DNA from: a virus
DNA: 38,509 bases
Virus record (IMG/VR): IMGVR_UViG_3300012352_000396
Span: 1-38,509 of that record
Reading direction: 5' to 3' (one strand)
In this document: one piece after another, positions 1 to 38,509 of the stretch
How the letters are laid out: the number at the start of each line of letters is the position of its first letter
Numbering within the stretch: position 1 is the first letter of the stretch
Position numbers and translations under genes: made by a program
The notes under the pieces: model-generated
What the model was told of the DNA's origin: nothing
Database searches by the model: none
Seen by the model: only the letters and a program-made list of their open reading frames with translations

Positions 1-54
1 GTCAGTTAATGGACGTTTAAACGCTATAGGTCAGTTAATGGACGTTTAAACGCT
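1..54. repeat. 29-bp tandem repeat, 1.9 copies (unit GTCAGTTAATGGACGTTTAAACGCTATAG); continuation of the array at 38225-38509
   Basis: Direct reading. nt 1-53 are identical to nt 38457-38509, so the window ends overlap (circular or terminally redundant contig). Confidence 0.95.
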
Positions 55-90
55 CAAAATTTTTTTTACCCATTTACCAGTGGAAGGGGT

Positions 91-161
91 TTTTTTACTT
101 TGCGTACTTTTTACACTAAGTCTGATCCATTTTTTACTTTGCGTACTTTTTACACTAAGTC
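91..161 (+). repeat. 32-bp perfect direct repeat x2 (TTTTTTACTTTGCGTACTTTTTACACTAAGTC), 39-bp period
   Basis: Copies at 91-122 and 130-161 read directly. Each contains the TTTGCGTA core also seen in the promoter-like blocks at 13420-13434 (as TTTGCATA), at 14867-14881 and at 36742-36749. Confidence 0.9.
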
Positions 162-211
162 ATTTGACTGTCAACTGGTTTTTTATAATTTTTTCAGCAT
201 GGCAAAAAAAC

Positions 212-285
212 CCCGTAAAAAACCCCAAAAAACTCCCGTAAAAAACCCCAAAAAACTCCCGTAAAAAAACCCCAAAAAAAAACCT
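212..285 (+). repeat. 23-bp tandem repeat x~3 (CCCGTAAAAAACCCCAAAAAACT) forming phased A-tracts
   Basis: Copies at 212-234, 235-257 and a degenerate copy at 258-285. A6-A9 tracts recur every ~10-13 bp, and the plus strand here is almost only C and A. Confidence 0.9.
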
Positions 286-292
286 TAAAATA

Positions 293-322
293 TTGTTTAT
301 GTTAATTTATGGGTTATATTTG
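293..322 (+). promoter_or_regulatory. Candidate Bacteroidota-type promoter for the early operon (-33 TTG 293-295, -7 TATATTTG 315-322)
   Basis: TAnnTTTG box lies 24 nt upstream of the ATG at 346, with a TTG 19 nt upstream of the box. Motif match only. Confidence 0.4.
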
Positions 323-345
323 TATAAATTATAAACACTTACAAC

Positions 346-678
346 ATGAAAAAAGCATTTTTTACAATTGGTGATATTGATGAAAAGTTCGAAGGTATTA
401 CTTCCGGTCAGCGTTGGAATGGGTGGGAGTGTCCGTATTTTGACATTGAAACAGCGCAAAAAATCCTCAGCACTTTGCAGGATGTTGAGGAAGCTAAAAA
501 ATGGGGATTTAGTTATTATATTTTTACTCCTGACAATTTATGTATACAAGAATTTCACGAAGATGGGATAGAAACGTATACAGCTGTAAATTTTGAGGGT
601 AAAAATTACTTTCCTATCGGATATTGTAATTGGGTATGGGAGTTGGCAAGGGAAGAAGAAGAAGAAGAAGAAGGTTAA
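346..678 (+). CDS. Hypothetical early protein, 110 aa, acidic poly-Glu C-terminus
   Basis: ATG-initiated ORF. The stop TAA (676-678) lies inside stem I of the first hammerhead motif. No family recognised. Confidence 0.7.
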   Translation: MKKAFFTIGDIDEKFEGITSGQRWNGWECPYFDIETAQKILSTLQDVEEAKKWGFSYYIFTPDNLCIQEFHEDGIETYTAVNFEGKNYFPIGYCNWVWELAREEEEEEEG

Positions 679-728
679 CTGACGAGGCTTAAATTAGCCG
701 AAACGGGGCAAAAAACCCCGTATTAACC
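673..728 (+). ncRNA. Hammerhead ribozyme motif, type I (copy 1); predicted cleavage after A722
   Basis: GGTTAA / CTGACGA / GGCT-TAAATT-AGCC / GAA / ACGGGG-CAAAAAA-CCCCGT / A / TTAACC. All invariant core positions are present, with a 6-bp stem I, 4-bp stem II and 6-bp stem III. Confidence 0.8.
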
Positions 729-744
729 AAAAAACTTTTATTTT

Positions 745-840
745 ATGACTAAGAAAGACAAAAACTTGCTTTTAATTGTGCTGCTTATTGCAGCCTTTGC
801 GCTGACCATTTCCGGCAATTCATCACCTGAGTGGTGGTAA
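745..840 (+). CDS. Small hydrophobic protein, 31 aa (MTKKDKNLLLIVLLIAAFALTISGNSSPEWW)
   Basis: Hand-translated; below the ORF-track cutoff. ATG lies 22 nt after the predicted ribozyme cleavage site, the stop abuts the next ribozyme, and there is one TM-like segment. Confidence 0.5.
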   Translation: MTKKDKNLLLIVLLIAAFALTISGNSSPEWW

Positions 841-895
841 GGTTAACTGATGAGGCTTGAATAGCCGAAACGGGGCAAAAAACCCCGTATTAACC
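841..895 (+). ncRNA. Hammerhead ribozyme motif, type I (copy 2); predicted cleavage after A889
   Basis: GGTTAA / CTGATGA / GGCT-TGAAT-AGCC / GAA / ACGGGG-CAAAAAA-CCCCGT / A / TTAACC. Confidence 0.8.
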
Positions 896-911
896 AATAA
901 AAAATTAAATT

Positions 912-1205
912 ATGATTACTCAGGAAATGTTTTTGAATGCTGAATTAAGCCAAATATCACAAGTTTACTACGGCAAAGATAGATGTTGCCGCTGTGGCTG
1001 TAAAGGTGTTTATACAAGCACAAGTTTTAATAATTGCCCTTCAAGCTTTGCAGTTATAAATGATTCCCTTGTATTAAAACGATTAAAAAAGGCTAAAAAT
1101 ATCGTTTTAAAAGGCGGTGATGTTGATTACGGCACAAGTTATGTAAACATAGTTACAGGTAAAGATTTGGCACTATGCTTTTATTTTGTTGATGTAAAAG
1201 GTTAG
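912..1205 (+). CDS. Hypothetical early protein, 97 aa, Cys cluster (CCRCGCKG)
   Basis: ATG ORF. The stop TAG (1203-1205) lies inside stem I of hammerhead copy 3. Confidence 0.7.
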   Translation: MITQEMFLNAELSQISQVYYGKDRCCRCGCKGVYTSTSFNNCPSSFAVINDSLVLKRLKKAKNIVLKGGDVDYGTSYVNIVTGKDLALCFYFVDVKG

Positions 1206-1256
1206 CTGATGAGGCTTAAATAGCCGAAACGGGGGTCAAAAAACCCCGTCTTAACC
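1200..1256 (+). ncRNA. Hammerhead ribozyme motif, type I (copy 3); predicted cleavage after C1250 (GUC triplet)
   Basis: GGTTAG / CTGATGA / GGCT-TAAAT-AGCC / GAA / ACGGGG-GTCAAAAAA-CCCCGT / C / TTAACC. The innermost stem I pair becomes G-U. Confidence 0.8.
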
Positions 1257-1270
1257 AAAAAAATATTATT

Positions 1271-1522
1271 ATGAAATTGTATTGCTTAAAAGATGTAGAA
1301 GAAGCCGTAATTGTAAAAGGTGCAAAATTGCATAAGTTTTACGGGGCTATGAATGCTCATTGGGAACTTGAATACCCTGATGGATCTAAATATTCAAAAA
1401 TTAGGAAGGGAACTGGTCAAAAGTTTTTTTCTAAGTATAGACAAAAGCTAATTATATGCAATTCAGGAGTTTCTATATCTCTATTCACTACTAAATCATT
1501 CAGGTTAACTGACGAGGCTTAA
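1271..1522 (+). CDS. Hypothetical early protein, 83 aa
   Basis: ATG ORF. It reads through stem I and the CUGAYGA core of hammerhead copy 4, and its stop TAA lies in loop II. Confidence 0.65.
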   Translation: MKLYCLKDVEEAVIVKGAKLHKFYGAMNAHWELEYPDGSKYSKIRKGTGQKFFSKYRQKLIICNSGVSISLFTTKSFRLTDEA

Positions 1523-1558
1523 TTAGCCGAAAGCAGGACAAAAATCCTGCTATTAACC
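1503..1558 (+). ncRNA. Hammerhead ribozyme motif, type I (copy 4); predicted cleavage after A1552
   Basis: GGTTAA / CTGACGA / GGCT-TAATT-AGCC / GAA / AGCAGGA-CAAAAA-TCCTGCT / A / TTAACC. Stem III is fully rewritten with compensatory changes. Confidence 0.8.
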
Positions 1559-1574
1559 AAAAAACTATTATTAT

Positions 1575-1751
1575 ATGTTTAAGTCTTATCAAATCACTAT
1601 TGGCAACCATTCACGTATGATTATGGGTTTAGATTTAAAAGATGCTATTAAGACAGCTTCATGGATCAAAAAATGGAATAACTACAAGGGTAAAACAACT
1701 GTAAAGTACTTAACTCCAAATCAAGTTTTTGATATATTAAAAAGCCTTTAG
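1575..1751 (+). CDS. Hypothetical early protein, 58 aa (MFKSYQITIGNHSRMIMGLDLKDAIKTASWIKKWNNYKGKTTVKYLTPNQVFDILKSL)
   Basis: Hand-translated; below the track cutoff. ATG lies 22 nt after the predicted cleavage site of copy 4. Confidence 0.55.
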   Translation: MFKSYQITIGNHSRMIMGLDLKDAIKTASWIKKWNNYKGKTTVKYLTPNQVFDILKSL

Positions 1752-1767
1752 TCAGCAAAAAACTCCT

Positions 1768-1800
1768 ATAATAACTCTACCATCCTGGTAGGGTTATTAT
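1768..1800 (+). terminator. Hairpin ending the rightward early operon
   Basis: ATAATAACTCTACC / ATCCT / GGTAGGGTTATTAT, a 14-bp stem with one mismatch, followed by A/T-rich sequence. Confidence 0.5.
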
Positions 1801-1840
1801 ATTATAGATTTTATCTATACTATATATCAATTATAATTAT

Positions 1841-2023
1841 ATGGCCAACAAAAGCAATAAGATAGCAAAAAACTCCTTCCTGGTCAACAGATACCTGACT
1901 GTCCAAATGTTGGAGTCGAGGATGAGCCACCAAGCAATCTTGCAGGTCTGCCGGATCAGGTTCGCTCAAGACCCAAATCCATTCCACCTGGTCAGACAAA
2001 AACTCAGGCAAAAAACCTGCTAA
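1841..2023 (+). CDS. Questionable 60-aa ORF (an overlapping 63-aa ORF on the minus strand is equally open)
   Basis: ATG lies 4 nt after the 15-mer TATATCAATTATAAT. The region is locally GC-richer and no family is recognised. Coding status is uncertain. Confidence 0.3.
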   Translation: MANKSNKIAKNSFLVNRYLTVQMLESRMSHQAILQVCRIRFAQDPNPFHLVRQKLRQKTC

Positions 2024-2091
2024 AAATCAACGGCAAAAATCTTCCCAATCTTCCCAATTTTCCCAAAAGCAAATGGGGGCAAAAAACCCCC
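2005..2091. terminator. Two G/C stem hairpins with CAAAAAA loops (2005-2019, 2075-2091) flanking a 9-mer x3 repeat (AATCTTCCC, 2038-2064)
   Basis: CAGG-CAAAAAA-CCTG and GGGGG-CAAAAAA-CCCCC lie at the convergence point of the plus and minus transcription units. On the minus strand the second hairpin is followed by T-rich ATTTGCTTTTGG. Confidence 0.4.
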
Positions 2092-2214
2092 AAAAACCTG
2101 CAAAAAACCTCCGGTACACGATAACGCCATTTTACCCGTTTCTCTTACCTCCCCCCCCTACACTTTTTGTTATTATTTTCACGAAAAATAAAAAAAGGGG
2201 AAAAAATCGCGTCC

Positions 2215-2278
2215 ATCACGTACCGGCATTGATTATCAACGTTTTAATCACGTACCAATCACGTACCAATCACGTACC
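2215..2278. repeat. Iteron-like repeats: AATCACGTACC x3 in tandem (2246-2278) plus ATCACGTACC at 2215-2224
   Basis: Read directly. They lie 28 nt downstream of the stop of the primase/helicase gene. A related GCGTACC occurs at 2292-2298. Confidence 0.85.
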
Positions 2279-2305
2279 AAGGCTCAAAATGGCGTACCCA
2301 AACAC

Positions 2306-4813
2306 CTAAAAATCTATGTCCACTTTTTGGTTAGTGCCAAAACTGACAACTTTCTTGTTCCCAAACTGCTTGGATCGTGTACCTGAGTACGTGATTCCTA
2401 AAATAGTACACGATTCTTCCAAGGCTTTTGAGAACCTTTTTATAGAGTAATCTTTCTTGTCAAAATTGCTCTGAGACAAAAAATCGTTGTATAGTTGTTC
2501 AAGTTTTACCGGATAGTCTTTATGCTCCTCAGATGCCGTGAAAATGAAGTCCAAAAATTCTTCTCCATATTGAACACGAATCTGTTTGCGACCGAGTTTT
2601 TCACTATTTTCTACCGACTTAACTCCAAACTCCAAATAGGTTTGTACGCAAGTAAACATGAGGTTAAAAAAGCGATTCCACTCGTCCAAATCCCAATCAT
2701 CGAATAGCTTATGACCAAACTCGTCTTCTGGGGAGTGCTGAGGTGAAAAATATGGGGAGAATTCAAAAACTTTTTGTCTCCTCTTTGCGTGGTTGCCGGA
2801 ATTCGGGATGGTGTAGTTGGTGGTGAAGATGACTTTTGGGGAGTCTTTGAATGGGATGAAAAGTTCGTCTTTGTTCTTCTTCTCAACCGTGATTCCTTCC
2901 GTTATAATGCTATAAAAACCTTCAAAGTCAACGTTCCGTCTCGTATCCTCAATCGCAAGGATTTTGGTGTCCAAATCGACTCTTTGGAAGGCGAAATTCT
3001 TGTCAACCTTGAAGTTCTTACCATCAACCCGAACAAGGTTGTTCAAAAAACCCAATGCCTTCACGAAGATTCCTTTACCAGTTCCTCCACCGGAGGCTTC
3101 GTTCTCCGTCTCTTCTGCGAGAATAACGGAGAATGGTCTTGATGGGTCTTTGTATTTGTGCAGTAGGTATCCAACCAATGTCAAGCCGTAAATCGTACGA
3201 TCCATGTTCTTATCACTCACAAGGTGGATGAAACGATAGTATTCAATCATTTCAGCCTCTAATTTATCTTGGTCGATATAAATGTGGTGGTCGATGACTT
3301 GAGTCTTCCAAACGTACTTATTGAGGTCGCCATATGTTCTAAGGCGAATATAGTCCTTTTTAACCTCTACAACGCCATTTTTGAATGGGAAGTAAGCGAG
3401 GTCGCTTTTGTCTTCCAAGAAGTCGATATTTGCCCTATCGAAGAACTCAAAGAAGGCATCTGAGAATAGGGTGGTTGCACCTTTGTAAATTAATTCAAGA
3501 AGGTCTTGAGGTGTCACGCCACCATCAAATGAGTCAGGTAGCTTATCAACGTACTCTTTTATGAAGCGTTTTATCTGCTCCGTTGAACTCTCCTCTACGA
3601 ATCCATCTTGAATCCTAACGAGTCTATAAATGGTGGAATTCGGATCATAAAAATATAGCCTAAAGCCTCCGATTTGGGTAAGGAAGACCTGCAACTTATA
3701 ACGATTGATAGTAGGTAGACCTTTCTTATCAATGTCCCAAAATGTACAGATTTCCTTACCCCATCTTTGCTCCAGTTCTCCTACGACCTCAGTAGCATCG
3801 GATATGCTCTTTTTTTGTGTCTGCACAAGGTATTGGACTAAGTCCTCGCTTGATGCTCCATTTTGCTTCTTGGAGAAGAGTTGGCGTTCCAATTTCTCTC
3901 CGAAGGAAGTTTTTTTTTCCCCATAACCAATGTCAAGCAATGCCCTTGCCGCTGCTTTGAAGTCCCCATTATGCTCAAGGATAGCATACACGGCAGCAGG
4001 TTTGTATCCTTTCTGTACCATGAATGGAGTGTTGACTGAGAACACGCTAAAAAGCCTCATGGACTTATTGAATGATCCACTATGGTCAGCCTTGCTTCCA
4101 GGTCTAAGGTAATAAGTTCGTTCACTATTCTCCTTAACTATAGTCCAACCTTGGCGCAGGAGGATGTCGCTTATGTCGCCACGATTATTGAAGTCATCAA
4201 ATGGTGATACCCCGTAATCTTTTGACGTTGGGCGTTGGAACGCTTCCACAACTTGCTCCTCAACTATCTCATTAAATGAGCGCATAATCTCAAATAAGGT
4301 CTCACGCTCGTCTATTGTGATGATGTTGATACCTTTTTGAATGACTTTGTAGCCATCACTTGGAGGTGCGACAACATAACCACCCTCACCACGGGTCTCA
4401 ATGATGCAATATGATTTAATGTGTGGCGTAGCTTGAGCCTCCTCCTTTGTTGGAGGTCGTTGAGCGAGTTTAAGGTTTTGCTCAATCACTTCGCACTTGT
4501 AGTAAAGGTGTTTGCCATTACTCTTTGTGGAAACGATATGGAGTTTGTCGTACAGTTCTTGAGGGATTTTATTTTTGATAGCATCCCAAAGGTCAAATGT
4601 CTCGTATTTGGTGTCTATGTCAATTACTTCCAAGCCACCGGATATAGATCCACAAATGATGGCAATGCCTTTGGCTCGTTCGTCTTTCATTTGAAGAGAC
4701 AATTCCTCTTTTGTAATCTTCTCGCTCTGGTATTTCTTCCAAGGGAAGATGGCTTGTTTTTTGTCGTTAACTGCGATGGCATTAACGCCATAGTCTAAGT
4801 ACTTTAAATGCAT
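2306..4813 (-). CDS. Bifunctional primase-polymerase (prim-pol N-terminus) fused to a D5/P4-type SF3 helicase
   Basis: 835 aa. N-terminus: GIAIICG..LEVIDID, HLYY, ETRGEGGYVVAPPS (prim-pol signature). C-terminus: Walker A SGGGTGKG, then a D5_N/P4-primase-like region. Confidence 0.85.
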   Translation of the reverse strand: MHLKYLDYGVNAIAVNDKKQAIFPWKKYQSEKITKEELSLQMKDERAKGIAIICGSISGGLEVIDIDTKYETFDLWDAIKNKIPQELYDKLHIVSTKSNGKHLYYKCEVIEQNLKLAQRPPTKEEAQATPHIKSYCIIETRGEGGYVVAPPSDGYKVIQKGINIITIDERETLFEIMRSFNEIVEEQVVEAFQRPTSKDYGVSPFDDFNNRGDISDILLRQGWTIVKENSERTYYLRPGSKADHSGSFNKSMRLFSVFSVNTPFMVQKGYKPAAVYAILEHNGDFKAAARALLDIGYGEKKTSFGEKLERQLFSKKQNGASSEDLVQYLVQTQKKSISDATEVVGELEQRWGKEICTFWDIDKKGLPTINRYKLQVFLTQIGGFRLYFYDPNSTIYRLVRIQDGFVEESSTEQIKRFIKEYVDKLPDSFDGGVTPQDLLELIYKGATTLFSDAFFEFFDRANIDFLEDKSDLAYFPFKNGVVEVKKDYIRLRTYGDLNKYVWKTQVIDHHIYIDQDKLEAEMIEYYRFIHLVSDKNMDRTIYGLTLVGYLLHKYKDPSRPFSVILAEETENEASGGGTGKGIFVKALGFLNNLVRVDGKNFKVDKNFAFQRVDLDTKILAIEDTRRNVDFEGFYSIITEGITVEKKNKDELFIPFKDSPKVIFTTNYTIPNSGNHAKRRQKVFEFSPYFSPQHSPEDEFGHKLFDDWDLDEWNRFFNLMFTCVQTYLEFGVKSVENSEKLGRKQIRVQYGEEFLDFIFTASEEHKDYPVKLEQLYNDFLSQSNFDKKDYSIKRFSKALEESCTILGITYSGTRSKQFGNKKVVSFGTNQKVDIDF

Positions 4814-4824
4814 GGTGTAGTTTT

Positions 4825-5154
4825 TTAATATTCTTGAGCCATTTTATCGGTAATCATTTTGATGTTGATGTTTATGCCTTTGTACCAAACCACCACTAAA
4901 GGTCGACCATACTTATCAAGTGATTTTGAGTCGATTGTACATTCCACATTAAGTGGTGATGGGAGTCCAAGGAGCATTTGCAGGTGCGCTTTTGAATACT
5001 GACCCTGCTCGTATGTTTCTCCTTTAATCTCTGGAGCGTTTATCCCTGCCAACCGGCAATTAGTCTGCAATGACATATTGAATCCAAGGTCTATTGTTAT
5101 GTTCAAAGTATCACCATCTATAACCCTATTTATCTTTGCTTTGTAGTTATACAT
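4825..5154 (-). CDS. Staphylococcal-nuclease-like (thermonuclease family) protein
   Basis: VIDGDT...CRLAGINAPE...DKYGRPLV pattern typical of the SNase fold. ATG at 5154 is preferred over the TTG at 5160 used by the ORF track. Confidence 0.65.
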   Translation of the reverse strand: MYNYKAKINRVIDGDTLNITIDLGFNMSLQTNCRLAGINAPEIKGETYEQGQYSKAHLQMLLGLPSPLNVECTIDSKSLDKYGRPLVVVWYKGININIKMITDKMAQEY

Positions 5155-5156
5155 AA

Positions 5157-5429
5157 TCAAATTGTTTTATAGCAATAAACGTCAATGTCTTCAATGCAGT
5201 CAACATACCTTGCATGGATGCCAACTTTATTAAGCGTTTCAATCCTTTGCACTTGTAGAGGCTTAGGAGTCTCACCTTCGGCTTTTACCTCAAGCATGAT
5301 GGTGTTACCCTTACGAAAGCAAAGAAGGTCAGGAACGCCATTCCAATTCGTTTGGATCAGCTTTATTACAAGCCACCCATGTTGCTCAAGCTTCTTTTTG
5401 ATTTTTGTCTGAAGTTGCGATTCTTTCAT
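5157..5429 (-). CDS. VRR-NUC / PD-(D/E)XK nuclease domain protein
   Basis: 90 aa. GVPDLL...LEVK motif arrangement, as in VRR-NUC Holliday-junction-resolvase-like nucleases. Confidence 0.6.
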   Translation of the reverse strand: MKESQLQTKIKKKLEQHGWLVIKLIQTNWNGVPDLLCFRKGNTIMLEVKAEGETPKPLQVQRIETLNKVGIHARYVDCIEDIDVYCYKTI

Positions 5430-6552
5430 ATTCTGCTATGGTTTTAAAAAATTGTAGTACTAATTGTGGGACTACCGCATTTCCGGCAGCCTTTATGCTT
5501 TCGTTTCTCCATTTTGGAAAGGTAATAGAGTCCAATCCGTAGGAAACCCCATCATTTCTAACACAAATTGGGGTGACAGTTGGGAAGGTTGACCAATCTC
5601 CTGGGCGACCAAATGGTTCAGTTCTGACCTTCTCGTTGGCTCGTCTTCCGGTCTCTCTTTGTCCGTTCCCTGATTCCAACATCTCGCAGTTGGAGTTGGA
5701 AGTAATCCCATCCCTGCCAGTCTGCCCAAGTTCAGACTGTGCGAGTCCCCCGATGCCGTCACTCTCCTTCCATTCTCGTTCACTTCGCATTCCGAATTCG
5801 GTTCTTGTGTCGTTGGAGTTGGAAGTAATCCCATCACCGCAAAGTGTTCCAAGTACATTGCTCTCCTCGTTCCTCCGTATTGCTGCTGCCTCTTCTCCGT
5901 CTGTTCTATTGTCCGGTCTCTTGGAGTTGAGTTCGGGGTTGGAAGGAGTCCAAGCCTCGCTTGTTGGCGAAGATTGCAATGTAGGTTCACACCTTTCTCC
6001 GCATACTTCTGCTTGTCCTTCTCCCATAGTTCCGGATGCCTTGCTGAGTTCCAATCGAAGCTTTCCGGAGTGGGCAATAAAGAAGATTCGTTGTCTAACG
6101 TGGGGAGCGTTGACGGATACAGCTGGACATAGTATCGGGAAAACTTCGTACCCCTGAGCCTCCAAGTCAGCTTGGATCTCATTGAATACCATCCCGTTTG
6201 ACCAATTAACAAGTCCATAAACGTTCTCGCCCACAATCCAACTTGGGGCAATTTCTTTAATTGCTCTGAGCATCTGAGGCCAGAGATGTCTCGTATCTTC
6301 CGTACCTCTTCTGCTTCCTGCTGAAGAAAATGGCTGACATGGGAATCCACCGGAGAGGACATCGATGTGTCCTCTGTGAATAGTGAAATCTGTTTTGGTG
6401 ATGTCTTCATAACTAATTGAATTAGGGAAATGGTAATGTAATACTTTTCTGCCGAACTCGTTTATCTCGCAATGGAAGACATTCTCCCATCCCATCCACT
6501 CAGCAGCTAAGTCGAAGCCTCCAATTCCGGAGAATAATGATCCGTGCCTCAT
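5386..6552 (-). CDS. dcm: DNA (cytosine-5)-methyltransferase, frame A
   Basis: Motifs: I FSGIGGFD, IV GGFPCQPFS, VI GENV, VIII APHVRQRIFFIA, X AAGNAVVPQ. The ~190-aa middle of this frame is low-complexity and lacks motif IX (see frame B). Confidence 0.8.
   Translation of the reverse strand: MRHGSLFSGIGGFDLAAEWMGWENVFHCEINEFGRKVLHYHFPNSISYEDITKTDFTIHRGHIDVLSGGFPCQPFSSAGSRRGTEDTRHLWPQMLRAIKEIAPSWIVGENVYGLVNWSNGMVFNEIQADLEAQGYEVFPILCPAVSVNAPHVRQRIFFIAHSGKLRLELSKASGTMGEGQAEVCGERCEPTLQSSPTSEAWTPSNPELNSKRPDNRTDGEEAAAIRRNEESNVLGTLCGDGITSNSNDTRTEFGMRSEREWKESDGIGGLAQSELGQTGRDGITSNSNCEMLESGNGQRETGRRANEKVRTEPFGRPGDWSTFPTVTPICVRNDGVSYGLDSITFPKWRNESIKAAGNAVVPQLVLQFFKTIAEYERIATSDKNQKEA
5493..6410 (-). CDS. 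Alternative-frame (+1) ORF nested in the dcm gene; carries LLPTP x4 and SPQFVLEMMGFPTDWT
   Basis: 305 aa, fully nested in frame A on the same strand. Its motifs are those normally found between motif VIII and motif X in LLPTP-type phage C5-methyltransferases. Confidence 0.5.
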   Translation of the reverse strand: MKTSPKQISLFTEDTSMSSPVDSHVSHFLQQEAEEVRKIRDISGLRCSEQLKKLPQVGLWARTFMDLLIGQTGWYSMRSKLTWRLRGTKFSRYYVQLYPSTLPTLDNESSLLPTPESFDWNSARHPELWEKDKQKYAEKGVNLHCNLRQQARLGLLPTPNSTPRDRTIEQTEKRQQQYGGTRRAMYLEHFAVMGLLPTPTTQEPNSECEVNENGRRVTASGDSHSLNLGRLAGMGLLPTPTARCWNQGTDKERPEDEPTRRSELNHLVAQEIGQPSQLSPQFVLEMMGFPTDWTLLPFQNGETKA

Positions 6553-6983
6553 CTTATAAGTATTGTTTTCTCAAATAAGTTAACTTCAATCTCGTCAATC
6601 TCCTTCTCGTAACCAGAACTACTATGCAGGTCGAACTGAGCAAATTGGATATCCCAACCATTTTCAATGGTGGCATCAATTATACATTGTCCGGTTATCT
6701 CGCCTTTGTAAATAGCGACATCAAACTTCTTCTGAAGGTTAAGTACATCATACTCACCAAGGTACTCTTCCTGCACCCACCATGAGAAATCAAACCTAAC
6801 ACGATTTGGTGTGAATGTAATATCATTCAGCCTATTTGCAAGTGCGAATACTTCCATATGCCAGTCAAGCATCTTAGTTTTAGATACTTTATAGTCTGGA
6901 CCGCTATCCCAATCAATGCCAAGATAGTCTGCTAAACCACTAATGTGTACATCGAAAACTGGTGTGTGAAATTCTGCTTTCAT
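6549..6983 (-). CDS. Hypothetical protein, 144 aa
   Basis: ATG ORF overlapping the dcm start by 4 nt. No family recognised. Confidence 0.7.
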   Translation of the reverse strand: MKAEFHTPVFDVHISGLADYLGIDWDSGPDYKVSKTKMLDWHMEVFALANRLNDITFTPNRVRFDFSWWVQEEYLGEYDVLNLQKKFDVAIYKGEITGQCIIDATIENGWDIQFAQFDLHSSSGYEKEIDEIEVNLFEKTILIR

Positions 6984-7025
6984 ATATGCGTTGTTATTTT
7001 ATATAGCAATATTACAATCCTTAAT

Positions 7026-8267
7026 TCAAACAACCAAATAATCTTTTTTAAAATGTTCTAATGTGTAATCTTTCTTGTTCATTACGGCTTTGTATATCTT
7101 CTCTTCAATGCCTCCTTTTGCAAATATCCAATAAATATGGGCATCTTTTTCCCTATCCTTTGTTTGAATCCTCGCCCTTGATTGCCAATAGGAAACGGCA
7201 CTAAAGTCTATGTTCATAAATACCAAAGCATCGGCAGTAGATAGGTTGATACCCTCACGACCGGAAACGATTTGAGATGCAAAAACACAAGCACCATCAT
7301 GCTTATTAAATTCCATAGGGTCCGTAAACACCTCACCGAATATCCATTTTAGTATGTACAGTTCTGCGGTGAATTTATAAAAAATAGCAATCTTCTTGCC
7401 TTGGAATTTGTCTCTAATAAACTCTGCTTTTTTATAATCAAACGCCCTTGCCTCTCGTTTTGGTTCATCAACGATTACTGATCCGGAGTAAATCTGATGG
7501 AGTTTGCTCATCAACTTAACCGCAGTATCACCAAGAACCACATCACCATCCTTATTCTTAACGAGTTTATCAATCCTTAGTCTATCTGCAACCTTGTATG
7601 TCGATGTTTCCATTTCAACGTAAAGGATATGCTCCTGGACTAATTGCTCAAACCCTGCATCCTCCTGCGTAAAGCTTATCATCAAATGCCTTATATTATT
7701 CATTACCAATTCTTTTCTTGCGCATGAGTAGTCATTAATTGCCCTATTAAATACATACTTCTTTTGTAGGACAACAAAATATCTTGCCCATTCGTAGAAG
7801 TTTTTATAGATTAGAAAAGGGGAGAATGAAGATACATAGAGTTGGTGATAGATTTGAGAATACGACTCCGGTGTTGGTGTACCGGATAAAAATATTATAG
7901 GTAATCCTACGCAAATCCTTTTCAACTCTTTTGCCCTTAGTGATGGTGTAGGTATCGCACCAAGGCTATGAGCCTCATCAATTATAACGAGGTCGTATAT
8001 TGGTTGCACCTTTGTGAGTTGTTCGTAGTTGGTAACGTGTATCTCAAAAACTGGTGCGAAGTCTTCATGTTGCTTTAGGATATCGGGTATGGCTTTCTTC
8101 TTGGTTACGAATAGAACTTTTTTTGCGCCATATAGATTCGCAATAGCCAAAGAGGTGAGGGTCTTTCCAGTCCTCACCTCCATTGCTAAGTAAACCATTT
8201 TATAATTGCGTAATATAGACAAGCCTCTATTGGCTATGTCTTCTTGGTAGTCTCTTAGTTCAATCAT
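7026..8267 (-). CDS. SNF2/DEAD-like superfamily 2 helicase
   Basis: RDYQ (Q-motif-like), Walker A EVRTGKT, DEAH box VIIDEAHSLG, LSGTPTPES, QSRARIQT. ATG at 8267 is preferred over the TTG at 8273. Confidence 0.85.
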   Translation of the reverse strand: MIELRDYQEDIANRGLSILRNYKMVYLAMEVRTGKTLTSLAIANLYGAKKVLFVTKKKAIPDILKQHEDFAPVFEIHVTNYEQLTKVQPIYDLVIIDEAHSLGAIPTPSLRAKELKRICVGLPIIFLSGTPTPESYSQIYHQLYVSSFSPFLIYKNFYEWARYFVVLQKKYVFNRAINDYSCARKELVMNNIRHLMISFTQEDAGFEQLVQEHILYVEMETSTYKVADRLRIDKLVKNKDGDVVLGDTAVKLMSKLHQIYSGSVIVDEPKREARAFDYKKAEFIRDKFQGKKIAIFYKFTAELYILKWIFGEVFTDPMEFNKHDGACVFASQIVSGREGINLSTADALVFMNIDFSAVSYWQSRARIQTKDREKDAHIYWIFAKGGIEEKIYKAVMNKKDYTLEHFKKDYLVV

Positions 8268-8439
8268 TATCAATTAAGTTTATTACTATAAAGGTTAATA
8301 TTAGCATTATAATTATAATTACCAATGAGCATAAAACCATCATAGCTTTCTCCATTTCATCTGTCCATATCAAGTACAAGATAAAGCATGATGCTAAAAG
8401 AATAATCGTACTAAAAATGTTGCTTTTTTTTACTTTCAT
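8260..8439 (-). CDS. Small membrane protein, 59 aa, two hydrophobic segments
   Basis: Hand-translated: MKVKKSNIFSTIILLASCFILYLIWTDEMEKAMMVLCSLVIIIIMLILTFIVINLIDND. Overlaps the helicase ATG by 8 nt. Confidence 0.5.
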   Translation of the reverse strand: MKVKKSNIFSTIILLASCFILYLIWTDEMEKAMMVLCSLVIIIIMLILTFIVINLIDND

Positions 8440-8451
8440 AATCTATATTAT

Positions 8452-8961
8452 TTAATCTATTTCTATTGGATAATAAAATTTGGCGTAGTTTATCTCTACG
8501 ACCTTTTTGTTTTTCTTAGCGGCTTCGGCTTGGCATATCTTACACCTCACCACATAACCATCATGCCCACTTTTGCTTCTTGAGAAGAACTTATATTCTT
8601 TCTCCTCATTACAAGTGTTACAAGCCTTTGTGCCTTCCTTGTGAGGTGGCTTTGGTGGTCTATTCCCTCTTTGATACGATGCTGCGCATTGACGACATTG
8701 AGAGTTATAACCACCTTTGTAATATGTTTTAATACAATAGTCGCTTAATGGTTTTACCTTTTGACACTTCGTACACTTTTTGCTTTCCATATACTTCTTT
8801 TTAACTCCTCTTTTTTGCCTTTCTGCACCTCTTGCAAGTTCTCTTCTACGTGCGTTATAGCATTCTTTGCAATTATTGTTGTTTTTTACAAGTGGCTTTA
8901 GTTCTTTGCAGGTGTTACAAGTCTTTGCCTCCATACGTTTGATTGTAGTATTGTTCTGCAT
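8452..8961 (-). CDS. Triple zinc-ribbon repeat protein (3 x CxxC-X12-20-CxxC)
   Basis: CNTCKELKP..CKEC, then CTKCQKVKP..CRQC, then CNTCNEEK..CKIC. No catalytic domain recognised. Confidence 0.7.
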   Translation of the reverse strand: MQNNTTIKRMEAKTCNTCKELKPLVKNNNNCKECYNARRRELARGAERQKRGVKKKYMESKKCTKCQKVKPLSDYCIKTYYKGGYNSQCRQCAASYQRGNRPPKPPHKEGTKACNTCNEEKEYKFFSRSKSGHDGYVVRCKICQAEAAKKNKKVVEINYAKFYYPIEID

Positions 8962-9142
8962 CTATAATATCATTTCCAACATCTTTATACATATAACCAT
9001 TGTTTTGACCATGTTTATAGGTATTTACTATCTGCTCCTTTTCCAGTGCTTTGGCTTGGTCTTGAATATGTGGAGGTATCCATACGCCCATGTTTTTGTG
9101 TATTTTCTCTATTAACCATTCTACTGCTGTTTGTTGTGCCAT
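8915..9142 (-). CDS. Hypothetical small protein, 75 aa; paralog of 9145-9360
   Basis: Shares QQTA..., EKEQI(V/I)N and YYN(Q/E)TY with the next ORF. Confidence 0.65.
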   Translation of the reverse strand: MAQQTAVEWLIEKIHKNMGVWIPPHIQDQAKALEKEQIVNTYKHGQNNGYMYKDVGNDIIDAEQYYNQTYGGKDL

Positions 9143-9144
9143 AG

Positions 9145-9360
9145 TTATTTGTTATATGTTTCGTTGTAATATTCTTTAGCCAAATCAGGAAATCCAATAT
9201 AACTTCTATCATTTTGTGCTAATAAATCATTGCCAAAGTTTATTATCTGCTCCTTCTCCACCTCAATCAATTCCTTGCATTTTACAATTAATTCCAATGG
9301 GATAGTGTACTCATGCTGCATAAGTTCATCATACATTTGTTGCATTGCCGTCTGTTGCAT
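9145..9360 (-). CDS. Hypothetical small protein, 71 aa; paralog of 8915-9142
   Basis: Same motif order as the neighbouring ORF. Confidence 0.65.
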   Translation of the reverse strand: MQQTAMQQMYDELMQHEYTIPLELIVKCKELIEVEKEQIINFGNDLLAQNDRSYIGFPDLAKEYYNETYNK

Positions 9361-9362
9361 AG

Positions 9363-9605
9363 TTATTTGTTTTGATTGAATATTTTATTTCTCATCCATC
9401 TTGCGCCTTCTCTATACCCTACTTCAATTTCTAAACTAATTCCTTCCATATTTTCAATCTTAGTTTCTATCTCCTCATCACTTGGTAGTTGTATTGGGCT
9501 TAGTGAATTAATATAGGATTCTGTATCATGCCAATTTTCATTATTCCCTCCATGTCTACCATTTTGGTGTGCTTTTCTTAGTTGTTCTTCTGTGTATAGT
9601 TTCAT
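9363..9605 (-). CDS. Hypothetical small protein, 80 aa
   Basis: ATG ORF tightly packed in the gene train. No family recognised. Confidence 0.6.
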   Translation of the reverse strand: MKLYTEEQLRKAHQNGRHGGNNENWHDTESYINSLSPIQLPSDEEIETKIENMEGISLEIEVGYREGARWMRNKIFNQNK

Positions 9606-9609
9606 AGTT

Positions 9610-9771
9610 TTAAAGTTGATTATGTTCTTTTAAAGCTGCCTCTAATAATAACTGCACTTTACCTCCAATCTCGTCAACAAAAAATGCTCCAGTCGTGTAT
9701 GACTTCCCTTTGTAAACGAGAGTTACTAATGTGACTCCGGTATCAAGGTGTTTGATTTTTATATTAATCAT
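9610..9771 (-). CDS. Hypothetical small protein, 53 aa (MINIKIKHLDTG...)
   Basis: Internal ATG of the 98-aa track ORF. It overlaps the upstream stop by 8 nt (ATGATTAA), which removes an implausible 143-nt gene overlap. Confidence 0.5.
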   Translation of the reverse strand: MINIKIKHLDTGVTLVTLVYKGKSYTTGAFFVDEIGGKVQLLLEAALKEHNQL

Positions 9772-9997
9772 GTGTTTTGATTTTAGCATCCCCAGTACCC
9801 TTGCATGATCCGCAACCATTGCCACTACAATGTTCGCACATTGGTGTGTCATGCTCGTACTCGTAATCCCATTCCTCAACATTAACATTGTCCTGAAGTA
9901 CGTCAAGAATCAATTCTAATGCCTCTTTTGATTTCCTATCTATTTGGCGTTCCTTACCGAATAGACTAACATAGTAAATAGCATCTGATAGTGTCAT
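9764..9997 (-). CDS. Small protein with DnaJ-type zinc finger (2 x CxxCxGxG)
   Basis: CEHCSGNG-CGSCKGTG near the C-terminus. Confidence 0.6.
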   Translation of the reverse strand: MTLSDAIYYVSLFGKERQIDRKSKEALELILDVLQDNVNVEEWDYEYEHDTPMCEHCSGNGCGSCKGTGDAKIKTHD

Positions 9998-10230
9998 TTC
10001 AACAAGTGTTTAAAATTTTTATACGCTTCTACTTGGTCATTTAATACATTTAATCTTTTCCTCATCAAATAGTAAAACTCTTGGTTTACCCCTAATGCCT
10101 TCACAAATGGTAAAAAGTACATTTCTTTAGAAATAGGGTCAAACTCGCATGACTCGTAATACTTAATAGCATCTCCTGCTATTTCTTTATGTAAAGCCTC
10201 TAATTGGTCTATCCTTTCAAATAAGTTCAT
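9994..10230 (-). CDS. Hypothetical protein, 78 aa
   Basis: ATG ORF with ATGA overlaps to both neighbours. Confidence 0.6.
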   Translation of the reverse strand: MNLFERIDQLEALHKEIAGDAIKYYESCEFDPISKEMYFLPFVKALGVNQEFYYLMRKRLNVLNDQVEAYKNFKHLLK

Positions 10231-10343
10231 AAATTAAGTTTTAAGCAATGAGGGCAAATGCTACGTTTGCTCCCAAAGGATGTGATGGTGTAATACTTTC
10301 TACAAGTCTTGCATTTGACCCATAGTGTTTTAAGGATTTTCAT
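10227..10343 (-). CDS. 38-aa zinc-ribbon mini-protein (MKILKTLWVKCKTCRKYYTITSFGSKRSICPHCLKLNL)
   Basis: Hand-translated. CxxC-X16-CxxC, with ATGA start/stop overlaps at both ends, which suggests translational coupling. Confidence 0.5.
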   Translation of the reverse strand: MKILKTLWVKCKTCRKYYTITSFGSKRSICPHCLKLNL

Positions 10344-10681
10344 AAACCAATGTTTTGCAGGTGCATTTTGATTTCATTATCGAACTTCATTTCGTTTTGA
10401 CCAGACACCATGTTTATCCCATGCATCACGGTCGTGTGATGACTAACTCCAGGACTAAAATATTCTGCTATGTCATTCAACTTCATGTAAGTCATCTTGT
10501 ACAAATAATAAAAGCATATCTGCCTTGCAATAACAACTTTCCTATCCCTTCTTCTAACTCTAAGGCTATCAACCTTTATATCAAAATACGTGCAAACTTG
10601 CCTTATGATAAACTCCTTATCCCTATAAATGGGATTAAACTTTGGTCTTACTTTTAGTCCAGGCATAACAAAATAGTTCAT
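10340..10681 (-). CDS. DnaA C-terminal (domain IV) DNA-binding domain-like protein
   Basis: 113 aa. RKVVIARQICFYYLYKMT..LNDIAEYF....HHTTVMHGI matches the DnaA domain IV helix-turn-helix signature (aRqiamYL...IG..F...HTTV.ha). There is no AAA+ domain. Confidence 0.65.
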   Translation of the reverse strand: MNYFVMPGLKVRPKFNPIYRDKEFIIRQVCTYFDIKVDSLRVRRRDRKVVIARQICFYYLYKMTYMKLNDIAEYFSPGVSHHTTVMHGINMVSGQNEMKFDNEIKMHLQNIGL

Positions 10682-11013
10682 AGTTTTTCTACCTTAATAG
10701 TCTCGTTATTTAAAATCATATCTACAACATCCTCAAGATTGCTTCGTTGCTCTGGGTTTAATAAAGCCATTTTCTCAACAAGGGATTGGAAGCTAAATGG
10801 ATCAGACTCTATCTCTAACTTGATGCCCTTACGAACCTCTTCCCTAAAATGTGGGTAGGTGATGACATCCTTAAAAATCCAATCAATCCTTCTAACATAT
10901 TCTATGAACTTTAACCTACCCCTTGAGTCCGGATGTTGGCGAATAAAGTCTTCGCAATACTCCTTACATAACTTTAGGTGATGAATCATTGATATTGCGC
11001 TTGAGCCTCTCAT
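10678..11013 (-). CDS. Hypothetical protein, 111 aa
   Basis: ATG ORF. The start is uncertain (alternative ATG at 10989). Confidence 0.55.
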   Translation of the reverse strand: MRGSSAISMIHHLKLCKEYCEDFIRQHPDSRGRLKFIEYVRRIDWIFKDVITYPHFREEVRKGIKLEIESDPFSFQSLVEKMALLNPEQRSNLEDVVDMILNNETIKVEKL

Positions 11014-11215
11014 TTTCTTCTTTTAATTTTTCACAATAAAGTATCGCATCCATCATCTCTTCTTGCAGATGCGTTATCCAATCTAACAATTCTAAGTCTT
11101 GTCTGTCAAGTGTAGTGCCATATTTCTTCTGCCCTACATCTGACCTTTCTTTAAACTTTTGAATGATTCTAAACACGATTGAATCCCTATTTTCTATGGT
11201 TACAAAATCTTGCAT
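10964..11215 (-). CDS. Hypothetical protein, 83 aa, possibly a MazG/DUF550-like all-alpha NTP pyrophosphohydrolase
   Basis: KYGTTLDR..LLDWITHLQEEMMDAILY pattern. ATG at 11215 is preferred over the TTG at 11236. The family call is tentative. Confidence 0.4.
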   Translation of the reverse strand: MQDFVTIENRDSIVFRIIQKFKERSDVGQKKYGTTLDRQDLELLDWITHLQEEMMDAILYCEKLKEENERLKRNINDSSPKVM

Positions 11216-11300
11216 AATGATAGTATTACAATCCAAATTGATATGCTAATCGAGAAAAGAAAAAGCCATATAATGGCTCTTTCTAAGTTTCTATGGTTTT

Positions 11301-12044
11301 TCATTTCTGATGCTTTAATTGGTAAGAAACGAACCTTGGCTTAACATCTTCATTGATAGCATTCCAAAGCTTCTTGGTGGCGAGGAACATATCGTAGTCC
11401 TTCCATACTTCGTCAATTGGCTTAGTCACTAATTGCCATCCAATGCCTTGTATTGCCCCATTCTTGCCCGTAGTGCGAGTCTTTGCGTTAAGCCATAAGA
11501 TAGCCACTTGGTCAATGCCGTGCTTAGTCTGCTCATGCAGGAGTTGGAAGTATGCAGCAAGTTGCAGCCAGTACGATGGGTAGATGCTGTTGGATGTCTT
11601 GATGTCTAAGAGTGTTTTTTTGCCGTAGATGTTGCATACTCTGTCAATAGTGCCTGCAAAACCGAGGTTAGCGGATATGTAGTTACCCTCAATTATAATA
11701 TGCTCTGGGTTATGCGTAACACTAAAGTCAACATACCTTTCAAACATAGACCATTCAAGCATCTTGTACTTAGGTCCGTCATTACCGATAAATGTCACCT
11801 CTTCACCTGCATCATAAATCTCAGTAAGGTGGTGAACTACTGATCCTCTACGACCTGCCTCGTCACGAATCGAGTCTGCATCTTGCCCAACATCTTTTAA
11901 CCATTTGTAGTAACTGGCATCCTTTGGATATGCTTCCAGGATGGTAGTAACCGATGGGACATAGCCGCCATCACCGGTTAGATAGAAACGAGAATCTAAA
12001 AATTCAATTCTTCCTTTGTTGTTGTTGATAATAAAATTATTCAT
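11301..12044 (-). CDS. PD-(D/E)XK (RecB/Cas4-like) exonuclease
   Basis: GTIDRV...LLDIKTS...YWLQLAAY motif set. ATG at 12044 is chosen because the TTG-extended N-terminus would run through the terminator hairpin at 12073-12097. Confidence 0.7.
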   Translation of the reverse strand: MNNFIINNNKGRIEFLDSRFYLTGDGGYVPSVTTILEAYPKDASYYKWLKDVGQDADSIRDEAGRRGSVVHHLTEIYDAGEEVTFIGNDGPKYKMLEWSMFERYVDFSVTHNPEHIIIEGNYISANLGFAGTIDRVCNIYGKKTLLDIKTSNSIYPSYWLQLAAYFQLLHEQTKHGIDQVAILWLNAKTRTTGKNGAIQGIGWQLVTKPIDEVWKDYDMFLATKKLWNAINEDVKPRFVSYQLKHQK

Positions 12045-12061
12045 GCTTTTGATTTTTTGTG

Positions 12062-12099
12062 TTTGAAAATAACCACCCAATGTAGAAACATAGGTGGGG
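12062..12099 (-). terminator. Intrinsic terminator-like hairpin with a TGTAGAAACA centre
   Basis: CCACC..ATGT-AGAA-ACAT..GGTGG, followed on the minus strand by TTATTTTC. It shares a 10-mer with the hairpin at 13485-13508. Confidence 0.5.
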
Positions 12100-12115
12100 T
12101 CTACTCCATGTTAAA

Positions 12116-12340
12116 CTAATTTTGGTTATTCATAGTCTGCTCGTATAACTTGTACTTTTTAGCAGCACTAACTATGGAATCAAGCATATCCATAAGGTCT
12201 TCATCCCTTAAAACTGCCATTCCTACAATTGTCATAATATCAAGTGCGCTACCTTCAATATGGACTTTTGTATCGTCCATGTCGTTAAACGTTTCGATGC
12301 AAAATGTTACATCCTTTTTACCTTTTTTTCTTTCTTTCAT
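12116..12340 (-). CDS. Hypothetical protein, 74 aa (MKERKKGKKDVTF...)
   Basis: Internal ATG of the 105-aa track ORF. The upstream extension crosses the structured non-coding segment. Confidence 0.55.
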   Translation of the reverse strand: MKERKKGKKDVTFCIETFNDMDDTKVHIEGSALDIMTIVGMAVLRDEDLMDMLDSIVSAAKKYKLYEQTMNNQN

Positions 12341-12555
12341 GTGTGTGTGTTTTGATGAGTTGGTGTGGGGGATTTGAACCCCCTTTCTCCCTAACGAGCC
12401 ACCATTTTGCAACTTCTGGTAGTTGCCACCCACCTGCGAATCTTATAGGTATGATTACGTCAAACAAAACGCTGCGAACACCTAAACTTAGAAACGCTAT
12501 ATCTAACCCAACCCAAGTGCGTGGGTACAAGGGATTACTTTGTTCGCAATCAACC
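12341..12555 (-). other. 215-nt structured non-coding gap (tRNA T-arm-like hairpin plus an 8-bp inverted repeat enclosing 60 nt)
   Basis: On the minus strand: GGGGG-TTCAAAT-CCCCC (12383-12367), GCAAC-TACCAGAA-GTTGC, and TGCGAACA...TGTTCGCA (12550-12543 / 12480-12473). No complete cloverleaf could be built. Confidence 0.4.
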
Positions 12556-13155
12556 CTAAAAAGGGGTCTCGTCATCCTCAAATGCTCCTGCATCTTGAGG
12601 TGCTTGAGAAACCACACCAATCTTAGGCAGAATATTTTTTGTCACGTACTCTTGGAGGAACTCAAGCCTATCACTATCATCCCATGACTCTTTACCTTTA
12701 ATCTTAATCTTTTGAAGGTTTGGAAGGTCTCCAGGATTGTCCTTAGTCCAAAAGTGCTTCAATCCCTTACCATCTTGGTTGATGAAAAGTACGCTTGACT
12801 TCTTATCTCCTTCCTCGGTGTACTTAGGAACGATAGTCATTACCTTAGTTACATCGGCATTTGGTAGTGCCTTCAAGAATGATATGGCATAGCCACCGGA
12901 GAAGTTAAGGTCGAGGAGATAGTTCATCTGTCCGTCATTGAACGTCAAAGTCCAAAAGCGACCATACTCACTATCCTTAACCTTTACATCCATAAGCTTT
13001 GCGCTCAAAGAGTCGTAGAACTCCTCATGTACAAGCTTACCATTCTTGTTTACACGCTGAACGGATCTCTCCGTAGCATTTTGAAATTGCCTAACCAATT
13101 TACCCTTAGATACTTGCAGATAGATTGCACTAACCTGATTGTTGTTCAGTCCCAT
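12556..13155 (-). CDS. ssb: Single-stranded DNA-binding protein (phage type) with acidic C-terminal tip
   Basis: 199 aa ending ...GAFEDDETPF, like the D-D-D-I-P-F / gp2.5-type acidic-aromatic tail. Sits in the replication module. Confidence 0.6.
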   Translation of the reverse strand: MGLNNNQVSAIYLQVSKGKLVRQFQNATERSVQRVNKNGKLVHEEFYDSLSAKLMDVKVKDSEYGRFWTLTFNDGQMNYLLDLNFSGGYAISFLKALPNADVTKVMTIVPKYTEEGDKKSSVLFINQDGKGLKHFWTKDNPGDLPNLQKIKIKGKESWDDSDRLEFLQEYVTKNILPKIGVVSQAPQDAGAFEDDETPF

Positions 13156-13167
13156 TGTTATTCGGTT

Positions 13168-13410
13168 TTAATAATTCTCTTCGTCAAATGTGTCAAAAGT
13201 TGCTACTTGTGGTGGTGTGTAAGGCATACCACGCTTGTAATTAACCAATACATCGTGCATCTTGAAGTAAGAATTCATATAGATGTTGCCATCCTTCTCT
13301 GCACGATAAATTAATTGTGAAGATACACCGGCAAGTTCGCCAAGCTTTTCTCTTGATAAGTTAAGGAGAACCCTTCTTTGCCTTAACTTGTCCTTAATGT
13401 AGATTTCCAT
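13168..13410 (-). CDS. XRE-family helix-turn-helix transcriptional regulator
   Basis: 80 aa. LRQRRVLLNLSREKLGELAGVSSQLIYRAEKDGN is a typical Cro/CI-type HTH. Confidence 0.8.
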   Translation of the reverse strand: MEIYIKDKLRQRRVLLNLSREKLGELAGVSSQLIYRAEKDGNIYMNSYFKMHDVLVNYKRGMPYTPPQVATFDTFDEENY

Positions 13411-13419
13411 AATTCATTT

Positions 13420-13459
13420 GTTTATGCAAATATATAACTACATAACAATACCATCCAAA
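13420..13459 (-). promoter_or_regulatory. Candidate Bacteroidota-type promoter (minus strand: TTTG ... 21 nt ... TATATTTG) for the regulator/replication genes
   Basis: Plus-strand CAAATATA at 13427-13434 and CAAA at 13456-13459. The conserved block GTTTATGCAAATATA starts 10 nt upstream of the ATG. Confidence 0.45.
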
Positions 13460-13467
13460 TTTATTTT

Positions 13468-13508
13468 ATTAAAAATATAAAAAACCCCAATTGTAGAAAC
13501 AATCGGGG
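13468..13508 (-). terminator. Intrinsic terminator at the end of the structural/lysis operon
   Basis: On the minus strand: CCCCGATTG-TTTCTA-CAATTGGGG (one mismatch), followed by TTTTTTATATTTTT. Confidence 0.7.
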
Positions 13509-13534
13509 TCAAACACCATCGCATGAAATACAGA

Positions 13535-13996
13535 CTAAAAAGGCTTATACTTGGTCATGCCTAAAAACTTATAGGCTACCAATACTTGTTTTCGATTTCT
13601 CTCAGGTGATACATAACTAACGTGTACCCAGTCAGGGTTATAGTTGTCACCAAACTCCCAAATGAGTTGGTCGAAGTCCAAGTTGTCTTTGATGAAGTTA
13701 AATACATTTGAATTGCTTATTAAGCCACTACCATCCATGTCTATGTCAATTGCTTGACCAAGGCAATGTTGTGAATTTTTTGCCCCCTTTAAAGCCTTAT
13801 TAAGCTTCTCACTACGATATCCGGATGATATGTATATTGGTGATTTAAAATGGTTTCTAATAGGCTCAAAAACGTTTTTAGCCAATACTTTCATGTTGTC
13901 TAAATGCTCCGGCAAAGGTTGGTTACTAATCTTTAGCCTCTTTGCGGAGTCAGACCGGATCAGTTCGGCAAGAGTGAGATGTGTTGATATTTTCAT
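13535..13996 (-). CDS. Endolysin, peptidase M15 family (zinc D-Ala-D-Ala / L-Ala-D-Glu peptidase type)
   Basis: SGYRSEKLN...SQHCLGQAIDID...DWVHVSY, the H-x-D...H zinc-ligand pattern of the M15 fold. Confidence 0.8.
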   Translation of the reverse strand: MKISTHLTLAELIRSDSAKRLKISNQPLPEHLDNMKVLAKNVFEPIRNHFKSPIYISSGYRSEKLNKALKGAKNSQHCLGQAIDIDMDGSGLISNSNVFNFIKDNLDFDQLIWEFGDNYNPDWVHVSYVSPERNRKQVLVAYKFLGMTKYKPF

Positions 13997-14475
13997 TTTA
14001 ATTTAAATAAAAGTAAGAAAAAAGCTATTGATGACCCTAATGTCCAAAGAAACATTTTCTTCCAAGATTTATTATCCTTATTCCTCTCCTTCTCTAACAC
14101 CAATTCATTACGCAAAAGGCCAGTCATTGAAGAGTCTACAACCACCGCCTTAATCGTATCCCTAATGGTTCGGTTCTTGGTTATGGTGTGAAATTTTGTT
14201 TCCCAAAGGAAGGTAGTATCATTGATATTTAAAGTGTCTATGTAAACCTCTACTAAGGTATCTATAATCTCTAAGGTATCCGTGATATAAAAGAAAGAGG
14301 TATCGCATTTGCAATACCCCCTCTTTATAACCGTATCCTTAACGATATCAAACTTAGTTGGGTCTTTGAGTACTTTCTTGACCGGATTGCAAGACCCAAA
14401 CAATAAAACCAAAAGGATAAGTCCTATAAAAGCAAAAAGCAGTTCATTCTCTTCGGATAACTTAAAGTTCTTCAT
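13993..14475 (-). CDS. Candidate unimolecular spanin (N-terminal lipoprotein signal plus C-terminal TM anchor)
   Basis: N-terminal hydrophobic helix ending LLFGSC (lipobox-like). C-terminal FLWTLGSSIAFFLLLF. ATGA overlap with the endolysin. ATG at 14475 is preferred over the TTG at 14484. Confidence 0.5.
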   Translation of the reverse strand: MKNFKLSEENELLFAFIGLILLVLLFGSCNPVKKVLKDPTKFDIVKDTVIKRGYCKCDTSFFYITDTLEIIDTLVEVYIDTLNINDTTFLWETKFHTITKNRTIRDTIKAVVVDSSMTGLLRNELVLEKERNKDNKSWKKMFLWTLGSSIAFFLLLFKLK

Positions 14476-14857
14476 CTTGCTCAAGGTTTATGATGAAGTC
14501 AACTCCGGTTACCCATCCTTCCAGGAAGAAGTAATCTTCAAGACCATTAGGATTAACAACCTCGATAGGCTTGTAGCTGAACTCTTTGTCAAGAAGGGAT
14601 TTGAGTTTTGAGTTAGTCTGCTTTGCAGCATCCTTGGTGTAGCTATAATCACCTTTGTCGTTGAGGATCAGATTCCCTTTGTCATCAACACTTGCACCAT
14701 CAAGGCGAATCTCTTCACGCTCTTCACTATACTTCTCGTAAAATACTTTTAGCTTCTCGTTGATTTTGAGTAGCTTCTTCTGACCTTTTGTAGTTAGGTC
14801 TCCAATGTTGTTCCCGATGTGATTAATCACATCAATGAGTTCTCTGTAAGTCTTCAT
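14462..14857 (-). CDS. Hypothetical protein, 131 aa
   Basis: ATG ORF, no TM segment, no family recognised. Confidence 0.65.
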   Translation of the reverse strand: MKTYRELIDVINHIGNNIGDLTTKGQKKLLKINEKLKVFYEKYSEEREEIRLDGASVDDKGNLILNDKGDYSYTKDAAKQTNSKLKSLLDKEFSYKPIEVVNPNGLEDYFFLEGWVTGVDFIINLEQDEEL

Positions 14858-14866
14858 GTTATTTAT

Positions 14867-14881
14867 GTTTACGCAAATATA
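14867..14881 (-). promoter_or_regulatory. Conserved block GTTTACGCAAATATA (minus strand TATATTTGCGTAAAC), a -7 box-like element 10 nt upstream of the ATG
   Basis: Same sequence and the same 10-nt spacing to the start codon as at 13420-13434. Confidence 0.4.
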
Positions 14882-14887
14882 AACATT

Positions 14888-17536
14888 TTATCGAAACTCT
14901 GCGGCAATCATACCAAATATCGGATCGGCAGCACCATCACCACCACTACCCATAAGTGCTATAAATACATCAGCCTTCGCCCCTGCAACCAAGTCAATCC
15001 ATGCAGTCTCAAGGAATTGGTTAGTGTTATTGACGGCAAGTTGAACCGATGTAGTGCCAATGGCAGACCAAAGGTTGGCGTTCTGCGTATAGGTAGTATT
15101 GTACCTCAATATGATAGCAGAACCACTCGCTCCTGCCGTTCCAAGTTTGTTGATAAGCAATCTCACTTGAGTGAAGTTGCTCAACTCAGCAGCGTTTATA
15201 AAGGCAGTAGAACCATCGAAGAACGATATTGCACTTGGCATATTAGTCCATGTATCTGGAAGGGCAGAGTTGAAGTCTATCCTATAAAGTTTAGTTCCAT
15301 TAGTTGGTACTGGTACTGTGATAATACTTCCCGTTGAAGTGAATGCAAGATACCCTGCTGCCGTTCCCGTAAAGGATGTAGAAGTCAAGTAGTCATTCCA
15401 CTTAAACTGACCCGTTGTAAGCAACTCTACCGCTTTCCATGAGCCTTGGAATATCTCAAGAGGAACGGTGTCAGGAGTGCGTATAACGGAGGCATAAGGT
15501 GTAGCACCAAATGTAGCTCCCGTGCTTCCCTCGCTACCAATAAAAAAGTTACCACCAGTATTCACAAATTGGAAGAAAGTGGCATTAGTTCCAACGGCAG
15601 AAGTGATTTTGGCTATACCAAAGTTAGATGATACATCGAGTGCTTGCGAAGGACTTGCTACGCCAATGCCAAGCCTCTTATTTACCGAGTCATAATAAAA
15701 CCCACTCGCACCCATGGTTACATCACCGCTTGTAGCTATTCTTGCCCTCTCTGCTCCATTAACATAAAAAGCCATTGGTACACCACCACTATAAAATAGT
15801 GCAGTCGTATCTGCTGCGCCACCTATTATACCACCTGCATCTCCAAATGCCGCTATGGTGTTTACTTTGGTAGTATTAGAAACATAAAAAGCACCTCCAT
15901 CACCTGACCGTACTCTTATTATACCACCAGTTGCTTTGTATGCATCAATTAATACAGTTGGAGAGGCATCCCCAATGCCAATATTTGTCCCATTATCTAA
16001 AATCTGACTATTGCCTAATACACTACCGCCAGTTGTCCACTTAGTTACATAGTTAGTAGTTCCAGTACCACTTATGCCACCACCTGCAATTGTCTCCCAT
16101 GTTGGAGCAGTACCATTTATTTGAGATAAGTATTTCCTTGTACCCGTGGAGTTTGCAAAAAGTTGAGCAGGAGTTCCGCCCGTGTCAGCATAGATTATAC
16201 TCCCTTCCAAGGTCATTGGATTGGTCATATAGTTAGCAGTCCAAAACTCGTACGCAGTATTTAAAGCGTTCCTACGAAGTATCTGACCTGCCGTACCCGT
16301 AATAGCAGTAACCGCACTTGTGCCATTACCTACGAGTACACCAGTTAGGGTCGATGCTCCAGTACCACCACGACCCACCGCTAACTGACCAGTCCATCCA
16401 AGGTTTATACTTACTGGCTGAAGTAATGAACTCGCAGGTGTTCCACCAAGAGTCATTTGCACATTCGTATCATTAGCGAAAGTCAATTCTGATCCTGCTA
16501 TATCACCACCTTGCAACGTCCTAAATTCGTATGCAGTATTCAAGGTGTTTCTTCTCAAGAATTGTCCTGCCGTTCCTGCCACCGCAGTCATATTAGCAGC
16601 AGCATTGCCTATAACTACGCCCGTTAGTGTAGCAGCACCAGTACCTCCACGACCTACGGCAAGTTGACCAGTCCAACCCATTGTGAGTGATGTCGCACGA
16701 AGAACTGCCGTAGAAGGAGTGCCTCCTAATGTTATCTGGACGTTAGTGTCATTTGTGCTTGTAAGCGCAGCACCTGGCACATCTGCATTGGTAAATGATG
16801 CCCAAGAAAGTGATGTTGTTGCAGTACCATTACCGATTGATGTGAGGAATTGCTTTGTTGTTGTAATATTACTTGGCAACCTCGTAGGGACACCACCACT
16901 TTGATATATCATATCAAAATTTAGGGTCATTGGATTTGTCAAGAAAGATGCAGTATAAAACTCATAAGCAGTTCCTGCACTATTCCTACGAAGTATCTGA
17001 TTCGGTCCACCAACAACCGCAGTCATTGCGCTTGTGCCATTCCCTATCACAACACCAGTAAGCGTTGCAGCACCAGTACCACCACGAGATACCGCAAGTT
17101 GCCCTGCCCATCCAAGTGTCATGCTTACGGATCGTAGCAACGCAGTTGAAGGAGTACCACCAAGAGTCATCGTTACGTTAGTATCATCAACCTCAGTTAA
17201 CGCAGCACCAGTTATACTGCTACCTGCTATTGCAGACCAAGACAATGCTGATCCATCTGTCGTTAAGTACCTACCATTGTTGCCCGTTTGAGATGGGAAG
17301 TTCACAACAAACGTATAAGCATCATCCCAATTGGATTGCTTTATAGTTGTAGGTATAGCATACCCTGCCGCAAAACTCAACGACAATGCTATCGTTCCTG
17401 CGCTCGTAATAGGTGAGCCACTTACGGATTGAGCAAGACCAGTAGGTACAGTTGCGCTGAAACCTACCGATGTTACCGAACCACTACCCGAACCAGTTGT
17501 AGGGGTGTATGCAATAAGTGACTTATTTATTCTCAT
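14888..17536 (-). CDS. Tail fiber protein with three ~85-aa internal repeats
   Basis: Repeats LT..DTNV..TLGGTPS..L.....GW.GQLAV.RGGTGA.TLTGV..GN......A..G...Q.LRRN...TAYEF. The ATG at 17536 forms an ATGA overlap with the upstream stop; the track start is a TTG at 17575. Confidence 0.8.
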   Translation of the reverse strand: MRINKSLIAYTPTTGSGSGSVTSVGFSATVPTGLAQSVSGSPITSAGTIALSLSFAAGYAIPTTIKQSNWDDAYTFVVNFPSQTGNNGRYLTTDGSALSWSAIAGSSITGAALTEVDDTNVTMTLGGTPSTALLRSVSMTLGWAGQLAVSRGGTGAATLTGVVIGNGTSAMTAVVGGPNQILRRNSAGTAYEFYTASFLTNPMTLNFDMIYQSGGVPTRLPSNITTTKQFLTSIGNGTATTSLSWASFTNADVPGAALTSTNDTNVQITLGGTPSTAVLRATSLTMGWTGQLAVGRGGTGAATLTGVVIGNAAANMTAVAGTAGQFLRRNTLNTAYEFRTLQGGDIAGSELTFANDTNVQMTLGGTPASSLLQPVSINLGWTGQLAVGRGGTGASTLTGVLVGNGTSAVTAITGTAGQILRRNALNTAYEFWTANYMTNPMTLEGSIIYADTGGTPAQLFANSTGTRKYLSQINGTAPTWETIAGGGISGTGTTNYVTKWTTGGSVLGNSQILDNGTNIGIGDASPTVLIDAYKATGGIIRVRSGDGGAFYVSNTTKVNTIAAFGDAGGIIGGAADTTALFYSGGVPMAFYVNGAERARIATSGDVTMGASGFYYDSVNKRLGIGVASPSQALDVSSNFGIAKITSAVGTNATFFQFVNTGGNFFIGSEGSTGATFGATPYASVIRTPDTVPLEIFQGSWKAVELLTTGQFKWNDYLTSTSFTGTAAGYLAFTSTGSIITVPVPTNGTKLYRIDFNSALPDTWTNMPSAISFFDGSTAFINAAELSNFTQVRLLINKLGTAGASGSAIILRYNTTYTQNANLWSAIGTTSVQLAVNNTNQFLETAWIDLVAGAKADVFIALMGSGGDGAADPIFGMIAAEFR

Positions 17537-17832
17537 GCGGGGATAAGAGTAAGTTGTAATTGTTGTGCTGCCCAATCAATAATCCAAGCATTAGCATCTG
17601 GGGAAGAAGACCATGATGTGTAGTCTGCACCTGAGCAAGTAAGTCTTCCCGTTTGGATGTACCCACCTGCTTGGTTGTTACCATCTGCATCGACATAGTT
17701 CTCACGAATGCCCCAATCGAGATCCGCTTTCCTACTCAAGTCATCATAGCCTGAGTTAATCTCAAACCATTGTGCGGTCTTCTGCTGCCCTGCTACCCAA
17801 TCAATTGTGATGGGTTGAATTTCATTTATCAT
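17533..17832 (-). CDS. Hypothetical protein, 99 aa (between the two fibers)
   Basis: ATG ORF translationally coupled to the downstream fiber gene. Confidence 0.6.
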   Translation of the reverse strand: MINEIQPITIDWVAGQQKTAQWFEINSGYDDLSRKADLDWGIRENYVDADGNNQAGGYIQTGRLTCSGADYTSWSSSPDANAWIIDWAAQQLQLTLIPA

Positions 17833-17842
17833 GTTATTTGTT

Positions 17843-20227
17843 TTATACTGAAGTTATCGTCTCCCATGTTGTTGTATAAACACATAGCTTATTTAAAGTC
17901 GTATCAAAAACCACCAACCCTGCGGCAGGTGTAGCTATTGCATTCTTTTGTGTTGTTGTCATCCTTGGAGGAAGGAATCCTTGATTTGTTGAGTCAATAG
18001 CAAATATTGAAGATGGGTAAAGGTCTGTTATCCCAGTTGACTTCGATAGAATCCAACCTTGGTTACCTCCGTTTGCACCTCTTATATTTGTATTTGTTGA
18101 ATATAAGTGGAATCTATTAGCAATAATGCTATTATTATACCCTTGTATAAATGTAACACCATTACTAACTGCACCAAGGGTCATATTTGATAGTATCTGA
18201 AAGCCACTTGTCTGATTGGTCGATTCAAAAATAGTGTTAGTGCTATTCGCCAATATCCTAAATCTGCGTAATCCGCTTGATATCATTTCAAGGGCAACCG
18301 TTGTGCTTCCAGATGCGTTTAGTGTAAGCGGAGTTGAAGATGTTGTTGATACTATACTGCTTCCATTTACACCAGTTATGTTAGTGTCACTATTAAAATT
18401 AAATGTACCAGAAGAGTTCTCAAAGAATGTGTTTGATGAGTTTCTATATATACTTAACCTATTTGCGCCTATTGAACTTGTGTAAAACCCTAAGTTGAAC
18501 GTATATACTCCATCATAAAAGGTAGCTAACCCATTACCACTTGCAAATGTTGTTGCAACTTGTAGTTTAGCACTACCATTCGTTCTTGTACCAACAAGCA
18601 AGTTCCCACCAAGCCACGTTGATGTGGTTGTGGCATTACCTATCCATGTCCTATTGCTCTCTATACCACTCTCTCCAAGGCATCCATAGCCTATGAAGAT
18701 GTTATTCGCACCAACGCTATTGCTCAAGCTACCCACACTATCGTATGCCGCCCAATGACCAATAGCTACGTTATTATATCCGTTTGAGTTTCCAAACAAT
18801 GCGGCAGTACCTACGGCTACGTTATTGTCTCCACTACTATTACCAACAAGTGCTTGAACACCGATAGCCATGTTATTGCTACCATTCAAGTTGTAGTACA
18901 TCGCAGCATAACCCAAGGCTACGTTACCTGCTCCAGTCGTGTTGCTCAATAACGCACTACCACCAACCCTCAAGTTACTCGCCACATTCCCTGCACCAAC
19001 ACCTATGTTAATCCCATTGACAAGGATATCACTTGTGAACTTCGCTGATCCGCTTACTTGAAGTTTGTTGATTGTGTCATCTGCAAAGCTTCCAAGTAAC
19101 AAATTACCACTATTTGTGAGACCCATTATCTGAGTCAATGAAATAGCCGTGTTGGCAGCACCAACACCTGCGCTTCGCCAAGCAAAGCCACCAGTTGGCA
19201 TATCCATTACAGATACCCAATCACCATTCTTCCTTCTTATCTGACCAGATGTGTCAAGGTAGTAATTGCTGCCAACCGCACCATAGCTACCTGGACTTGT
19301 CTTAGAGACACTACAAAAATTACCTACAACTAAACTATACCCACCAACCTCTAATGAATTTGTTGCATTAGCACCACTAAATGGCGAAACACCAATACCT
19401 AAATCACCAGTTGAATCACTAATTAAATTGCTATCTCCTAACGCAGAAGAACTGGTAAATTTAGGTATGTAGTTTATTGTCCCACTACCACTTAAACCAG
19501 ATGTAATCGTCCATGAACGATTGGATGAGATGTCAAATGTGACTCCGTTTATCGTTAATGTCGTAGCTGCGTTTGCAGGGGTATAACCAAGCACAGTACC
19601 AATGCTTTTCTTCTCCCAAAGAGATGTTGTCGTATTGAAGAAGATACCATCGTTATTGGAAGGATTCCTTACCGCAAAATCATGTATCTCATCAGCCTCG
19701 TAGCCATTAGCAATCCTAACCTCTATCTCACCTTGCGTTGGATGGCTTCGATTGACAACACCAATGTAGACAAGGTGAGCAGGAGCGTATTGCTTAGTAG
19801 TTGTATATCCACCTGCAATCGTACTACTCAAATATAATTGCGAACCATTGGCTATCGCTTGTGTATCTAAATCTCCTATCTTACCTGCTAAAATTATGTA
19901 TCCAGACTTATTGTCCGTGATATCTTCCAACACCAACCCGAAAGTCTGCGCACTCGTAGCATCACTCGTAGCAATAGCCTTCGCTACGCTTGGAAGATTG
20001 CCATGAGAACCATTGATGTAAACCACAGTCCCTTTGGCTAATGTAGCACCCGTCACATTATACACCTTCGTTCTCAACCTCTCAGCATCCAATCCACTAC
20101 TCCCACCATCATAAGCAACCTTGATGAACGTAGAGTTCACCGATGTCTTAATGTATGTGCTATTGTCCTCAAATGTGGATCTGATGAACGAATTCCCTAC
20201 TGGATATGTGACTTTAATGTAACTCAT
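17843..20227 (-). CDS. Tail fiber / receptor-binding protein with a YadA-head-like NN.A.G repeat block
   Basis: 794 aa. NNMAIGVQALVGNSSGDNNVAVGTAALFGNSNGYNNVAIG repeats. C-terminus QGFLPPRMTTTQKNAI..P..GLVVFDTT..KLCVY....WETI. Confidence 0.75.
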   Translation of the reverse strand: MSYIKVTYPVGNSFIRSTFEDNSTYIKTSVNSTFIKVAYDGGSSGLDAERLRTKVYNVTGATLAKGTVVYINGSHGNLPSVAKAIATSDATSAQTFGLVLEDITDNKSGYIILAGKIGDLDTQAIANGSQLYLSSTIAGGYTTTKQYAPAHLVYIGVVNRSHPTQGEIEVRIANGYEADEIHDFAVRNPSNNDGIFFNTTTSLWEKKSIGTVLGYTPANAATTLTINGVTFDISSNRSWTITSGLSGSGTINYIPKFTSSSALGDSNLISDSTGDLGIGVSPFSGANATNSLEVGGYSLVVGNFCSVSKTSPGSYGAVGSNYYLDTSGQIRRKNGDWVSVMDMPTGGFAWRSAGVGAANTAISLTQIMGLTNSGNLLLGSFADDTINKLQVSGSAKFTSDILVNGINIGVGAGNVASNLRVGGSALLSNTTGAGNVALGYAAMYYNLNGSNNMAIGVQALVGNSSGDNNVAVGTAALFGNSNGYNNVAIGHWAAYDSVGSLSNSVGANNIFIGYGCLGESGIESNRTWIGNATTTSTWLGGNLLVGTRTNGSAKLQVATTFASGNGLATFYDGVYTFNLGFYTSSIGANRLSIYRNSSNTFFENSSGTFNFNSDTNITGVNGSSIVSTTSSTPLTLNASGSTTVALEMISSGLRRFRILANSTNTIFESTNQTSGFQILSNMTLGAVSNGVTFIQGYNNSIIANRFHLYSTNTNIRGANGGNQGWILSKSTGITDLYPSSIFAIDSTNQGFLPPRMTTTQKNAIATPAAGLVVFDTTLNKLCVYTTTWETITSV

Positions 20228-20556
20228 TACGCAAACACATTAACGAACCCTTTCATCTCTGTAAACGTTCCCTCTGGCTTAACCACGCTTAACTCATAAG
20301 TGAAGTCACCTGCGGTGTAGCCAGTAGTTGTTGCAGGAGCAAGAGTAACGGTTCTTTTGAAGTTGTCAAGACCTTGAACGAATGTAGCATCGTTCCATGT
20401 GAATTGAGTAACACCACTCGCATTCTTCGCAACCAAGGTGAACACCCACGCACTCACATCTTTAGTCGTAGAGTAGCAACTATCGGTGTAGAACTCAAGT
20501 TCCCACACCCATGTGTTTCCTTTCTTTATCGGTTTTAAATTATGTTCCGGTATCAT
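20227..20556 (-). CDS. Hypothetical virion-module protein, 109 aa
   Basis: ATG ORF, beta-rich sequence, no family recognised. Confidence 0.6.
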   Translation of the reverse strand: MIPEHNLKPIKKGNTWVWELEFYTDSCYSTTKDVSAWVFTLVAKNASGVTQFTWNDATFVQGLDNFKRTVTLAPATTTGYTAGDFTYELSVVKPEGTFTEMKGFVNVFA

Positions 20557-20774
20557 TCTCTATCTGCTTTATCCTTTAATTCAAGTTTGATGTCTTGTAA
20601 CGCATCAAATATCTTTGTCAACTTCTCACCAATCTCATCCTCTTTCTTCTCAAGGGTGCGGACACGAAGGTCAAGTTCACGCAACTTAATCTTCATGTCC
20701 GTAAACATCTTAGACAATGCCCCTATGAACACGATGGACTGAATCACTATTGTTACTAAGATACCCTGATCCAT
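20553..20774 (-). CDS. Membrane-anchored coiled-coil protein, 73 aa
   Basis: N-terminal TM (ILVTIVIQSIVFIGAL), then a charged heptad-like helix. Confidence 0.55.
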   Translation of the reverse strand: MDQGILVTIVIQSIVFIGALSKMFTDMKIKLRELDLRVRTLEKKEDEIGEKLTKIFDALQDIKLELKDKADRE

Positions 20775-20780
20775 TTCTAA

Positions 20781-20945
20781 TTACTTTTGTTCTTTAGCAT
20801 CTGATGCGAAAAGTCCCACAAGGAACATACCAATACCTGCAAGTATCATCTTCCAATCACCTGCCTCTGCACCTTCCCAAATCACCGGAAGACCTGCAAC
20901 TGCACCAAACAAACTTGTCTTAACATTGTCAACTAATTGTTTCAT
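20781..20945 (-). CDS. Small two-segment membrane protein, 54 aa (holin-like size and topology)
   Basis: Hand-translated: MKQLVDNVKTSLFGAVAGLPVIWEGAEAGDWKMILAGIGMFLVGLFASDAKEQK. Confidence 0.45.
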   Translation of the reverse strand: MKQLVDNVKTSLFGAVAGLPVIWEGAEAGDWKMILAGIGMFLVGLFASDAKEQK

Positions 20946-20955
20946 ATACTTTGTT

Positions 20956-21594
20956 TTAAATAGCTATATATGCAGCAACAACGCTCACTCCATTCAAACT
21001 CGCACCAAGATTTATAACCGGACCGGCACTAACAACATAATTGTAGTACCACCTACCATTATACCCAACGGCAACCAACTTATGAGAACCGGTGTTGCGC
21101 CCAGGTATTGTACCACCACTAACCGTATATGTATCAACAATAGTCAACTCAGTTATCGCACCATTACCTTGTAAAGTGAATGAGTACGCAGCGTTTTGAC
21201 TAACCGTTGATGTCAATGATAACTCTTGGAATATACATCCAAATTTATATAATTTGTAGTTATTCTGAGCATCAATAAAGTCTATGTAAGCAACAAAACT
21301 ATCCGTTGTACCAATCGTAACCGCATCACCACCCTCAATAAAAGAATCGAAAAAAGTGATAGGCAACATATTGTCTTCTACCATTTTTACAAGACCATCA
21401 CCCGTAACCGTGAACGTTGTCTTGTTCTTCATATAAGAACGAAACGCAACAGACGAACTTGTCTTTGGAGCAAGTTCAAAAAAGTCTCTTGATATACTCA
21501 ATGAAACATTCTTCGCACAAGCAAATGGATATACGTTACCACTCGCATTTGTTGCGGCTATAACTAAACCTTCTGCTTTTACAACGTCTGCCAT
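20956..21594 (-). CDS. Tail tip/baseplate-associated protein, 212 aa
   Basis: Call rests on position downstream of the tape measure and tip genes. No motif recognised. Confidence 0.5.
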   Translation of the reverse strand: MADVVKAEGLVIAATNASGNVYPFACAKNVSLSISRDFFELAPKTSSSVAFRSYMKNKTTFTVTGDGLVKMVEDNMLPITFFDSFIEGGDAVTIGTTDSFVAYIDFIDAQNNYKLYKFGCIFQELSLTSTVSQNAAYSFTLQGNGAITELTIVDTYTVSGGTIPGRNTGSHKLVAVGYNGRWYYNYVVSAGPVINLGASLNGVSVVAAYIAI

Positions 21595-24032
21595 TATTCG
21601 TATAAATATTTATCCCTATATGGGTCGTAGTTAATTGCGTTTGGTATTGAATACGAACTTATCTGAAAACTACCTCCCGTGTGTTGTAAAGATACGATAG
21701 AACTTGAATAAGTTATTTGAAAATAATCATTAGGATTTATCGTAATACTTCCGGCAGGAGACAAGTTCATTGACAATGGGAATGGGTTAGCATTCACACT
21801 TAAATTCTGTGTCCTTATTATCGTACCATTTTGATACAAATTAAACGTAACAGTTATTGGAAATGAAGTAGTCGATATTATGCTACCTGCAAGTGAAACA
21901 ACTAATGGAGTAGTTATAGCTACCGGACCCTTATAATAAATTGTATCATTACCATTGCTAACAAAGTCTGGGTTAGTTGTCGTATTAAAAGGAACGGTTG
22001 TCCTACCAGTATAAGTACCACTCCTAACACCAATGTTTAATGAACGTGTAATTGCTGCTGAACCATCTCTCGCATTATCCCACATCTCTTCCAATGTCAA
22101 TGTCATTGTTGCAGCAGCGTAATCAATCTCTCTTATGTTAGATACATAATAAACCTTATTAGGGTCGTCATTAGTGAACACAAAAGTATTCATAAATGAT
22201 ACCGACCTTGGCGTACCACCATCATCCCATTTAACCCCATACAAGCTTACATCTATCTTATTCCTATCGTATCTATTATGCGACCATCTTGATATGGCAT
22301 TTTGCTTTCTAAAGCTATGCTTCTCTGTTGAGTATCTAAATCTAAACCAATTGTCATCTGCAATAGTAATATCGTCAGTCTCAAACAAAGCACCTTTATT
22401 GCTTGGTGATGCAGTAGAATCAAAAACTATCGTGTCGCTAAAATCAAACCTAAGATCCGATGTCTTCTCAAAAATAGATTGAACCCCACTAATTTGAACC
22501 TCAGTTGTATCGAACTGGTTAGCTACTTCTACTTTTAAGTTCTTAAAATACCTTTCTTGATTTACCTCACTACCATAATTAGAGTAAAGAAGATATAAAG
22601 TTAAATTTCCAGTATCTGGGAATGGTAAAGATTCTACTTCTAAAGTATGCCATTCTGTTGGAAGTATTTTTTGCGGACTATTAAACTCTACATTTACGTT
22701 ATCTGATAGGTTTCCGGTAGTAGTCCATTTTCCTTCTTCATTTAGATAATATGTGTTAGATGTAGCTGATAATTTTAATACAAGTGTAGGTACATTTGTT
22801 TTTAAAACTGAAGGCAATAATTGAAATTCATATAAATATTTAGTGTCTACCGAAACCTTAATTCTTTGACCAAATGTAACTTGTATTTCGTTTGATTTTA
22901 TCATATATGCCACTACTGGAGCAACTGGATATGGTAAAACTATATAGTTATCTCTTAATGGTGATGTATTGCTTAAAAACGTTTCTCTCCTATAAAAATT
23001 TATTGTGTATGGTGTATTTGTAATGTAACTTGTAACTGCCGTAAAGCTATCAATAGAATAATCTTTAAAAGTAGGATATACGCTTGTTAAAGAACCCCTT
23101 GAGAAAGAAGAGTTTTTGAAAACCTCTTCGTAGTTGCTATAATTAAATTGAATTGTATTGCTCTTAACCTGCCTTTTTATGAACCTCAACATCTCCGGAG
23201 AGATTGGCTTCAATGTTTGATTAACACCTATCTGAACATCATACCTCCTACTAAGATTTGTAATCGTAGCACCATTAACGCTAACGCCCCTTAAATTGGT
23301 TGTAGTTGGCGTATAAAGTTCTTCCAACCTCAACATCACCAAACCATTATAGTACTGAAATATCGTCTGATTGAAAGCCTTATTTATATTCTCAATAGTC
23401 TTGTAGCAATCATTAAATAAAGTTGGAGTCTCTTCAAAAGTCCTGCTATCTATTTTTGTTTGTACCAAGCACGTTTGTGGCAATGTCGTTGACATTGAAT
23501 CATGGTACAAATTATTTATAATCGTATAAACTGTTAAGTCAAATGGCATATCCTGCAATGCAAACGCCAAATATTGGAAAGGCGTGTACATACCATCAAT
23601 AGCTGATCCATTATTAGATAACTTTATACTCTTTAGCATTCCAAAACCATCCGTAGCACTAATTTTTAATATATGGCTACCATCAAACCAAACCTCCTCA
23701 AACTCAGTTTGCAATACATATCCCTTCCAAAAAGGAGTAGACATATCTATAAAAAAGAATCTAACCTCTATATCAGTATCCGCATTAGCCAAGAACCCAT
23801 CCGAACTAATAGTTGACAAACTTGCAATAATCTCTATATCGGCTTTCAATGCTCTTATAGGCTTAAAAACATCTTCTTCACCATTATACTCGCTTATCAC
23901 AAAAGGCTTTGATGTGCCAACTAAGTTTACAATAGGCTCTATAACACTATGCCCTTCCACAAAGAAAGATACCCTGCATTGGTCTCCTTGGTGAGTATAA
24001 AACTCAAGTCTATATTTTTCTGCTTTAGCCAA
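21594..24032 (-). CDS. Large tail tip protein at the Dit/Tal position, 812 aa
   Basis: Immediately follows the tape measure gene. Only a TTG start is available, overlapping the TMP stop by 8 nt. Functional call is by synteny only. Confidence 0.6.
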   Translation of the reverse strand: MAKAEKYRLEFYTHQGDQCRVSFFVEGHSVIEPIVNLVGTSKPFVISEYNGEEDVFKPIRALKADIEIIASLSTISSDGFLANADTDIEVRFFFIDMSTPFWKGYVLQTEFEEVWFDGSHILKISATDGFGMLKSIKLSNNGSAIDGMYTPFQYLAFALQDMPFDLTVYTIINNLYHDSMSTTLPQTCLVQTKIDSRTFEETPTLFNDCYKTIENINKAFNQTIFQYYNGLVMLRLEELYTPTTTNLRGVSVNGATITNLSRRYDVQIGVNQTLKPISPEMLRFIKRQVKSNTIQFNYSNYEEVFKNSSFSRGSLTSVYPTFKDYSIDSFTAVTSYITNTPYTINFYRRETFLSNTSPLRDNYIVLPYPVAPVVAYMIKSNEIQVTFGQRIKVSVDTKYLYEFQLLPSVLKTNVPTLVLKLSATSNTYYLNEEGKWTTTGNLSDNVNVEFNSPQKILPTEWHTLEVESLPFPDTGNLTLYLLYSNYGSEVNQERYFKNLKVEVANQFDTTEVQISGVQSIFEKTSDLRFDFSDTIVFDSTASPSNKGALFETDDITIADDNWFRFRYSTEKHSFRKQNAISRWSHNRYDRNKIDVSLYGVKWDDGGTPRSVSFMNTFVFTNDDPNKVYYVSNIREIDYAAATMTLTLEEMWDNARDGSAAITRSLNIGVRSGTYTGRTTVPFNTTTNPDFVSNGNDTIYYKGPVAITTPLVVSLAGSIISTTSFPITVTFNLYQNGTIIRTQNLSVNANPFPLSMNLSPAGSITINPNDYFQITYSSSIVSLQHTGGSFQISSYSIPNAINYDPYRDKYLYE

Positions 24033-26859
24033 CTCTACTTATTGTTGAATTTGTTCTATTCATTGCACCCACCAAATCATTCCCCCTCAATACCATATTA
24101 ACCTGACCCGACATACTAACTCCTTGATTACCCCTTATCCTACCAAAATTAGCTTGTCCTCCTTTCTTATCACCAGTTGGAAATAAATCTATCCAATCAG
24201 TTACTGCGTCATAGCTACCCAATGTTTCAGTACTTATACCCTTCAAACCTGCGCCAAGTGCCTGACCTGAACCTGGTGCTAATAAATTTGCTATACCTTG
24301 GATTAAAGCCTTAGATATCAAAGCAGCTATAATCCTTTTTATTTCGTTAACCGCTGCATCGGCAAAATCCTTCCAATTAACCTTTCCTTCTTCAAGGAAA
24401 TCTCCAAATGTCTTCTCTAAAAGACCTTGTACCCCACTTAAAGCAGATGTTATTTTATTTTTAAAATCTTCTGCTTTTTTTGTTTGGTCTTCAAGATATT
24501 TATTAGCTTCTTCTAATAACTTAAAGTCAAAATTGGTGTCAATCTCTAAAGTGACTTTTGCCTTTAACTTACTTAACTCATTATTTATTATTTCCGATAT
24601 CTGAGAATCAAATAGAGTTCCTGTTTTTAGAAATTCTAAAGATAAAATTTCAAGTAGATTTTTCTTAAATTCTTCTAAAGAAGGGAACTTACCATCAAAT
24701 TCTCTAAATGATTCAAGAACACGGTCTGGTAAATCTTTAGCTAAATCTTTTATTTTATTAAACTCAAAATTATCAAATAAAGATTCTAATGTATCATCAA
24801 GTCTTGCCCCAGTAATTTGGTTAGCAGCAGATTTATAAGAAGCACCCCAATCTGATATAAGTTGCTTAGAGTCTTTTAGCGTTTTTTGATATTCTGCTTC
24901 TTTTACAATTAAGTCTTGTAATTTAAAACCATAAATTTCAATTGCTTGAGAAATATTTTTAAGAGGAGTTTTCCCTATCTGAAAAGATTTAAACAAATCT
25001 TCATTAATACCATAAACATTTAATGAATCCTCGCTCAAATTCTTGAGTGCTTCTGACCTTTCTTTCTCTGTCTTGTTTACATCAAGAACAATATCTGCAT
25101 ATTTCTTTAACCTATCTATCGACTTATCAAGCGAGTTATAATCTGTAAGTTCTTTATAATCTGGACTTAGTTTTAAATCAAACTTAAAGTCAATTTTATT
25201 TTTTTTACCCCCTTCAAGTTGTTTCTTCTGCTCTTCCCTTAACTTTCTTAAATTTTCTCTAAGAGTTTCTAATGCACTACTTGTTTTTGATGTTTGATTT
25301 ACAAGAGGTTCAAATGATTTATACCATTCTTCTTGAACGCCATTAATTTGAAATACTTCTTTTCTTGCTTTTTCAACCTTATCTCCATATATTCCTAAAA
25401 GAACAACCGCATCGTCTTGTATTTGTATTTCCTCAAGAGTTAATCCTTCACCTTTTTTACTCTTTTCATTAATCTTTGCTATCTTGGTTCTTAAATCTAA
25501 TTCCTCTTGGTTTGCTTTTTTAAGCTTACCATTTGCTATTAGCCTTTTACCCTCTAAATCATCAAGAACTTTAGATATAGCTTTTTGCCTTGTCTGAACT
25601 CTTATCAGGTTTATTACTGCTTGTGCGTTTTCGCCAATAAGTTGTATGCTTGTAGCAGTTGATAGATTCTGCTCATCAATACCTGCAACAATATCCGGAT
25701 TAATTTCTTTTAATGCCCTATAAGCAGCTAATCTCTCAACTTGTGTTGCAGTCTCGTCTTGAAAGTTTTTAACAAGTATTTGTATCTGTGCTATATTGCC
25801 ACCAATACCTTTATTTTGACTATCTAATTCCTTGTTGAAAGCAACTTGAGCTTGTACGGCAGTTCCGTTAGCACCTATTAAAACATTTACCGCATTCGTT
25901 AAAGAACCATATTCTTTTATTGCGTATGTTACAACGGCAGTAACAGCACTAAACGCCAAAAATACACCTGCCGGACCTACTAACACTTTACCAAGTTCCT
26001 TCAAAGCACCTCCACTACCTTTACTCTCTGTCTTCAACTCACTAAATGTTTGAAGTACGGCAGGTAAGTTGTTTTGAATCGCAATGAATCCAAATGGTAA
26101 GTCCTGAGCCACCAAAGAGAGGCTTGTGATGGCTTGTCTTGCCTTGGCTGATGATTGAGTCAACTTACCACTTGGGTCGATAGAAAGGTTCTTAAACCTC
26201 TCTATACGACCTTCTAATACTTTAATCTCATCATTAGTCCTCGCAATCTCTCTTTCATCAAGAAGGTCTATATTTTTTGCTGATGCCCTTAAATCGTTAA
26301 GCTGCTTCTCTAACCCTGCTATTGAGTTTTCTAATACCGGAGATATCGGCTTTACATCTATATCAATACCACGACCTTGTAGTTCCTTTAATCTATCTTT
26401 AAGCGTGGTAATTATGCGATTATACTGCTCAATAGCACCAGTATCAAAAGGACTTTGAATATCTCTCCTTTGAGTTAGTTCTGCTATCGTTTTTTTAATA
26501 TCCGCAATAGAACCATTAGGAGGAGGCTCAATATCTATCTTAACACCAATGCCTTTAAGACGTTTTATCTCGTCTGTATATTCTTTTATCTGCTTATTAG
26601 CAGCCTCAAAATTAGCAATATCAAACTTTGGTAAATTGTCTCTTGATGCTTCTAAATCTTTAATCTTTGACTTTAGATCCGCAATAGAACCCTCAACTAA
26701 AGATGCATCAACCTCTAACTTTAGCTTTTTGCCCTTAGTTGTAAAAGCATCATTGAACTCCTTTTGGAGTTCTTTTAATCTTGAAGAAGCCCTTTCAACC
26801 TCAGCTAAAAAGGCTGAGGCATCTCCGGTAATTGGTATATTTAAAGAAGCATTAGCCAT
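24025..26859 (-). CDS. Tape measure protein
   Basis: 944 aa, long coiled-coil-type K/E/L-rich sequence, central hydrophobic segments (VGPAGVFLAFSAVTAVVTYAI). Canonical position after the G/G-T genes. Confidence 0.85.
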   Translation of the reverse strand: MANASLNIPITGDASAFLAEVERASSRLKELQKEFNDAFTTKGKKLKLEVDASLVEGSIADLKSKIKDLEASRDNLPKFDIANFEAANKQIKEYTDEIKRLKGIGVKIDIEPPPNGSIADIKKTIAELTQRRDIQSPFDTGAIEQYNRIITTLKDRLKELQGRGIDIDVKPISPVLENSIAGLEKQLNDLRASAKNIDLLDEREIARTNDEIKVLEGRIERFKNLSIDPSGKLTQSSAKARQAITSLSLVAQDLPFGFIAIQNNLPAVLQTFSELKTESKGSGGALKELGKVLVGPAGVFLAFSAVTAVVTYAIKEYGSLTNAVNVLIGANGTAVQAQVAFNKELDSQNKGIGGNIAQIQILVKNFQDETATQVERLAAYRALKEINPDIVAGIDEQNLSTATSIQLIGENAQAVINLIRVQTRQKAISKVLDDLEGKRLIANGKLKKANQEELDLRTKIAKINEKSKKGEGLTLEEIQIQDDAVVLLGIYGDKVEKARKEVFQINGVQEEWYKSFEPLVNQTSKTSSALETLRENLRKLREEQKKQLEGGKKNKIDFKFDLKLSPDYKELTDYNSLDKSIDRLKKYADIVLDVNKTEKERSEALKNLSEDSLNVYGINEDLFKSFQIGKTPLKNISQAIEIYGFKLQDLIVKEAEYQKTLKDSKQLISDWGASYKSAANQITGARLDDTLESLFDNFEFNKIKDLAKDLPDRVLESFREFDGKFPSLEEFKKNLLEILSLEFLKTGTLFDSQISEIINNELSKLKAKVTLEIDTNFDFKLLEEANKYLEDQTKKAEDFKNKITSALSGVQGLLEKTFGDFLEEGKVNWKDFADAAVNEIKRIIAALISKALIQGIANLLAPGSGQALGAGLKGISTETLGSYDAVTDWIDLFPTGDKKGGQANFGRIRGNQGVSMSGQVNMVLRGNDLVGAMNRTNSTISRVG

Positions 26860-27501
26860 TTTCTCTTAGCCGTTTAAAGATTTCCCTATACTCCTCTTCG
26901 GTGTTTACTTCCTTCTCCTCATCTCCAGGTAACGACCAAAACTCCTCCGGTGTCTTTGGAGCGGTCTTCGGATCTCCCATCAACCTAATCAAAGTGAACA
27001 TAAGCATTCTATTCTGCTTATACTCATCTACTTTTTTAGCCTCGTGACCCTTAATCATCAATGAAAAGTTACGAGGACTCATATCGTAGAAATCCCTTGG
27101 GAGGAGAGACATTTCACCAAAGGCTAATGCCTCAATATCCTCCCAAGTTAAATCTTTTTTTTTGGCTCTTCATCGGAGGTCTTATTAGTTTTGTCCTTAA
27201 TGAACTCACTATCAGACCATACTTTTATAACCTCTTTTACCTCTTCTATAAAGTTTTCATTCGTGAGATTCATCTCAACAAAATCAACAATATTCTCAAA
27301 GGTAAGCTTTGGCTTTTCCATCTTAACTAAGCACCAATTATAATAACCACTATATATCAAATGGGAAACGCCAATCTCATTTATCCCGTTATTATCAAAT
27401 GATATCCCATCAACGAACTTGTCGCTAATGTGGCGAAAACTTGCCATTCCGAATTTCAATGAAATCTCTTCCCCGTTGATGTTTATAGTAGTGTAATTCA
27501 T
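26852..27501 (-). CDS. Tail assembly chaperone G-T fusion (predicted -1 programmed frameshift product)
   Basis: The -1 frame from the A9G run is open (…KKKDLTWEDIEALAFGEMSLLPRDF…) and runs into the 86-aa ORF 26852-27112. Frame arithmetic was checked by hand. Confidence 0.6.
27148..27501 (-). CDS. Tail assembly chaperone G (in-frame product)
   Basis: 117 aa, located between the tail tube and tape measure genes. Ends ...EEPKKKI just after the slippery run. Confidence 0.7.
   Translation of the reverse strand: MNYTTININGEEISLKFGMASFRHISDKFVDGISFDNNGINEIGVSHLIYSGYYNWCLVKMEKPKLTFENIVDFVEMNLTNENFIEEVKEVIKVWSDSEFIKDKTNKTSDEEPKKKI
27154..27165 (-). promoter_or_regulatory. Slippery sequence CCA AAA AAA AAG (A AAA AAG-type -1 frameshift site)
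   Basis: Nine consecutive A then G on the coding strand, 4 codons before the G stop. Confidence 0.6.
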
Positions 27502-27503
27502 AA

Positions 27504-27938
27504 TTATGCAGTTATGTCAAGAACTCCGGTTGATTGTACAGTTCCGCTAAAGTTAATAAACTCGCCAGAAGCTTGGTTCATAGTAAGTGAAGTCACATAC
27601 CCACTAAACTCATGGTGATAGAAGAGACCGGCAGAAGAACCAGTTTGAACCGGACTTGAAAGTTTTACACGGATCAATGTCTTATTAACTGATGCGGTTA
27701 ATAAATCCTTATAGGATATTTGAGATGCAGTTGGTGCAGTCTCGCATATTGCATCAAAGTTTAAAGCCATTGAAGGCTCACCTACTGCGCTCAATACGCC
27801 ACAATTGGTTTGCTCACTTGTTACATCGTTTGTAGTGTCTACTGATGAATTTCTAAGACAAACAAGTGATTTAAATGTAGTACCTAAATTTGTTACATCT
27901 ATGTCAACCTGTTGGTTAGTACCTAATATCTGTGCCAT
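27504..27938 (-). CDS. Major tail (tube) protein
   Basis: 144 aa, located directly upstream of the chaperone pair. Call by synteny. Confidence 0.6.
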   Translation of the reverse strand: MAQILGTNQQVDIDVTNLGTTFKSLVCLRNSSVDTTNDVTSEQTNCGVLSAVGEPSMALNFDAICETAPTASQISYKDLLTASVNKTLIRVKLSSPVQTGSSAGLFYHHEFSGYVTSLTMNQASGEFINFSGTVQSTGVLDITA

Positions 27939-27944
27939 GTTATT

Positions 27945-28379
27945 TTATTTTTGCTTAACAATATTTCGTAAAGTTATGATTTTTCTTGCAACAAAATTTT
28001 GACCAGATTGCAATGGCAAATATCTTGATGCCGTTCTCTCTAAAACATAAATCTCAAAGTTTGCATCACCTATATCGTTCATAGGCATTGATGGTATCAA
28101 TAAGTTTAAAATTTGATTAGCAATATCATCAACTTGACTATTATCGTTTCTCATGTATTGCTCAACAAATATGTCTATGTCAACTTCTACCTCACTAATA
28201 AATTTGCTATTATTTATTTGTACCTGACTCTCAGTTATCGAACTAAGGATAACATACTGTTCTCCTGGAGTCTCAAATGGCTCATCACCATACACCTCAA
28301 CACTCCTTCCACTTAATGTCAAGAAGCCATCAAGCTTCGCCAAATAAGCACTTCTTATAGCATTACTCGTATCAAGCAT
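27945..28379 (-). CDS. Tail completion / tail terminator-position protein
   Basis: 144 aa. Call by synteny only. Confidence 0.45.
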   Translation of the reverse strand: MLDTSNAIRSAYLAKLDGFLTLSGRSVEVYGDEPFETPGEQYVILSSITESQVQINNSKFISEVEVDIDIFVEQYMRNDNSQVDDIANQILNLLIPSMPMNDIGDANFEIYVLERTASRYLPLQSGQNFVARKIITLRNIVKQK

Positions 28380-28797
28380 TTCTTATAATATTTTGTATTT
28401 TTTCCATAAGCCTTGGCAACTCTGCCTCGTATGATGGGTACAAGTATTTGTTCACTTTAATCCTTCCAGGTATTGGAGTTATAAATTGAGCAGCTATCTC
28501 TCTCCACTCCTCCGGTATTGATGGTAAATACGCTTTTGCCGAAGGTCCAGTACCAAACTCATAATAAGCAGCATATTTATTCCCAACCTTAATCCTATAC
28601 TTCAATTTAGAAGTCCTCGTTAAAGTAATAGTTGATCCGATGTCATCACCTTTAAAATCCGTTACTCCTTTAGACTTAGCATCATTAACAACGTTCTCAA
28701 AAGACTGACCCATAGCCAAATCAATTTCACTAAGCAAATTATTAGCACTTGCTTTGAAGTCTCTTATGAATGCGCTGAAATTGACCTTTTTAGCCAT
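28372..28797 (-). CDS. Head-tail joining protein (HK97 gp10-like position)
   Basis: 141 aa. Call by synteny only. Confidence 0.45.
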   Translation of the reverse strand: MAKKVNFSAFIRDFKASANNLLSEIDLAMGQSFENVVNDAKSKGVTDFKGDDIGSTITLTRTSKLKYRIKVGNKYAAYYEFGTGPSAKAYLPSIPEEWREIAAQFITPIPGRIKVNKYLYPSYEAELPRLMEKIQNIIRNA

Positions 28798-29354
28798 TAT
28801 ATGACCACTTTTCTATGTTGGTGATAGTTGAGTCCATTCCAATCTGGATAACTCAATAGTAAGCCTTGTTTAGCGTCTCCAAGCATCTTTTTACCACGAT
28901 TCTCATAAGACCATGTTACCAAAGTCTCAATATCCGTTACCAAATCCTCCGGCACTTGCCCATAACCACATTCGTACTCAATGTCGTAAATACCTTGGCT
29001 ATACAAAATAACCTTACCACCAATAACCTCATACTCTACGTTCTTCGTCAAAGTAGTATAGTCATTGATGCCATTCTTTATCTTCACAACCGGAGTACAA
29101 TCAAATGAAGTAAATGGCAAATCCACAACCCACATATTCCTATTGCCACTCAACTCAAACAACACCTTATAGGTTTGGTTAGTTAGTGCAACACTTGTTA
29201 ATCTCTCTATGTGCTTTCGTGCAGATGTGATTAAATCTCCTATAAGACCATTATCGTTGTCATCACGAACACGCATCCAATTCTTTATATCGGTCAAAGA
29301 TATAGGCTCAATCATTGAGTCACTTATCTTCTCTATGTTGTAGTATTGAATCAT
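28797..29354 (-). CDS. Head-tail connector/adaptor (gp6-like)
   Basis: N-terminus ISLTDIKNWMRVRDDNDNGLIGDLITSARKHIERLT matches the usual gp6-like 'l..lK.hLRvd.d.dD.li..li.aA...ie' pattern. Confidence 0.6.
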   Translation of the reverse strand: MIQYYNIEKISDSMIEPISLTDIKNWMRVRDDNDNGLIGDLITSARKHIERLTSVALTNQTYKVLFELSGNRNMWVVDLPFTSFDCTPVVKIKNGINDYTTLTKNVEYEVIGGKVILYSQGIYDIEYECGYGQVPEDLVTDIETLVTWSYENRGKKMLGDAKQGLLLSYPDWNGLNYHQHRKVVI

Positions 29355-30331
29355 AATCTTCCGTTATATTGGTGTACTTTTTCTTCGAACCAACTATTGA
29401 ACTCATTAAGTTTTTTTCTTGGGTCATGCTCCCTGCTTCTCGCTTTTGCTTTCTTGGATGCGACATGATAAGCCTTTTCTTCATCCAACTTTGTAATGGC
29501 TTCAACCCATTCTTTAACATCATTCCTATTTTTTACATAGATACCTGCCTTACCACAATTCTCCTTCAATCCCTCTGCCTCCGATGATATAACCGGAATG
29601 CCACTACACATAGCCTCTGTCGCAGTTCTTCCCCAACTCTCATAATGCGATGGCATAAGCAAAACCCTCGTCTTCTTATACACATCTCTTATCTCGACCG
29701 TGTTGCTTATGTAAGTGAGGTTGTGCAATTCTTGCACTATCTGCGGATCATATGAGCCAATAACGCCCAAGAATTGCTTATGTGGCATTGCCCTTGCAAT
29801 ATCTATAAACACTTTAGCACCCTTATTTTCGTTTACGTTGATTAAAGTAATATAAGGGTTATCTATCGTATCCATATCAACATCGTAGTACCTATAATCT
29901 ACCGGTGGCGTTAACACAAAATCCGGATGGTCATATTTTAAATAATCCTTCGCCCATTGAGAGTTGTAAATGATATGCTGCCTCTTTAACGCATTCTCTA
30001 TCTCTGGGTAGTTATATGTATTGTGAATCAAATGGAATACTGGCTTCTTATACATCCCACCAAGATTTATACTCAAATGAGTAAAGTCAAGGTGAGTTAT
30101 TACCGAATCACACCAATGAAATAAGTTTTGTATTATTTGTGGATCAGGAGGAAAGATATCTACCCCATCAAAAACATAAGTCTTTGTAATCTTATAATAA
30201 TTCGCTTGATGTAATAATACTCTTACATCATGTCCTCTTGATTGTAAATCTTTAAGCAAATGGTGTAGCATCCACTCAGCACCGCAATTATGCTGCGGAG
30301 GATATAAGTGAATTGATGCAAGTATTTTCAT
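29351..30331 (-). CDS. Glycosyltransferase, GT-B fold, GT4-like (EX7E motif)
   Basis: VLLMPSHYESWGRTATEAMCSGIPVISS contains E-x7-E and the EAM..G.PVI signature. Confidence 0.8.
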   Translation of the reverse strand: MKILASIHLYPPQHNCGAEWMLHHLLKDLQSRGHDVRVLLHQANYYKITKTYVFDGVDIFPPDPQIIQNLFHWCDSVITHLDFTHLSINLGGMYKKPVFHLIHNTYNYPEIENALKRQHIIYNSQWAKDYLKYDHPDFVLTPPVDYRYYDVDMDTIDNPYITLINVNENKGAKVFIDIARAMPHKQFLGVIGSYDPQIVQELHNLTYISNTVEIRDVYKKTRVLLMPSHYESWGRTATEAMCSGIPVISSEAEGLKENCGKAGIYVKNRNDVKEWVEAITKLDEEKAYHVASKKAKARSREHDPRKKLNEFNSWFEEKVHQYNGRL

Positions 30332-30921
30332 ATTTTAAAAGTTATGTCAGACTCTTCGATGTGTGTTTTATATTTCTTATATCTAAACTTCATATAATCA
30401 TAGAATATGCCACTTAGATAATGCTTCTCAAATTTAATCTCTTTTACATTATACTTATCCAAATCTATGCTACCAACAATACGCTCATCGTATCCCTCGC
30501 AATCAACTTGAATATAATCTACGCTATCCCAACCATATTTATCCATAAGGTCGTCAAACGTAATAGACCTAACACGCAGCTTTGTTACGTGTATAGGACT
30601 TACATCTTTCATAAAAACATTTAATGGCTTTCCATCCTCTATCACACAAGAACAACCATCAATGTAGTCATCATAATAAGATAGATCCGCAGGATGGACA
30701 TAAGCCATCTCTACACTCTCTCTCTTATTCGATATTGCAGTACACTCGTAATAAACCTCACCTTTTAAATCATTAGTGTTCGCAGTTAGCGACATAAAAT
30801 GATAAGGAATAGGTTCTACGAATATTACTTTAATATCCTCAAGTACTCTTAGTCTGTTATAGATGTCGTCATGTTTGACACCATCCATAGCACCTATAAT
30901 AACGAAGGTTTTATGTTGCAT
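30328..30921 (-). CDS. FkbM-family SAM-dependent methyltransferase
   Basis: VIIGAMDG near the N-terminus (SAM-binding loop) and VDYIQVDCEGYDERIV (the I.KIDvEG.E motif). Confidence 0.7.
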   Translation of the reverse strand: MQHKTFVIIGAMDGVKHDDIYNRLRVLEDIKVIFVEPIPYHFMSLTANTNDLKGEVYYECTAISNKRESVEMAYVHPADLSYYDDYIDGCSCVIEDGKPLNVFMKDVSPIHVTKLRVRSITFDDLMDKYGWDSVDYIQVDCEGYDERIVGSIDLDKYNVKEIKFEKHYLSGIFYDYMKFRYKKYKTHIEESDITFKI

Positions 30922-30957
30922 AAAGTTAGGGGAGGTGTTACCCTCCCCCTATTTGAT

Positions 30958-32133
30958 TTAGATGTTGCCGTAGATAGCAGCAGTAGGCTGATATTGCAAC
31001 AATGCAGTACGTGCTTCACACCTAAATGTTACGAGATTCTGTTGGAAATCTGTACCATTGTAAGGAGTTGAAGAAACGTTGATTCCGGATTGTTGTGCAA
31101 TTGCATACTTAGACAAGTCGATGATATACATCTTACCGGCAGTTACCTGAGAGTGAGGAACAACTGGAACACCAGCAATCCTTACAATACCATTGTTGTC
31201 AATAGTGGTAGCACCTGGAAGAGAGTAATCAGTACCCTTAGTCTTCATCAAAGAAGCCCAACCTGCATGGGTAATCAAAGAGATACCGGCAGTCCAGTTC
31301 AAAGTCTGAAGTTGAGCAACGTAGTCGATGAACTTCTCTGCGGTGTTAGCACCAGAAGAAACACCGGCAGTAGCCGCAGAAGCAATAGCGTTGAGAATCT
31401 CAACGTTCTCTCTTTGTTGGAAGTCTTCAATAAGTGAATTCTGAAGATATGATTGCAAGAAGAAAAGGTCATCAAGCATCTGACGAGATACCTTAACCCA
31501 TCCTGCAAGGTATTGCAAAGGATTGTTAATCATCTCGATGTCATAATCCAACTGAGCCTTATCAGTGGCCTCCAAGGTCTGACGACCAAACGAGCCTTCA
31601 CCTGTGGGGGTCTTAGCACGTGGAAACGTTACTGATCCACCTTGCACCGGAACAACATTGATGAGAGAACGCAAGTGAGGATTCACAAACGACCTCATAA
31701 ATGAGTTGTCAAGATAGCTGATGTAAGCAGTACCAGTAAGGTTGTTGGCAAGAGTCATCGTACCAACTGCTTTCAGGTCTATGCTATGGCTGAAATCTCT
31801 TCCACCCTGACGACCTGCTTCCTTAACAATCAACTCGTGATTCTGAGCAATAGCATCGGCAATACCAGACTTGATTTCGGTAATCATAGCACCATAAGTG
31901 CTTGTTACTTTCTCTTCGTTCTTAGAAGAAATCTTACCGAAAGCAGCCTTCATTTTACCGAACTCATCCATAGCCTCTCCAAGAGTTTTGTTACTCTTTT
32001 CCATAGACTCGTTGAGTTTAGAAACCTTATCTTCGAATTGCTTTGCAGCCTTTTCGTTTTCTGCTGCGAGTGCAGCTTTCTGCTCGTTCATTTTATGTTC
32101 CAGAGCAGATTGGAACTCTTTCAAATTTTCCAT
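30958..32133 (-). CDS. Major capsid protein, HK97 fold, with N-terminal coiled-coil delta (scaffold) domain
   Basis: 391 aa. The first ~100 aa are K/E/A-rich helix. Follows an S78-type protease, the canonical HK97 arrangement. Confidence 0.85.
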   Translation of the reverse strand: MENLKEFQSALEHKMNEQKAALAAENEKAAKQFEDKVSKLNESMEKSNKTLGEAMDEFGKMKAAFGKISSKNEEKVTSTYGAMITEIKSGIADAIAQNHELIVKEAGRQGGRDFSHSIDLKAVGTMTLANNLTGTAYISYLDNSFMRSFVNPHLRSLINVVPVQGGSVTFPRAKTPTGEGSFGRQTLEATDKAQLDYDIEMINNPLQYLAGWVKVSRQMLDDLFFLQSYLQNSLIEDFQQRENVEILNAIASAATAGVSSGANTAEKFIDYVAQLQTLNWTAGISLITHAGWASLMKTKGTDYSLPGATTIDNNGIVRIAGVPVVPHSQVTAGKMYIIDLSKYAIAQQSGINVSSTPYNGTDFQQNLVTFRCEARTALLQYQPTAAIYGNI

Positions 32134-32142
32134 TTTGTTGAT

Positions 32143-32838
32143 TTAAAAACTGTTGAGAATAGATATCAAACTTTTCTCAAGCATTTCGTCAACCTTTGGC
32201 TGCTCTGGCTCTTTAACAGATGCCTTTGTGCTACTTAGCTCCTCTACTGCTTGTGCTAATTGTCTAACCTTGATTAAACACAAATCGATAGTGTGGTCAC
32301 TTGCATCGGTATTGCGTATAAACTTTTCAAATTTACGAATTTCTTCTTTCAATTCATCAATATCCTTTTCACCCTTGAACCCAAGGAAAGGTGTAACCTC
32401 ATTTGCACCCCATGCAGTCAATGAAGACCCCTCAAACAACTTCACATCCTTAATCTCATTACCACCTTGACCCTTTTGCTCATTGAGGATATTAAAGCCA
32501 ATAGAATGCTCACTAATGATTCCTGCCTCTGCTAACTTAATGAAGTCCATACCATAACTCGTCTCTACAAGCTTCGACTCATAGTACAAACCAAAGTCAT
32601 CCTCTTTTAAAACTGTAATCCTTCCAAGTGGAAGATTAGGATTGTGATTCTGCAAATGCTTTATTCGCTCCTTACCATTCGGACCCCAATCTTGTATAGA
32701 CCTCTTAAAGGCTCCAGGCATCATTATGTCTCCATCACTATCTAAGTTACCAAAGGATGAGAAGTAACCACTAACAACTAAACTCTTCCTATCTACATCC
32801 TTCATCTCTATTTTCGATGCTTTATATCTATATAACAT
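32143..32838 (-). CDS. Prohead maturation protease (HK97 / S78 family)
   Basis: SGYFSSFGNLDSDGDIMMPGAFKRSI ... HN ... signature. Sits between the MuF-like and capsid genes. Confidence 0.8.
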   Translation of the reverse strand: MLYRYKASKIEMKDVDRKSLVVSGYFSSFGNLDSDGDIMMPGAFKRSIQDWGPNGKERIKHLQNHNPNLPLGRITVLKEDDFGLYYESKLVETSYGMDFIKLAEAGIISEHSIGFNILNEQKGQGGNEIKDVKLFEGSSLTAWGANEVTPFLGFKGEKDIDELKEEIRKFEKFIRNTDASDHTIDLCLIKVRQLAQAVEELSSTKASVKEPEQPKVDEMLEKSLISILNSF

Positions 32839-32848
32839 TTTTATGATT

Positions 32849-33715
32849 TTATCTTTTTTGAATAATATTATTATTGTTGTCTCTCCTTGGTATAAACGCT
32901 ACCGTGCATCTACAATTTATAGTAAACCCTATTGGCGTTTTAGGATCTCCTGGAATATCTGCAAGTATCATTCTACCAAACCTATCAATACTCGTAAAAG
33001 GCTCGTTCAATGGCTTCACCTGACCATCCATATTCCAATGGTCGAAGAAATCTTTTGGTACTCTCCTTGTCCTACTATCTCTTCTTGCTATCCACATCTT
33101 ATCTACCTCAAAAGTATGCTTTGTTGATGCCAAATATAAACCATAATTACTTGCCCTCATTACTTCGGTCTTAGCAATATTAGCACCTCTTCTTTTTAAT
33201 GACTCTAACTCTTTGTCTTTTAAAATTAGATCCGCTATCTCATACTTATCTTTACCATCCGTAATAAATGTAGTCACTAATAATGATAACCTCTTTTTAG
33301 TTGTATTCGTTATTAATGATGCAATCCAAAAGCCATAGTTTAAAAAGAAGTTCAATATCTCCTCTATGAAAGAACTATCCAACCCATACGGATCAGTTGA
33401 TTTAGTTGCCATGCTCCTCGTTGCCCTATATGATGCATTACCAAATATTGCACCACACTCACGATATAAATCCTTCAATATAACCAATAACTCATCGTTC
33501 CATAAATACGTTGCTAACCGGTTGTTTGCACCATCAGCACCATAAATCAATACATCCTTAACAAACGCCCTCACCTCGCTATCTAAGGCATCGTAGATGA
33601 GCATCCCATACTTTTTATTCAATCCCCTCCTCAAACGCTCAACTCTGATCCAGTAGTCGCTGCGCTGACTCACGCTCATCTTCAAGTCTCTTTTTGTAAG
33701 ACTGCCTTGCCTCAT
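32849..33715 (-). CDS. Head morphogenesis protein (SPP1 gp7 / Mu F family)
   Basis: W.ARRDSRTR...H..MDGQ...PF....PGDP....NCRCT motif set. Confidence 0.8.
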   Translation of the reverse strand: MRQGSLTKRDLKMSVSQRSDYWIRVERLRRGLNKKYGMLIYDALDSEVRAFVKDVLIYGADGANNRLATYLWNDELLVILKDLYRECGAIFGNASYRATRSMATKSTDPYGLDSSFIEEILNFFLNYGFWIASLITNTTKKRLSLLVTTFITDGKDKYEIADLILKDKELESLKRRGANIAKTEVMRASNYGLYLASTKHTFEVDKMWIARRDSRTRRVPKDFFDHWNMDGQVKPLNEPFTSIDRFGRMILADIPGDPKTPIGFTINCRCTVAFIPRRDNNNNIIQKR

Positions 33716-35181
33716 TCCTCATCATTTGTTCCGTTCGGCAAGTCCTCTCCGTCAGGATTTTCGGAAATCTCGTCATCACTATCTCCCATATCTCTTGGTC
33801 CGTTGTCGTTGCCGTTATCATTCGTTACGTTTAAATCCATTCCTGCAAACTCAATAGGTATCAATCCTTGATTCAAATAGCTTGTTGCCCACGGACCGCC
33901 CTTCTCATCATAGTTCATCGCAACACGCTTCTCATCCATTGTCAACCAGTTAGCATCACGAAGAGAACGAACCATCCTCTCCATGTCTTGCTGCATCTCC
34001 GGTAACGCAGTTATATCAAAATCAATAAACAAATCTTCACCATACCTTGGTAATAACCAATGATTCAACTCATCCCTCAAATTAGCACACATTGGAACAA
34101 TAGTGTTAGTCACCAAGTCCCTCATCGCATTCTGATAATTATTGTAAGATGACGTATCCGTATCAAATATCACCGCAGGTAAACCAAACACCCTACACCA
34201 TTGCTGCAAACTCACCTGCATAGCCTTCACTAACTCCATATCAACACTCGACAACCCGAAGTTCATATACTCCCAAGGCGTTTGCAACACCGCAACCCTA
34301 CCCTTATTGTCAGTACCATTAATCCTTGAATTCACAGTACCCTGGATGTCATTGGCTTGAATCTCCGTTGGCTGCGTAAATATACCCCCTTGCAAAACCT
34401 TTGGTACAATAGCACCCTTTGCGCCTCCATTGGCAGCCATAGTGGCACTCGCATCATAAGCATTGTTACTCATGCGCAAAGTCTTATAAGCACTCATAAC
34501 CGGACTAACGCCCCTCATGTGCGCCCTTGTAGTCTCGTTGAAGTCAGGATTCCATCCCTTCCACATCAAAACGTTATCCTTTGGCAAATCCTTACCCTTA
34601 CTAATCTCTAACCTATAACCAAGCACACCATACAAATCGTTCGGATCAGCATAAATCTGCAAGAACTGCGTTGGCAACACATTCAACTCCATAAACTTGC
34701 CACCCATATTACCATCATTGCCATATATGCTACCCTCCCCGCTCAAGAATCTATAACCAAACAAGTTCTCCAAAAAAGCATCCTGCGCCTGATATTGGTT
34801 AGGTCTATCAAGTAACTTAGCAAGTGGCGTGTCCATAACTATATTCTCACGATAGGCATTCTTCCTTAACATCATTGCCTTATCGTAATTATTGATACCA
34901 CCCCTTAAATTCGTTAGCTTCTTATATTCATACAATGACTTCTCCGCTCCCTCACCCTTCTCCAACCTATAAACATACCAAGGTATGCTACTCGCCTTCC
35001 TCGCAAGAAACTGGACAATCGCAAACACATCTGCATTCCCCAAATAACCATCCCTAACGTAGTCTATATCATTCTTAGATTGTAAAGTCGCACCATTAAC
35101 CCTCCTTAACAAACTATCGGTATCTATATTAGGGTTTAAACCCTTCTTCCTATCTCCTAAGAAAAAATCAAATAATCCCAT
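33712..35181 (-). CDS. Portal protein
   Basis: ~490 aa between TerL and the MuF-like gene, with an acidic C-terminal tail. The start is ambiguous (ATG 35181 or GTG 35202). Confidence 0.8.
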   Translation of the reverse strand: MGLFDFFLGDRKKGLNPNIDTDSLLRRVNGATLQSKNDIDYVRDGYLGNADVFAIVQFLARKASSIPWYVYRLEKGEGAEKSLYEYKKLTNLRGGINNYDKAMMLRKNAYRENIVMDTPLAKLLDRPNQYQAQDAFLENLFGYRFLSGEGSIYGNDGNMGGKFMELNVLPTQFLQIYADPNDLYGVLGYRLEISKGKDLPKDNVLMWKGWNPDFNETTRAHMRGVSPVMSAYKTLRMSNNAYDASATMAANGGAKGAIVPKVLQGGIFTQPTEIQANDIQGTVNSRINGTDNKGRVAVLQTPWEYMNFGLSSVDMELVKAMQVSLQQWCRVFGLPAVIFDTDTSSYNNYQNAMRDLVTNTIVPMCANLRDELNHWLLPRYGEDLFIDFDITALPEMQQDMERMVRSLRDANWLTMDEKRVAMNYDEKGGPWATSYLNQGLIPIEFAGMDLNVTNDNGNDNGPRDMGDSDDEISENPDGEDLPNGTNDEE

Positions 35182-35186
35182 CTCTT

Positions 35187-36332
35187 TTAAATTGCTCCCC
35201 ACGTTATCGTAGGAATGGTTAATTTACTAAACACCGCATACCTCATCGCATCACAAGCATGGTCATTGAACTTAGTAGGCTCGTCAAGCTTCATCCCATT
35301 CCTATCCGTCTTCCACCTATAAGACCTCAATTCCTTTAACAAATTTATCGAATCTTGATGAATAACTAATGGATTACCTTTTATTGTTCTAATCCCCTCA
35401 GTTACATCCTTATTAGCACCCTTAGCATTGAACCCCCTCCTCGTTAACTCTTGTATCGTCTTCGGTTCTGCGGCATCACAAAAGAACTCATCATTACCAC
35501 CCAATCCCAAAGCAACCAACTTGTCAACCAAATCATTAGTAGTTAGCCTCGTCTCGTATAAAATCTCCTCAACATAAATCACCCCATCGTGAAACACCAC
35601 CTTAACAACCGCACTTGGATTGTTAAAACCAAAATCCACCCCATACACAACCTCACCACCACTTGGCATCTCACTCGTAGTCCTATAATGGCTATAAATC
35701 AAATCTTGATTCAATCCCCTTTCCCCTAATCCATAAATCTGCCAGAAATTAGGATCAGCCTCCCTTAACCTCTCCAACTCACTAACCAACTCCTTGGGGA
35801 GGAAGGGATTGTCCCTAAACGTTGTAATAAAGAAATCTGCATCATCCCTTGGGATAACATGGTCATATATGTACGAACTTATATCCGAAGGATTATAATC
35901 TATCACAGTCTTACCCTCCGTCCTCATAATTAACTGCATCCACACTTCATACGACAACTCATTAGCCTCATTACAAAACAAATAATCCCTTCTCCTACCC
36001 CTTATCTTCTGAGGTTGGTCTGCACTAACAAACTCTATCACATTCCCATTCAACGAGTATATCTGATCCGTCTTATTATGGTTATCCTCACTATAAATGT
36101 TCATCTTAGTAAGAATATCTATAAAGTCCCTTAAAACCGTACCCTTAATGCTTGGAAGCGACTGCCTTACAATAGTCAAAGTCTTATCCTTCTCCTGCAA
36201 TAACTTCACAATAAACCAAATAAGGATATTATACGTCTTACCGGATCTTGAACCGCCCTGCATCACAGTTATCCTCTTATCACTATCAGCCAGTATATCA
36301 TAAACCTTATTGGTCTGTAAAGTCACTTCCAT
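35187..36332 (-). CDS. terL: Terminase large subunit
   Basis: Walker A GGSRSGKT near the N-terminus and C-terminal nuclease region (DFGF...D...D). ATG at 36332 is preferred over the GTG at 36383. Confidence 0.85.
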   Translation of the reverse strand: MEVTLQTNKVYDILADSDKRITVMQGGSRSGKTYNILIWFIVKLLQEKDKTLTIVRQSLPSIKGTVLRDFIDILTKMNIYSEDNHNKTDQIYSLNGNVIEFVSADQPQKIRGRRRDYLFCNEANELSYEVWMQLIMRTEGKTVIDYNPSDISSYIYDHVIPRDDADFFITTFRDNPFLPKELVSELERLREADPNFWQIYGLGERGLNQDLIYSHYRTTSEMPSGGEVVYGVDFGFNNPSAVVKVVFHDGVIYVEEILYETRLTTNDLVDKLVALGLGGNDEFFCDAAEPKTIQELTRRGFNAKGANKDVTEGIRTIKGNPLVIHQDSINLLKELRSYRWKTDRNGMKLDEPTKFNDHACDAMRYAVFSKLTIPTITWGAI

Positions 36333-36411
36333 TTTATAGAAAAAATTAAATTTTAAACCAATATTAACAAAGCAAAAGTACACATAAAAAAGGGGGTCAT
36401 CGTATACAACA

Positions 36412-36732
36412 TTAATTCAACGACTTCTCTACCTCATCCTTATTCACCTTTATCACCTCCACATTAACCTGATTCAAATTACCCTCAATCTTATTCTCTA
36501 TCTTCTGAGTAGGCAAACCAATGAAGTACTGCATAAACAACTGGATAGCCTTCATATCACCCTCCTTAATCTTCTGCTGCAACACATTGAACGCTATATC
36601 CTCCATTGGAGTCAACTTCTCTATAATCTCATACTCTTCCATCCTCCTCTTCCTACCTGCTCCTACCCTATATCCTCCCCTTTTACCTACTTCACTCTCT
36701 CTTTGTGGCTTATCATTACTATTCTGTTCCAT
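36412..36732 (-). CDS. terS: Probable terminase small subunit / DNA-binding packaging protein
   Basis: 106 aa, basic N-terminus (GKRGGYRVGAGRKRR). Sits immediately upstream of terL as the first gene of the leftward operon. Confidence 0.5.
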   Translation of the reverse strand: MEQNSNDKPQRESEVGKRGGYRVGAGRKRRMEEYEIIEKLTPMEDIAFNVLQQKIKEGDMKAIQLFMQYFIGLPTQKIENKIEGNLNQVNVEVIKVNKDEVEKSLN

Positions 36733-37188
36733 ATTATATTGTTTGCGTATAGTTAGTTTTAGGTGCTACCAAACTTGGGAAGATAACCGGCCGGATCGAT
36801 TTTTCGATTCTTTAAAGTTCCCCCCTTTGTATTTTATACCTTATTTGTCCACCTATTTGTACAAATTTATGGCTTTTGCCTGATAACCACTATTATGTTA
36901 AATAGACAGTCTTATAGACAAACTTTATACTTATCCAGGTTTATATCACTTTTGTCTATATTTATATCGTTTATAGTTGTATCAATTTTGTTGATATCCT
37001 TTGTTTATTCAACGTGATTTGTCCGGTTTTTTAAACTACAGCTATACAGTATTACAATATCAACAAAATCTATAGCCTCCAGGTTTTTATCAATTTTTTT
37101 TATAATTATAATATTTCCGTAATATTTTTGTTTATATCAATTATAATACTTTACTTTGCTGTATTAATTAACCTTTTAACTATTTATT
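36733..37188. promoter_or_regulatory. Divergent control region with several inverted and direct repeats
   Basis: 10-bp IR TATAGACAAA/TTTGTCTATA (36914-36923 / 36951-36960). 13-bp IR ATTTTGTTGATAT/ATATCAACAAAAT (36985-36997 / 37047-37059). DR TCCAGGTTT(A/T)TATCA (36934, 37078). TAnnTTTG boxes at 37123-37130 (+) and 36862-36869 (-). Confidence 0.6.
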
Positions 37189-37365
37189 ATGAAAGCTTTT
37201 ATCTCATTACTTACTATTGTTTGTTTGTTTTTTGCTTGTATGCTTTGCGTATCTTATTTATTAATTAACCCCTTTACTGAGTTTTCTCATGCTATTGTTT
37301 GGCTTTTGTTTATTTTGTTTAGTGTTTTTTCCGTTTCTACTTTTGCTTTTTTAGAATTAATTTAA
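37189..37365 (+). CDS. Small membrane protein, 58 aa, two hydrophobic segments
   Basis: Hand-translated: MKAFISLLTIVCLFFACMLCVSYLLINPFTEFSHAIVWLLFILFSVFSVSTFAFLELI. Confidence 0.45.
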   Translation: MKAFISLLTIVCLFFACMLCVSYLLINPFTEFSHAIVWLLFILFSVFSVSTFAFLELI

Positions 37366-37392
37366 TTTATTTATTTATTTATTCATTCATTC
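37365..37392. repeat. Compound microsatellite (ATTT)4(ATTC)3
   Basis: Read directly. Lies between the small membrane ORF and the ATG at 37411. Confidence 0.9.
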
Positions 37393-37410
37393 ATTTTTTA
37401 ATTTTATTTT

Positions 37411-38154
37411 ATGTCTACAAATCATTTTGAAACAATTGTTACAATTTCTGAATTTAAGCCGGTTAAAAAATTATTGTCTGCCGGTGTAAGCAATGCCAAA
37501 TTAAGGAAATCCGAAATTCGCTCTTTCATCCTTTACTTAGCACCTGCATCTTTATCCGGAAAAAACGTTTGCCCTTATGCATCCACCGAATGTATAAAAT
37601 TATGTCTTAATACTGCCGGCATGGGCGTTTTTTCAAGCGTTCAACTTGCACGTATTAATAAGACTCTTTACATGATGAAAGACAGACAAGGTTTTTATGC
37701 TCAATTAGTAAAGGAAATTAGAAACGCCAATAAATTAGCCGCAAAGCAAGGTGAAAAGTTCGCAATCAGATTAAACGGAACGTCTGACCTTGACCATATC
37801 CAATTGATTAAGAATGTAACCGGTGTTGATGTCTTAACCGAATTTAAAAACATCATTTTTTATGATTATACCAAAGGGATAAACAGATTAAAAAAGTACT
37901 CAGGTACAAATTATGATTTGACTTTTAGCCGGTCTGAAACGAACGAAAATGATTGTATGGAAGCGTTAAAAATGGGCTTTAGGGTTGCTGTAGTTTTTAG
38001 CCATAAAAAACAATTACCTGATAATTTTTTAGGTCATAAAGTAATAAACGGGGATAATTCAGACTTCCGTCCGGCAGATGCAAAAAATGTGATAGTCGGC
38101 TTAACTGCAAAGGGCAAAGCAAAAAAAATCAAATCTGCTTTTGTCGTTTCTTAA
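37411..38154 (+). CDS. Conserved phage protein with Cys cluster, possibly Gp88-family; function unknown
   Basis: 247 aa. CPYASTECIKLCL...RLNGTSD pattern. The family assignment is from memory and is tentative. Confidence 0.7.
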   Translation: MSTNHFETIVTISEFKPVKKLLSAGVSNAKLRKSEIRSFILYLAPASLSGKNVCPYASTECIKLCLNTAGMGVFSSVQLARINKTLYMMKDRQGFYAQLVKEIRNANKLAAKQGEKFAIRLNGTSDLDHIQLIKNVTGVDVLTEFKNIIFYDYTKGINRLKKYSGTNYDLTFSRSETNENDCMEALKMGFRVAVVFSHKKQLPDNFLGHKVINGDNSDFRPADAKNVIVGLTAKGKAKKIKSAFVVS

Positions 38155-38174
38155 TCTTTCAAATCTGATTTTTT

Positions 38175-38202
38175 AACCGGCTTTTATAGCCGGTTTTTTT
38201 TT
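38175..38202 (+). terminator. Rho-independent terminator
   Basis: AACCGGCT-TTTAT-AGCCGGTT followed by T9. Confidence 0.8.
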
Positions 38203-38224
38203 GCCCATATGTAAGCCGGTTAAG

Positions 38225-38509
38225 GTCAGTTAATGGACGTTTAAACGCTATAGGTCAGTTAATGGACGTTTAAACGCTATAGGTCAGTTAATGGACGTTT
38301 AAACGCTATAGGTCAGTTAATGGACGTTTAAACGCTATAGGTCAGTTAATGGACGTTTAAACGCTATAGGTCAGTTAATGGACGTTTAAACGCTATAGGT
38401 CAGTTAATGGACGTTTAAACGCTATAGGTCAGTTAATGGACGTTTAAACGCTATAGGTCAGTTAATGGACGTTTAAACGCTATAGGTCAGTTAATGGACG
38501 TTTAAACGC
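38225..38509. repeat. 29-bp perfect tandem repeat, 9.8 copies, each with the 10-bp palindrome CGTTTAAACG
   Basis: 285 nt = 9 x 29 + 24, with no spacers and no variation between units. It continues into nt 1-54 across the window junction. Confidence 0.95.

Follow-up and report, generated by a model that had tools for sequence, protein, structure and literature searches.

The 38,509-nt window analysed here, the whole of virus record IMGVR_UViG_3300012352_000396, apparently derives from an uncultured tailed phage infecting Bacteroidota. A GenBank phage nucleotide search with its first 8 kb returned a methyltransferase match to Bacteroides phages only, and no close relative. Five small co-directional genes on the + strand (346-1751) are separated by four spacers, each of which holds one copy of a hammerhead-like element; the features of this region, including the candidate start and end of its transcript, are compiled in Table 1. 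Among the five ORFs a search of Pfam and PHROGs matched ORF1 alone and gave no functional clue. The genes are presumably transcribed as one operon, and presumably early, with the weak promoter match of Table 1 standing behind the assumption of a single transcript. This candidate is the sole + strand TANNTTTG box in 1-2400; genome-wide the motif occurs 59 times against 46 expected, barely above chance, and it thus lends the promoter weak support only. Shine-Dalgarno-like motifs were found in just 2 of the 37 genes of the genome, and the leaders are 74% A+T.

Table 1. Features of the five-gene operon and its borders, in window coordinates (R1, score and E-value with the covariance model described in the text; z, fold of the isolated element against shuffles).
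Feature	Position	Strand	Remarks
Candidate Bacteroidota-type promoter	293-322	+	TTG 293-295, 19-nt spacer, TAtaTTTG 315-322; 24 nt upstream of ORF1 ATG; weak
ORF1	346-678	+	110 aa, poly-Glu tail at end; first cistron; PHROG 9945 (unknown function)
Hammerhead copy 1	673-728	+	Predicted cleavage after A722; R1 54.5 bits, E 1.7e-11; z -3.55
ORF2	745-840	+	31 aa, hydrophobic; ATG 22 nt past cleavage site 1
Hammerhead copy 2	841-895	+	Predicted cleavage after A889; R1 62.5 bits, E 1.6e-13; z -3.44
ORF3	912-1205	+	97 aa, Cys-rich; ATG 22 nt past cleavage site 2
Hammerhead copy 3	1200-1256	+	GUC, predicted cleavage after C1250; R1 62.7 bits, E 1.4e-13; z -3.09
ORF4	1271-1522	+	83 aa; ATG 20 nt past cleavage site 3
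Hammerhead copy 4	1503-1558	+	Predicted cleavage after A1552; R1 54.8 bits, E 1.4e-11; z -4.66
ORF5	1575-1751	+	58 aa, last cistron; ATG 22 nt past cleavage site 4
Palindromic hairpin CTACCATCCTGGTAG	1777-1791		T/A-rich sequence after it; called on the - strand, stem self-complementary; candidate operon transcript end

The first-pass annotation had described four ~56-nt elements as type I hammerheads, and both its coordinates and its predicted scissile bonds agree exactly with the sequence, while an independent descriptor scan recovered the full parse of every copy. The parts follow one another in the type I order, i.e. 5' strand of stem I, CUGANGA, stem II hairpin, GAA, stem III hairpin, H17 and 3' strand of stem I, such that stem I is open, with the 5' and 3' ends, and loops close stems II and III; the scan found no type III parse at the four sites. 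Stem I is formed by GGTTAA and TTAACC, the core reads CTGAYGA in all four copies, stem II consists of GGCT and AGCC around a loop of 5-6 nt and is followed by GAA, and stem III begins with A and ends with T throughout. The residues C3-U4-G5-A6-N7-G8-A9 and G12-A13-A14, together with a non-G H17 (A, A, C and A in copies 1-4), are complete in each copy, and the pairs 10.1-11.1 (G-C), 15.1-16.1 (A-U) and 2.1-1.1 (A/G-U) are formed in each as well. Two variations between copies that had been pointed out earlier can be read directly: copy 3 has GGTTAG in stem I, so that a G-U pair adjoins the core, and carries the triplet GUC, and copy 4 replaces the stem III strands ACGGGG and CCCCGT of copies 1-3 by AGCAGGA and TCCTGCT with full compensation. 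The core was correctly said to be fixed, with variation at none of the 13 positions kept invariant by the hammerhead consensus as compared to 19 of the 46 others (41%; Fisher p = 0.003).

The descriptor used in the scan demanded CUGANGA, hairpins for stems II and III separated by GAA, a residue other than G at H17, and four or more base pairs in stem I. On both strands of the entire window it matches these four sites only, with a mean of 0.02 matches per window in 200 shuffled windows. In a repeat search the copies emerged as one direct-repeat family, four copies of 82 nt with 61-79% identity, which includes the leader downstream. When folded in isolation, each element adopts the three-way-junction hammerhead fold both in the minimum free energy (MFE) and in the centroid structure (z -3.1 to -4.7 against shuffles). 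With 20-40 nt of natural flank, the short and A/U-rich stem I is lost from the MFE structure of copies 1, 3 and 4 in some contexts. The RNA of the reverse strand folds equally well in thermodynamic terms. It was discarded as the functional form, as the core reads correctly on the + strand only and the G-U pairs would become A-C mismatches.

A covariance model, R1, was built from 46 hammerheads, all of them from other, unrelated viral contigs. It detects all four copies with 54.5-62.7 bits (E 1e-11 to 1e-13), followed by a next best match in the window of 10.3 bits. Within these 46 viral members, which were pre-selected for pairing, double changes occur in 14 of 16 pairs; in the set formed by the window and seven syntenic relatives found by the model they occur in 10 of 16 pairs, and 100% of cells are paired, as compared to 25-47% in a control with slid partners. 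All three stems covary in both sets. Furthermore, 11 family members have a G-U at one stem I pair, which on the other strand would read as an A-C mismatch, and 116 of 120 loci picked by core and stem II alone (among the matches listed) have a full hammerhead parse.

The check that the first-pass annotation had put forward, a significant match to the Rfam covariance models for hammerheads, turned out negative, with no match at gathering level in the whole window. The best Rfam match is RAGATH-1-hammerhead (RF03152) with 22-24.4 bits against a gathering cut-off of 56.3, followed by Hammerhead_3 (RF00008; best 17.8 bits, cut-off 48.5) and Hammerhead_1 (RF00163; best 14.6 bits, cut-off 34), and a search in E-value mode gave weak matches to the hammerhead families only. 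The miss is due to a coverage limit of the models and not to absence of the motif, since the Rfam hammerhead models also missed every one of ten viral loci in which, taken together, over 25 textbook-perfect members of the subclass are found. RAGATH-1 shares with the window copies the type I topology, the core CUGAUGA..CGAAAC..GUC, a long stem III, and a short stem I preceded by an A-rich stretch. In its consensus, however, a further hairpin is present on the 5' side and stem II is down to one annotated pair, whereas stem II of the window copies is a regular helix of 4 bp and a 5' hairpin is not conserved among them; in the Rfam alignments the 5' hairpin was matched only weakly or by deletion, and membership in RAGATH-1 was rejected. 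Hammerhead_1, the type I model of the animal satellite kind, is identical to the window copies in permutation (stem I open) and in core, and has 0 matches in the ten loci rich in ribozymes of the phage subclass.

As judged from the sequence, the four elements are very probably genuine type I hammerheads of a subclass abundant in phages, one in each spacer of the five-gene operon, which would process its mRNA. This reading is supported by the relative L133, where an ORF1 homologue likewise has a hammerhead directly after it, at the equivalent junction. One could instead regard the elements as descendants of hammerheads that have lost catalysis or are very slow at it, retained as intercistronic hairpins (with a role as attenuators, terminators or stabilisers of 3' ends) or as REP-like repeats within transcripts that stay uncut. 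Such a loss of activity would go along with the weak stem I, which is out-competed by its flanks in some MFE predictions, with the sub-threshold Rfam scores, and with the triplet GUA in three of the four copies. It would also suit the finding that in L133 U4 of this orthologous site is changed to C, which shows that the core can decay in the clade. According to the NUH rule, however, GUA is a permitted and active triplet, and a plain hairpin repeat would have no reason to keep CUGANGA and GAA, let alone all 13 invariant positions in four of four copies amid otherwise variable sequence. The core is kept by more than 130 relatives among the matches listed, with stems that covary freely. Moreover, no intrinsic terminator was called on the + strand at any of the four elements, where what comes after stem III is H17 and UUAACCAAAA. 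An explanation as terminators or REP-like repeats was discarded on two counts: there is no U-run past the hairpins, and conservation is specific to the core. On balance, we consider it improbable that the elements are dead or very slow.

Very improbable is a role mainly at the DNA level, with the repeats serving as sites for a phage DNA-binding protein or as the borders at which mobile gene cassettes recombine, and with the likeness to hammerheads being incidental. What brings this to mind is the 12-mer AAAAAACCCCGT, which makes up the stem III loop and 3' strand of copies 1-3 and recurs in a phased run of 11-12-nt repeats (205-280) just upstream of the operon; the sequence AAAAAACYCC is 30-fold over-represented, almost wholly within 86-2090, and the hammerhead-flanked genes vary between relatives. 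Yet copy 4 lacks the 12-mer and still keeps a compensated stem III, the conservation is of the RNA type and strand-specific (fixed core, covarying helices, G-U pairs), and a full hammerhead parse would arise by chance at the rate of the shuffled windows given above. Distant homologues of ORF1 in viral contigs (28-33% identity) have no adjoining hammerhead, and the ribozyme is thus not tied to the ORF1 gene family.

The subclass to which the window copies belong occurs in at least 120 viral contigs, and also in cultured pelagiphages. Its special feature is the surroundings of stem I: this stem is exactly 6 bp long in 133 of the 138 family members listed, and it is bracketed by A at -1 (134/138), A at +1 (134/138) and A at +2 (108/138). 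Loop II in the listed members has the form U(117/117)-N-A(114/117)-N-U/G, and GUC is the triplet in 87% of them. Both the A / 6-bp / AA bracket and a U-N-A-N-U loop II are present in all four window copies, the flanking adenines of copy 1 being A672 and A729-A730. The earlier caveat that no tertiary contact is obvious is answered in part by the conserved flanking adenines and the U.A.U of loop II, found in four of four copies. Bracket and loop II form a candidate tertiary contact between stem I and loop II. A mutual-information scan of loop II against the flanks for a Watson-Crick pseudoknot gave no convincing covariation; consequently, any contact would be non-canonical and of a kind that covariation cannot prove. 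The combination of bracket and U-N-A-N-U loop may set apart a class of type I hammerheads with a tertiary contact not characterised before, one that escapes current Rfam models. Stem II sequences of the subclass were not found in the supplement text of Perreault et al. (2011; PMC3088659) that was searched, which probably does not include the alignments.

Another feature of the locus is the close fit between ribozymes and reading frames, each ribozyme overlapping or abutting the stop codon upstream and ending 14-16 nt ahead of the next ATG. The stop codons of ORF1 (TAA, 676-678) and ORF3 (TAG, 1203-1205) lie inside stem I, in the former case in its 5' strand, the TAA of ORF2 (838-840) ends on the conserved A at -1 of copy 2, and ORF4 runs through stem I and the core of copy 4 up to a TAA in loop II (1520-1522). 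The stop offsets of 6, 0, 6 and 20 and the gaps of 16, 16, 14 and 16 to the next ATG match the family pattern: a same-strand ORF ends at the ribozyme in 132 of the 138 members listed, the stop codons take fixed offsets, the UGA of the core among them, and the next start follows 12-23 nt past stem I. With the stop inside the ribozyme, the fold would be opened for a moment whenever a ribosome terminates there. The R1 search gave no hammerhead 3' of ORF5.

These arrangements suggest how the hammerheads may act, most likely by cutting a long mRNA into single-gene pieces. The operon would be transcribed as one RNA, and every 66-71-nt spacer is computed to fold into a three-way junction. The conserved core would then drive attack of the 2'-OH of H17 on its own 3' phosphate. 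In hammerhead chemistry G12 acts as general base and the 2'-OH of G8 as general acid. Of the predicted products, the upstream ones would end in a 2',3'-cyclic phosphate (at nt 722, 889, 1250 and 1552) and the downstream ones begin with a 5'-OH (at nt 723, 890, 1251 and 1553), and the A/U-rich 6-bp stem I would melt after cleavage. Upstream cistrons would end in the stable hairpins of stems II and III, whereas downstream cistrons would begin with a uniform, unstructured, A-rich leader of 20-22 nt (UUAACCAAAAAAC...AUG), suited to the Shine-Dalgarno-independent initiation seen genome-wide. The net effect would be the conversion of a polycistronic message into single-gene mRNAs without a host nuclease, with translation and decay of each mRNA insulated from its neighbours. 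Stability and insulation would presumably constitute the selective benefit, which is unresolved for such hammerheads in the literature (PMC6765202).

Cleavage might also be a first step only. The fragments 723-889, 890-1250 and 1251-1552 could be closed into circular mRNA, either by the hammerhead reaction running in reverse or through RtcB of the host, or rejoined in a new order, since with a stem I common to the four copies the two ends of a fragment can come together as a complete hammerhead. The stems I of the window are indeed cross-compatible (GGUUA(A/G)/UUAACC), and in the arrays of other contigs full cross-compatibility of stem I is seen for 20 of 39 neighbouring hammerheads, as compared to 10.5% of random pairs; stems II and III diverge, with stem III identical in only 4 of these. 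The possibility was raised explicitly by Perreault et al., who sought spliced or circular products and saw none (PMC3088659). About half of the arrays, however, are not cross-compatible, and a shared stem I is explained more simply by recent duplication of the 82-nt cassette together with constraints from stop codon and leader in each phage. If true, phage hammerhead arrays would be a device for circularisation or splicing at the RNA level rather than simple cutters, and the mRNAs would be resistant to exonucleases; we give this only a slight chance of being right, and simple cutting is the preferred reading.

In this respect one is reminded of phage T7, in which, according to Dunn and Studier, RNase III reportedly cuts structured elements between the early cistrons to release single-gene mRNAs with a protective 3' hairpin. 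The relation is one of functional analogy and not of membership: cutting in T7 requires a protein enzyme of the host and the recognition of double-stranded RNA, whereas in the window the RNA would cut itself and leave 5'-OH and 2',3'-cyclic phosphate ends. The closest precedent comes from Perreault and co-workers (2011, PLoS Comput Biol, PMC3088659), who described clustered hammerheads flanking single genes in prophage and phage operons. Arrays from Clostridium scindens, Azorhizobium caulinodans and Agrobacterium tumefaciens cleave in vitro, and that of A. tumefaciens also in E. coli (PMC3088659). The window copies resemble these arrays in their canonical core, in the presence of several ribozymes per 1-2 kb between co-directional small genes of non-conserved identity, and in the role proposed, namely that of cutting a long phage RNA down to mRNAs of one gene each. 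They differ in that the arrays tested came from prophages of other phyla, whereas the window belongs to an uncultured phage, and in their subclass, with the fixed 6-bp stem I, the A/AA bracket and the U-N-A-N-U loop II. The copies are additions to the clustered phage hammerheads known since 2011 (PMC3088659), and the established picture of the latter is unchanged.

What hammerheads do in bacteria and phages is, according to Weinberg et al. (2019, PMC6765202), still largely elusive. The present locus is unusually clean: a stretch of under 900 nt holds four ribozymes, all of them fused to the stop codon before them and succeeded by a uniform leader of 20-22 nt, in a genome nearly devoid of Shine-Dalgarno motifs, and this layout makes the idea of a self-processing operon with insulated cistrons directly testable. 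Standard annotation with Rfam and Infernal misses the entire phage subclass, and a dedicated model would recover many ribozymes. Along these lines, Pelagibacter phage HTVC019P (KC465901.1) carries a hammerhead of the same subclass at about 2946-3011 (R1 48.4 bits, E 8e-11), where the GenBank annotation has no feature. As in the window, stem I sits in an A-6bp-A bracket; stem II is GGCUUUAAUAGCC and H17 is A. HTVC019P differs in having a single copy, an alphaproteobacterial host and a T7-like podovirus genome. Its hammerhead lies in intergenic space of the early region, upstream of the genes for MarR, integrase and RNA polymerase, and is also present in sister pelagiphages; with HTVC019P as an example, cultured systems for experiments on the subclass exist.

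The four elements between the five small ORFs at the left end of the window are supported, on computational grounds, as type I hammerheads that are probably self-cleaving. Inspection of the sequence bore out the coordinates, the hammerhead parse and the predicted scissile bonds of the first-pass annotation, and a descriptor (CUGANGA, stem II hairpin, GAA, stem III hairpin, a non-G H17 5' of the cut, 4 bp or more in stem I) applied to the whole window, both strands included, found these four sites and no others, against a mean of 0.02 hits on 200 shuffled windows. A repeat search placed all four in a single 82-nt direct-repeat family of 61-79% identity, so that they do not count as independent events. 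The core had been described as unchanged, and none of the 13 consensus-fixed positions (C3, U4, G5, A6, G8, A9, G12, A13, A14, G10.1, C11.1, A15.1, U16.1) differs among the copies, as compared with 19 of the 46 others (Fisher p = 0.003). The compensation claimed for stem III of copy 4 is complete, the sequence being wholly rewritten with every pair kept, and copy 3 does carry the core-adjacent G-U pair, which on the opposite strand would read as an A-C mismatch. Both the MFE and the centroid structure of each isolated copy correspond to the hammerhead junction (z -3.1 to -4.7). A dead relic, or a plain hairpin or terminator repeat, would fit the weak stem I and the GUA triplets, but is quite unlikely given that conservation is specific to the core and that U-runs are absent.

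Coordinates of the features discussed
Feature	Position	Strand	Remark
ORF1	346-678	+	
Hammerhead copy 1	673-728	+	predicted cleavage after 722
ORF2	745-840	+	
Hammerhead copy 2	841-895	+	predicted cleavage after 889
ORF3	912-1205	+	
Hammerhead copy 3	1200-1256	+	predicted cleavage after 1250
ORF4	1271-1522	+	
Hammerhead copy 4	1503-1558	+	predicted cleavage after 1552
ORF5	1575-1751	+	
Exact 32-nt repeat	91-122 / 130-161		non-coding, near operon
Phased 11-12-nt run (AAAAAACCCCGT / AAAAAACTCCCGT)	205-280		just upstream of candidate promoter
(GAA)x7.3 run	652-673		within ORF1
Gap between convergent operons	1751-2306		
Direct repeat AATCTTCCC x3.2	2038-2066		non-coding, near operon
Direct repeat AATCACGTACC x3.2	2239-2280		non-coding, adjoins prim-pol gene end
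29-nt perfect tandem array (GTCAGTTAATGGACGTTTAAACGCTATAG)	38223-38509		9.9 copies
Further copies of the 29-nt unit	1-54		2 copies

A search with the Rfam hammerhead models had been proposed as a check, with the absence of a significant hit counting against the motif. The window gave no match at gathering thresholds; under relaxed thresholds RAGATH-1-hammerhead reached 22-24 bits (cut-off 56.3), Hammerhead_3 17.8 bits (cut-off 48.5) and Hammerhead_1 14.6 bits (cut-off 34). At face value this outcome speaks against the motif, and the competence of the Rfam models was therefore examined. An exact pattern confined to the core and stem II (CTGAYGAGGCT..AGCCGAAA) matched at least 120 viral contigs, and among the matches listed a complete type I hammerhead surrounds it in 116 of 120, many of these contigs holding additional copies whose stem II differs in sequence. 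Ten of the listed loci, with more than 25 perfect hammerheads between them, likewise yielded zero Rfam gathering hits; the miss in the window is thus a coverage gap. A covariance model (R1) was trained on 46 hammerheads of the viral contigs, with the window left out. Run with filters off, it scored the four copies at 62.7, 62.5, 54.8 and 54.5 bits (E 1e-13 to 2e-11), and nothing else in 77 kb of searched sequence exceeded 10.3 bits.

In the training alignment of R1, both sides have changed at 14 of 16 base pairs; its 100% pairing is partly by construction, the 46 sequences having been chosen for pairing, although the completion of 116 of 120 listed matches indicates little bias from this choice. 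Relatives located through the primase protein, 38 loci of 42-86% identity, gave a set with less bias. Nine of them hold one R1 match each, always in a convergent small-gene operon just past the 3' end of the primase gene. When seven distinct relative sequences were aligned with the four window copies, every cell was paired and compensatory changes occurred at 10 of 16 pairs, while sliding the partners by 1-3 columns lowered pairing to 28-47%. With a single copy in the primase relatives, the four-copy state looks, from these sequences, like a local expansion of the 82-nt cassette. In one relative, L133, a hammerhead occupies the equivalent junction, after an ORF1 homologue of 45% identity; judged by sequence and position, it is an ortholog of copy 1 at least. 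This hammerhead (9751-9822, - strand; 55.6 bits) reads CCGAUGA for CUGAUGA (U4 to C) and is otherwise perfect; the copy may be decaying, or else this is a variant of the core that occurs naturally.

The copies share a signature lying entirely outside the search pattern. Among the matches listed, 138 non-redundant viral hammerheads were compared: 133 have a stem I of exactly 6 bp, an A directly precedes it (-1) in 134, an A directly follows it (+1) in 134 and another stands at +2 in 108, and the 5-nt loop II runs U (117/117), N, A (114/117), N, U/G. Stop-codon usage accounts for only a minority of the A(-1). All four window copies carry A(-1), AA(+1, +2) and the loop II pattern. In classical extended hammerheads a 6-bp stem I faces a stem II of 4 bp closed by a small loop, and on this geometry the conserved unpaired bases may be read as a candidate tertiary contact between stem I and loop II. 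The earlier impression that no obvious tertiary contact exists is in part answered by these bases, which it overlooked. No Watson-Crick covariation between loop II and the stem I flanks was found in the viral family, which makes a pseudoknot between them unlikely; a contact, if one forms, would have to be non-canonical.

At 132 of the 138 viral hammerheads among the matches listed, an ORF on the same strand terminates at the ribozyme, and the last base of its stop codon, counted from the first base of stem I, falls at 0 or +1 (using the conserved A and G), at +6 (UAA or UAG within stem I), at +10 (UGA of the CUGA core; 24 cases among the listed matches L001-L120) or at +20 (UAA within loop II). 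The next start codon typically lies 12-23 nt past stem I among the listed matches, so that the family-wide arrangement is a very compact stop-ribozyme-leader-start cassette. The window conforms, with stop offsets of 6, 0, 6 and 20 and stem I-to-start gaps of 16, 16, 14 and 16 nt; its four spacers measure 66-71 nt and each contains one hammerhead and a short A-rich leader. From this geometry the 3' products are predicted to start with 20-22-nt leaders, UUAACCAA(A/U)AAA...AUG.

Building on the motif, fold, covariation and conserved stop and start geometry, all shown computationally, the most economical mechanism is a single self-processing transcript. The operon would be transcribed as one RNA, in which the four ribozymes fold co-transcriptionally and each cleaves after H17, the chemistry of this step being established. 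The weak stem I would then dissociate, leaving the upstream cistrons with stems II and III as a 3' cap and the downstream cistrons with a uniform, unstructured leader that begins at a 5'-OH, to the presumable benefit of mRNA stability and translation. Cleavage might instead be followed by circularisation or re-joining, as excised fragments could rebuild a hammerhead from their own two ends: stem I is mutually compatible across all window copies while stems II and III diverge, and in arrays among the matches listed (L058, L117, L008, L046, L049 and others) 20 of the 39 pairs of neighbours have such a compatible stem I, against 10.5% of pairs drawn at random, with stem III identical in just four. 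Duplication is the simpler cause of a shared stem I, and Perreault et al., who looked for such products, observed none (PMC3088659), which renders this outcome very improbable.

A role at the DNA level was also considered. The motif AAAAAACYCC occurs 14 times in the window against 0.43 expected, 13 of them within the first 2.1 kb (86-2090) and the other at 13479, on the + strand for all except 86-95. Six form the phased run upstream of the candidate promoter, whose 12-mer AAAAAACCCCGT is also the stem III loop and 3' strand of copies 1-3. Bent DNA, a protein-binding site and shared ancestry are candidate causes of this clustering. As an account of the four elements, a DNA-level role leaves both copy 4 and the RNA-type covariation unexplained and is most improbable.

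The self-processing scheme has a functional parallel in phage T7, whose early mRNA is processed by RNase III, with the difference that the window would need no host enzyme. Perreault et al. (2011) reported thousands of hammerheads, hundreds of them bacterial, found that three arrays cleaved in vitro and one in E. coli, and inferred that single-gene mRNAs may arise by processing of long phage transcripts (PMC3088659); the window array is a further example of that known arrangement. Bacterial hammerhead roles were still described as largely elusive by Weinberg et al. (2019; PMC6765202). Hammerheads between phage genes will not surprise the specialist; of value are a very clean test locus, the candidate tertiary-contact signature, and the finding that Rfam-based annotation systematically overlooks an abundant phage subclass. 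Arrays of 4-5 copies are common in the subclass among the matches listed (L058, L117, L008). Among 185,579 species genomes the strict subclass pattern has just 10 hits (L159-L168), spread over several phyla: Bacteroidota (Mucilaginibacter x2, Puia), Burkholderiales/Polaromonas, Rickettsiales, Bdellovibrionales and Phycisphaerales. The figure of at least 120 viral contigs comes from the looser core and stem II pattern. From this distribution the subclass looks mainly phage-borne and able to cross host phyla. Cultured pelagiphages (HTVC019P, HTVC131P, HTVC022P, HTVC304P, Jormungand, Ran) match the core and stem II pattern in their early regions, where GenBank has no ribozyme annotation, only no feature or a 'hypothetical protein' CDS (Jormungand, Ran). 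HTVC019P (KC465901.1, about 2946-3011), the one pelagiphage run against R1, holds a full type I hammerhead of 48.4 bits.

The window is the genome of a tailed phage (portal protein, HK97-type capsid protein, prim-pol/DUF5906 primase, C5 methyltransferase), and nearly all its long genes lie on the - strand, the short left-end operon being the exception. A Shine-Dalgarno-like motif precedes 2 of 37 genes against a background of 15%, leaders are 74% A+T over the whole window, a weak Bacteroidota-style -33/-7 promoter match lies 5' of ORF1, and nucleotide similarity of the first 8 kb to GenBank phages is limited to Bacteroides phages, in the methyltransferase region; together these make a Bacteroidota host likely. 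The 29-nt array runs from the window end into its start, so that the phage genome in the window is probably complete, either circular or with terminal redundancy, and was opened within an array of at least 12 copies that may be an origin, a pac site or an iteron cluster. The stretch separating the convergent operons has the look of a replication origin or a regulatory region. The GAA run encodes a poly-glutamate C-terminus (EEEEEEEG) of ORF1 and leads directly into stem I of copy 1.

Follow-up and report, generated by a model that had tools for sequence, protein, structure and literature searches.

Four type I hammerhead ribozymes at the gene junctions of a small early gene block in a tailed phage with a probable Bacteroidota host

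Introduction

Clusters of hammerhead ribozymes around single prophage genes were described in 2011 by Perreault et al., who proposed that they process transcripts into single-gene mRNAs; similar clusters cleave in vitro and in E. coli (PMC3088659). The same paper describes a hammerhead variant in the early region of haloviruses HF1 and HF2, which cuts 13 nt before the start codon of an early helicase and no more than 3 nt from a mapped transcript end. In chrysoviruses and fusariviruses, type I hammerheads create a 5' end shortly before a start codon and promote translation initiation (PMC13725137). RiboJ is a synthetic insulator built on a self-cleaving ribozyme; it standardizes the 5' end, and in E. 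coli mRNA rises about twofold and protein two- to tenfold (PMC6206723). The role of bacterial and phage hammerheads is still called open in two reviews (PMC6155905, PMC6765202).

Here we analyze a locus in IMGVR_UViG_3300012352_000396; the window is the entire 38,509-base virus record. As in the clusters of Perreault et al., several hammerheads, here four on one strand, flank single, small, non-conserved genes in a phage, and the layout itself has been known since 2011. The present locus differs from those clusters in its four near-identical type I copies, its probable Bacteroidota-host phage, genes that enter the ribozyme, a fixed 20–22 nt leader free of Shine–Dalgarno (SD) sequence and strain-level gene loss at a ribozyme. 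In the portions of the clustered-hammerhead literature that we consulted, we found no report of genes entering the ribozyme together with a fixed SD-free leader. The HF1/HF2 ribozyme, by contrast, is a single core variant that heads a polycistronic RNA in an archaeal virus. The chrysovirus and fusarivirus ribozymes belong to eukaryotic RNA viruses with cap-independent initiation and show no clear tertiary contact, whereas the window is a DNA phage using bacterial ribosomes. RiboJ is engineered and leaves a 5' hairpin, whereas the window ribozymes leave a bare A-rich leader and lie between genes. The locus also differs from retrozymes, which are marked by long terminal repeats, target-site duplications and abundant circular RNA, since its repeat unit of only ~80 nt flanks unrelated genes. 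Integron cassettes are defined by attC sites and an IntI integrase; the junction repeat here is a hammerhead, and no integrase was found among the 20-odd proteins scanned, a set covering some of the smaller ORFs. To the known layout the present analysis adds the geometry of the ribozyme family, an account of upstream stops in three frames, the absence of genes that extend past the cut and, in one strain, a difference in gene content located at a ribozyme.

Results

Protein scans showed that the 38.5 kb genome, that of a tailed phage, encodes a capsid protein, portal, terminase, primase and helicase. A sequencing-run search located the window sequence in DNA datasets from freshwater metagenomes and listed no RNA run containing it, and cultured phage genomes gave no meaningful DNA match to positions 660–1600. 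We infer that the host probably belongs to Bacteroidota from the terminase matches, the absence of SD sequences and the occurrence of this form of ribozyme in Bacteroidota genomes. Where a host is named, the best terminase matches come mostly from Bacteroides phages (~34% identity). The GGUUAA ribozyme form occurs in Paraflavitalea, Niabella, Agriterribacter, Pedobacter and an uncultured Bacteroidetes genome; Bacteroidota account for six of nine records, and the other three are genome bins, possibly with stray phage contigs. In five candidate host genomes carrying this form, RNase E/G is present and RNase J is absent, as reported for Bacteroidota (PMC10234816).

Nearly all window genes are transcribed leftward, and five short ORFs form a small rightward block at 346–1751. 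A −7 promoter element of the Bacteroidota type (TAHHTTTG; PMC6847099 gives its consensus and spacing) lies at 315–322 and is the sole plus-strand match in 1–2400. Chance alone would yield many matches to so short a motif (32 expected in the window, 42 observed), and it is the position of this one that argues for a promoter. The predicted transcription start, at ~327–328, would give the first gene a leader of 18–19 nt, near the lengths of the ribozyme-made leaders described below. Just upstream of the element, a 32-nt direct repeat (two exact copies) and an 11–12 nt A/C-rich tandem array occupy 91–161 and 204–290 and are possible protein-binding sites. A perfect 29-nt tandem repeat, also just upstream of the operon, spans the contig ends (38225–38509 and 1–54, a circular junction) and has very deep coverage in sequencing run X1.

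All parts of the block lie on the plus strand. ORF1 (346–678, 110 aa) matches phrog_9945, of unknown function, and its stop codon TAA (676–678) forms the last three nucleotides of stem I of ribozyme 1 (672–729; stem I 673–678/723–728, core 679–685, stem-loop II 686–699, stem III 703–721, cut after 722 at GUA). Leader 1 (723–744, 22 nt) precedes ORF2 (745–840, 31 aa, a hydrophobic stretch, no family), which ends one base before stem I of ribozyme 2 (840–896; stem I 841–846/890–895, core 847–853, cut after 889 at GUA), the last base of its stop being the conserved A that precedes stem I. Leader 2 (890–911, 22 nt) is followed by ORF3 (912–1205, 97 aa, Cys-rich, weak match to phrog_5930), whose stop TAG ends stem I of ribozyme 3 (1199–1257; stem I 1200–1205/1251–1256 with one G-U pair, core 1206–1212, cut after 1250 at GUC). 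Beyond leader 3 (1251–1270, 20 nt), ORF4 (1271–1522, 83 aa, no family) reads through stem I, the core and stem II of ribozyme 4 (1502–1559; stem I 1503–1508/1553–1558, core 1509–1515, cut after 1552 at CUA) and stops in loop II (TAA, 1520–1522). Leader 4 (1553–1574, 22 nt) leads into ORF5 (1575–1751, 58 aa, no family). A terminator-like 16-bp hairpin with A/U-rich flanks (1767–1801), possibly serving both directions, probably ends the operon. The sequence-only reading of this DNA had proposed ribozymes at these four junctions, the four stop placements and leaders of 22, 22, 20 and 22 nt, and every position was right. The acidic C-terminal tail of ORF1 was considered as read-through junk and rejected, since several ORF1 homologues have the same ending.

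The core (CUGANGA, GAAA, UH) is intact in each of the four copies, and stems I, II and III measure 6, 4 and 6–7 bp. All four carry C3-U4-G5-A6-N7-G8-A9, G12-A13-A14, the A15.1-U16.1 pair and H17, and show the type I topology of three helices with stem I open and stems II and III closed. The conserved unit extends to stem I plus one base on each side, an A at 672, 840, 1199 and 1502 and an A at 729, 896, 1257 and 1559. When both strands of 50 Markov-shuffled versions of the window were searched, the motif turned up once, a chance rate of 0.02 per window. Run with filters off, a covariance model that had these same four copies among its training sequences returned the four and nothing else, neither extra nor decayed copies, in the window. 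Strain contigs carry an A to C change at the cleavage nucleotide of ribozymes 1 and 2 (722 and 889), where both letters are permitted.

An Rfam scan at gathering thresholds gave no match in the window. Ribozyme 3 is a weak match to RF03152 (RAGATH-1-hammerhead; 23.7 bits against a gathering score of 56.3); members of the wider family described here reach 33.4 bits with that model and 30.2 bits with RF00163 (Hammerhead_1; gathering score 34). The window ribozymes share the type I topology and core with both Rfam families. Unlike them, they and their relatives lack an upstream hairpin and have a fixed 6-bp stem I with a closing G-C followed by A·A; their stem II, of 4 bp, carries a U-N-A-N-U loop. 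They thus form a stereotyped hammerhead subfamily that falls below the Rfam cut-offs.

Pattern scans of viral contigs and other scans collected at least 394 distinct ribozymes of this family. With a pattern that fixed the core and three loop II bases but no stem, a Watson–Crick stem II was present in 107 of the 115 matches listed and a 6-bp stem I, in 50 different sequences, likewise in 107 of 115; among these listed matches, stem I is closed by G-C in 103 of 107 and continued by A·A in 106. The first loop II base is U in 244 of 247 members among the matches listed. In an alignment of 43 picked members all 516 of 516 cells pair, with 158 double-sided changes versus 44 in shuffles; these members were chosen as paired, so the 115-match pattern is the fairer test of pairing. 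Stems I and II covary, and stem III contributes only its two inner pairs to the count of double-sided changes. The fixed stem I length, the A·A and the U-N-A-N-U loop suggest a tertiary contact between stem I and loop II, of the kind that fast natural hammerheads require (PMC6155905). Taken together, stem covariation and fixed geometry are strong, if indirect, evidence of selection for cleavage.

Among the family loci listed, many of them short, 208 of 289 hold a single ribozyme. Arrays of eight are found at L073:2808-6440 and L102:5576-10950, and in the former five different stem I sequences covary inside one genome. Among the 38 loci of the nearest primase relatives, many of which end early, 10 have one ribozyme at about the same place and none has the array seen in the window; this four-copy array looks like a local expansion. 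In nine primase relatives the single ribozyme lies on the strand opposite the primase, mostly 0.4–1.9 kb past its end, and has a long stem III and a varied stem I.

We then examined where upstream genes end. Of the 343 members with an upstream gene among the matches listed, 91% have its stop no more than 30 nt before the core or inside the ribozyme, compared with 15% at shifted control positions. The stop falls within 24 nt before stem I in 104, straddles or lies inside stem I in 52, is the last stem I codon in 72, the UGA of the core in 60, and lies in stem-loop II in 25 and farther upstream in 30. All three frames meet a stop within the ribozyme in 173 of 247 members among the matches listed. 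A stop in stem I, which the earlier reading had singled out, is not a conserved design: just 45 of the 132 members (34%) found without fixing stem I have a stop at its end, genes abut the other members as closely, and of the 200 upstream genes in the GGUUAA subgroup no more than 55 stop at that codon. Overlap between stop and ribozyme is best read as packing plus built-in stops: in the tightly packed genomes of phages, genes abut or enter a ribozyme that supplies stops in all three frames.

One firm rule emerged, namely that translation ends before the cut. None of 185 non-redundant read-in genes crosses it, versus 16.5 expected from frame-specific rates, although related phages among these genes are not fully independent. 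Frame use declines with the length of the added tail, from 66–96 to 23, the frame through the core into loop II being the least used (23 of 185). Since a cut within a gene would give a non-stop mRNA, this result fits cleavage in vivo; it could also come from selection against long foreign C-terminal tails or against overlap with the next gene.

On the downstream side, 351 of 382 members among the matches listed have an ORF start no more than 50 nt past the cut. The listed members of the mainly GGUUAA set have a median leader of 21 nt and, aligned on the AUG, show A at −13, −12 and −11 (0.79, 0.87 and 0.76) and at −3 (0.71); A is also favored at −6 and G is almost absent. This profile agrees with the signature that marks translation initiation in Flavobacterium (PMC6847099). 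None of the four window leaders contains a G, and each has A at −13 to −11. The 36 other genes of the phage show A-12 (0.64) and A-3 (0.72), and none has an SD. In members with other stem I sequences an SD is often present, and the median leader is then 28 nt rather than 21 nt, which indicates that the leader follows the initiation mode of the host. The proposal that the SD-less A/U leader is a special product of the ribozyme was accordingly rejected: a host-like signature and a genome-wide lack of SD sequences mark it as a minimal host-type initiation region, ordinary for Bacteroidota. The leader consensus quoted with that proposal fits leaders 1 and 4 exactly and leaders 2 and 3 loosely.

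Nor did the leaders prove unusually open, as the description "unstructured" had implied. After cleavage their predicted opening energies are 4.3–8.2 kcal/mol, similar to the values for ordinary genes truncated at −21 (median 5.7). We also rejected an unmasking of the initiation region by cleavage: predicted energies fall from 5.1 to 3.9 kcal/mol in the family and from 6.9 to 5.7 in ordinary genes cut at −21, and accessibility is predicted to worsen upon cleavage in two of the four window leaders. A gain in accessibility beyond that of any truncation is thus not supported by the folding model. In at least seven loci an AUG lies within the 3' strand of stem I, 0–2 nt after the cut; a later AUG probably starts the gene in most of them, and nearly leaderless mRNAs are possible. 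In four other loci the stem I 5' strand recurs in the leader a few bases past the cut, and the leader could fold into a 5' hairpin after cleavage or compete with stem I.

In a related strain, gene content differs at the ribozymes. A 2,608-nt contig, ~98% identical over its aligned parts and taken from run X2 of another study, joins position 871 to 1232, so that ORF3 and its flanking half-ribozymes are absent and a hybrid ribozyme is left. In the same contig, 278 other letters replace 1582–1751, the stretch of ORF5 that begins right behind its start and includes its stop. Ribozymes 2 and 3 have at most 16 identical bases in common, too few for repeat collapse at an assembly word size that we assumed to be 31 letters, and the strain difference is a loss or gain of ORF3 with the joint inside ribozymes. 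A joint in run X1 from 747 to 839 was set aside; it has 30 letters on one side, unidentified sequence between and a 36-nt exact repeat alongside. The flanked genes are not constant: besides these strain variants, ORF2–ORF5 have no match in 387 loci of the family, and none of 46 loci with ORF1 homologues contains a type I hammerhead. Across related loci, 26 of 244 gene-content breakpoint ends lie in modules versus 9.3 expected, an enrichment confounded by conserved modules extending the alignments; the majority of breakpoints lie away from the ribozymes. These strain variants and the family-wide junction geometry bear out the idea of a reusable gene-junction cassette; the junction unit seems to serve at times as a crossover point and does not appear to be the main source of mosaicism.

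Discussion

We consider it probable that the four hammerheads cut one transcript into single-gene mRNAs with host-type leaders, insulation being the likely benefit. In this mechanism, the promoter at 315–322 would drive a transcript of ~1.48 kb across the five small early genes, and four cis-acting cuts would divide it into pieces of ~396, 167, 361, 302 and 253 nt. Each downstream gene would start with a 5'-OH and a 20–22 nt leader carrying the host initiation signal (A at −13 to −11), and each upstream piece would end in stem III with a 2',3'-cyclic phosphate. The promoter-made first leader being 18–19 nt long, each cut would copy the layout of the primary 5' end, giving the later genes what the promoter gives the first. 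A gene between two ribozymes could then be translated and decay independently of its neighbors. E. coli RNase E prefers 5'-monophosphate ends, so the 5'-OH should protect the mRNA from 5'-end-dependent decay, given a host that has RNase E/G and lacks RNase J. Crossovers at the repeats would also, on occasion, bring in or remove whole genes. The data directly show the sequence, its structure and covariation, the family geometry and the strain-level loss or gain of a gene; we infer transcription as a single unit, cleavage in vivo and the effects on stability and translation. Processing to monocistronic units had been suggested for this locus before: the ribozymes do lie at the junctions of one putative transcript and the products can be predicted, but the idea itself goes back to Perreault et al. 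(2011).

The stop placements bear on a translation-coupled switch, in which ribosomes terminating on stem I would gate folding, cleavage and downstream expression and the stem I stop would be selected for. Nearly all upstream stops are indeed no farther than a ribosome footprint from stem I or the core, ribozyme 3 retains its stem I stop through the G-U pair, and the stem I stop is the most used among GGUUAA members (55:36:12). In a folding model of naked RNA, stem I of ribozymes 3 and 4 is lost to competing pairings with the upstream coding sequence (for ribozyme 4, a predicted 4-bp hairpin at ~1499–1512), and the fold is predicted to return once that sequence is removed. The predicted loss counts against the cutting of the transcript at these two sites, although stem I probability is low family-wide in the same model. 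Since ribosomes pass over stem I and upstream sequence competes with it, some coupling of ribosomes to folding is physically likely. As the selected function of the stop it is nonetheless quite unlikely, given that only about a third of unbiased members stop there, that stop positions range from −25 to +17, that predicted folding does not clearly separate the stop classes and that packing is tight throughout the genome, with 21 of 33 gaps between listed genes no longer than 12 nt. A fate opposite to insulation, namely that the cuts, like that of the glmS ribozyme, destabilize early mRNA and make messages of early or toxic genes decay faster, is distinctly improbable. Decay of glmS mRNA depends on RNase J, which is absent from the five candidate host genomes; each cut leaves a complete, well-formed initiation region, and upstream pieces retain a G-C-rich hairpin. 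In favor of such a timer are the early-region position, the short products and the glmS precedent itself (PMC6765202).

The strain joint inside ribozymes 2 and 3, the ORF5 replacement, the breakpoint enrichment and the 36 identical bases shared by ribozymes 1 and 2 would also be expected if the ribozymes served chiefly to shuffle genes as portable DNA repeats, or to propagate themselves, with cleavage incidental. This we regard as very doubtful: the stems diverge with compensation, which lowers DNA homology, around a core, a cleavage triplet and A·A/loop II positions that are retained; only one of 122 gene-content events has both ends in modules; and no reverse transcriptase or integrase was found among the proteins scanned. 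Stem I helices of all four window ribozymes are cross-compatible, as are 85 of 114 adjacent pairs in arrays, so that the two ends of an excised monomer could in principle reassemble a hammerhead and be ligated to yield a circular mRNA. In unbiased arrays, however, just 21 of 37 pairs are compatible, and Perreault et al. looked for circles and found none (PMC3088659); circularization is highly improbable.

Processing into single-gene mRNAs may be extended into a broader proposal, unlikely in its full form, that the ribozyme-plus-leader unit is a phage socket for gene capture and expression. The unit would end entering frames, cut, and supply an initiation region that depends on the cut, as in chrysoviruses; upstream translation would set the cleavage rate, and crossovers between sockets would add or drop early genes. 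Beyond the literature as consulted, the family points to three rules: translation ends before the cut, the leader follows the host initiation mode, and the geometry is one that Rfam cut-offs miss. The locus offers a compact test case, with one promoter, four ribozymes and three stop placements in 1.5 kb, a length that could be cloned into Flavobacterium or Bacteroides. If the proposed processing is true, such ribozymes would be natural insulators for Bacteroidota engineering.

Other parts of the window yielded minor observations. A second rightward block (37411–38154) encodes a GP88-family protein (PF17338, phrog_1617), has its own terminator-like hairpin and contains no ribozyme. Repeats of 10–11 nt adjoin the primase stop at 1983–2292, where one run X1 contig differs at many positions; this putative origin thus varies among close strains. 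The gene at 8452–8961 encodes a 169-aa protein with matches to HNH/endonuclease VII and Lar-like restriction-alleviation proteins.

Follow-up and report, generated by a model that had tools for sequence, protein, structure and literature searches.

The gene at positions 5386 to 6552 of the window, by which we mean the whole 38,509-nt stretch of viral DNA that was analysed (IMG/VR record IMGVR_UViG_3300012352_000396), raises the question of how the hallmark motifs of a single C5 DNA methyltransferase can be divided between two long, overlapping reading frames. The initial annotation described this arrangement and offered two compensating homopolymer errors, programmed frameshifting or genuine dual coding as possible explanations. 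Both open reading frames and the split set of motifs are present exactly as described (Table 1), and frame B lies wholly inside frame A on the same strand. The FFIAHS residues of frame A (6084-6067) do overlap the first LLPTP box of frame B, and the 24-nt direct repeat is perfect with no extension at either end. The segment is also richer in GC, as had been noted, with 0.48-0.54 over positions 5500-6200 versus 0.36-0.43 in the flanks. The end of frame B had been misplaced, however: rather than stopping 20 codons upstream of GNAV, it stops at 5495-5493, over frame A codons 353-354 and three codons before GNAV (aa 357). It is most likely that the gene specifies two proteins, read from overlapping frames, and it is probable that these are the α and β chains of a nested heterodimeric C5-methyltransferase of the M.EcoHK31I type.

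Table 1. Features of the proposed α/β methyltransferase locus, in positions of the window.
Feature	Position	Strand	Remarks
Frame A gene, putative α (catalytic) subunit	5386..6552	-	388 aa; motifs I-VIII, spacer, motif X
α N-terminal part, aa 1-162, motifs I, IV (PCQ), VI (ENV), VIII	6067..6552	-	selected in frame A
Frame A motif FSGIGG	6534-6517	-	
Frame A motif GFPCQ	6348-6334	-	
Frame A motif GENV	6231-6220	-	
Frame A motif APHVRQRIFFIA	6108-6073	-	
α central spacer, aa 163-319	5596..6066	-	stop-free, without amino-acid-level selection, predicted disordered
α C-terminal part, aa 320-388	5386..5595	-	W..FPTVTPIC, ITFPKWRNESIKAAGNAVVPQ (motif X), terminal helix
Frame A motif GNAV	5484-5473	-	
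Frame B gene, putative β (recognition) subunit	5493..6410	-	305 aa; +1 relative to A, fully nested
β N-terminal segment, aa 1-110	6081..6410	-	overlaps α motifs IV-VIII
Frame B LLPTP boxes (four)	6080-6066, 5948-5934, 5828-5814, 5705-5691	-	
β module 1	5949..6080	-	LLPTPESFDWNSARHPELWEKDKQKYAEKGVNLHCNLRQQARLG
β module 2	5829..5948	-	LLPTPNSTPRDRTIEQTEKRQQQYGGTRRAMYLEHFAVMG
β module 3	5706..5828	-	LLPTPTTQEPNSECEVNENGRRVTASGDSHSLNLGRLAGMG; 123-nt unit
β module 4, motif IX, tail and stop codon	5493..5705	-	
Frame B motif IX	5576-5529	-	SPQFVLEMMGFPTDWT
24-nt perfect direct repeat, copy 1	5689..5712		encodes MGLLPTPT at a module boundary
24-nt perfect direct repeat, copy 2	5812..5835		

Frame A is matched by the C5-methyltransferase models PF00145 (E=1.5e-44) and TIGR00675 (E=1.6e-38), and its residues 3-167 match residues 14-177 of M.HhaI over motifs I-VIII (E=7e-17). 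Motifs I (FxGxG), IV (PCQ), VI (ENV), VIII (QxRxR-like) and X (GNxV) are all found on this frame. Motif IX and a target-recognition domain (TRD) are not found between VIII and X on the same polypeptide, since that region of frame A is an unselected spacer with an AF2 pLDDT of ~30, and motif IX and the homology to the variable region are instead in frame B. The catalytic core and the motif X helix are modelled with confidence (pLDDT ~75-96 for aa 1-162 and 83-90 for the helix), and the codon-position entropy of aa 1-162 follows the classic A-frame pattern. Within the C-terminal part, W320, F323, P324, P328, W348, R349 and G357-N358-A359 are invariant across 82 homologues.

Frame B has 4322 homologues, and the best 120 of the 4322 mostly cover 90-100% of its length and contain no Pfam domain. 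A profile search identified 7619 representative clusters at E<=1e-10. Pfam and NCBIfam searches with β returned nothing, its sole family match being phrog_1008 (4.6e-18), and the β profile gave chance matches only against PDB sequences. In an hhalign comparison, the variable region and motif IX of the single-chain enzyme from Mycobacterium phage Rita match the B profile with a probability of 96.2% (E=2e-9). Residues M287, G288, F289 and P290 in the motif IX region of β are invariant, and this region aligns with the corresponding motif of the Rita enzyme. The AF2 model of β alone is weak (mean pLDDT 60.8, pTM 0.29), and a Foldseek search with this model against the PDB gave no match at E<=0.001, the confidence of the model being too low for that result to carry meaning.

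The two-frame layout extends well beyond the window. Frame A has no stops over the entire B ORF (233-470 codons) in 83 of 87 viral loci, with 15-38 stops in the third frame, and the same layout is present in 77 of 82 loci from bacterial genomes and phages of several phyla. Combined, both frames are stop-free in 160/169 loci and the third frame has 9-38 stops. The layout is also found in isolates, namely the Bacteroides phages BKO1-TP3 and BS-TP4, Paenibacillus phage Diva and Lactobacillus phage Lc-Nu. Loci that break the pattern include L004, L005 and L014, where an in-frame stop falls within the α PCQ motif and β is intact, and L066, where the stop falls in the N-terminal part of β. In all, well over a hundred genes of phages and prophages conserve the nested layout, and thousands more probably share it. 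In 61 non-redundant loci, no frame other than A and B is ever stop-free. A 194-aa antisense ORF (5573..6157, + strand) that had also been pointed out is open in the window but is not conserved, with no antisense frame stop-free in any of the 61 relatives; it probably arose as a by-product of a dual-coded segment that is richer in GC and poor in stops.

Chance openness had been judged insufficient to account for two frames of this length, and this judgement holds. When the B protein was back-translated with the window's own codon usage in 20,000 trials, frame A acquired 26.5 +/- 4.0 stops and was stop-free in none of them. In the reverse calculation, 13.6 frame B stops are expected over the overlap. 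The co-openness of A and B is far beyond chance. Across 60 loci, B codons ending in T are never placed before AA, AG or GA, where a frame A stop would result (0/3094), compared with a third-position T frequency of 28.5% elsewhere. It follows that the openness of frame A is maintained through biased synonymous codon choice.

The comparison of substitutions per frame across relatives, which the initial annotation had proposed, reveals selection that is frame-specific. Between the window and its close relative L173, the centre has 13 synonymous and 4 nonsynonymous changes in B, and 1 synonymous and 16 nonsynonymous in A; substitutions among close relatives in the spacer region are likewise mostly nonsynonymous in A and synonymous in B. 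The centre of the overlap shows the third-position pattern of frame B, and the regions read only in A show the classic A pattern. Four-fold sites of frame B in the spacer region vary as freely as control sites (1.29 vs 1.31, and 1.60 vs 1.80 in a second analysis). Two stretches, B276-280 and B295-305, have frozen B-synonymous sites, and both frames are constrained at the 'FPT.SP' and 'ITF.KWRNES' stretches of A. Judged from these substitution patterns, amino-acid-level constraint in the centre falls on B alone, with A doing no more there than avoiding stops, and A is constrained at both ends. Both frames are maintained by selection, as would be expected of a gene of the M.EcoHK31I type, and both are presumably translated. 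Of the explanations first offered, genuine dual coding is the one that is supported.

A precedent for such a gene is M.EcoHK31I, a natural α/β C5-methyltransferase of E. coli HK31 that recognizes YGGCCR (Lee, Kam & Shaw 1995, as described in PMC2836561 and PMC3404938). According to these descriptions, the β chain is encoded wholly within the α gene in another frame, both chains are needed for activity, and α carries motifs I-VIII and X with motif IX on β. The same-strand nesting, an α without motif IX and a β that supplies it are likenesses to the locus described here, as far as the published description goes. The accounts also differ in several respects. M.EcoHK31I is part of a bacterial restriction-modification system, whereas here the gene belongs to a phage and no restriction partner is seen nearby. 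Its β is given as 176 aa compared to 305 aa, and the β family described here carries one to seven swappable LLPTP cassettes that share homology with the variable region found in single-chain enzymes. The literature places the predicted TRD of M.EcoHK31I in α, but the variable region of α here is an unselected spacer. On the side of likeness, an N-terminal stretch of the M.EcoHK31I β is described as important for α binding, and alternative internal Met starts for β are reported (PMC2836561). A tblastn search of plasmids with β gave no enterobacterial match.

If the locus is of this type, frame A would yield an α chain that holds the whole catalytic (large) domain, divided into a part with motifs I-VIII and a part with motif X. 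Between the two parts would run a spacer of ~155 aa that is probably disordered and for which the sole requirement would be the lack of a stop codon. The β chain would be translated from its own ATG inside the α coding sequence and would comprise an N-terminal ~110 aa, possibly the part that docks to α, followed by four LLPTP-bounded recognition cassettes and motif IX as the small (target-recognition) domain. By analogy with M.EcoHK31I, for which biochemical work has shown it, α and β would then pair non-covalently to form an active methyltransferase. Its role in the phage is likely to be the protection of phage DNA against host restriction.

Dual coding might also operate without an obligate heterodimer: a single -1 shift could join β to motif X to give the functional enzyme, or α could serve a role independent of β. 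The loci that keep β while α has a stop in its catalytic PCQ motif would be consistent with this, and the association of α with β is itself argued here by analogy. Against it, β is without SAM-binding and catalytic motifs and α is without motif IX or a selected recognition region, so that neither chain alone is a complete methyltransferase. In addition, M.EcoHK31I, with the same layout, is described as needing both chains (PMC2836561), and no slippery site is available for the shift. This arrangement is considered unlikely. As for what an α with an independent role could be, a regulator or a non-specific methyltransferase are examples.

Double programmed frameshifting, with a +1 shift near motif VIII and a -1 shift after WT.LPF, would produce a single chain composed of A (I-VIII), B (TRD and IX) and A (X). 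The repaired chimera suggested by the initial annotation aligns end to end and in one piece with single-chain mycobacteriophage enzymes and scores slightly above frame A on PF00145 (166.8 vs 153.2 bits), and selection passes from one frame to the other at the proposed shift sites. The chimera thus gives a correct picture of homology, but the phage probably does not make it as a protein. Programmed frameshifting calls for a conserved slippery site and a 0 frame that is dispensable past that site, and neither is found. An in-phase X XXY YYZ heptamer occurs in 0/61 loci, and the homopolymers at both sites are mostly 3-4 nt with none conserved beyond 4 (three loci have 5-6 nt at the first site). 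With frame A open throughout, neither a 0-frame stop nor a rare-codon context is present that could provoke a +1 shift. Frame A is stop-free over 150-470 codons that frameshifting would never read, and its FPT.SP stretch in the 'skipped' region is selected; a protein made by double frameshifting would leave this dual constraint unexplained. Its yield would also be very low, since it needs two inefficient events in series.

Nor would frameshifting need what is observed upstream of the first shift site. Frame B is open with a conserved ATG for ~105 codons ahead of the first LLPTP box and the proposed +1 site. This N-terminal segment of β is open in 60/61 loci versus 5.4 stops expected by chance (P0 ~0.001), and the four-fold sites of α that lie over it are constrained (0.78 vs 1.31, p=0.001; second analysis, 1.27 vs 1.80, p=1e-5). 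The ATG at 6410-6408 lies within the YED codons of α, and its position is fixed in nearly all loci (-65/-68/-80/-35 nt from the PCQ codon). The 25 nt upstream are AT-rich (0.70 vs 0.56 in the gene body) and resemble real Bacteroidota starts, and in Paenibacillus phage Diva a GGGAGG is found 12 nt upstream of the β ATG. From these features β looks like an independent ORF. The frameshifting proposal is not supported and is considered unlikely.

Much of the conservation of the β N-terminal segment is a by-product of α motifs IV-VIII, and the extra constraint is moderate. In the AF2 model, β aa 41-100 have pLDDT values of 71-84 except for a dip to 55 at aa 71-80.

It is very improbable that A alone is expressed and that frame B survives as the untranslated ghost of a single-chain ancestor. 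Frame A is indeed the only one that most pipelines annotate, BKO1-TP3 and BS-TP4 being examples, and the GC-rich phage Rita has a partial B-like ghost of two LLPTP boxes in the +1 frame. An untranslated frame would, however, gather stops, with ~13.6 expected, and it would leave unexplained both the invariant motif IX residues and purifying selection in the centre that acts on B and not on A. The idea of an ordinary single-frame gene disrupted by two compensating homopolymer indels, suggested by the fact that one base added or removed at two short runs restores the canonical frame, is refuted by an identical layout in >150 loci from independent assemblies, isolates and technologies, by four contigs of 74-96% identity from different datasets in which both frames are kept and all indels are multiples of 3, and by the codon choice that keeps frame A open.

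A second precedent for the nested layout is already in GenBank. Paenibacillus larvae phages (Diva gp49/gp50) and Lactobacillus phage Lc-Nu (ORF40) carry members of the same family in the +1 nested layout; Diva gp50 is annotated in GenBank as 'g49 internal gene', and both ORFs are deposited for many P. larvae phages. The alignment with Diva gp50 spans 95% of frame B, though identity in B is only ~25%, and in neither Diva nor Lc-Nu does frame A contain a stop over the extent of B. These phages differ in their Firmicutes hosts, in having fewer boxes (WGTP/WATP/WPTP variants) and in an α without FPT.SP. No published analysis of the Diva-type 'internal gene' was found, the Paenibacillus phage genomics papers being silent on it, and a literature search on LLPTP and on overlapping or alternative-frame phage cytosine methyltransferases gave nothing relevant.

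The β modules, which are 40-44 aa in the window, belong to a set of LLPTP-bounded cassettes that are shuffled across the β family. The module 1 cassette recurs at other positions in other β proteins and is replaced by a different cassette in the close relative L174. Module 3 is absent from the B proteins of L173 and L174, where 123 and 139 gap columns, respectively, are seen relative to the window with both frames remaining open, and the front half of module 4 is swapped in L172. The one-module (123-nt) deletion seen in relatives lies at the 24-nt repeat. Several tandem recognition modules of ~40-50 aa that can be deleted or exchanged are reported for the multispecific C5-methyltransferases of the Bacillus phages SPR, phi3T and rho11s (Trautner et al. 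1996, listed in PMC12707154). Those enzymes are single polypeptides with experimentally defined TRDs, whereas here the modules would reside on a separate nested subunit and multispecificity is a hypothesis.

The β chain may be a modular and possibly multispecific recognition subunit, with recombination at conserved boundary repeats, of which the 24-nt repeat is an example, adding, removing and exchanging its cassettes. If so, phages could retarget the host restriction sites that they protect without altering the catalytic subunit, and the cassette swapping between close relatives suggests that this retargeting of anti-restriction methylation is rapid. Similarly, the 150-470-aa spacer of α may be a translated segment for which the only evolutionary constraint is the absence of stops, which would place this family among the largest and longest (230-470 codons) same-strand nested gene families of dsDNA phages and prophages. 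By extension, the assignment of the M.EcoHK31I TRD to α would be wrong. Taken jointly, these three linked readings are a tentative proposal that is somewhat less likely than not.

The nested layout of M.EcoHK31I, previously known from one E. coli enzyme and little appreciated, is by these comparisons widely conserved. Standard gene callers report one of the two ORFs, either α as a 'DNA methyltransferase' or β as a 'hypothetical protein'. Specificity is then predicted from what would be evolutionary filler, with the true recognition determinants in a nested gene that is unannotated. With 7,619 representative clusters identified, this annotation problem probably touches thousands of phage and prophage genes. 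For the study of overlapping genes, the family provides a large, clean and natural data set of long same-strand dual coding that shows both stop avoidance by synonymous codon choice and frame-specific selection, and it could be used to benchmark the detection of overlaps and to follow how overprinted genes persist. Heterodimeric natural C5-methyltransferases are described as platforms for targeted methylation (PMC2836561), and the nested family offers many more candidates.

Other C5-methyltransferases resemble the locus in part. The single-chain LLPTP-type enzymes, such as Rita gp76, have the same catalytic motifs, and the LLPTP boxes and L.P.F.EWMMG.P.GW motif IX of gp76 are homologous to frame B; these enzymes differ in being one polypeptide from one frame, with no long spacer and no independent nested ORF required. 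M.AquI is also a two-polypeptide enzyme for which association of α and β is described as obligatory (PMC3404938). Its ORFs are consecutive and not nested, and its β carries motifs IX and X, in contrast to the present locus where motif X stays on α and frame B is nested, not downstream. The two 'DNA methyltransferase' genes of Mycobacterium phage Jarcob represent one Rita-like single-chain gene that is simply split by 1 nt, and they are not nested.

Comparative analysis starting from the window provided clear evidence that the nested arrangement of two frames, alpha (frame A) and beta (frame B), is widespread and under selection. The coordinates proposed in the initial annotation for both long co-open frames and for a perfect 24-nt repeat were reproduced; however, the stop of frame B lies 3 codons ahead of GNAV and not 20. 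Frame A alone matches PF00145 (1.5e-44), a Pfam search with frame B gave no match, and beta is matched by PHROG 1008 ("DNA methyltransferase"). This member of the C5-methyltransferase superfamily departs from the single-polypeptide form, as frame A contains neither motif IX nor the recognition region. The earlier impression that the co-openness exceeds chance was borne out when the B protein was back-translated with the codon usage of the window: 26.5 ± 4 frame-A stops were expected and 0 of 20,000 trials were stop-free. Since the converse calculation also predicted 13.6 frame-B stops, the co-openness is no composition effect. The antisense ORF that had been remarked upon is present but is not conserved in relatives, whose three antisense frames each hold a mean of between 8.5 and 21 stops. 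It is probably a by-product of stop-poor, GC-richer dual-coded DNA.

Table. Features of the methyltransferase locus and its neighbourhood.
Feature	Position	Strand	Description
Frame A (alpha)	6552..5386	minus	388 aa; C5-methyltransferase motifs I (FSGIGG), IV (GFPCQ), VI (GENV), VIII (APHVRQRIFFIA), X (GNAV)
Frame B (beta)	6410..5493	minus, +1 vs A	305 aa; four LLPTP boxes and SPQFVLEMMGFPTDWT
24-nt repeat	5689-5712 / 5812-5835		perfect
Antisense ORF	5573-6157	plus	194 aa; opposite dual-coded segment
Upstream gene	overlap at 6549-6552		144 aa; stop overlaps alpha ATG (ATGA)
Downstream VRR-NUC/Hjc-like gene	5157-5429		90 aa; 44-nt overlap between its start and the last 14 codons of alpha (5386-5429)
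SNF2/ResIII helicase	7026-8273		phage replication module
SNase-like	4825-5160		phage replication module
PrimPol-DUF5906	2306-4813		phage replication module

The closest isolated or deposited relatives (35–42% identity) are Bacteroides phages BKO1-TP3 and BS-TP4 and one human-gut contig, and all three have the two-frame layout of the window. In each, frame A is what is annotated as the ORF, and its centre is of low complexity; the +1 frame is open with LLPTP boxes and LNPLFV.EMMGFP..WT.LPF. Frame A has zero stops over the whole B ORF (233–470 codons) in 83 of 87 viral loci, where the third frame has 15–38. A second set of 82 loci, drawn from bacterial genomes and phages of Firmicutes, has 77 in which A is likewise stop-free over B. 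Four contigs with 74–96% identity to the window, each from a different dataset, keep both frames, and their indels are all multiples of three. Two compensating homopolymer errors, an explanation offered initially, are excluded by this recurrence across viral loci, bacterial-genome loci and near-identical contigs. In L149, a Clostridia MAG locus, the MGFP-containing ORF is only 50 aa and the A-like ORF 316 aa; this locus may be single-chain or arranged differently in some other way.

Selection was analysed by frame in 61 non-redundant loci, with 52 more divergent genome loci as a replicate set. Codon-position entropies of the 61 loci follow the classic frame-A pattern at the A-only ends and over motifs IV–VIII; in the centre, as over motif IX, the pattern is that of frame B. 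A finer measure, entropy at four-fold-degenerate sites, gave 1.31 bits for A-only controls (1.80 bits in the replicate) and 1.29 bits (1.60) for central B-frame sites. The central B-frame sites are as free as the controls; therefore, the amino acid sequence of A is unselected in the centre. A-frame sites over the N-terminal 105 codons of B are under constraint at 0.78 bits (p = 0.001), a result that replicates at 1.27 bits (p = 1e-5). Frozen B-frame sites form two islands, under FPT.SP of A and under ITF.KWRNES, and those between them, under MMGFP, are free. Central substitutions among close relatives are overwhelmingly B-synonymous and A-nonsynonymous: between the window and L173 there are 13 synonymous and 4 nonsynonymous changes in frame B, and 1 and 16, respectively, in frame A. 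The openness of frame A is paid for by B codon choice, as a final T occurs in 0 of 3094 B codons preceding AA, AG or GA (60 loci) and in 28.5% elsewhere. The dual-coded centre is GC-richer than its flanks in 59 of 60 loci, and stop-avoiding codon choice in B may be part of why GC is elevated in the gene.

The repaired single chain proposed earlier, A (I–VIII) – B (TRD and IX) – A (X), holds as homology since it aligns in one piece with single-chain mycobacteriophage enzymes, and the B profile aligns to the variable region and motif IX of the Mycobacterium phage Rita enzyme (hhalign probability 96.2%, E = 2e-9). Ribosomal or transcriptional slippage joining the frames, however, does not fit the data. 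No in-phase slippery heptamer was found at any locus searched, and homopolymer runs at both junctions are mostly 3–4 nt. Some 105 codons of frame B are open upstream of the supposed +1 site, where 5.4 stops are expected, and 150–470 codons of frame A are kept open where a frameshifting ribosome would never read, including an A-frame motif under selection within the "skipped" region. Nearly all loci share a frame-B ATG whose position, a short way upstream of the PCQ codon, is fixed. The 25 nt preceding this ATG match genuine starts of these Bacteroidota-type genomes in AT content (0.70, against 0.56 for the gene body), and Paenibacillus phage Diva has GGGAGG 12 nt upstream. L066 (IMG/VR) is the sole locus of 61 with a frame-B stop downstream of PCQ; its beta can start only at MYFQL..., just ahead of the first LLPTP box, which suggests that the N-terminal segment of beta is dispensable in some lineages.

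Both frames are presumably translated into two proteins that associate as an active enzyme. Alpha would form the discontinuous large domain of a C5-methyltransferase and beta would supply the usual small-domain content, recognition cassettes and motif IX; both chain breaks would coincide with the points at which a single-chain enzyme passes from one domain to the other. The N-terminal 167 residues of alpha match M.HhaI residues 14–177. AlphaFold modeled the catalytic core and motif X helix of alpha with confidence and its spacer (aa. 174–310) poorly (pLDDT ~30); residues 41–100 in the N-terminal piece of beta were mostly at pLDDT 71–84. A structure search with predicted beta and a PDB sequence search with its profile returned nothing useful.

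Publications on M.EcoHK31I from E. coli describe a beta chain encoded wholly inside alpha in another frame, activity that needs both chains, and association that needs the beta N-terminus (PMC2836561; PMC3404938). By analogy, the architecture here can be taken as that described for M.EcoHK31I, and every sequence-testable feature of such a nested heterodimer, as published, was found. In contrast to that description, the selected recognition-like region here is on beta and the variable region of alpha is filler. The single-chain gene of Rita (gp76, L169) carries a +1-frame "ghost" in which a beta-like N-terminus is joined by two LLPTP boxes directly after motif VIII; this hints that nested and single-chain forms interconvert, although open frames are cheap at the 67% GC of Rita. 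In phage Jarcob (gp69/gp70, L176), a 1-nt difference divides a Rita-like gene between two ORFs.

This kind of gene is poorly known and systematically mis-annotated. GenBank has the same layout for phage Diva, whose gp50 carries the label "g49 internal gene", and Lactobacillus phage Lc-Nu shows it unannotated; no prior analysis of the phage family was found in the literature. A word-indexed search yielded 4322 beta-like proteins, and a profile run exhaustively against 1.84 billion cluster representatives yielded 20,546 matches at E ≤ 1e-3, 7,619 at E ≤ 1e-10 and 1,995 at E ≤ 1e-30, of which the weaker may include single-chain enzymes. The number of LLPTP-type boxes per beta ranges from about one to seven; they delimit cassettes of ~40–45 aa, which recur in varied order. 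Among phages nearly identical to one another, L173 and L174 are without the one-module 123-nt unit between the two repeats of the window, the first cassette differs in L174 and the last in L172, and none of these changes closes either frame. Judged by sequence, these changes recall multispecific Bacillus phage methyltransferases, in which recognition modules can be exchanged.

In L004, a relative whose module is otherwise syntenic, the methyltransferase occupies a different place, adjoining an HNH gene, and thus the methyltransferase gene appears mobile within these genomes. L004, L005 and L014 (JGI 3300036770, 3300034073) have a 2-codon insertion with an in-frame stop in alpha motif IV (GGFP*LCQPYS), identical in two samples and with the frames otherwise intact; pseudogenisation of alpha, readthrough of the stop codon or recoding could each account for it. 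In L006 (JGI 3300042966), motif I at the alpha 5' end is split by a frameshift between RFTHGSLFSGI and GGFDIAAEW, each in its own frame, which may be assembly error or decay; the remaining alpha is open, as is its beta, which has 432 aa and 7 boxes. Lastly, the alpha homologue of L003 (MT835926.1, human gut contig; ~3190–4210 of the locus) contains a ~336-aa intein (Pfam Intein_splicing, 9.8e-11, above the gathering threshold) immediately before the motif IV catalytic cysteine (GGFP / CFDGDTLV...IVVHN / CQPFS), and the beta frame begins within the 3' end of the intein-coding DNA.

Follow-up and report, generated by a model that had tools for sequence, protein, structure and literature searches.

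The window, i.e., the whole stretch of DNA analysed here (38,509 nucleotides; IMG/VR virus record IMGVR_UViG_3300012352_000396, positions 1 to 38,509), belongs to an uncultured freshwater phage. Annotation of its ORFs with HMM searches placed all genes of the late morphogenesis block on the minus strand, including a two-enzyme cassette that is bordered by the major capsid protein (MCP) gene upstream and by the head-tail adaptor gene downstream:

30958..32133, minus strand: MCP, HK97-fold, with an N-terminal coiled-coil delta domain (Pfam Phage_capsid, 5.5e-24; phrog_10)
30929..30948, minus strand: GC-rich hairpin, GGGGAGG-N6-CCTCCCC, within the gap between MCP and MT
30328..30921, minus strand: MT, FkbM-family SAM-dependent methyltransferase of 197 aa (PF05050; TIGR01444)
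29351..30331, minus strand: GT, predicted GT4 (GT-B fold, retaining-type) glycosyltransferase of 326 aa (PF13692; PF00534; phrog_26352)
28797..29354, minus strand: gp6-like head-tail adaptor (PF05135 Phage_connect_1, 8e-9; phrog_442, 1.9e-13)

On the upstream side of this region lie the genes for protease, MuF, portal and TerL, and those for Neck1, the tail terminator, the tube, the chaperones and the tape measure on the downstream side. An earlier note on this DNA had described a GT4-like glycosyltransferase and an FkbM-family methyltransferase, back to back with 4-nt overlaps, between an HK97-type capsid gene and a gp6-like connector gene on the same strand of the late operon, and this arrangement was borne out: the flanking genes have the Pfam and PHROGs matches listed above, and overlaps of 4 nt (ATGA), read from the sequence, join MT to GT and GT to the adaptor, whose start codon shares its ATGA with the GT stop codon. 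GT is predicted to be translationally coupled on both sides, with MT upstream and with the adaptor downstream. Evolutionarily, dN/dS against the closest relative (L002) was 0.060 for GT, 0.035 for MT, 0.075 for MCP, 0.043 for the adaptor and 0.066 for the protease; values this low, and similar to that of MCP, show strong purifying selection on GT and MT and argue that both are real genes rather than chance ORFs. No integrase or lysogeny module was detected in the window, in a search that was less than exhaustive for small ORFs, and no near-identical DNA was found among cultured phages. Because the closest cultured relatives by MCP and portal, phages 11b and phi10:1, infect Flavobacterium and Cellulophaga, and because Shine-Dalgarno-like motifs are scarce in the window (2 of 36 genes), the host phylum is probably Bacteroidota; matches in a genome collection were MAG contigs only, with GT identity of at most 41%, and no prophage context was found there.

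Functionally, GT matched the Pfam families Glyco_trans_1_4 (PF13692; 3e-16, 60.4 bits, cutoff 27) and Glycos_transf_1 (PF00534; 4.6e-15, 56.0 bits, cutoff 26.4), and its PHROGs family, phrog_26352 (3.5e-66), is annotated as 'unknown function'. The EX7E motif, E231-SWGRTAT-E239, lies in the C-terminal domain, and both glutamates are invariant across 28 homologues (61-90% identity). With the AlphaFold2 model as query (pLDDT 92.7, pTM 0.88), the top Foldseek match in the PDB was MshA (3c4q; 5.8e-16, TM 0.78), followed by BshA, PglA and HepE, and GT is modelled as a two-Rossmann-domain GT-B enzyme of the retaining-type GT4 kind. It shares this fold and the EX7E motif with the bacterial GT4 enzymes MshA, BshA, PglA, PimA and SdgB, but it fell below every NCBIfam equivalog cutoff; its best score was 44.9 bits, where the BshA model demands 273.7. 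The enzymes that match best in structure use acceptors as varied as inositol phosphate, malate, lipid-linked sugars, glycogen, pterin and Ser-Asp repeat proteins, and we rejected the structure as a guide to the acceptor, since Foldseek returns generic GT4 enzymes whose acceptors are very different. Neither GT nor MT has a transmembrane segment (maximum Kyte-Doolittle 19-residue scores of 0.83 and 0.78, respectively), and both are therefore predicted to be soluble, cytoplasmic enzymes.

MT scored above the cutoffs of the curated FkbM models, both Pfam Methyltransf_21/FkbM (PF05050; 2.5e-8, 34.7 bits, cutoff 22.7) and NCBIfam TIGR01444 fkbM_fam (8.2e-12, 45.8 bits, cutoff 37.7), and contains the motifs previously quoted for it, IIGAMDG and VDYIQVDCEGYDERIV. 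Residues G10, D13, D18, E36, D140, E142 and G143 are invariant across 26 sequences, and these positions (the IIGAMDG region and the acidic residues) we take, from knowledge of the family, to be SAM-binding. The Foldseek comparison proposed in the earlier note, which led GT to GT4 enzymes, gave little for MT on the class I (Rossmann-like) methyltransferase fold expected of the family: its AlphaFold2 model (pLDDT 91) had weak PDB matches to COMT-type O-methyltransferases and rRNA methyltransferases (best 9.3e-4; TM 0.42-0.47), with no close solved relative found in the PDB, and this sets it apart from the FkbM-family glycan O-methyltransferases that it resembles in sequence. FkbM domains often occur joined to GT2, GT8 or GT4 glycosyltransferase domains. 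Of ten multi-domain proteins related to the FkbM domain of MT, six include a GT domain (GT2, GT8, GT32-like or GT4) and two have extra methyltransferase domains, one of these also matching the rhamnosyl O-methyltransferase/CmcI family, while uncultured Caudovirales encode GT-B/FkbM fusion proteins. Such fusions strengthen the earlier suggestion of a possibly O-methylated sugar, and we infer that MT is a glycan O-methyltransferase. A tblastn search with MT against 50,697 cultured-phage records gave no match, and both enzymes appear to form short, phage-specific subfamilies.

The hairpin lies within the 36-nt gap between MCP and MT. Across 73 distinct related intergenic sequences, a hairpin recurs at the same place on the 3' side of MCP with differing stems, usually followed by a T-run, so that its conservation shows compensatory sequence change. 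Its probable role is that of a leaky terminator or an mRNA-stabilising element that would keep the enzymes and the neck genes expressed at a lower level than MCP, and it forms the left edge of a swappable cassette: between two related contigs, L067 and L062, DNA identity collapses just past the hairpin, and 94-100% identical flanks enclose an unrelated stretch of ~600 bp.

Gene order is constant among relatives. All 103 distinct related contig intervals read MCP, terminator hairpin, partner gene, GT4 and adaptor, with GT4 present in 103/103 of the intervals from MCP to GT and none empty, even though MCP identity among them falls to ~57%. The same order emerged from either end: in 80/80 viral loci fetched with GT, the gene lies directly upstream of the adaptor, and downstream of MCP wherever the locus extends that far, and the 60 informative loci fetched with MCP alone (60/60) all read partner-GT4-adaptor, which ties the enzymes to the virion module more firmly than a single genome could. 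Divergence of GT is correlated with that of MCP (r = 0.60, Mantel p = 0.001), which is the behaviour of a core gene of the lineage. More distantly, a phage contig whose portal is 24% identical encodes a GT of 41% identity in the order protease-MCP-ORF-class I MT-GT4, and a still more distant GT homologue, of 29% identity, likewise has a capsid gene close by.

The partner slot, by comparison, is filled in four ways (n = 103): a class-I-like methyltransferase in 41 intervals, a GT25-like glycosyltransferase in 27, an FkbM methyltransferase in 23, and a GT25-like glycosyltransferase together with an FkbM methyltransferase in 12. Partners differ even between phages whose MCPs are 97.7-99.5% and whose GTs are 96.6-98.5% identical, a pattern that, with the L067 and L062 alignment, shows exchange of the partner gene by clean cassette replacement at the strain level. 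The FkbM gene is swapped or supplemented in sister phages, and the lineage therefore seems to keep one core sugar transfer and to vary its tailoring. The class-I-like partner has a GxGxG motif and a profile match to PDB methyltransferases (1.5e-4), with no PHROGs match and with Pfam matches that are weak and below cutoff. The GT25 label of the other partner rests on intermediate homologues: queried directly against Pfam and PHROGs it had no match, PF01755 was matched by 4 of 16 members, its homologues (~1e-34) bear PF01755 or the name 'GR25 family', and its profile matches procollagen galactosyltransferase 1.

The earlier note had argued from the premise that morphogenesis modules are normally uninterrupted, and for this junction the premise fails. 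In Flavobacterium phage 11b and Cellulophaga phage phi10:1, two to six small unrelated ORFs lie between MCP and adaptor, which makes the junction a variable slot, and in one related contig (L048) it holds an HNH endonuclease; position alone is therefore weaker evidence than was taken for granted.

Phage-encoded glycosylation of virion proteins has precedents. PMC12363180, PMC12619734 and PMC4351075 describe mycobacteriophage capsid and tail-tube proteins glycosylated by phage-encoded GTs, with an O-methyltransferase in addition in Corndog and Che8; the underlying work on Che8, Corndog and Myrna (Freeman et al. 2023, Cell Host Microbe 31:1216) is cited here as summarised in PMC12363180 and PMC12619734. 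The earlier note likened the cassette to mycobacteriophage enzyme pairs in an equivalent place, a likeness that holds only loosely: these phages do pair GTs with an O-methyltransferase (Corndog gp35 is of the TylF type and Che8 gp108 is a GT2-TylF fusion), and the Corndog genes lie inside the head-gene block (PMC4351075). It does not extend to the families, which are GT2, GT25 and TylF there but GT4 (GT-B) and FkbM here, nor to the position, which is the MCP-adaptor junction in the window, between portal and protease in Corndog (PMC4351075) and at the right genome end in Che8, and BLASTP of GT and MT against Che8 gp108-110 and Corndog gp35-38 returned no significant match. Hosts (Actinomycetota versus probable Bacteroidota) and habitats differ too, and virion glycosylation, demonstrated in the mycobacteriophages, is for the window a prediction from gene context. 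By Pfam, Che8 gp110 and Corndog gp38 likewise belong to GT25, and PMC12363180 terms them essential for capsid glycosylation; sister phages of the window carry the GT25-like partner, but a profile comparison of that partner with these proteins was not significant (E 0.068).

The sole GT homologue in the 50,697 cultured-phage records was gp20 of Streptomyces phage TurkishDelight (29.5% full-length identity, 2e-24), which is annotated as a glycosyltransferase and whose place in the virion operon is between the genes for MCP and the major tail protein. It differs in being a 678-aa tandem double GT4, each half of which matches GT, with a predicted function, an actinobacterial host, no FkbM partner, and neighbours (gp18, gp19) that have no Pfam match. 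Farther afield, A064R (GT-GT-MT) and A061L (MT) of chlorovirus PBCV-1 have GT and sugar O-methyltransferase activities for the capsid glycan (PMC9614988), a likeness in that virus-encoded cytoplasmic GTs and SAM-dependent sugar O-methyltransferases, in PBCV-1 fused as GT-MT, produce a methylated MCP glycan. PBCV-1 is, however, a eukaryotic giant virus, its glycans are N-linked and its enzyme families are different, and we claim no homology.

The candidate acceptors were also compared by sequence. The window MCP is colinear with those of phages 11b and phi10:1, and MCP sequence was rejected as a pointer to the acceptor, as GT-bearing and GT-less MCPs are colinear with no specific insertion and no Ser/Thr-rich tail; the tube protein (0.25) and the large tail proteins are the richest in Ser/Thr, which does not set one candidate apart from another. 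PMC12619734 places the glycans of mycobacteriophage virion proteins at their C-termini. The Che8 MCP ends in ...KTGS, its tube protein in ...SDGS and the Corndog MCP in ...LVGS, and this '...GS' end, a candidate family hallmark seen on these three Che8/Corndog proteins, is absent from the window MCP (...IYGNI) and tube protein (...LDITA). Gene context nevertheless makes a virion structural protein (capsid, tail tube or another tail protein) the best-supported acceptor, a reading to which we give about an even chance.

Since the GT4 is invariant and accompanied by a tailoring partner, both genes are under purifying selection, and FkbM domains occur fused to GTs, we consider that GT and MT almost certainly build an O-methylated glycan; that MT acts on the GT product, and the identity of the donor sugar, we infer. 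We thus posit a phage-encoded, glycan-building cassette within the late (virion) operon, which would be transcribed by read-through of the post-MCP hairpin and translated in coupling with the neck genes. The soluble GT would move a sugar from a host nucleotide-sugar onto a cytoplasmic acceptor, and MT, with SAM, would then O-methylate the transferred sugar; in sister phages, a class-I-like methyltransferase or a GT25-like second GT would replace the FkbM enzyme, or a GT25-like gene would join it. With a structural protein of the assembling virion as the most likely acceptor, the outcome would be a small, strain-variable glycan on the particle surface.

Alternatively, the GT4 and its partner might remodel the host envelope, modifying a lipid-linked precursor of O-antigen, capsule or another surface polysaccharide at the cytoplasmic face, with a superinfection block, or progeny kept from sticking to cell debris, as possible gains. 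Many GT4 enzymes use undecaprenyl-linked or other lipid acceptors, and PglA, PimA and WbaZ-like proteins are among the GT matches; moreover, Bacteroidota, the probable hosts, have highly variable surface polysaccharides, and because host glycans vary between strains the partner gene would be expected to vary as well, so that the strain-level swapping, which resembles diversification of O-antigen loci, would fit. We still regard envelope remodelling as unlikely. Products of a late operon coupled to the neck genes would be made minutes before lysis, with little time to reach the surface, and GtrABC-type and O-antigen seroconversion modules differ from the window, where GT and MT lack membrane segments, no flippase or polytopic GT accompanies them, and no integrase or lysogeny module was found. 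GT is also a universal gene that diverges with MCP, unlike a sporadic accessory gene, and its distant homologues too lie beside capsid genes.

The contrast with sporadic accessory genes bears also on a role in counter-defence or another non-structural function, in which GT would modify a host protein, a defence component or a small molecule late in infection and the junction would be an insertion hotspot. The unrelated genes found there in 11b, phi10:1 and L048 agree with a hotspot, the best full-length PDB sequence match of GT is a small-molecule (tetrahydrobiopterin) glucosyltransferase, and GT exceeds the Pfam gathering score of PF20706, 'GT4 in conflict systems' (32.3 bits versus 26). However, the PF20706 match is confined to ~60 residues (204-266) of the generic nucleotide-sugar-binding region, genes of this sort are normally sporadic rather than present in 103/103 intervals across MCPs down to ~57% identity, and GT always comes with glycan-tailoring enzymes, as would suit the building of a glycan better than a single inactivating modification. 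We regard such a role as improbable. Hypermodification of DNA, with GT glycosylating a modified base (e.g., 5-hydroxymethylcytosine) in phage DNA and thereby evading restriction, is more remote still. T4-type DNA glucosyltransferases share the GT-B fold, and the window does encode a C5-cytosine DNA methylase (5386-6552; PF00145, 1.5e-44); phage methyltransferase-TET-GT pathways that glycosylate 5hmC are described in bioRxiv 10.1101/2023.12.21.572611. Yet no TET/JBP dioxygenase and no dCMP/dUMP hydroxymethylase was found in the ORFs scanned, among them all those of the early region from 130 aa upwards. GT sits in the late structural operon, ~23 kb away from the methylase and outside the DNA-metabolism module, and it is accompanied by sugar-tailoring enzymes and, as another partner, by a second, GT25-type GT. 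We therefore consider this reading very improbable.

Returning to modification of the virion itself, its broadest form is one we put forward tentatively, as possible but doubtful: that uncultured freshwater siphophages of one abundant clade, whose hosts are probably Bacteroidota, glycosylate their own particles with enzymes unrelated to those of mycobacteriophages, creating a strain-variable 'serotype' from a GT4 core sugar and hot-swappable tailoring under selection. The tailoring options would be FkbM MT, class-I MT, GT25, or GT25 with FkbM. As no antibodies act in the freshwater habitat, the selective agent would have to be another, for example grazers, proteases, sensors of host defence systems that detect capsid or tail proteins, or surface chemistry during adsorption.

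In the literature we reached, demonstrated self-encoded glycosylation of phage particles is limited to a few actinobacteriophages, whose virion glycans are discussed chiefly as a shield against antibodies that matters for phage therapy. The system described here is compact, with one GT and one tailoring gene and no sugar-biosynthesis genes, and would be handy for reconstitution and phage-surface engineering. Were the acceptor a host glycan, the cassette would still be a conserved, late-expressed host-remodelling module, if a less surprising one. If the particles are indeed its target, virion glycosylation would extend to another phage lineage, host phylum and habitat, the non-homologous enzymes would point to convergent evolution, and strain-level exchange of tailoring genes would indicate ongoing diversifying selection on the particle surface that the antibody-shield idea leaves unexplained.

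The late genes of the window form a continuous operon on the minus strand, in which two enzyme genes lie between the major capsid and head-tail adaptor genes.

Late operon of the window (coordinates, strand, product)
35187-36383, minus: TerL
33712-35202, minus: portal
32849-33715, minus: MuF-like protein
32143-32838, minus: S78 prohead protease
30958-32133, minus: HK97-type major capsid protein (MCP)
30328-30921, minus: FkbM-family methyltransferase (MT)
29351-30331, minus: GT4 glycosyltransferase (GT)
28797-29354, minus: gp6-like adaptor
following the adaptor, minus: Neck1-like protein, tail terminator, tube (27504-27938), two chaperone-sized ORFs, tape measure (24025-26859)

The earlier note had placed a GT4-like glycosyltransferase and an FkbM methyltransferase between the capsid and connector genes, and this is confirmed, with both proteins scoring above curated cutoffs (GT: PF13692, 60.4 bits against 27; MT: PF05050, 34.7 against 22.7, and TIGR01444, 45.8 against 37.7). 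The motifs it quoted were found in both sequences, and the genes do overlap back to back by 4 nt, the MT/GT and GT/adaptor pairs each sharing ATGA. The EX7E glutamates of the GT are invariant among homologues, and its AlphaFold2 model (pLDDT 92.7) best matches the retaining GT4 enzymes MshA, BshA, PglA and HepE, while the MT model (pLDDT 91) gives weak class-I methyltransferase matches; no hydrophobic segment was found in either protein. Values of dN/dS against the nearest relative were 0.060 for the GT and 0.035 for the MT, comparable to the values for MCP, adaptor and protease, and this analysis excludes that they are spurious ORFs. Further along, downstream of the tape measure and an 812-aa tail protein, a second protein (20956-21594) is weakly similar to major tail (tube) proteins (phrog_1407, 9.6e-6) and may be part of the distal tail, or a tube-like element of the baseplate.

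Other genes in the window include a PrimPol-helicase, an SNF2 helicase, an exonuclease, an M15 endolysin and, in the early region, a C5-cytosine DNA methyltransferase (5386-6552; PF00145, 1.5e-44) adjoined by small nuclease-like ORFs (phrog_452, phrog_93); no integrase was detected in the window. A perfect 29-bp tandem array with the unit AGGTCAGTTAATGGACGTTTAAACGCTAT occupies the window end (9.9 copies, 38223-38509) and continues for ~2 more copies at its start (1-54). Since both ends of the window fall inside the same array, it has the appearance of a complete genome of ~38 kb, assembled as a circle. Across the junction the array is iteron-like, with ~12 copies; it may be a repeat with a role in origin function or packaging, or in part an assembly overlap. 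Just past this array, in an apparently non-coding stretch between divergent gene blocks, lies a short degenerate A6C4-type tandem repeat of period 12/23 (204-290).

In metagenomes, the GT family comprised 1553 clusters at E<=1e-5, and the MT only 25 (word-indexed search). The GT was directly upstream of the adaptor in all 80 viral contigs fetched with it, and downstream of the MCP wherever the locus extended that far. To remove the selection bias of GT-based fetching, loci were also fetched through MCP alignment, and here the order partner-GT4-adaptor held in 60 of 60 informative loci, with the partner being the gene in the slot between MCP and GT4 that differs among related phages. This slot was never empty (0 of 103 distinct MCP-to-GT intervals lacked a partner).

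Partner types among the 103 distinct MCP-to-GT intervals
Class-I-like methyltransferase, 166-169 aa: 41
GT25-like protein, 185-187 aa: 27
FkbM MT of the window type: 23
GT25-like protein plus FkbM MT: 12

The class-I-like partner carries a GxGxG motif, and its profile matches PDB methyltransferases (1.5e-4). The 185-aa partner had no direct Pfam or PHROGs match; we term it GT25-like because its homologues (~1e-34) carry PF01755 or bear the name 'GR25 family', four of 16 members match PF01755, and its profile matches procollagen galactosyltransferase 1 and Mimivirus R655.

Evolutionary distances of the GT track those of the MCP (r = 0.60, Mantel p = 0.001), and partner types are mixed even inside clusters of MCPs at least 95% identical. 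Two related contigs illustrate this: L067, with a GT25-like partner, and L062, with a class-I methyltransferase, are 94-100% identical in DNA through the MCP and again from ~100 nt into the GT, and between these flanks lies an unrelated segment of ~600 bp (L067: 2620-3255). This is a clean cassette replacement, the left edge of which is a terminator-like hairpin after the MCP. In the window, this hairpin is GC-rich and directly follows the MCP (30929-30948), with a weak T-run; related loci show a hairpin at the same place in 73 distinct intergenic sequences, with differing stems and, in most, a following T-run, and it is probably a leaky terminator setting the capsid-to-downstream expression ratio. 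One relative carries an HNH/NUMOD4 homing-endonuclease gene in the MCP-GT slot (L048:3664-4152; PF13392, 2.2e-15), and cassette exchange may be favoured by mobile elements active at this junction.

An exhaustive profile search with the MT recovered 11,392 representatives at E<=1e-3, 45 of them at E<=1e-30. In six of ten scanned multi-domain relatives the FkbM domain is preceded by a glycosyltransferase domain (two GT2, two GT8, one DXD 'Gly_transf_sug' and one GT4), and two carry extra methyltransferase domains, class-I-type in one and, in the other, Methyltransf_24 with a rhamnosyl O-MT/CmcI match. The closest multi-domain relative (P0269, a metagenomic protein of 631 aa; 1.7e-56) consists of an unknown domain of ~220 aa, an FkbM domain and a class-I methyltransferase domain, thus joining in one protein two of the enzyme types that replace one another in the phage slot. 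In BFVD, Caudovirales proteins of 787 and 936 aa named FkbM have a GT-B domain matching the GT model. These domain fusions support a role of the MT on a glycan made by the neighbouring GT.

Deeper relatives of the GT were found in very different phages. A 41%-identical GT, from a phage with a portal only 24% identical whose contig was binned with an alphaproteobacterial MAG, lies in the order protease-MCP-ORF186-class I MT-GT4, and a 33%-identical GT lies just after TerL on an actinomycete MAG contig. The sole cultured-phage homologue, gp20 of Streptomyces phage TurkishDelight (L001:8959-10995), is annotated as a glycosyltransferase. It is an internal tandem duplication, in which each of the two GT4 modules is complete and shares ~28-30% identity with the window GT; like the latter it sits in virion genes, here flanked by the capsid gene and the major tail gene. 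Thus, this GT subfamily recurs with virion or packaging modules, usually beside the capsid gene, across very distant phages.

Functionally, we posit that read-through of the post-MCP hairpin would give low-level late expression of the cassette, with translational coupling tying it to the neck genes, and that the GT4 would transfer a host-derived sugar onto a cytoplasmic acceptor, after which the FkbM MT would O-methylate the sugar so placed. The donor has to be supplied by the host, since the rest of the window showed no genes for nucleotide-sugar synthesis. Where GT4 is a phage's sole glycosyltransferase, as in the window, it is necessarily the one that acts on the acceptor. Partners would then act on the sugar, making them exchangeable without MCP change, as across a swap between phages with 99.5% identical MCPs. 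That GT and MT together build a methylated glycan we hold to be highly probable. Late expression, the cytoplasmic location of the enzymes, the status of the GT4 as a core gene and its repeated occurrence beside capsid genes make a virion protein the best-fitting acceptor, though we put the chances of this at about even. Candidates are the MCP, the tube protein, the adaptor and the large tail proteins (14888-17575, 17843-20227 and 21594-24032). Remodelling of the host envelope would fit both GT4 biochemistry and the strain-level variability, but it sits poorly with late coupled expression and the core-gene behaviour of the GT4, and no membrane components or lysogeny genes were detected; we consider it unlikely.

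A counter-defence or other accessory role appears more doubtful still: the slot is variable in cultured relatives and the GT passes PF20706, though over a generic 60-residue region, whereas the GT4 is universal in relatives and glycan-tailoring partners are constant. Glycosylation of DNA by the GT is very improbable, since the C5-methylase that might recommend it is unlinked to the GT, and neither TET nor hydroxymethylase was found among the window ORFs scanned.

Our preferred reading, a cassette glycosylating a virion protein, resembles known systems in part. Che8, Corndog and Myrna are mycobacteriophages whose own GTs glycosylate capsid and tube proteins (Freeman et al. 2023, as summarised in PMC12363180, PMC12619734 and PMC11256854). 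The fetched genes comprise, in Corndog, a TylF-type O-MT (gp35), a GT2-like protein (gp37) and a GT25 (gp38), located between portal and protease (PMC4351075), and in Che8 a GT2-TylF fusion (gp108) and a GT25 (gp110), at the right genome end; no similarity of these enzymes to the window GT or MT was found. The mycobacteriophage likeness drawn by the earlier note therefore holds in outline (a phage-encoded, late GT plus O-MT) but not by homology, position or acceptor motif: the '...GS' C-termini of the Che8 MCP, Che8 tube protein and Corndog MCP are absent from the window MCP and tube protein. The TurkishDelight capsid ends in '...GSTS' and its major tail protein in '...VAS', and a C-terminal Ser may, judging from these sequences, be a recognisable acceptor signature in actinophages. 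The GT25-like partner found among the window's sister phages shares its Pfam family with the Che8/Corndog GT25 proteins, which are reported essential (PMC12363180); direct profile comparison of the two was not significant. The PBCV-1 enzymes A064R and A061L provide a second functional analogue (PMC9614988).

As for the host, no near DNA match was found in cultured phages, and the closest cultured MCP and portal relatives (25-32% identity) are phages of Flavobacterium and Cellulophaga. Among all 36 minus-strand gene starts, only two have a Shine-Dalgarno-like motif upstream, a scarcity typical of Bacteroidota, and these upstream regions are A-rich. Together, these features suggest a Bacteroidota host. 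The searchable literature yielded no description of this clade, nor of virion glycosylation in Bacteroidota phages, an absence that is not proof. The proposed system is familiar in its logic, with a glycan added to the particle by the phage's own enzymes. Its novelty would lie in the use of unrelated enzymes, in an architecture of fixed core and swappable tailoring, and in a different host group and habitat, and the comparative pattern behind it is robust and carries clear predictions.
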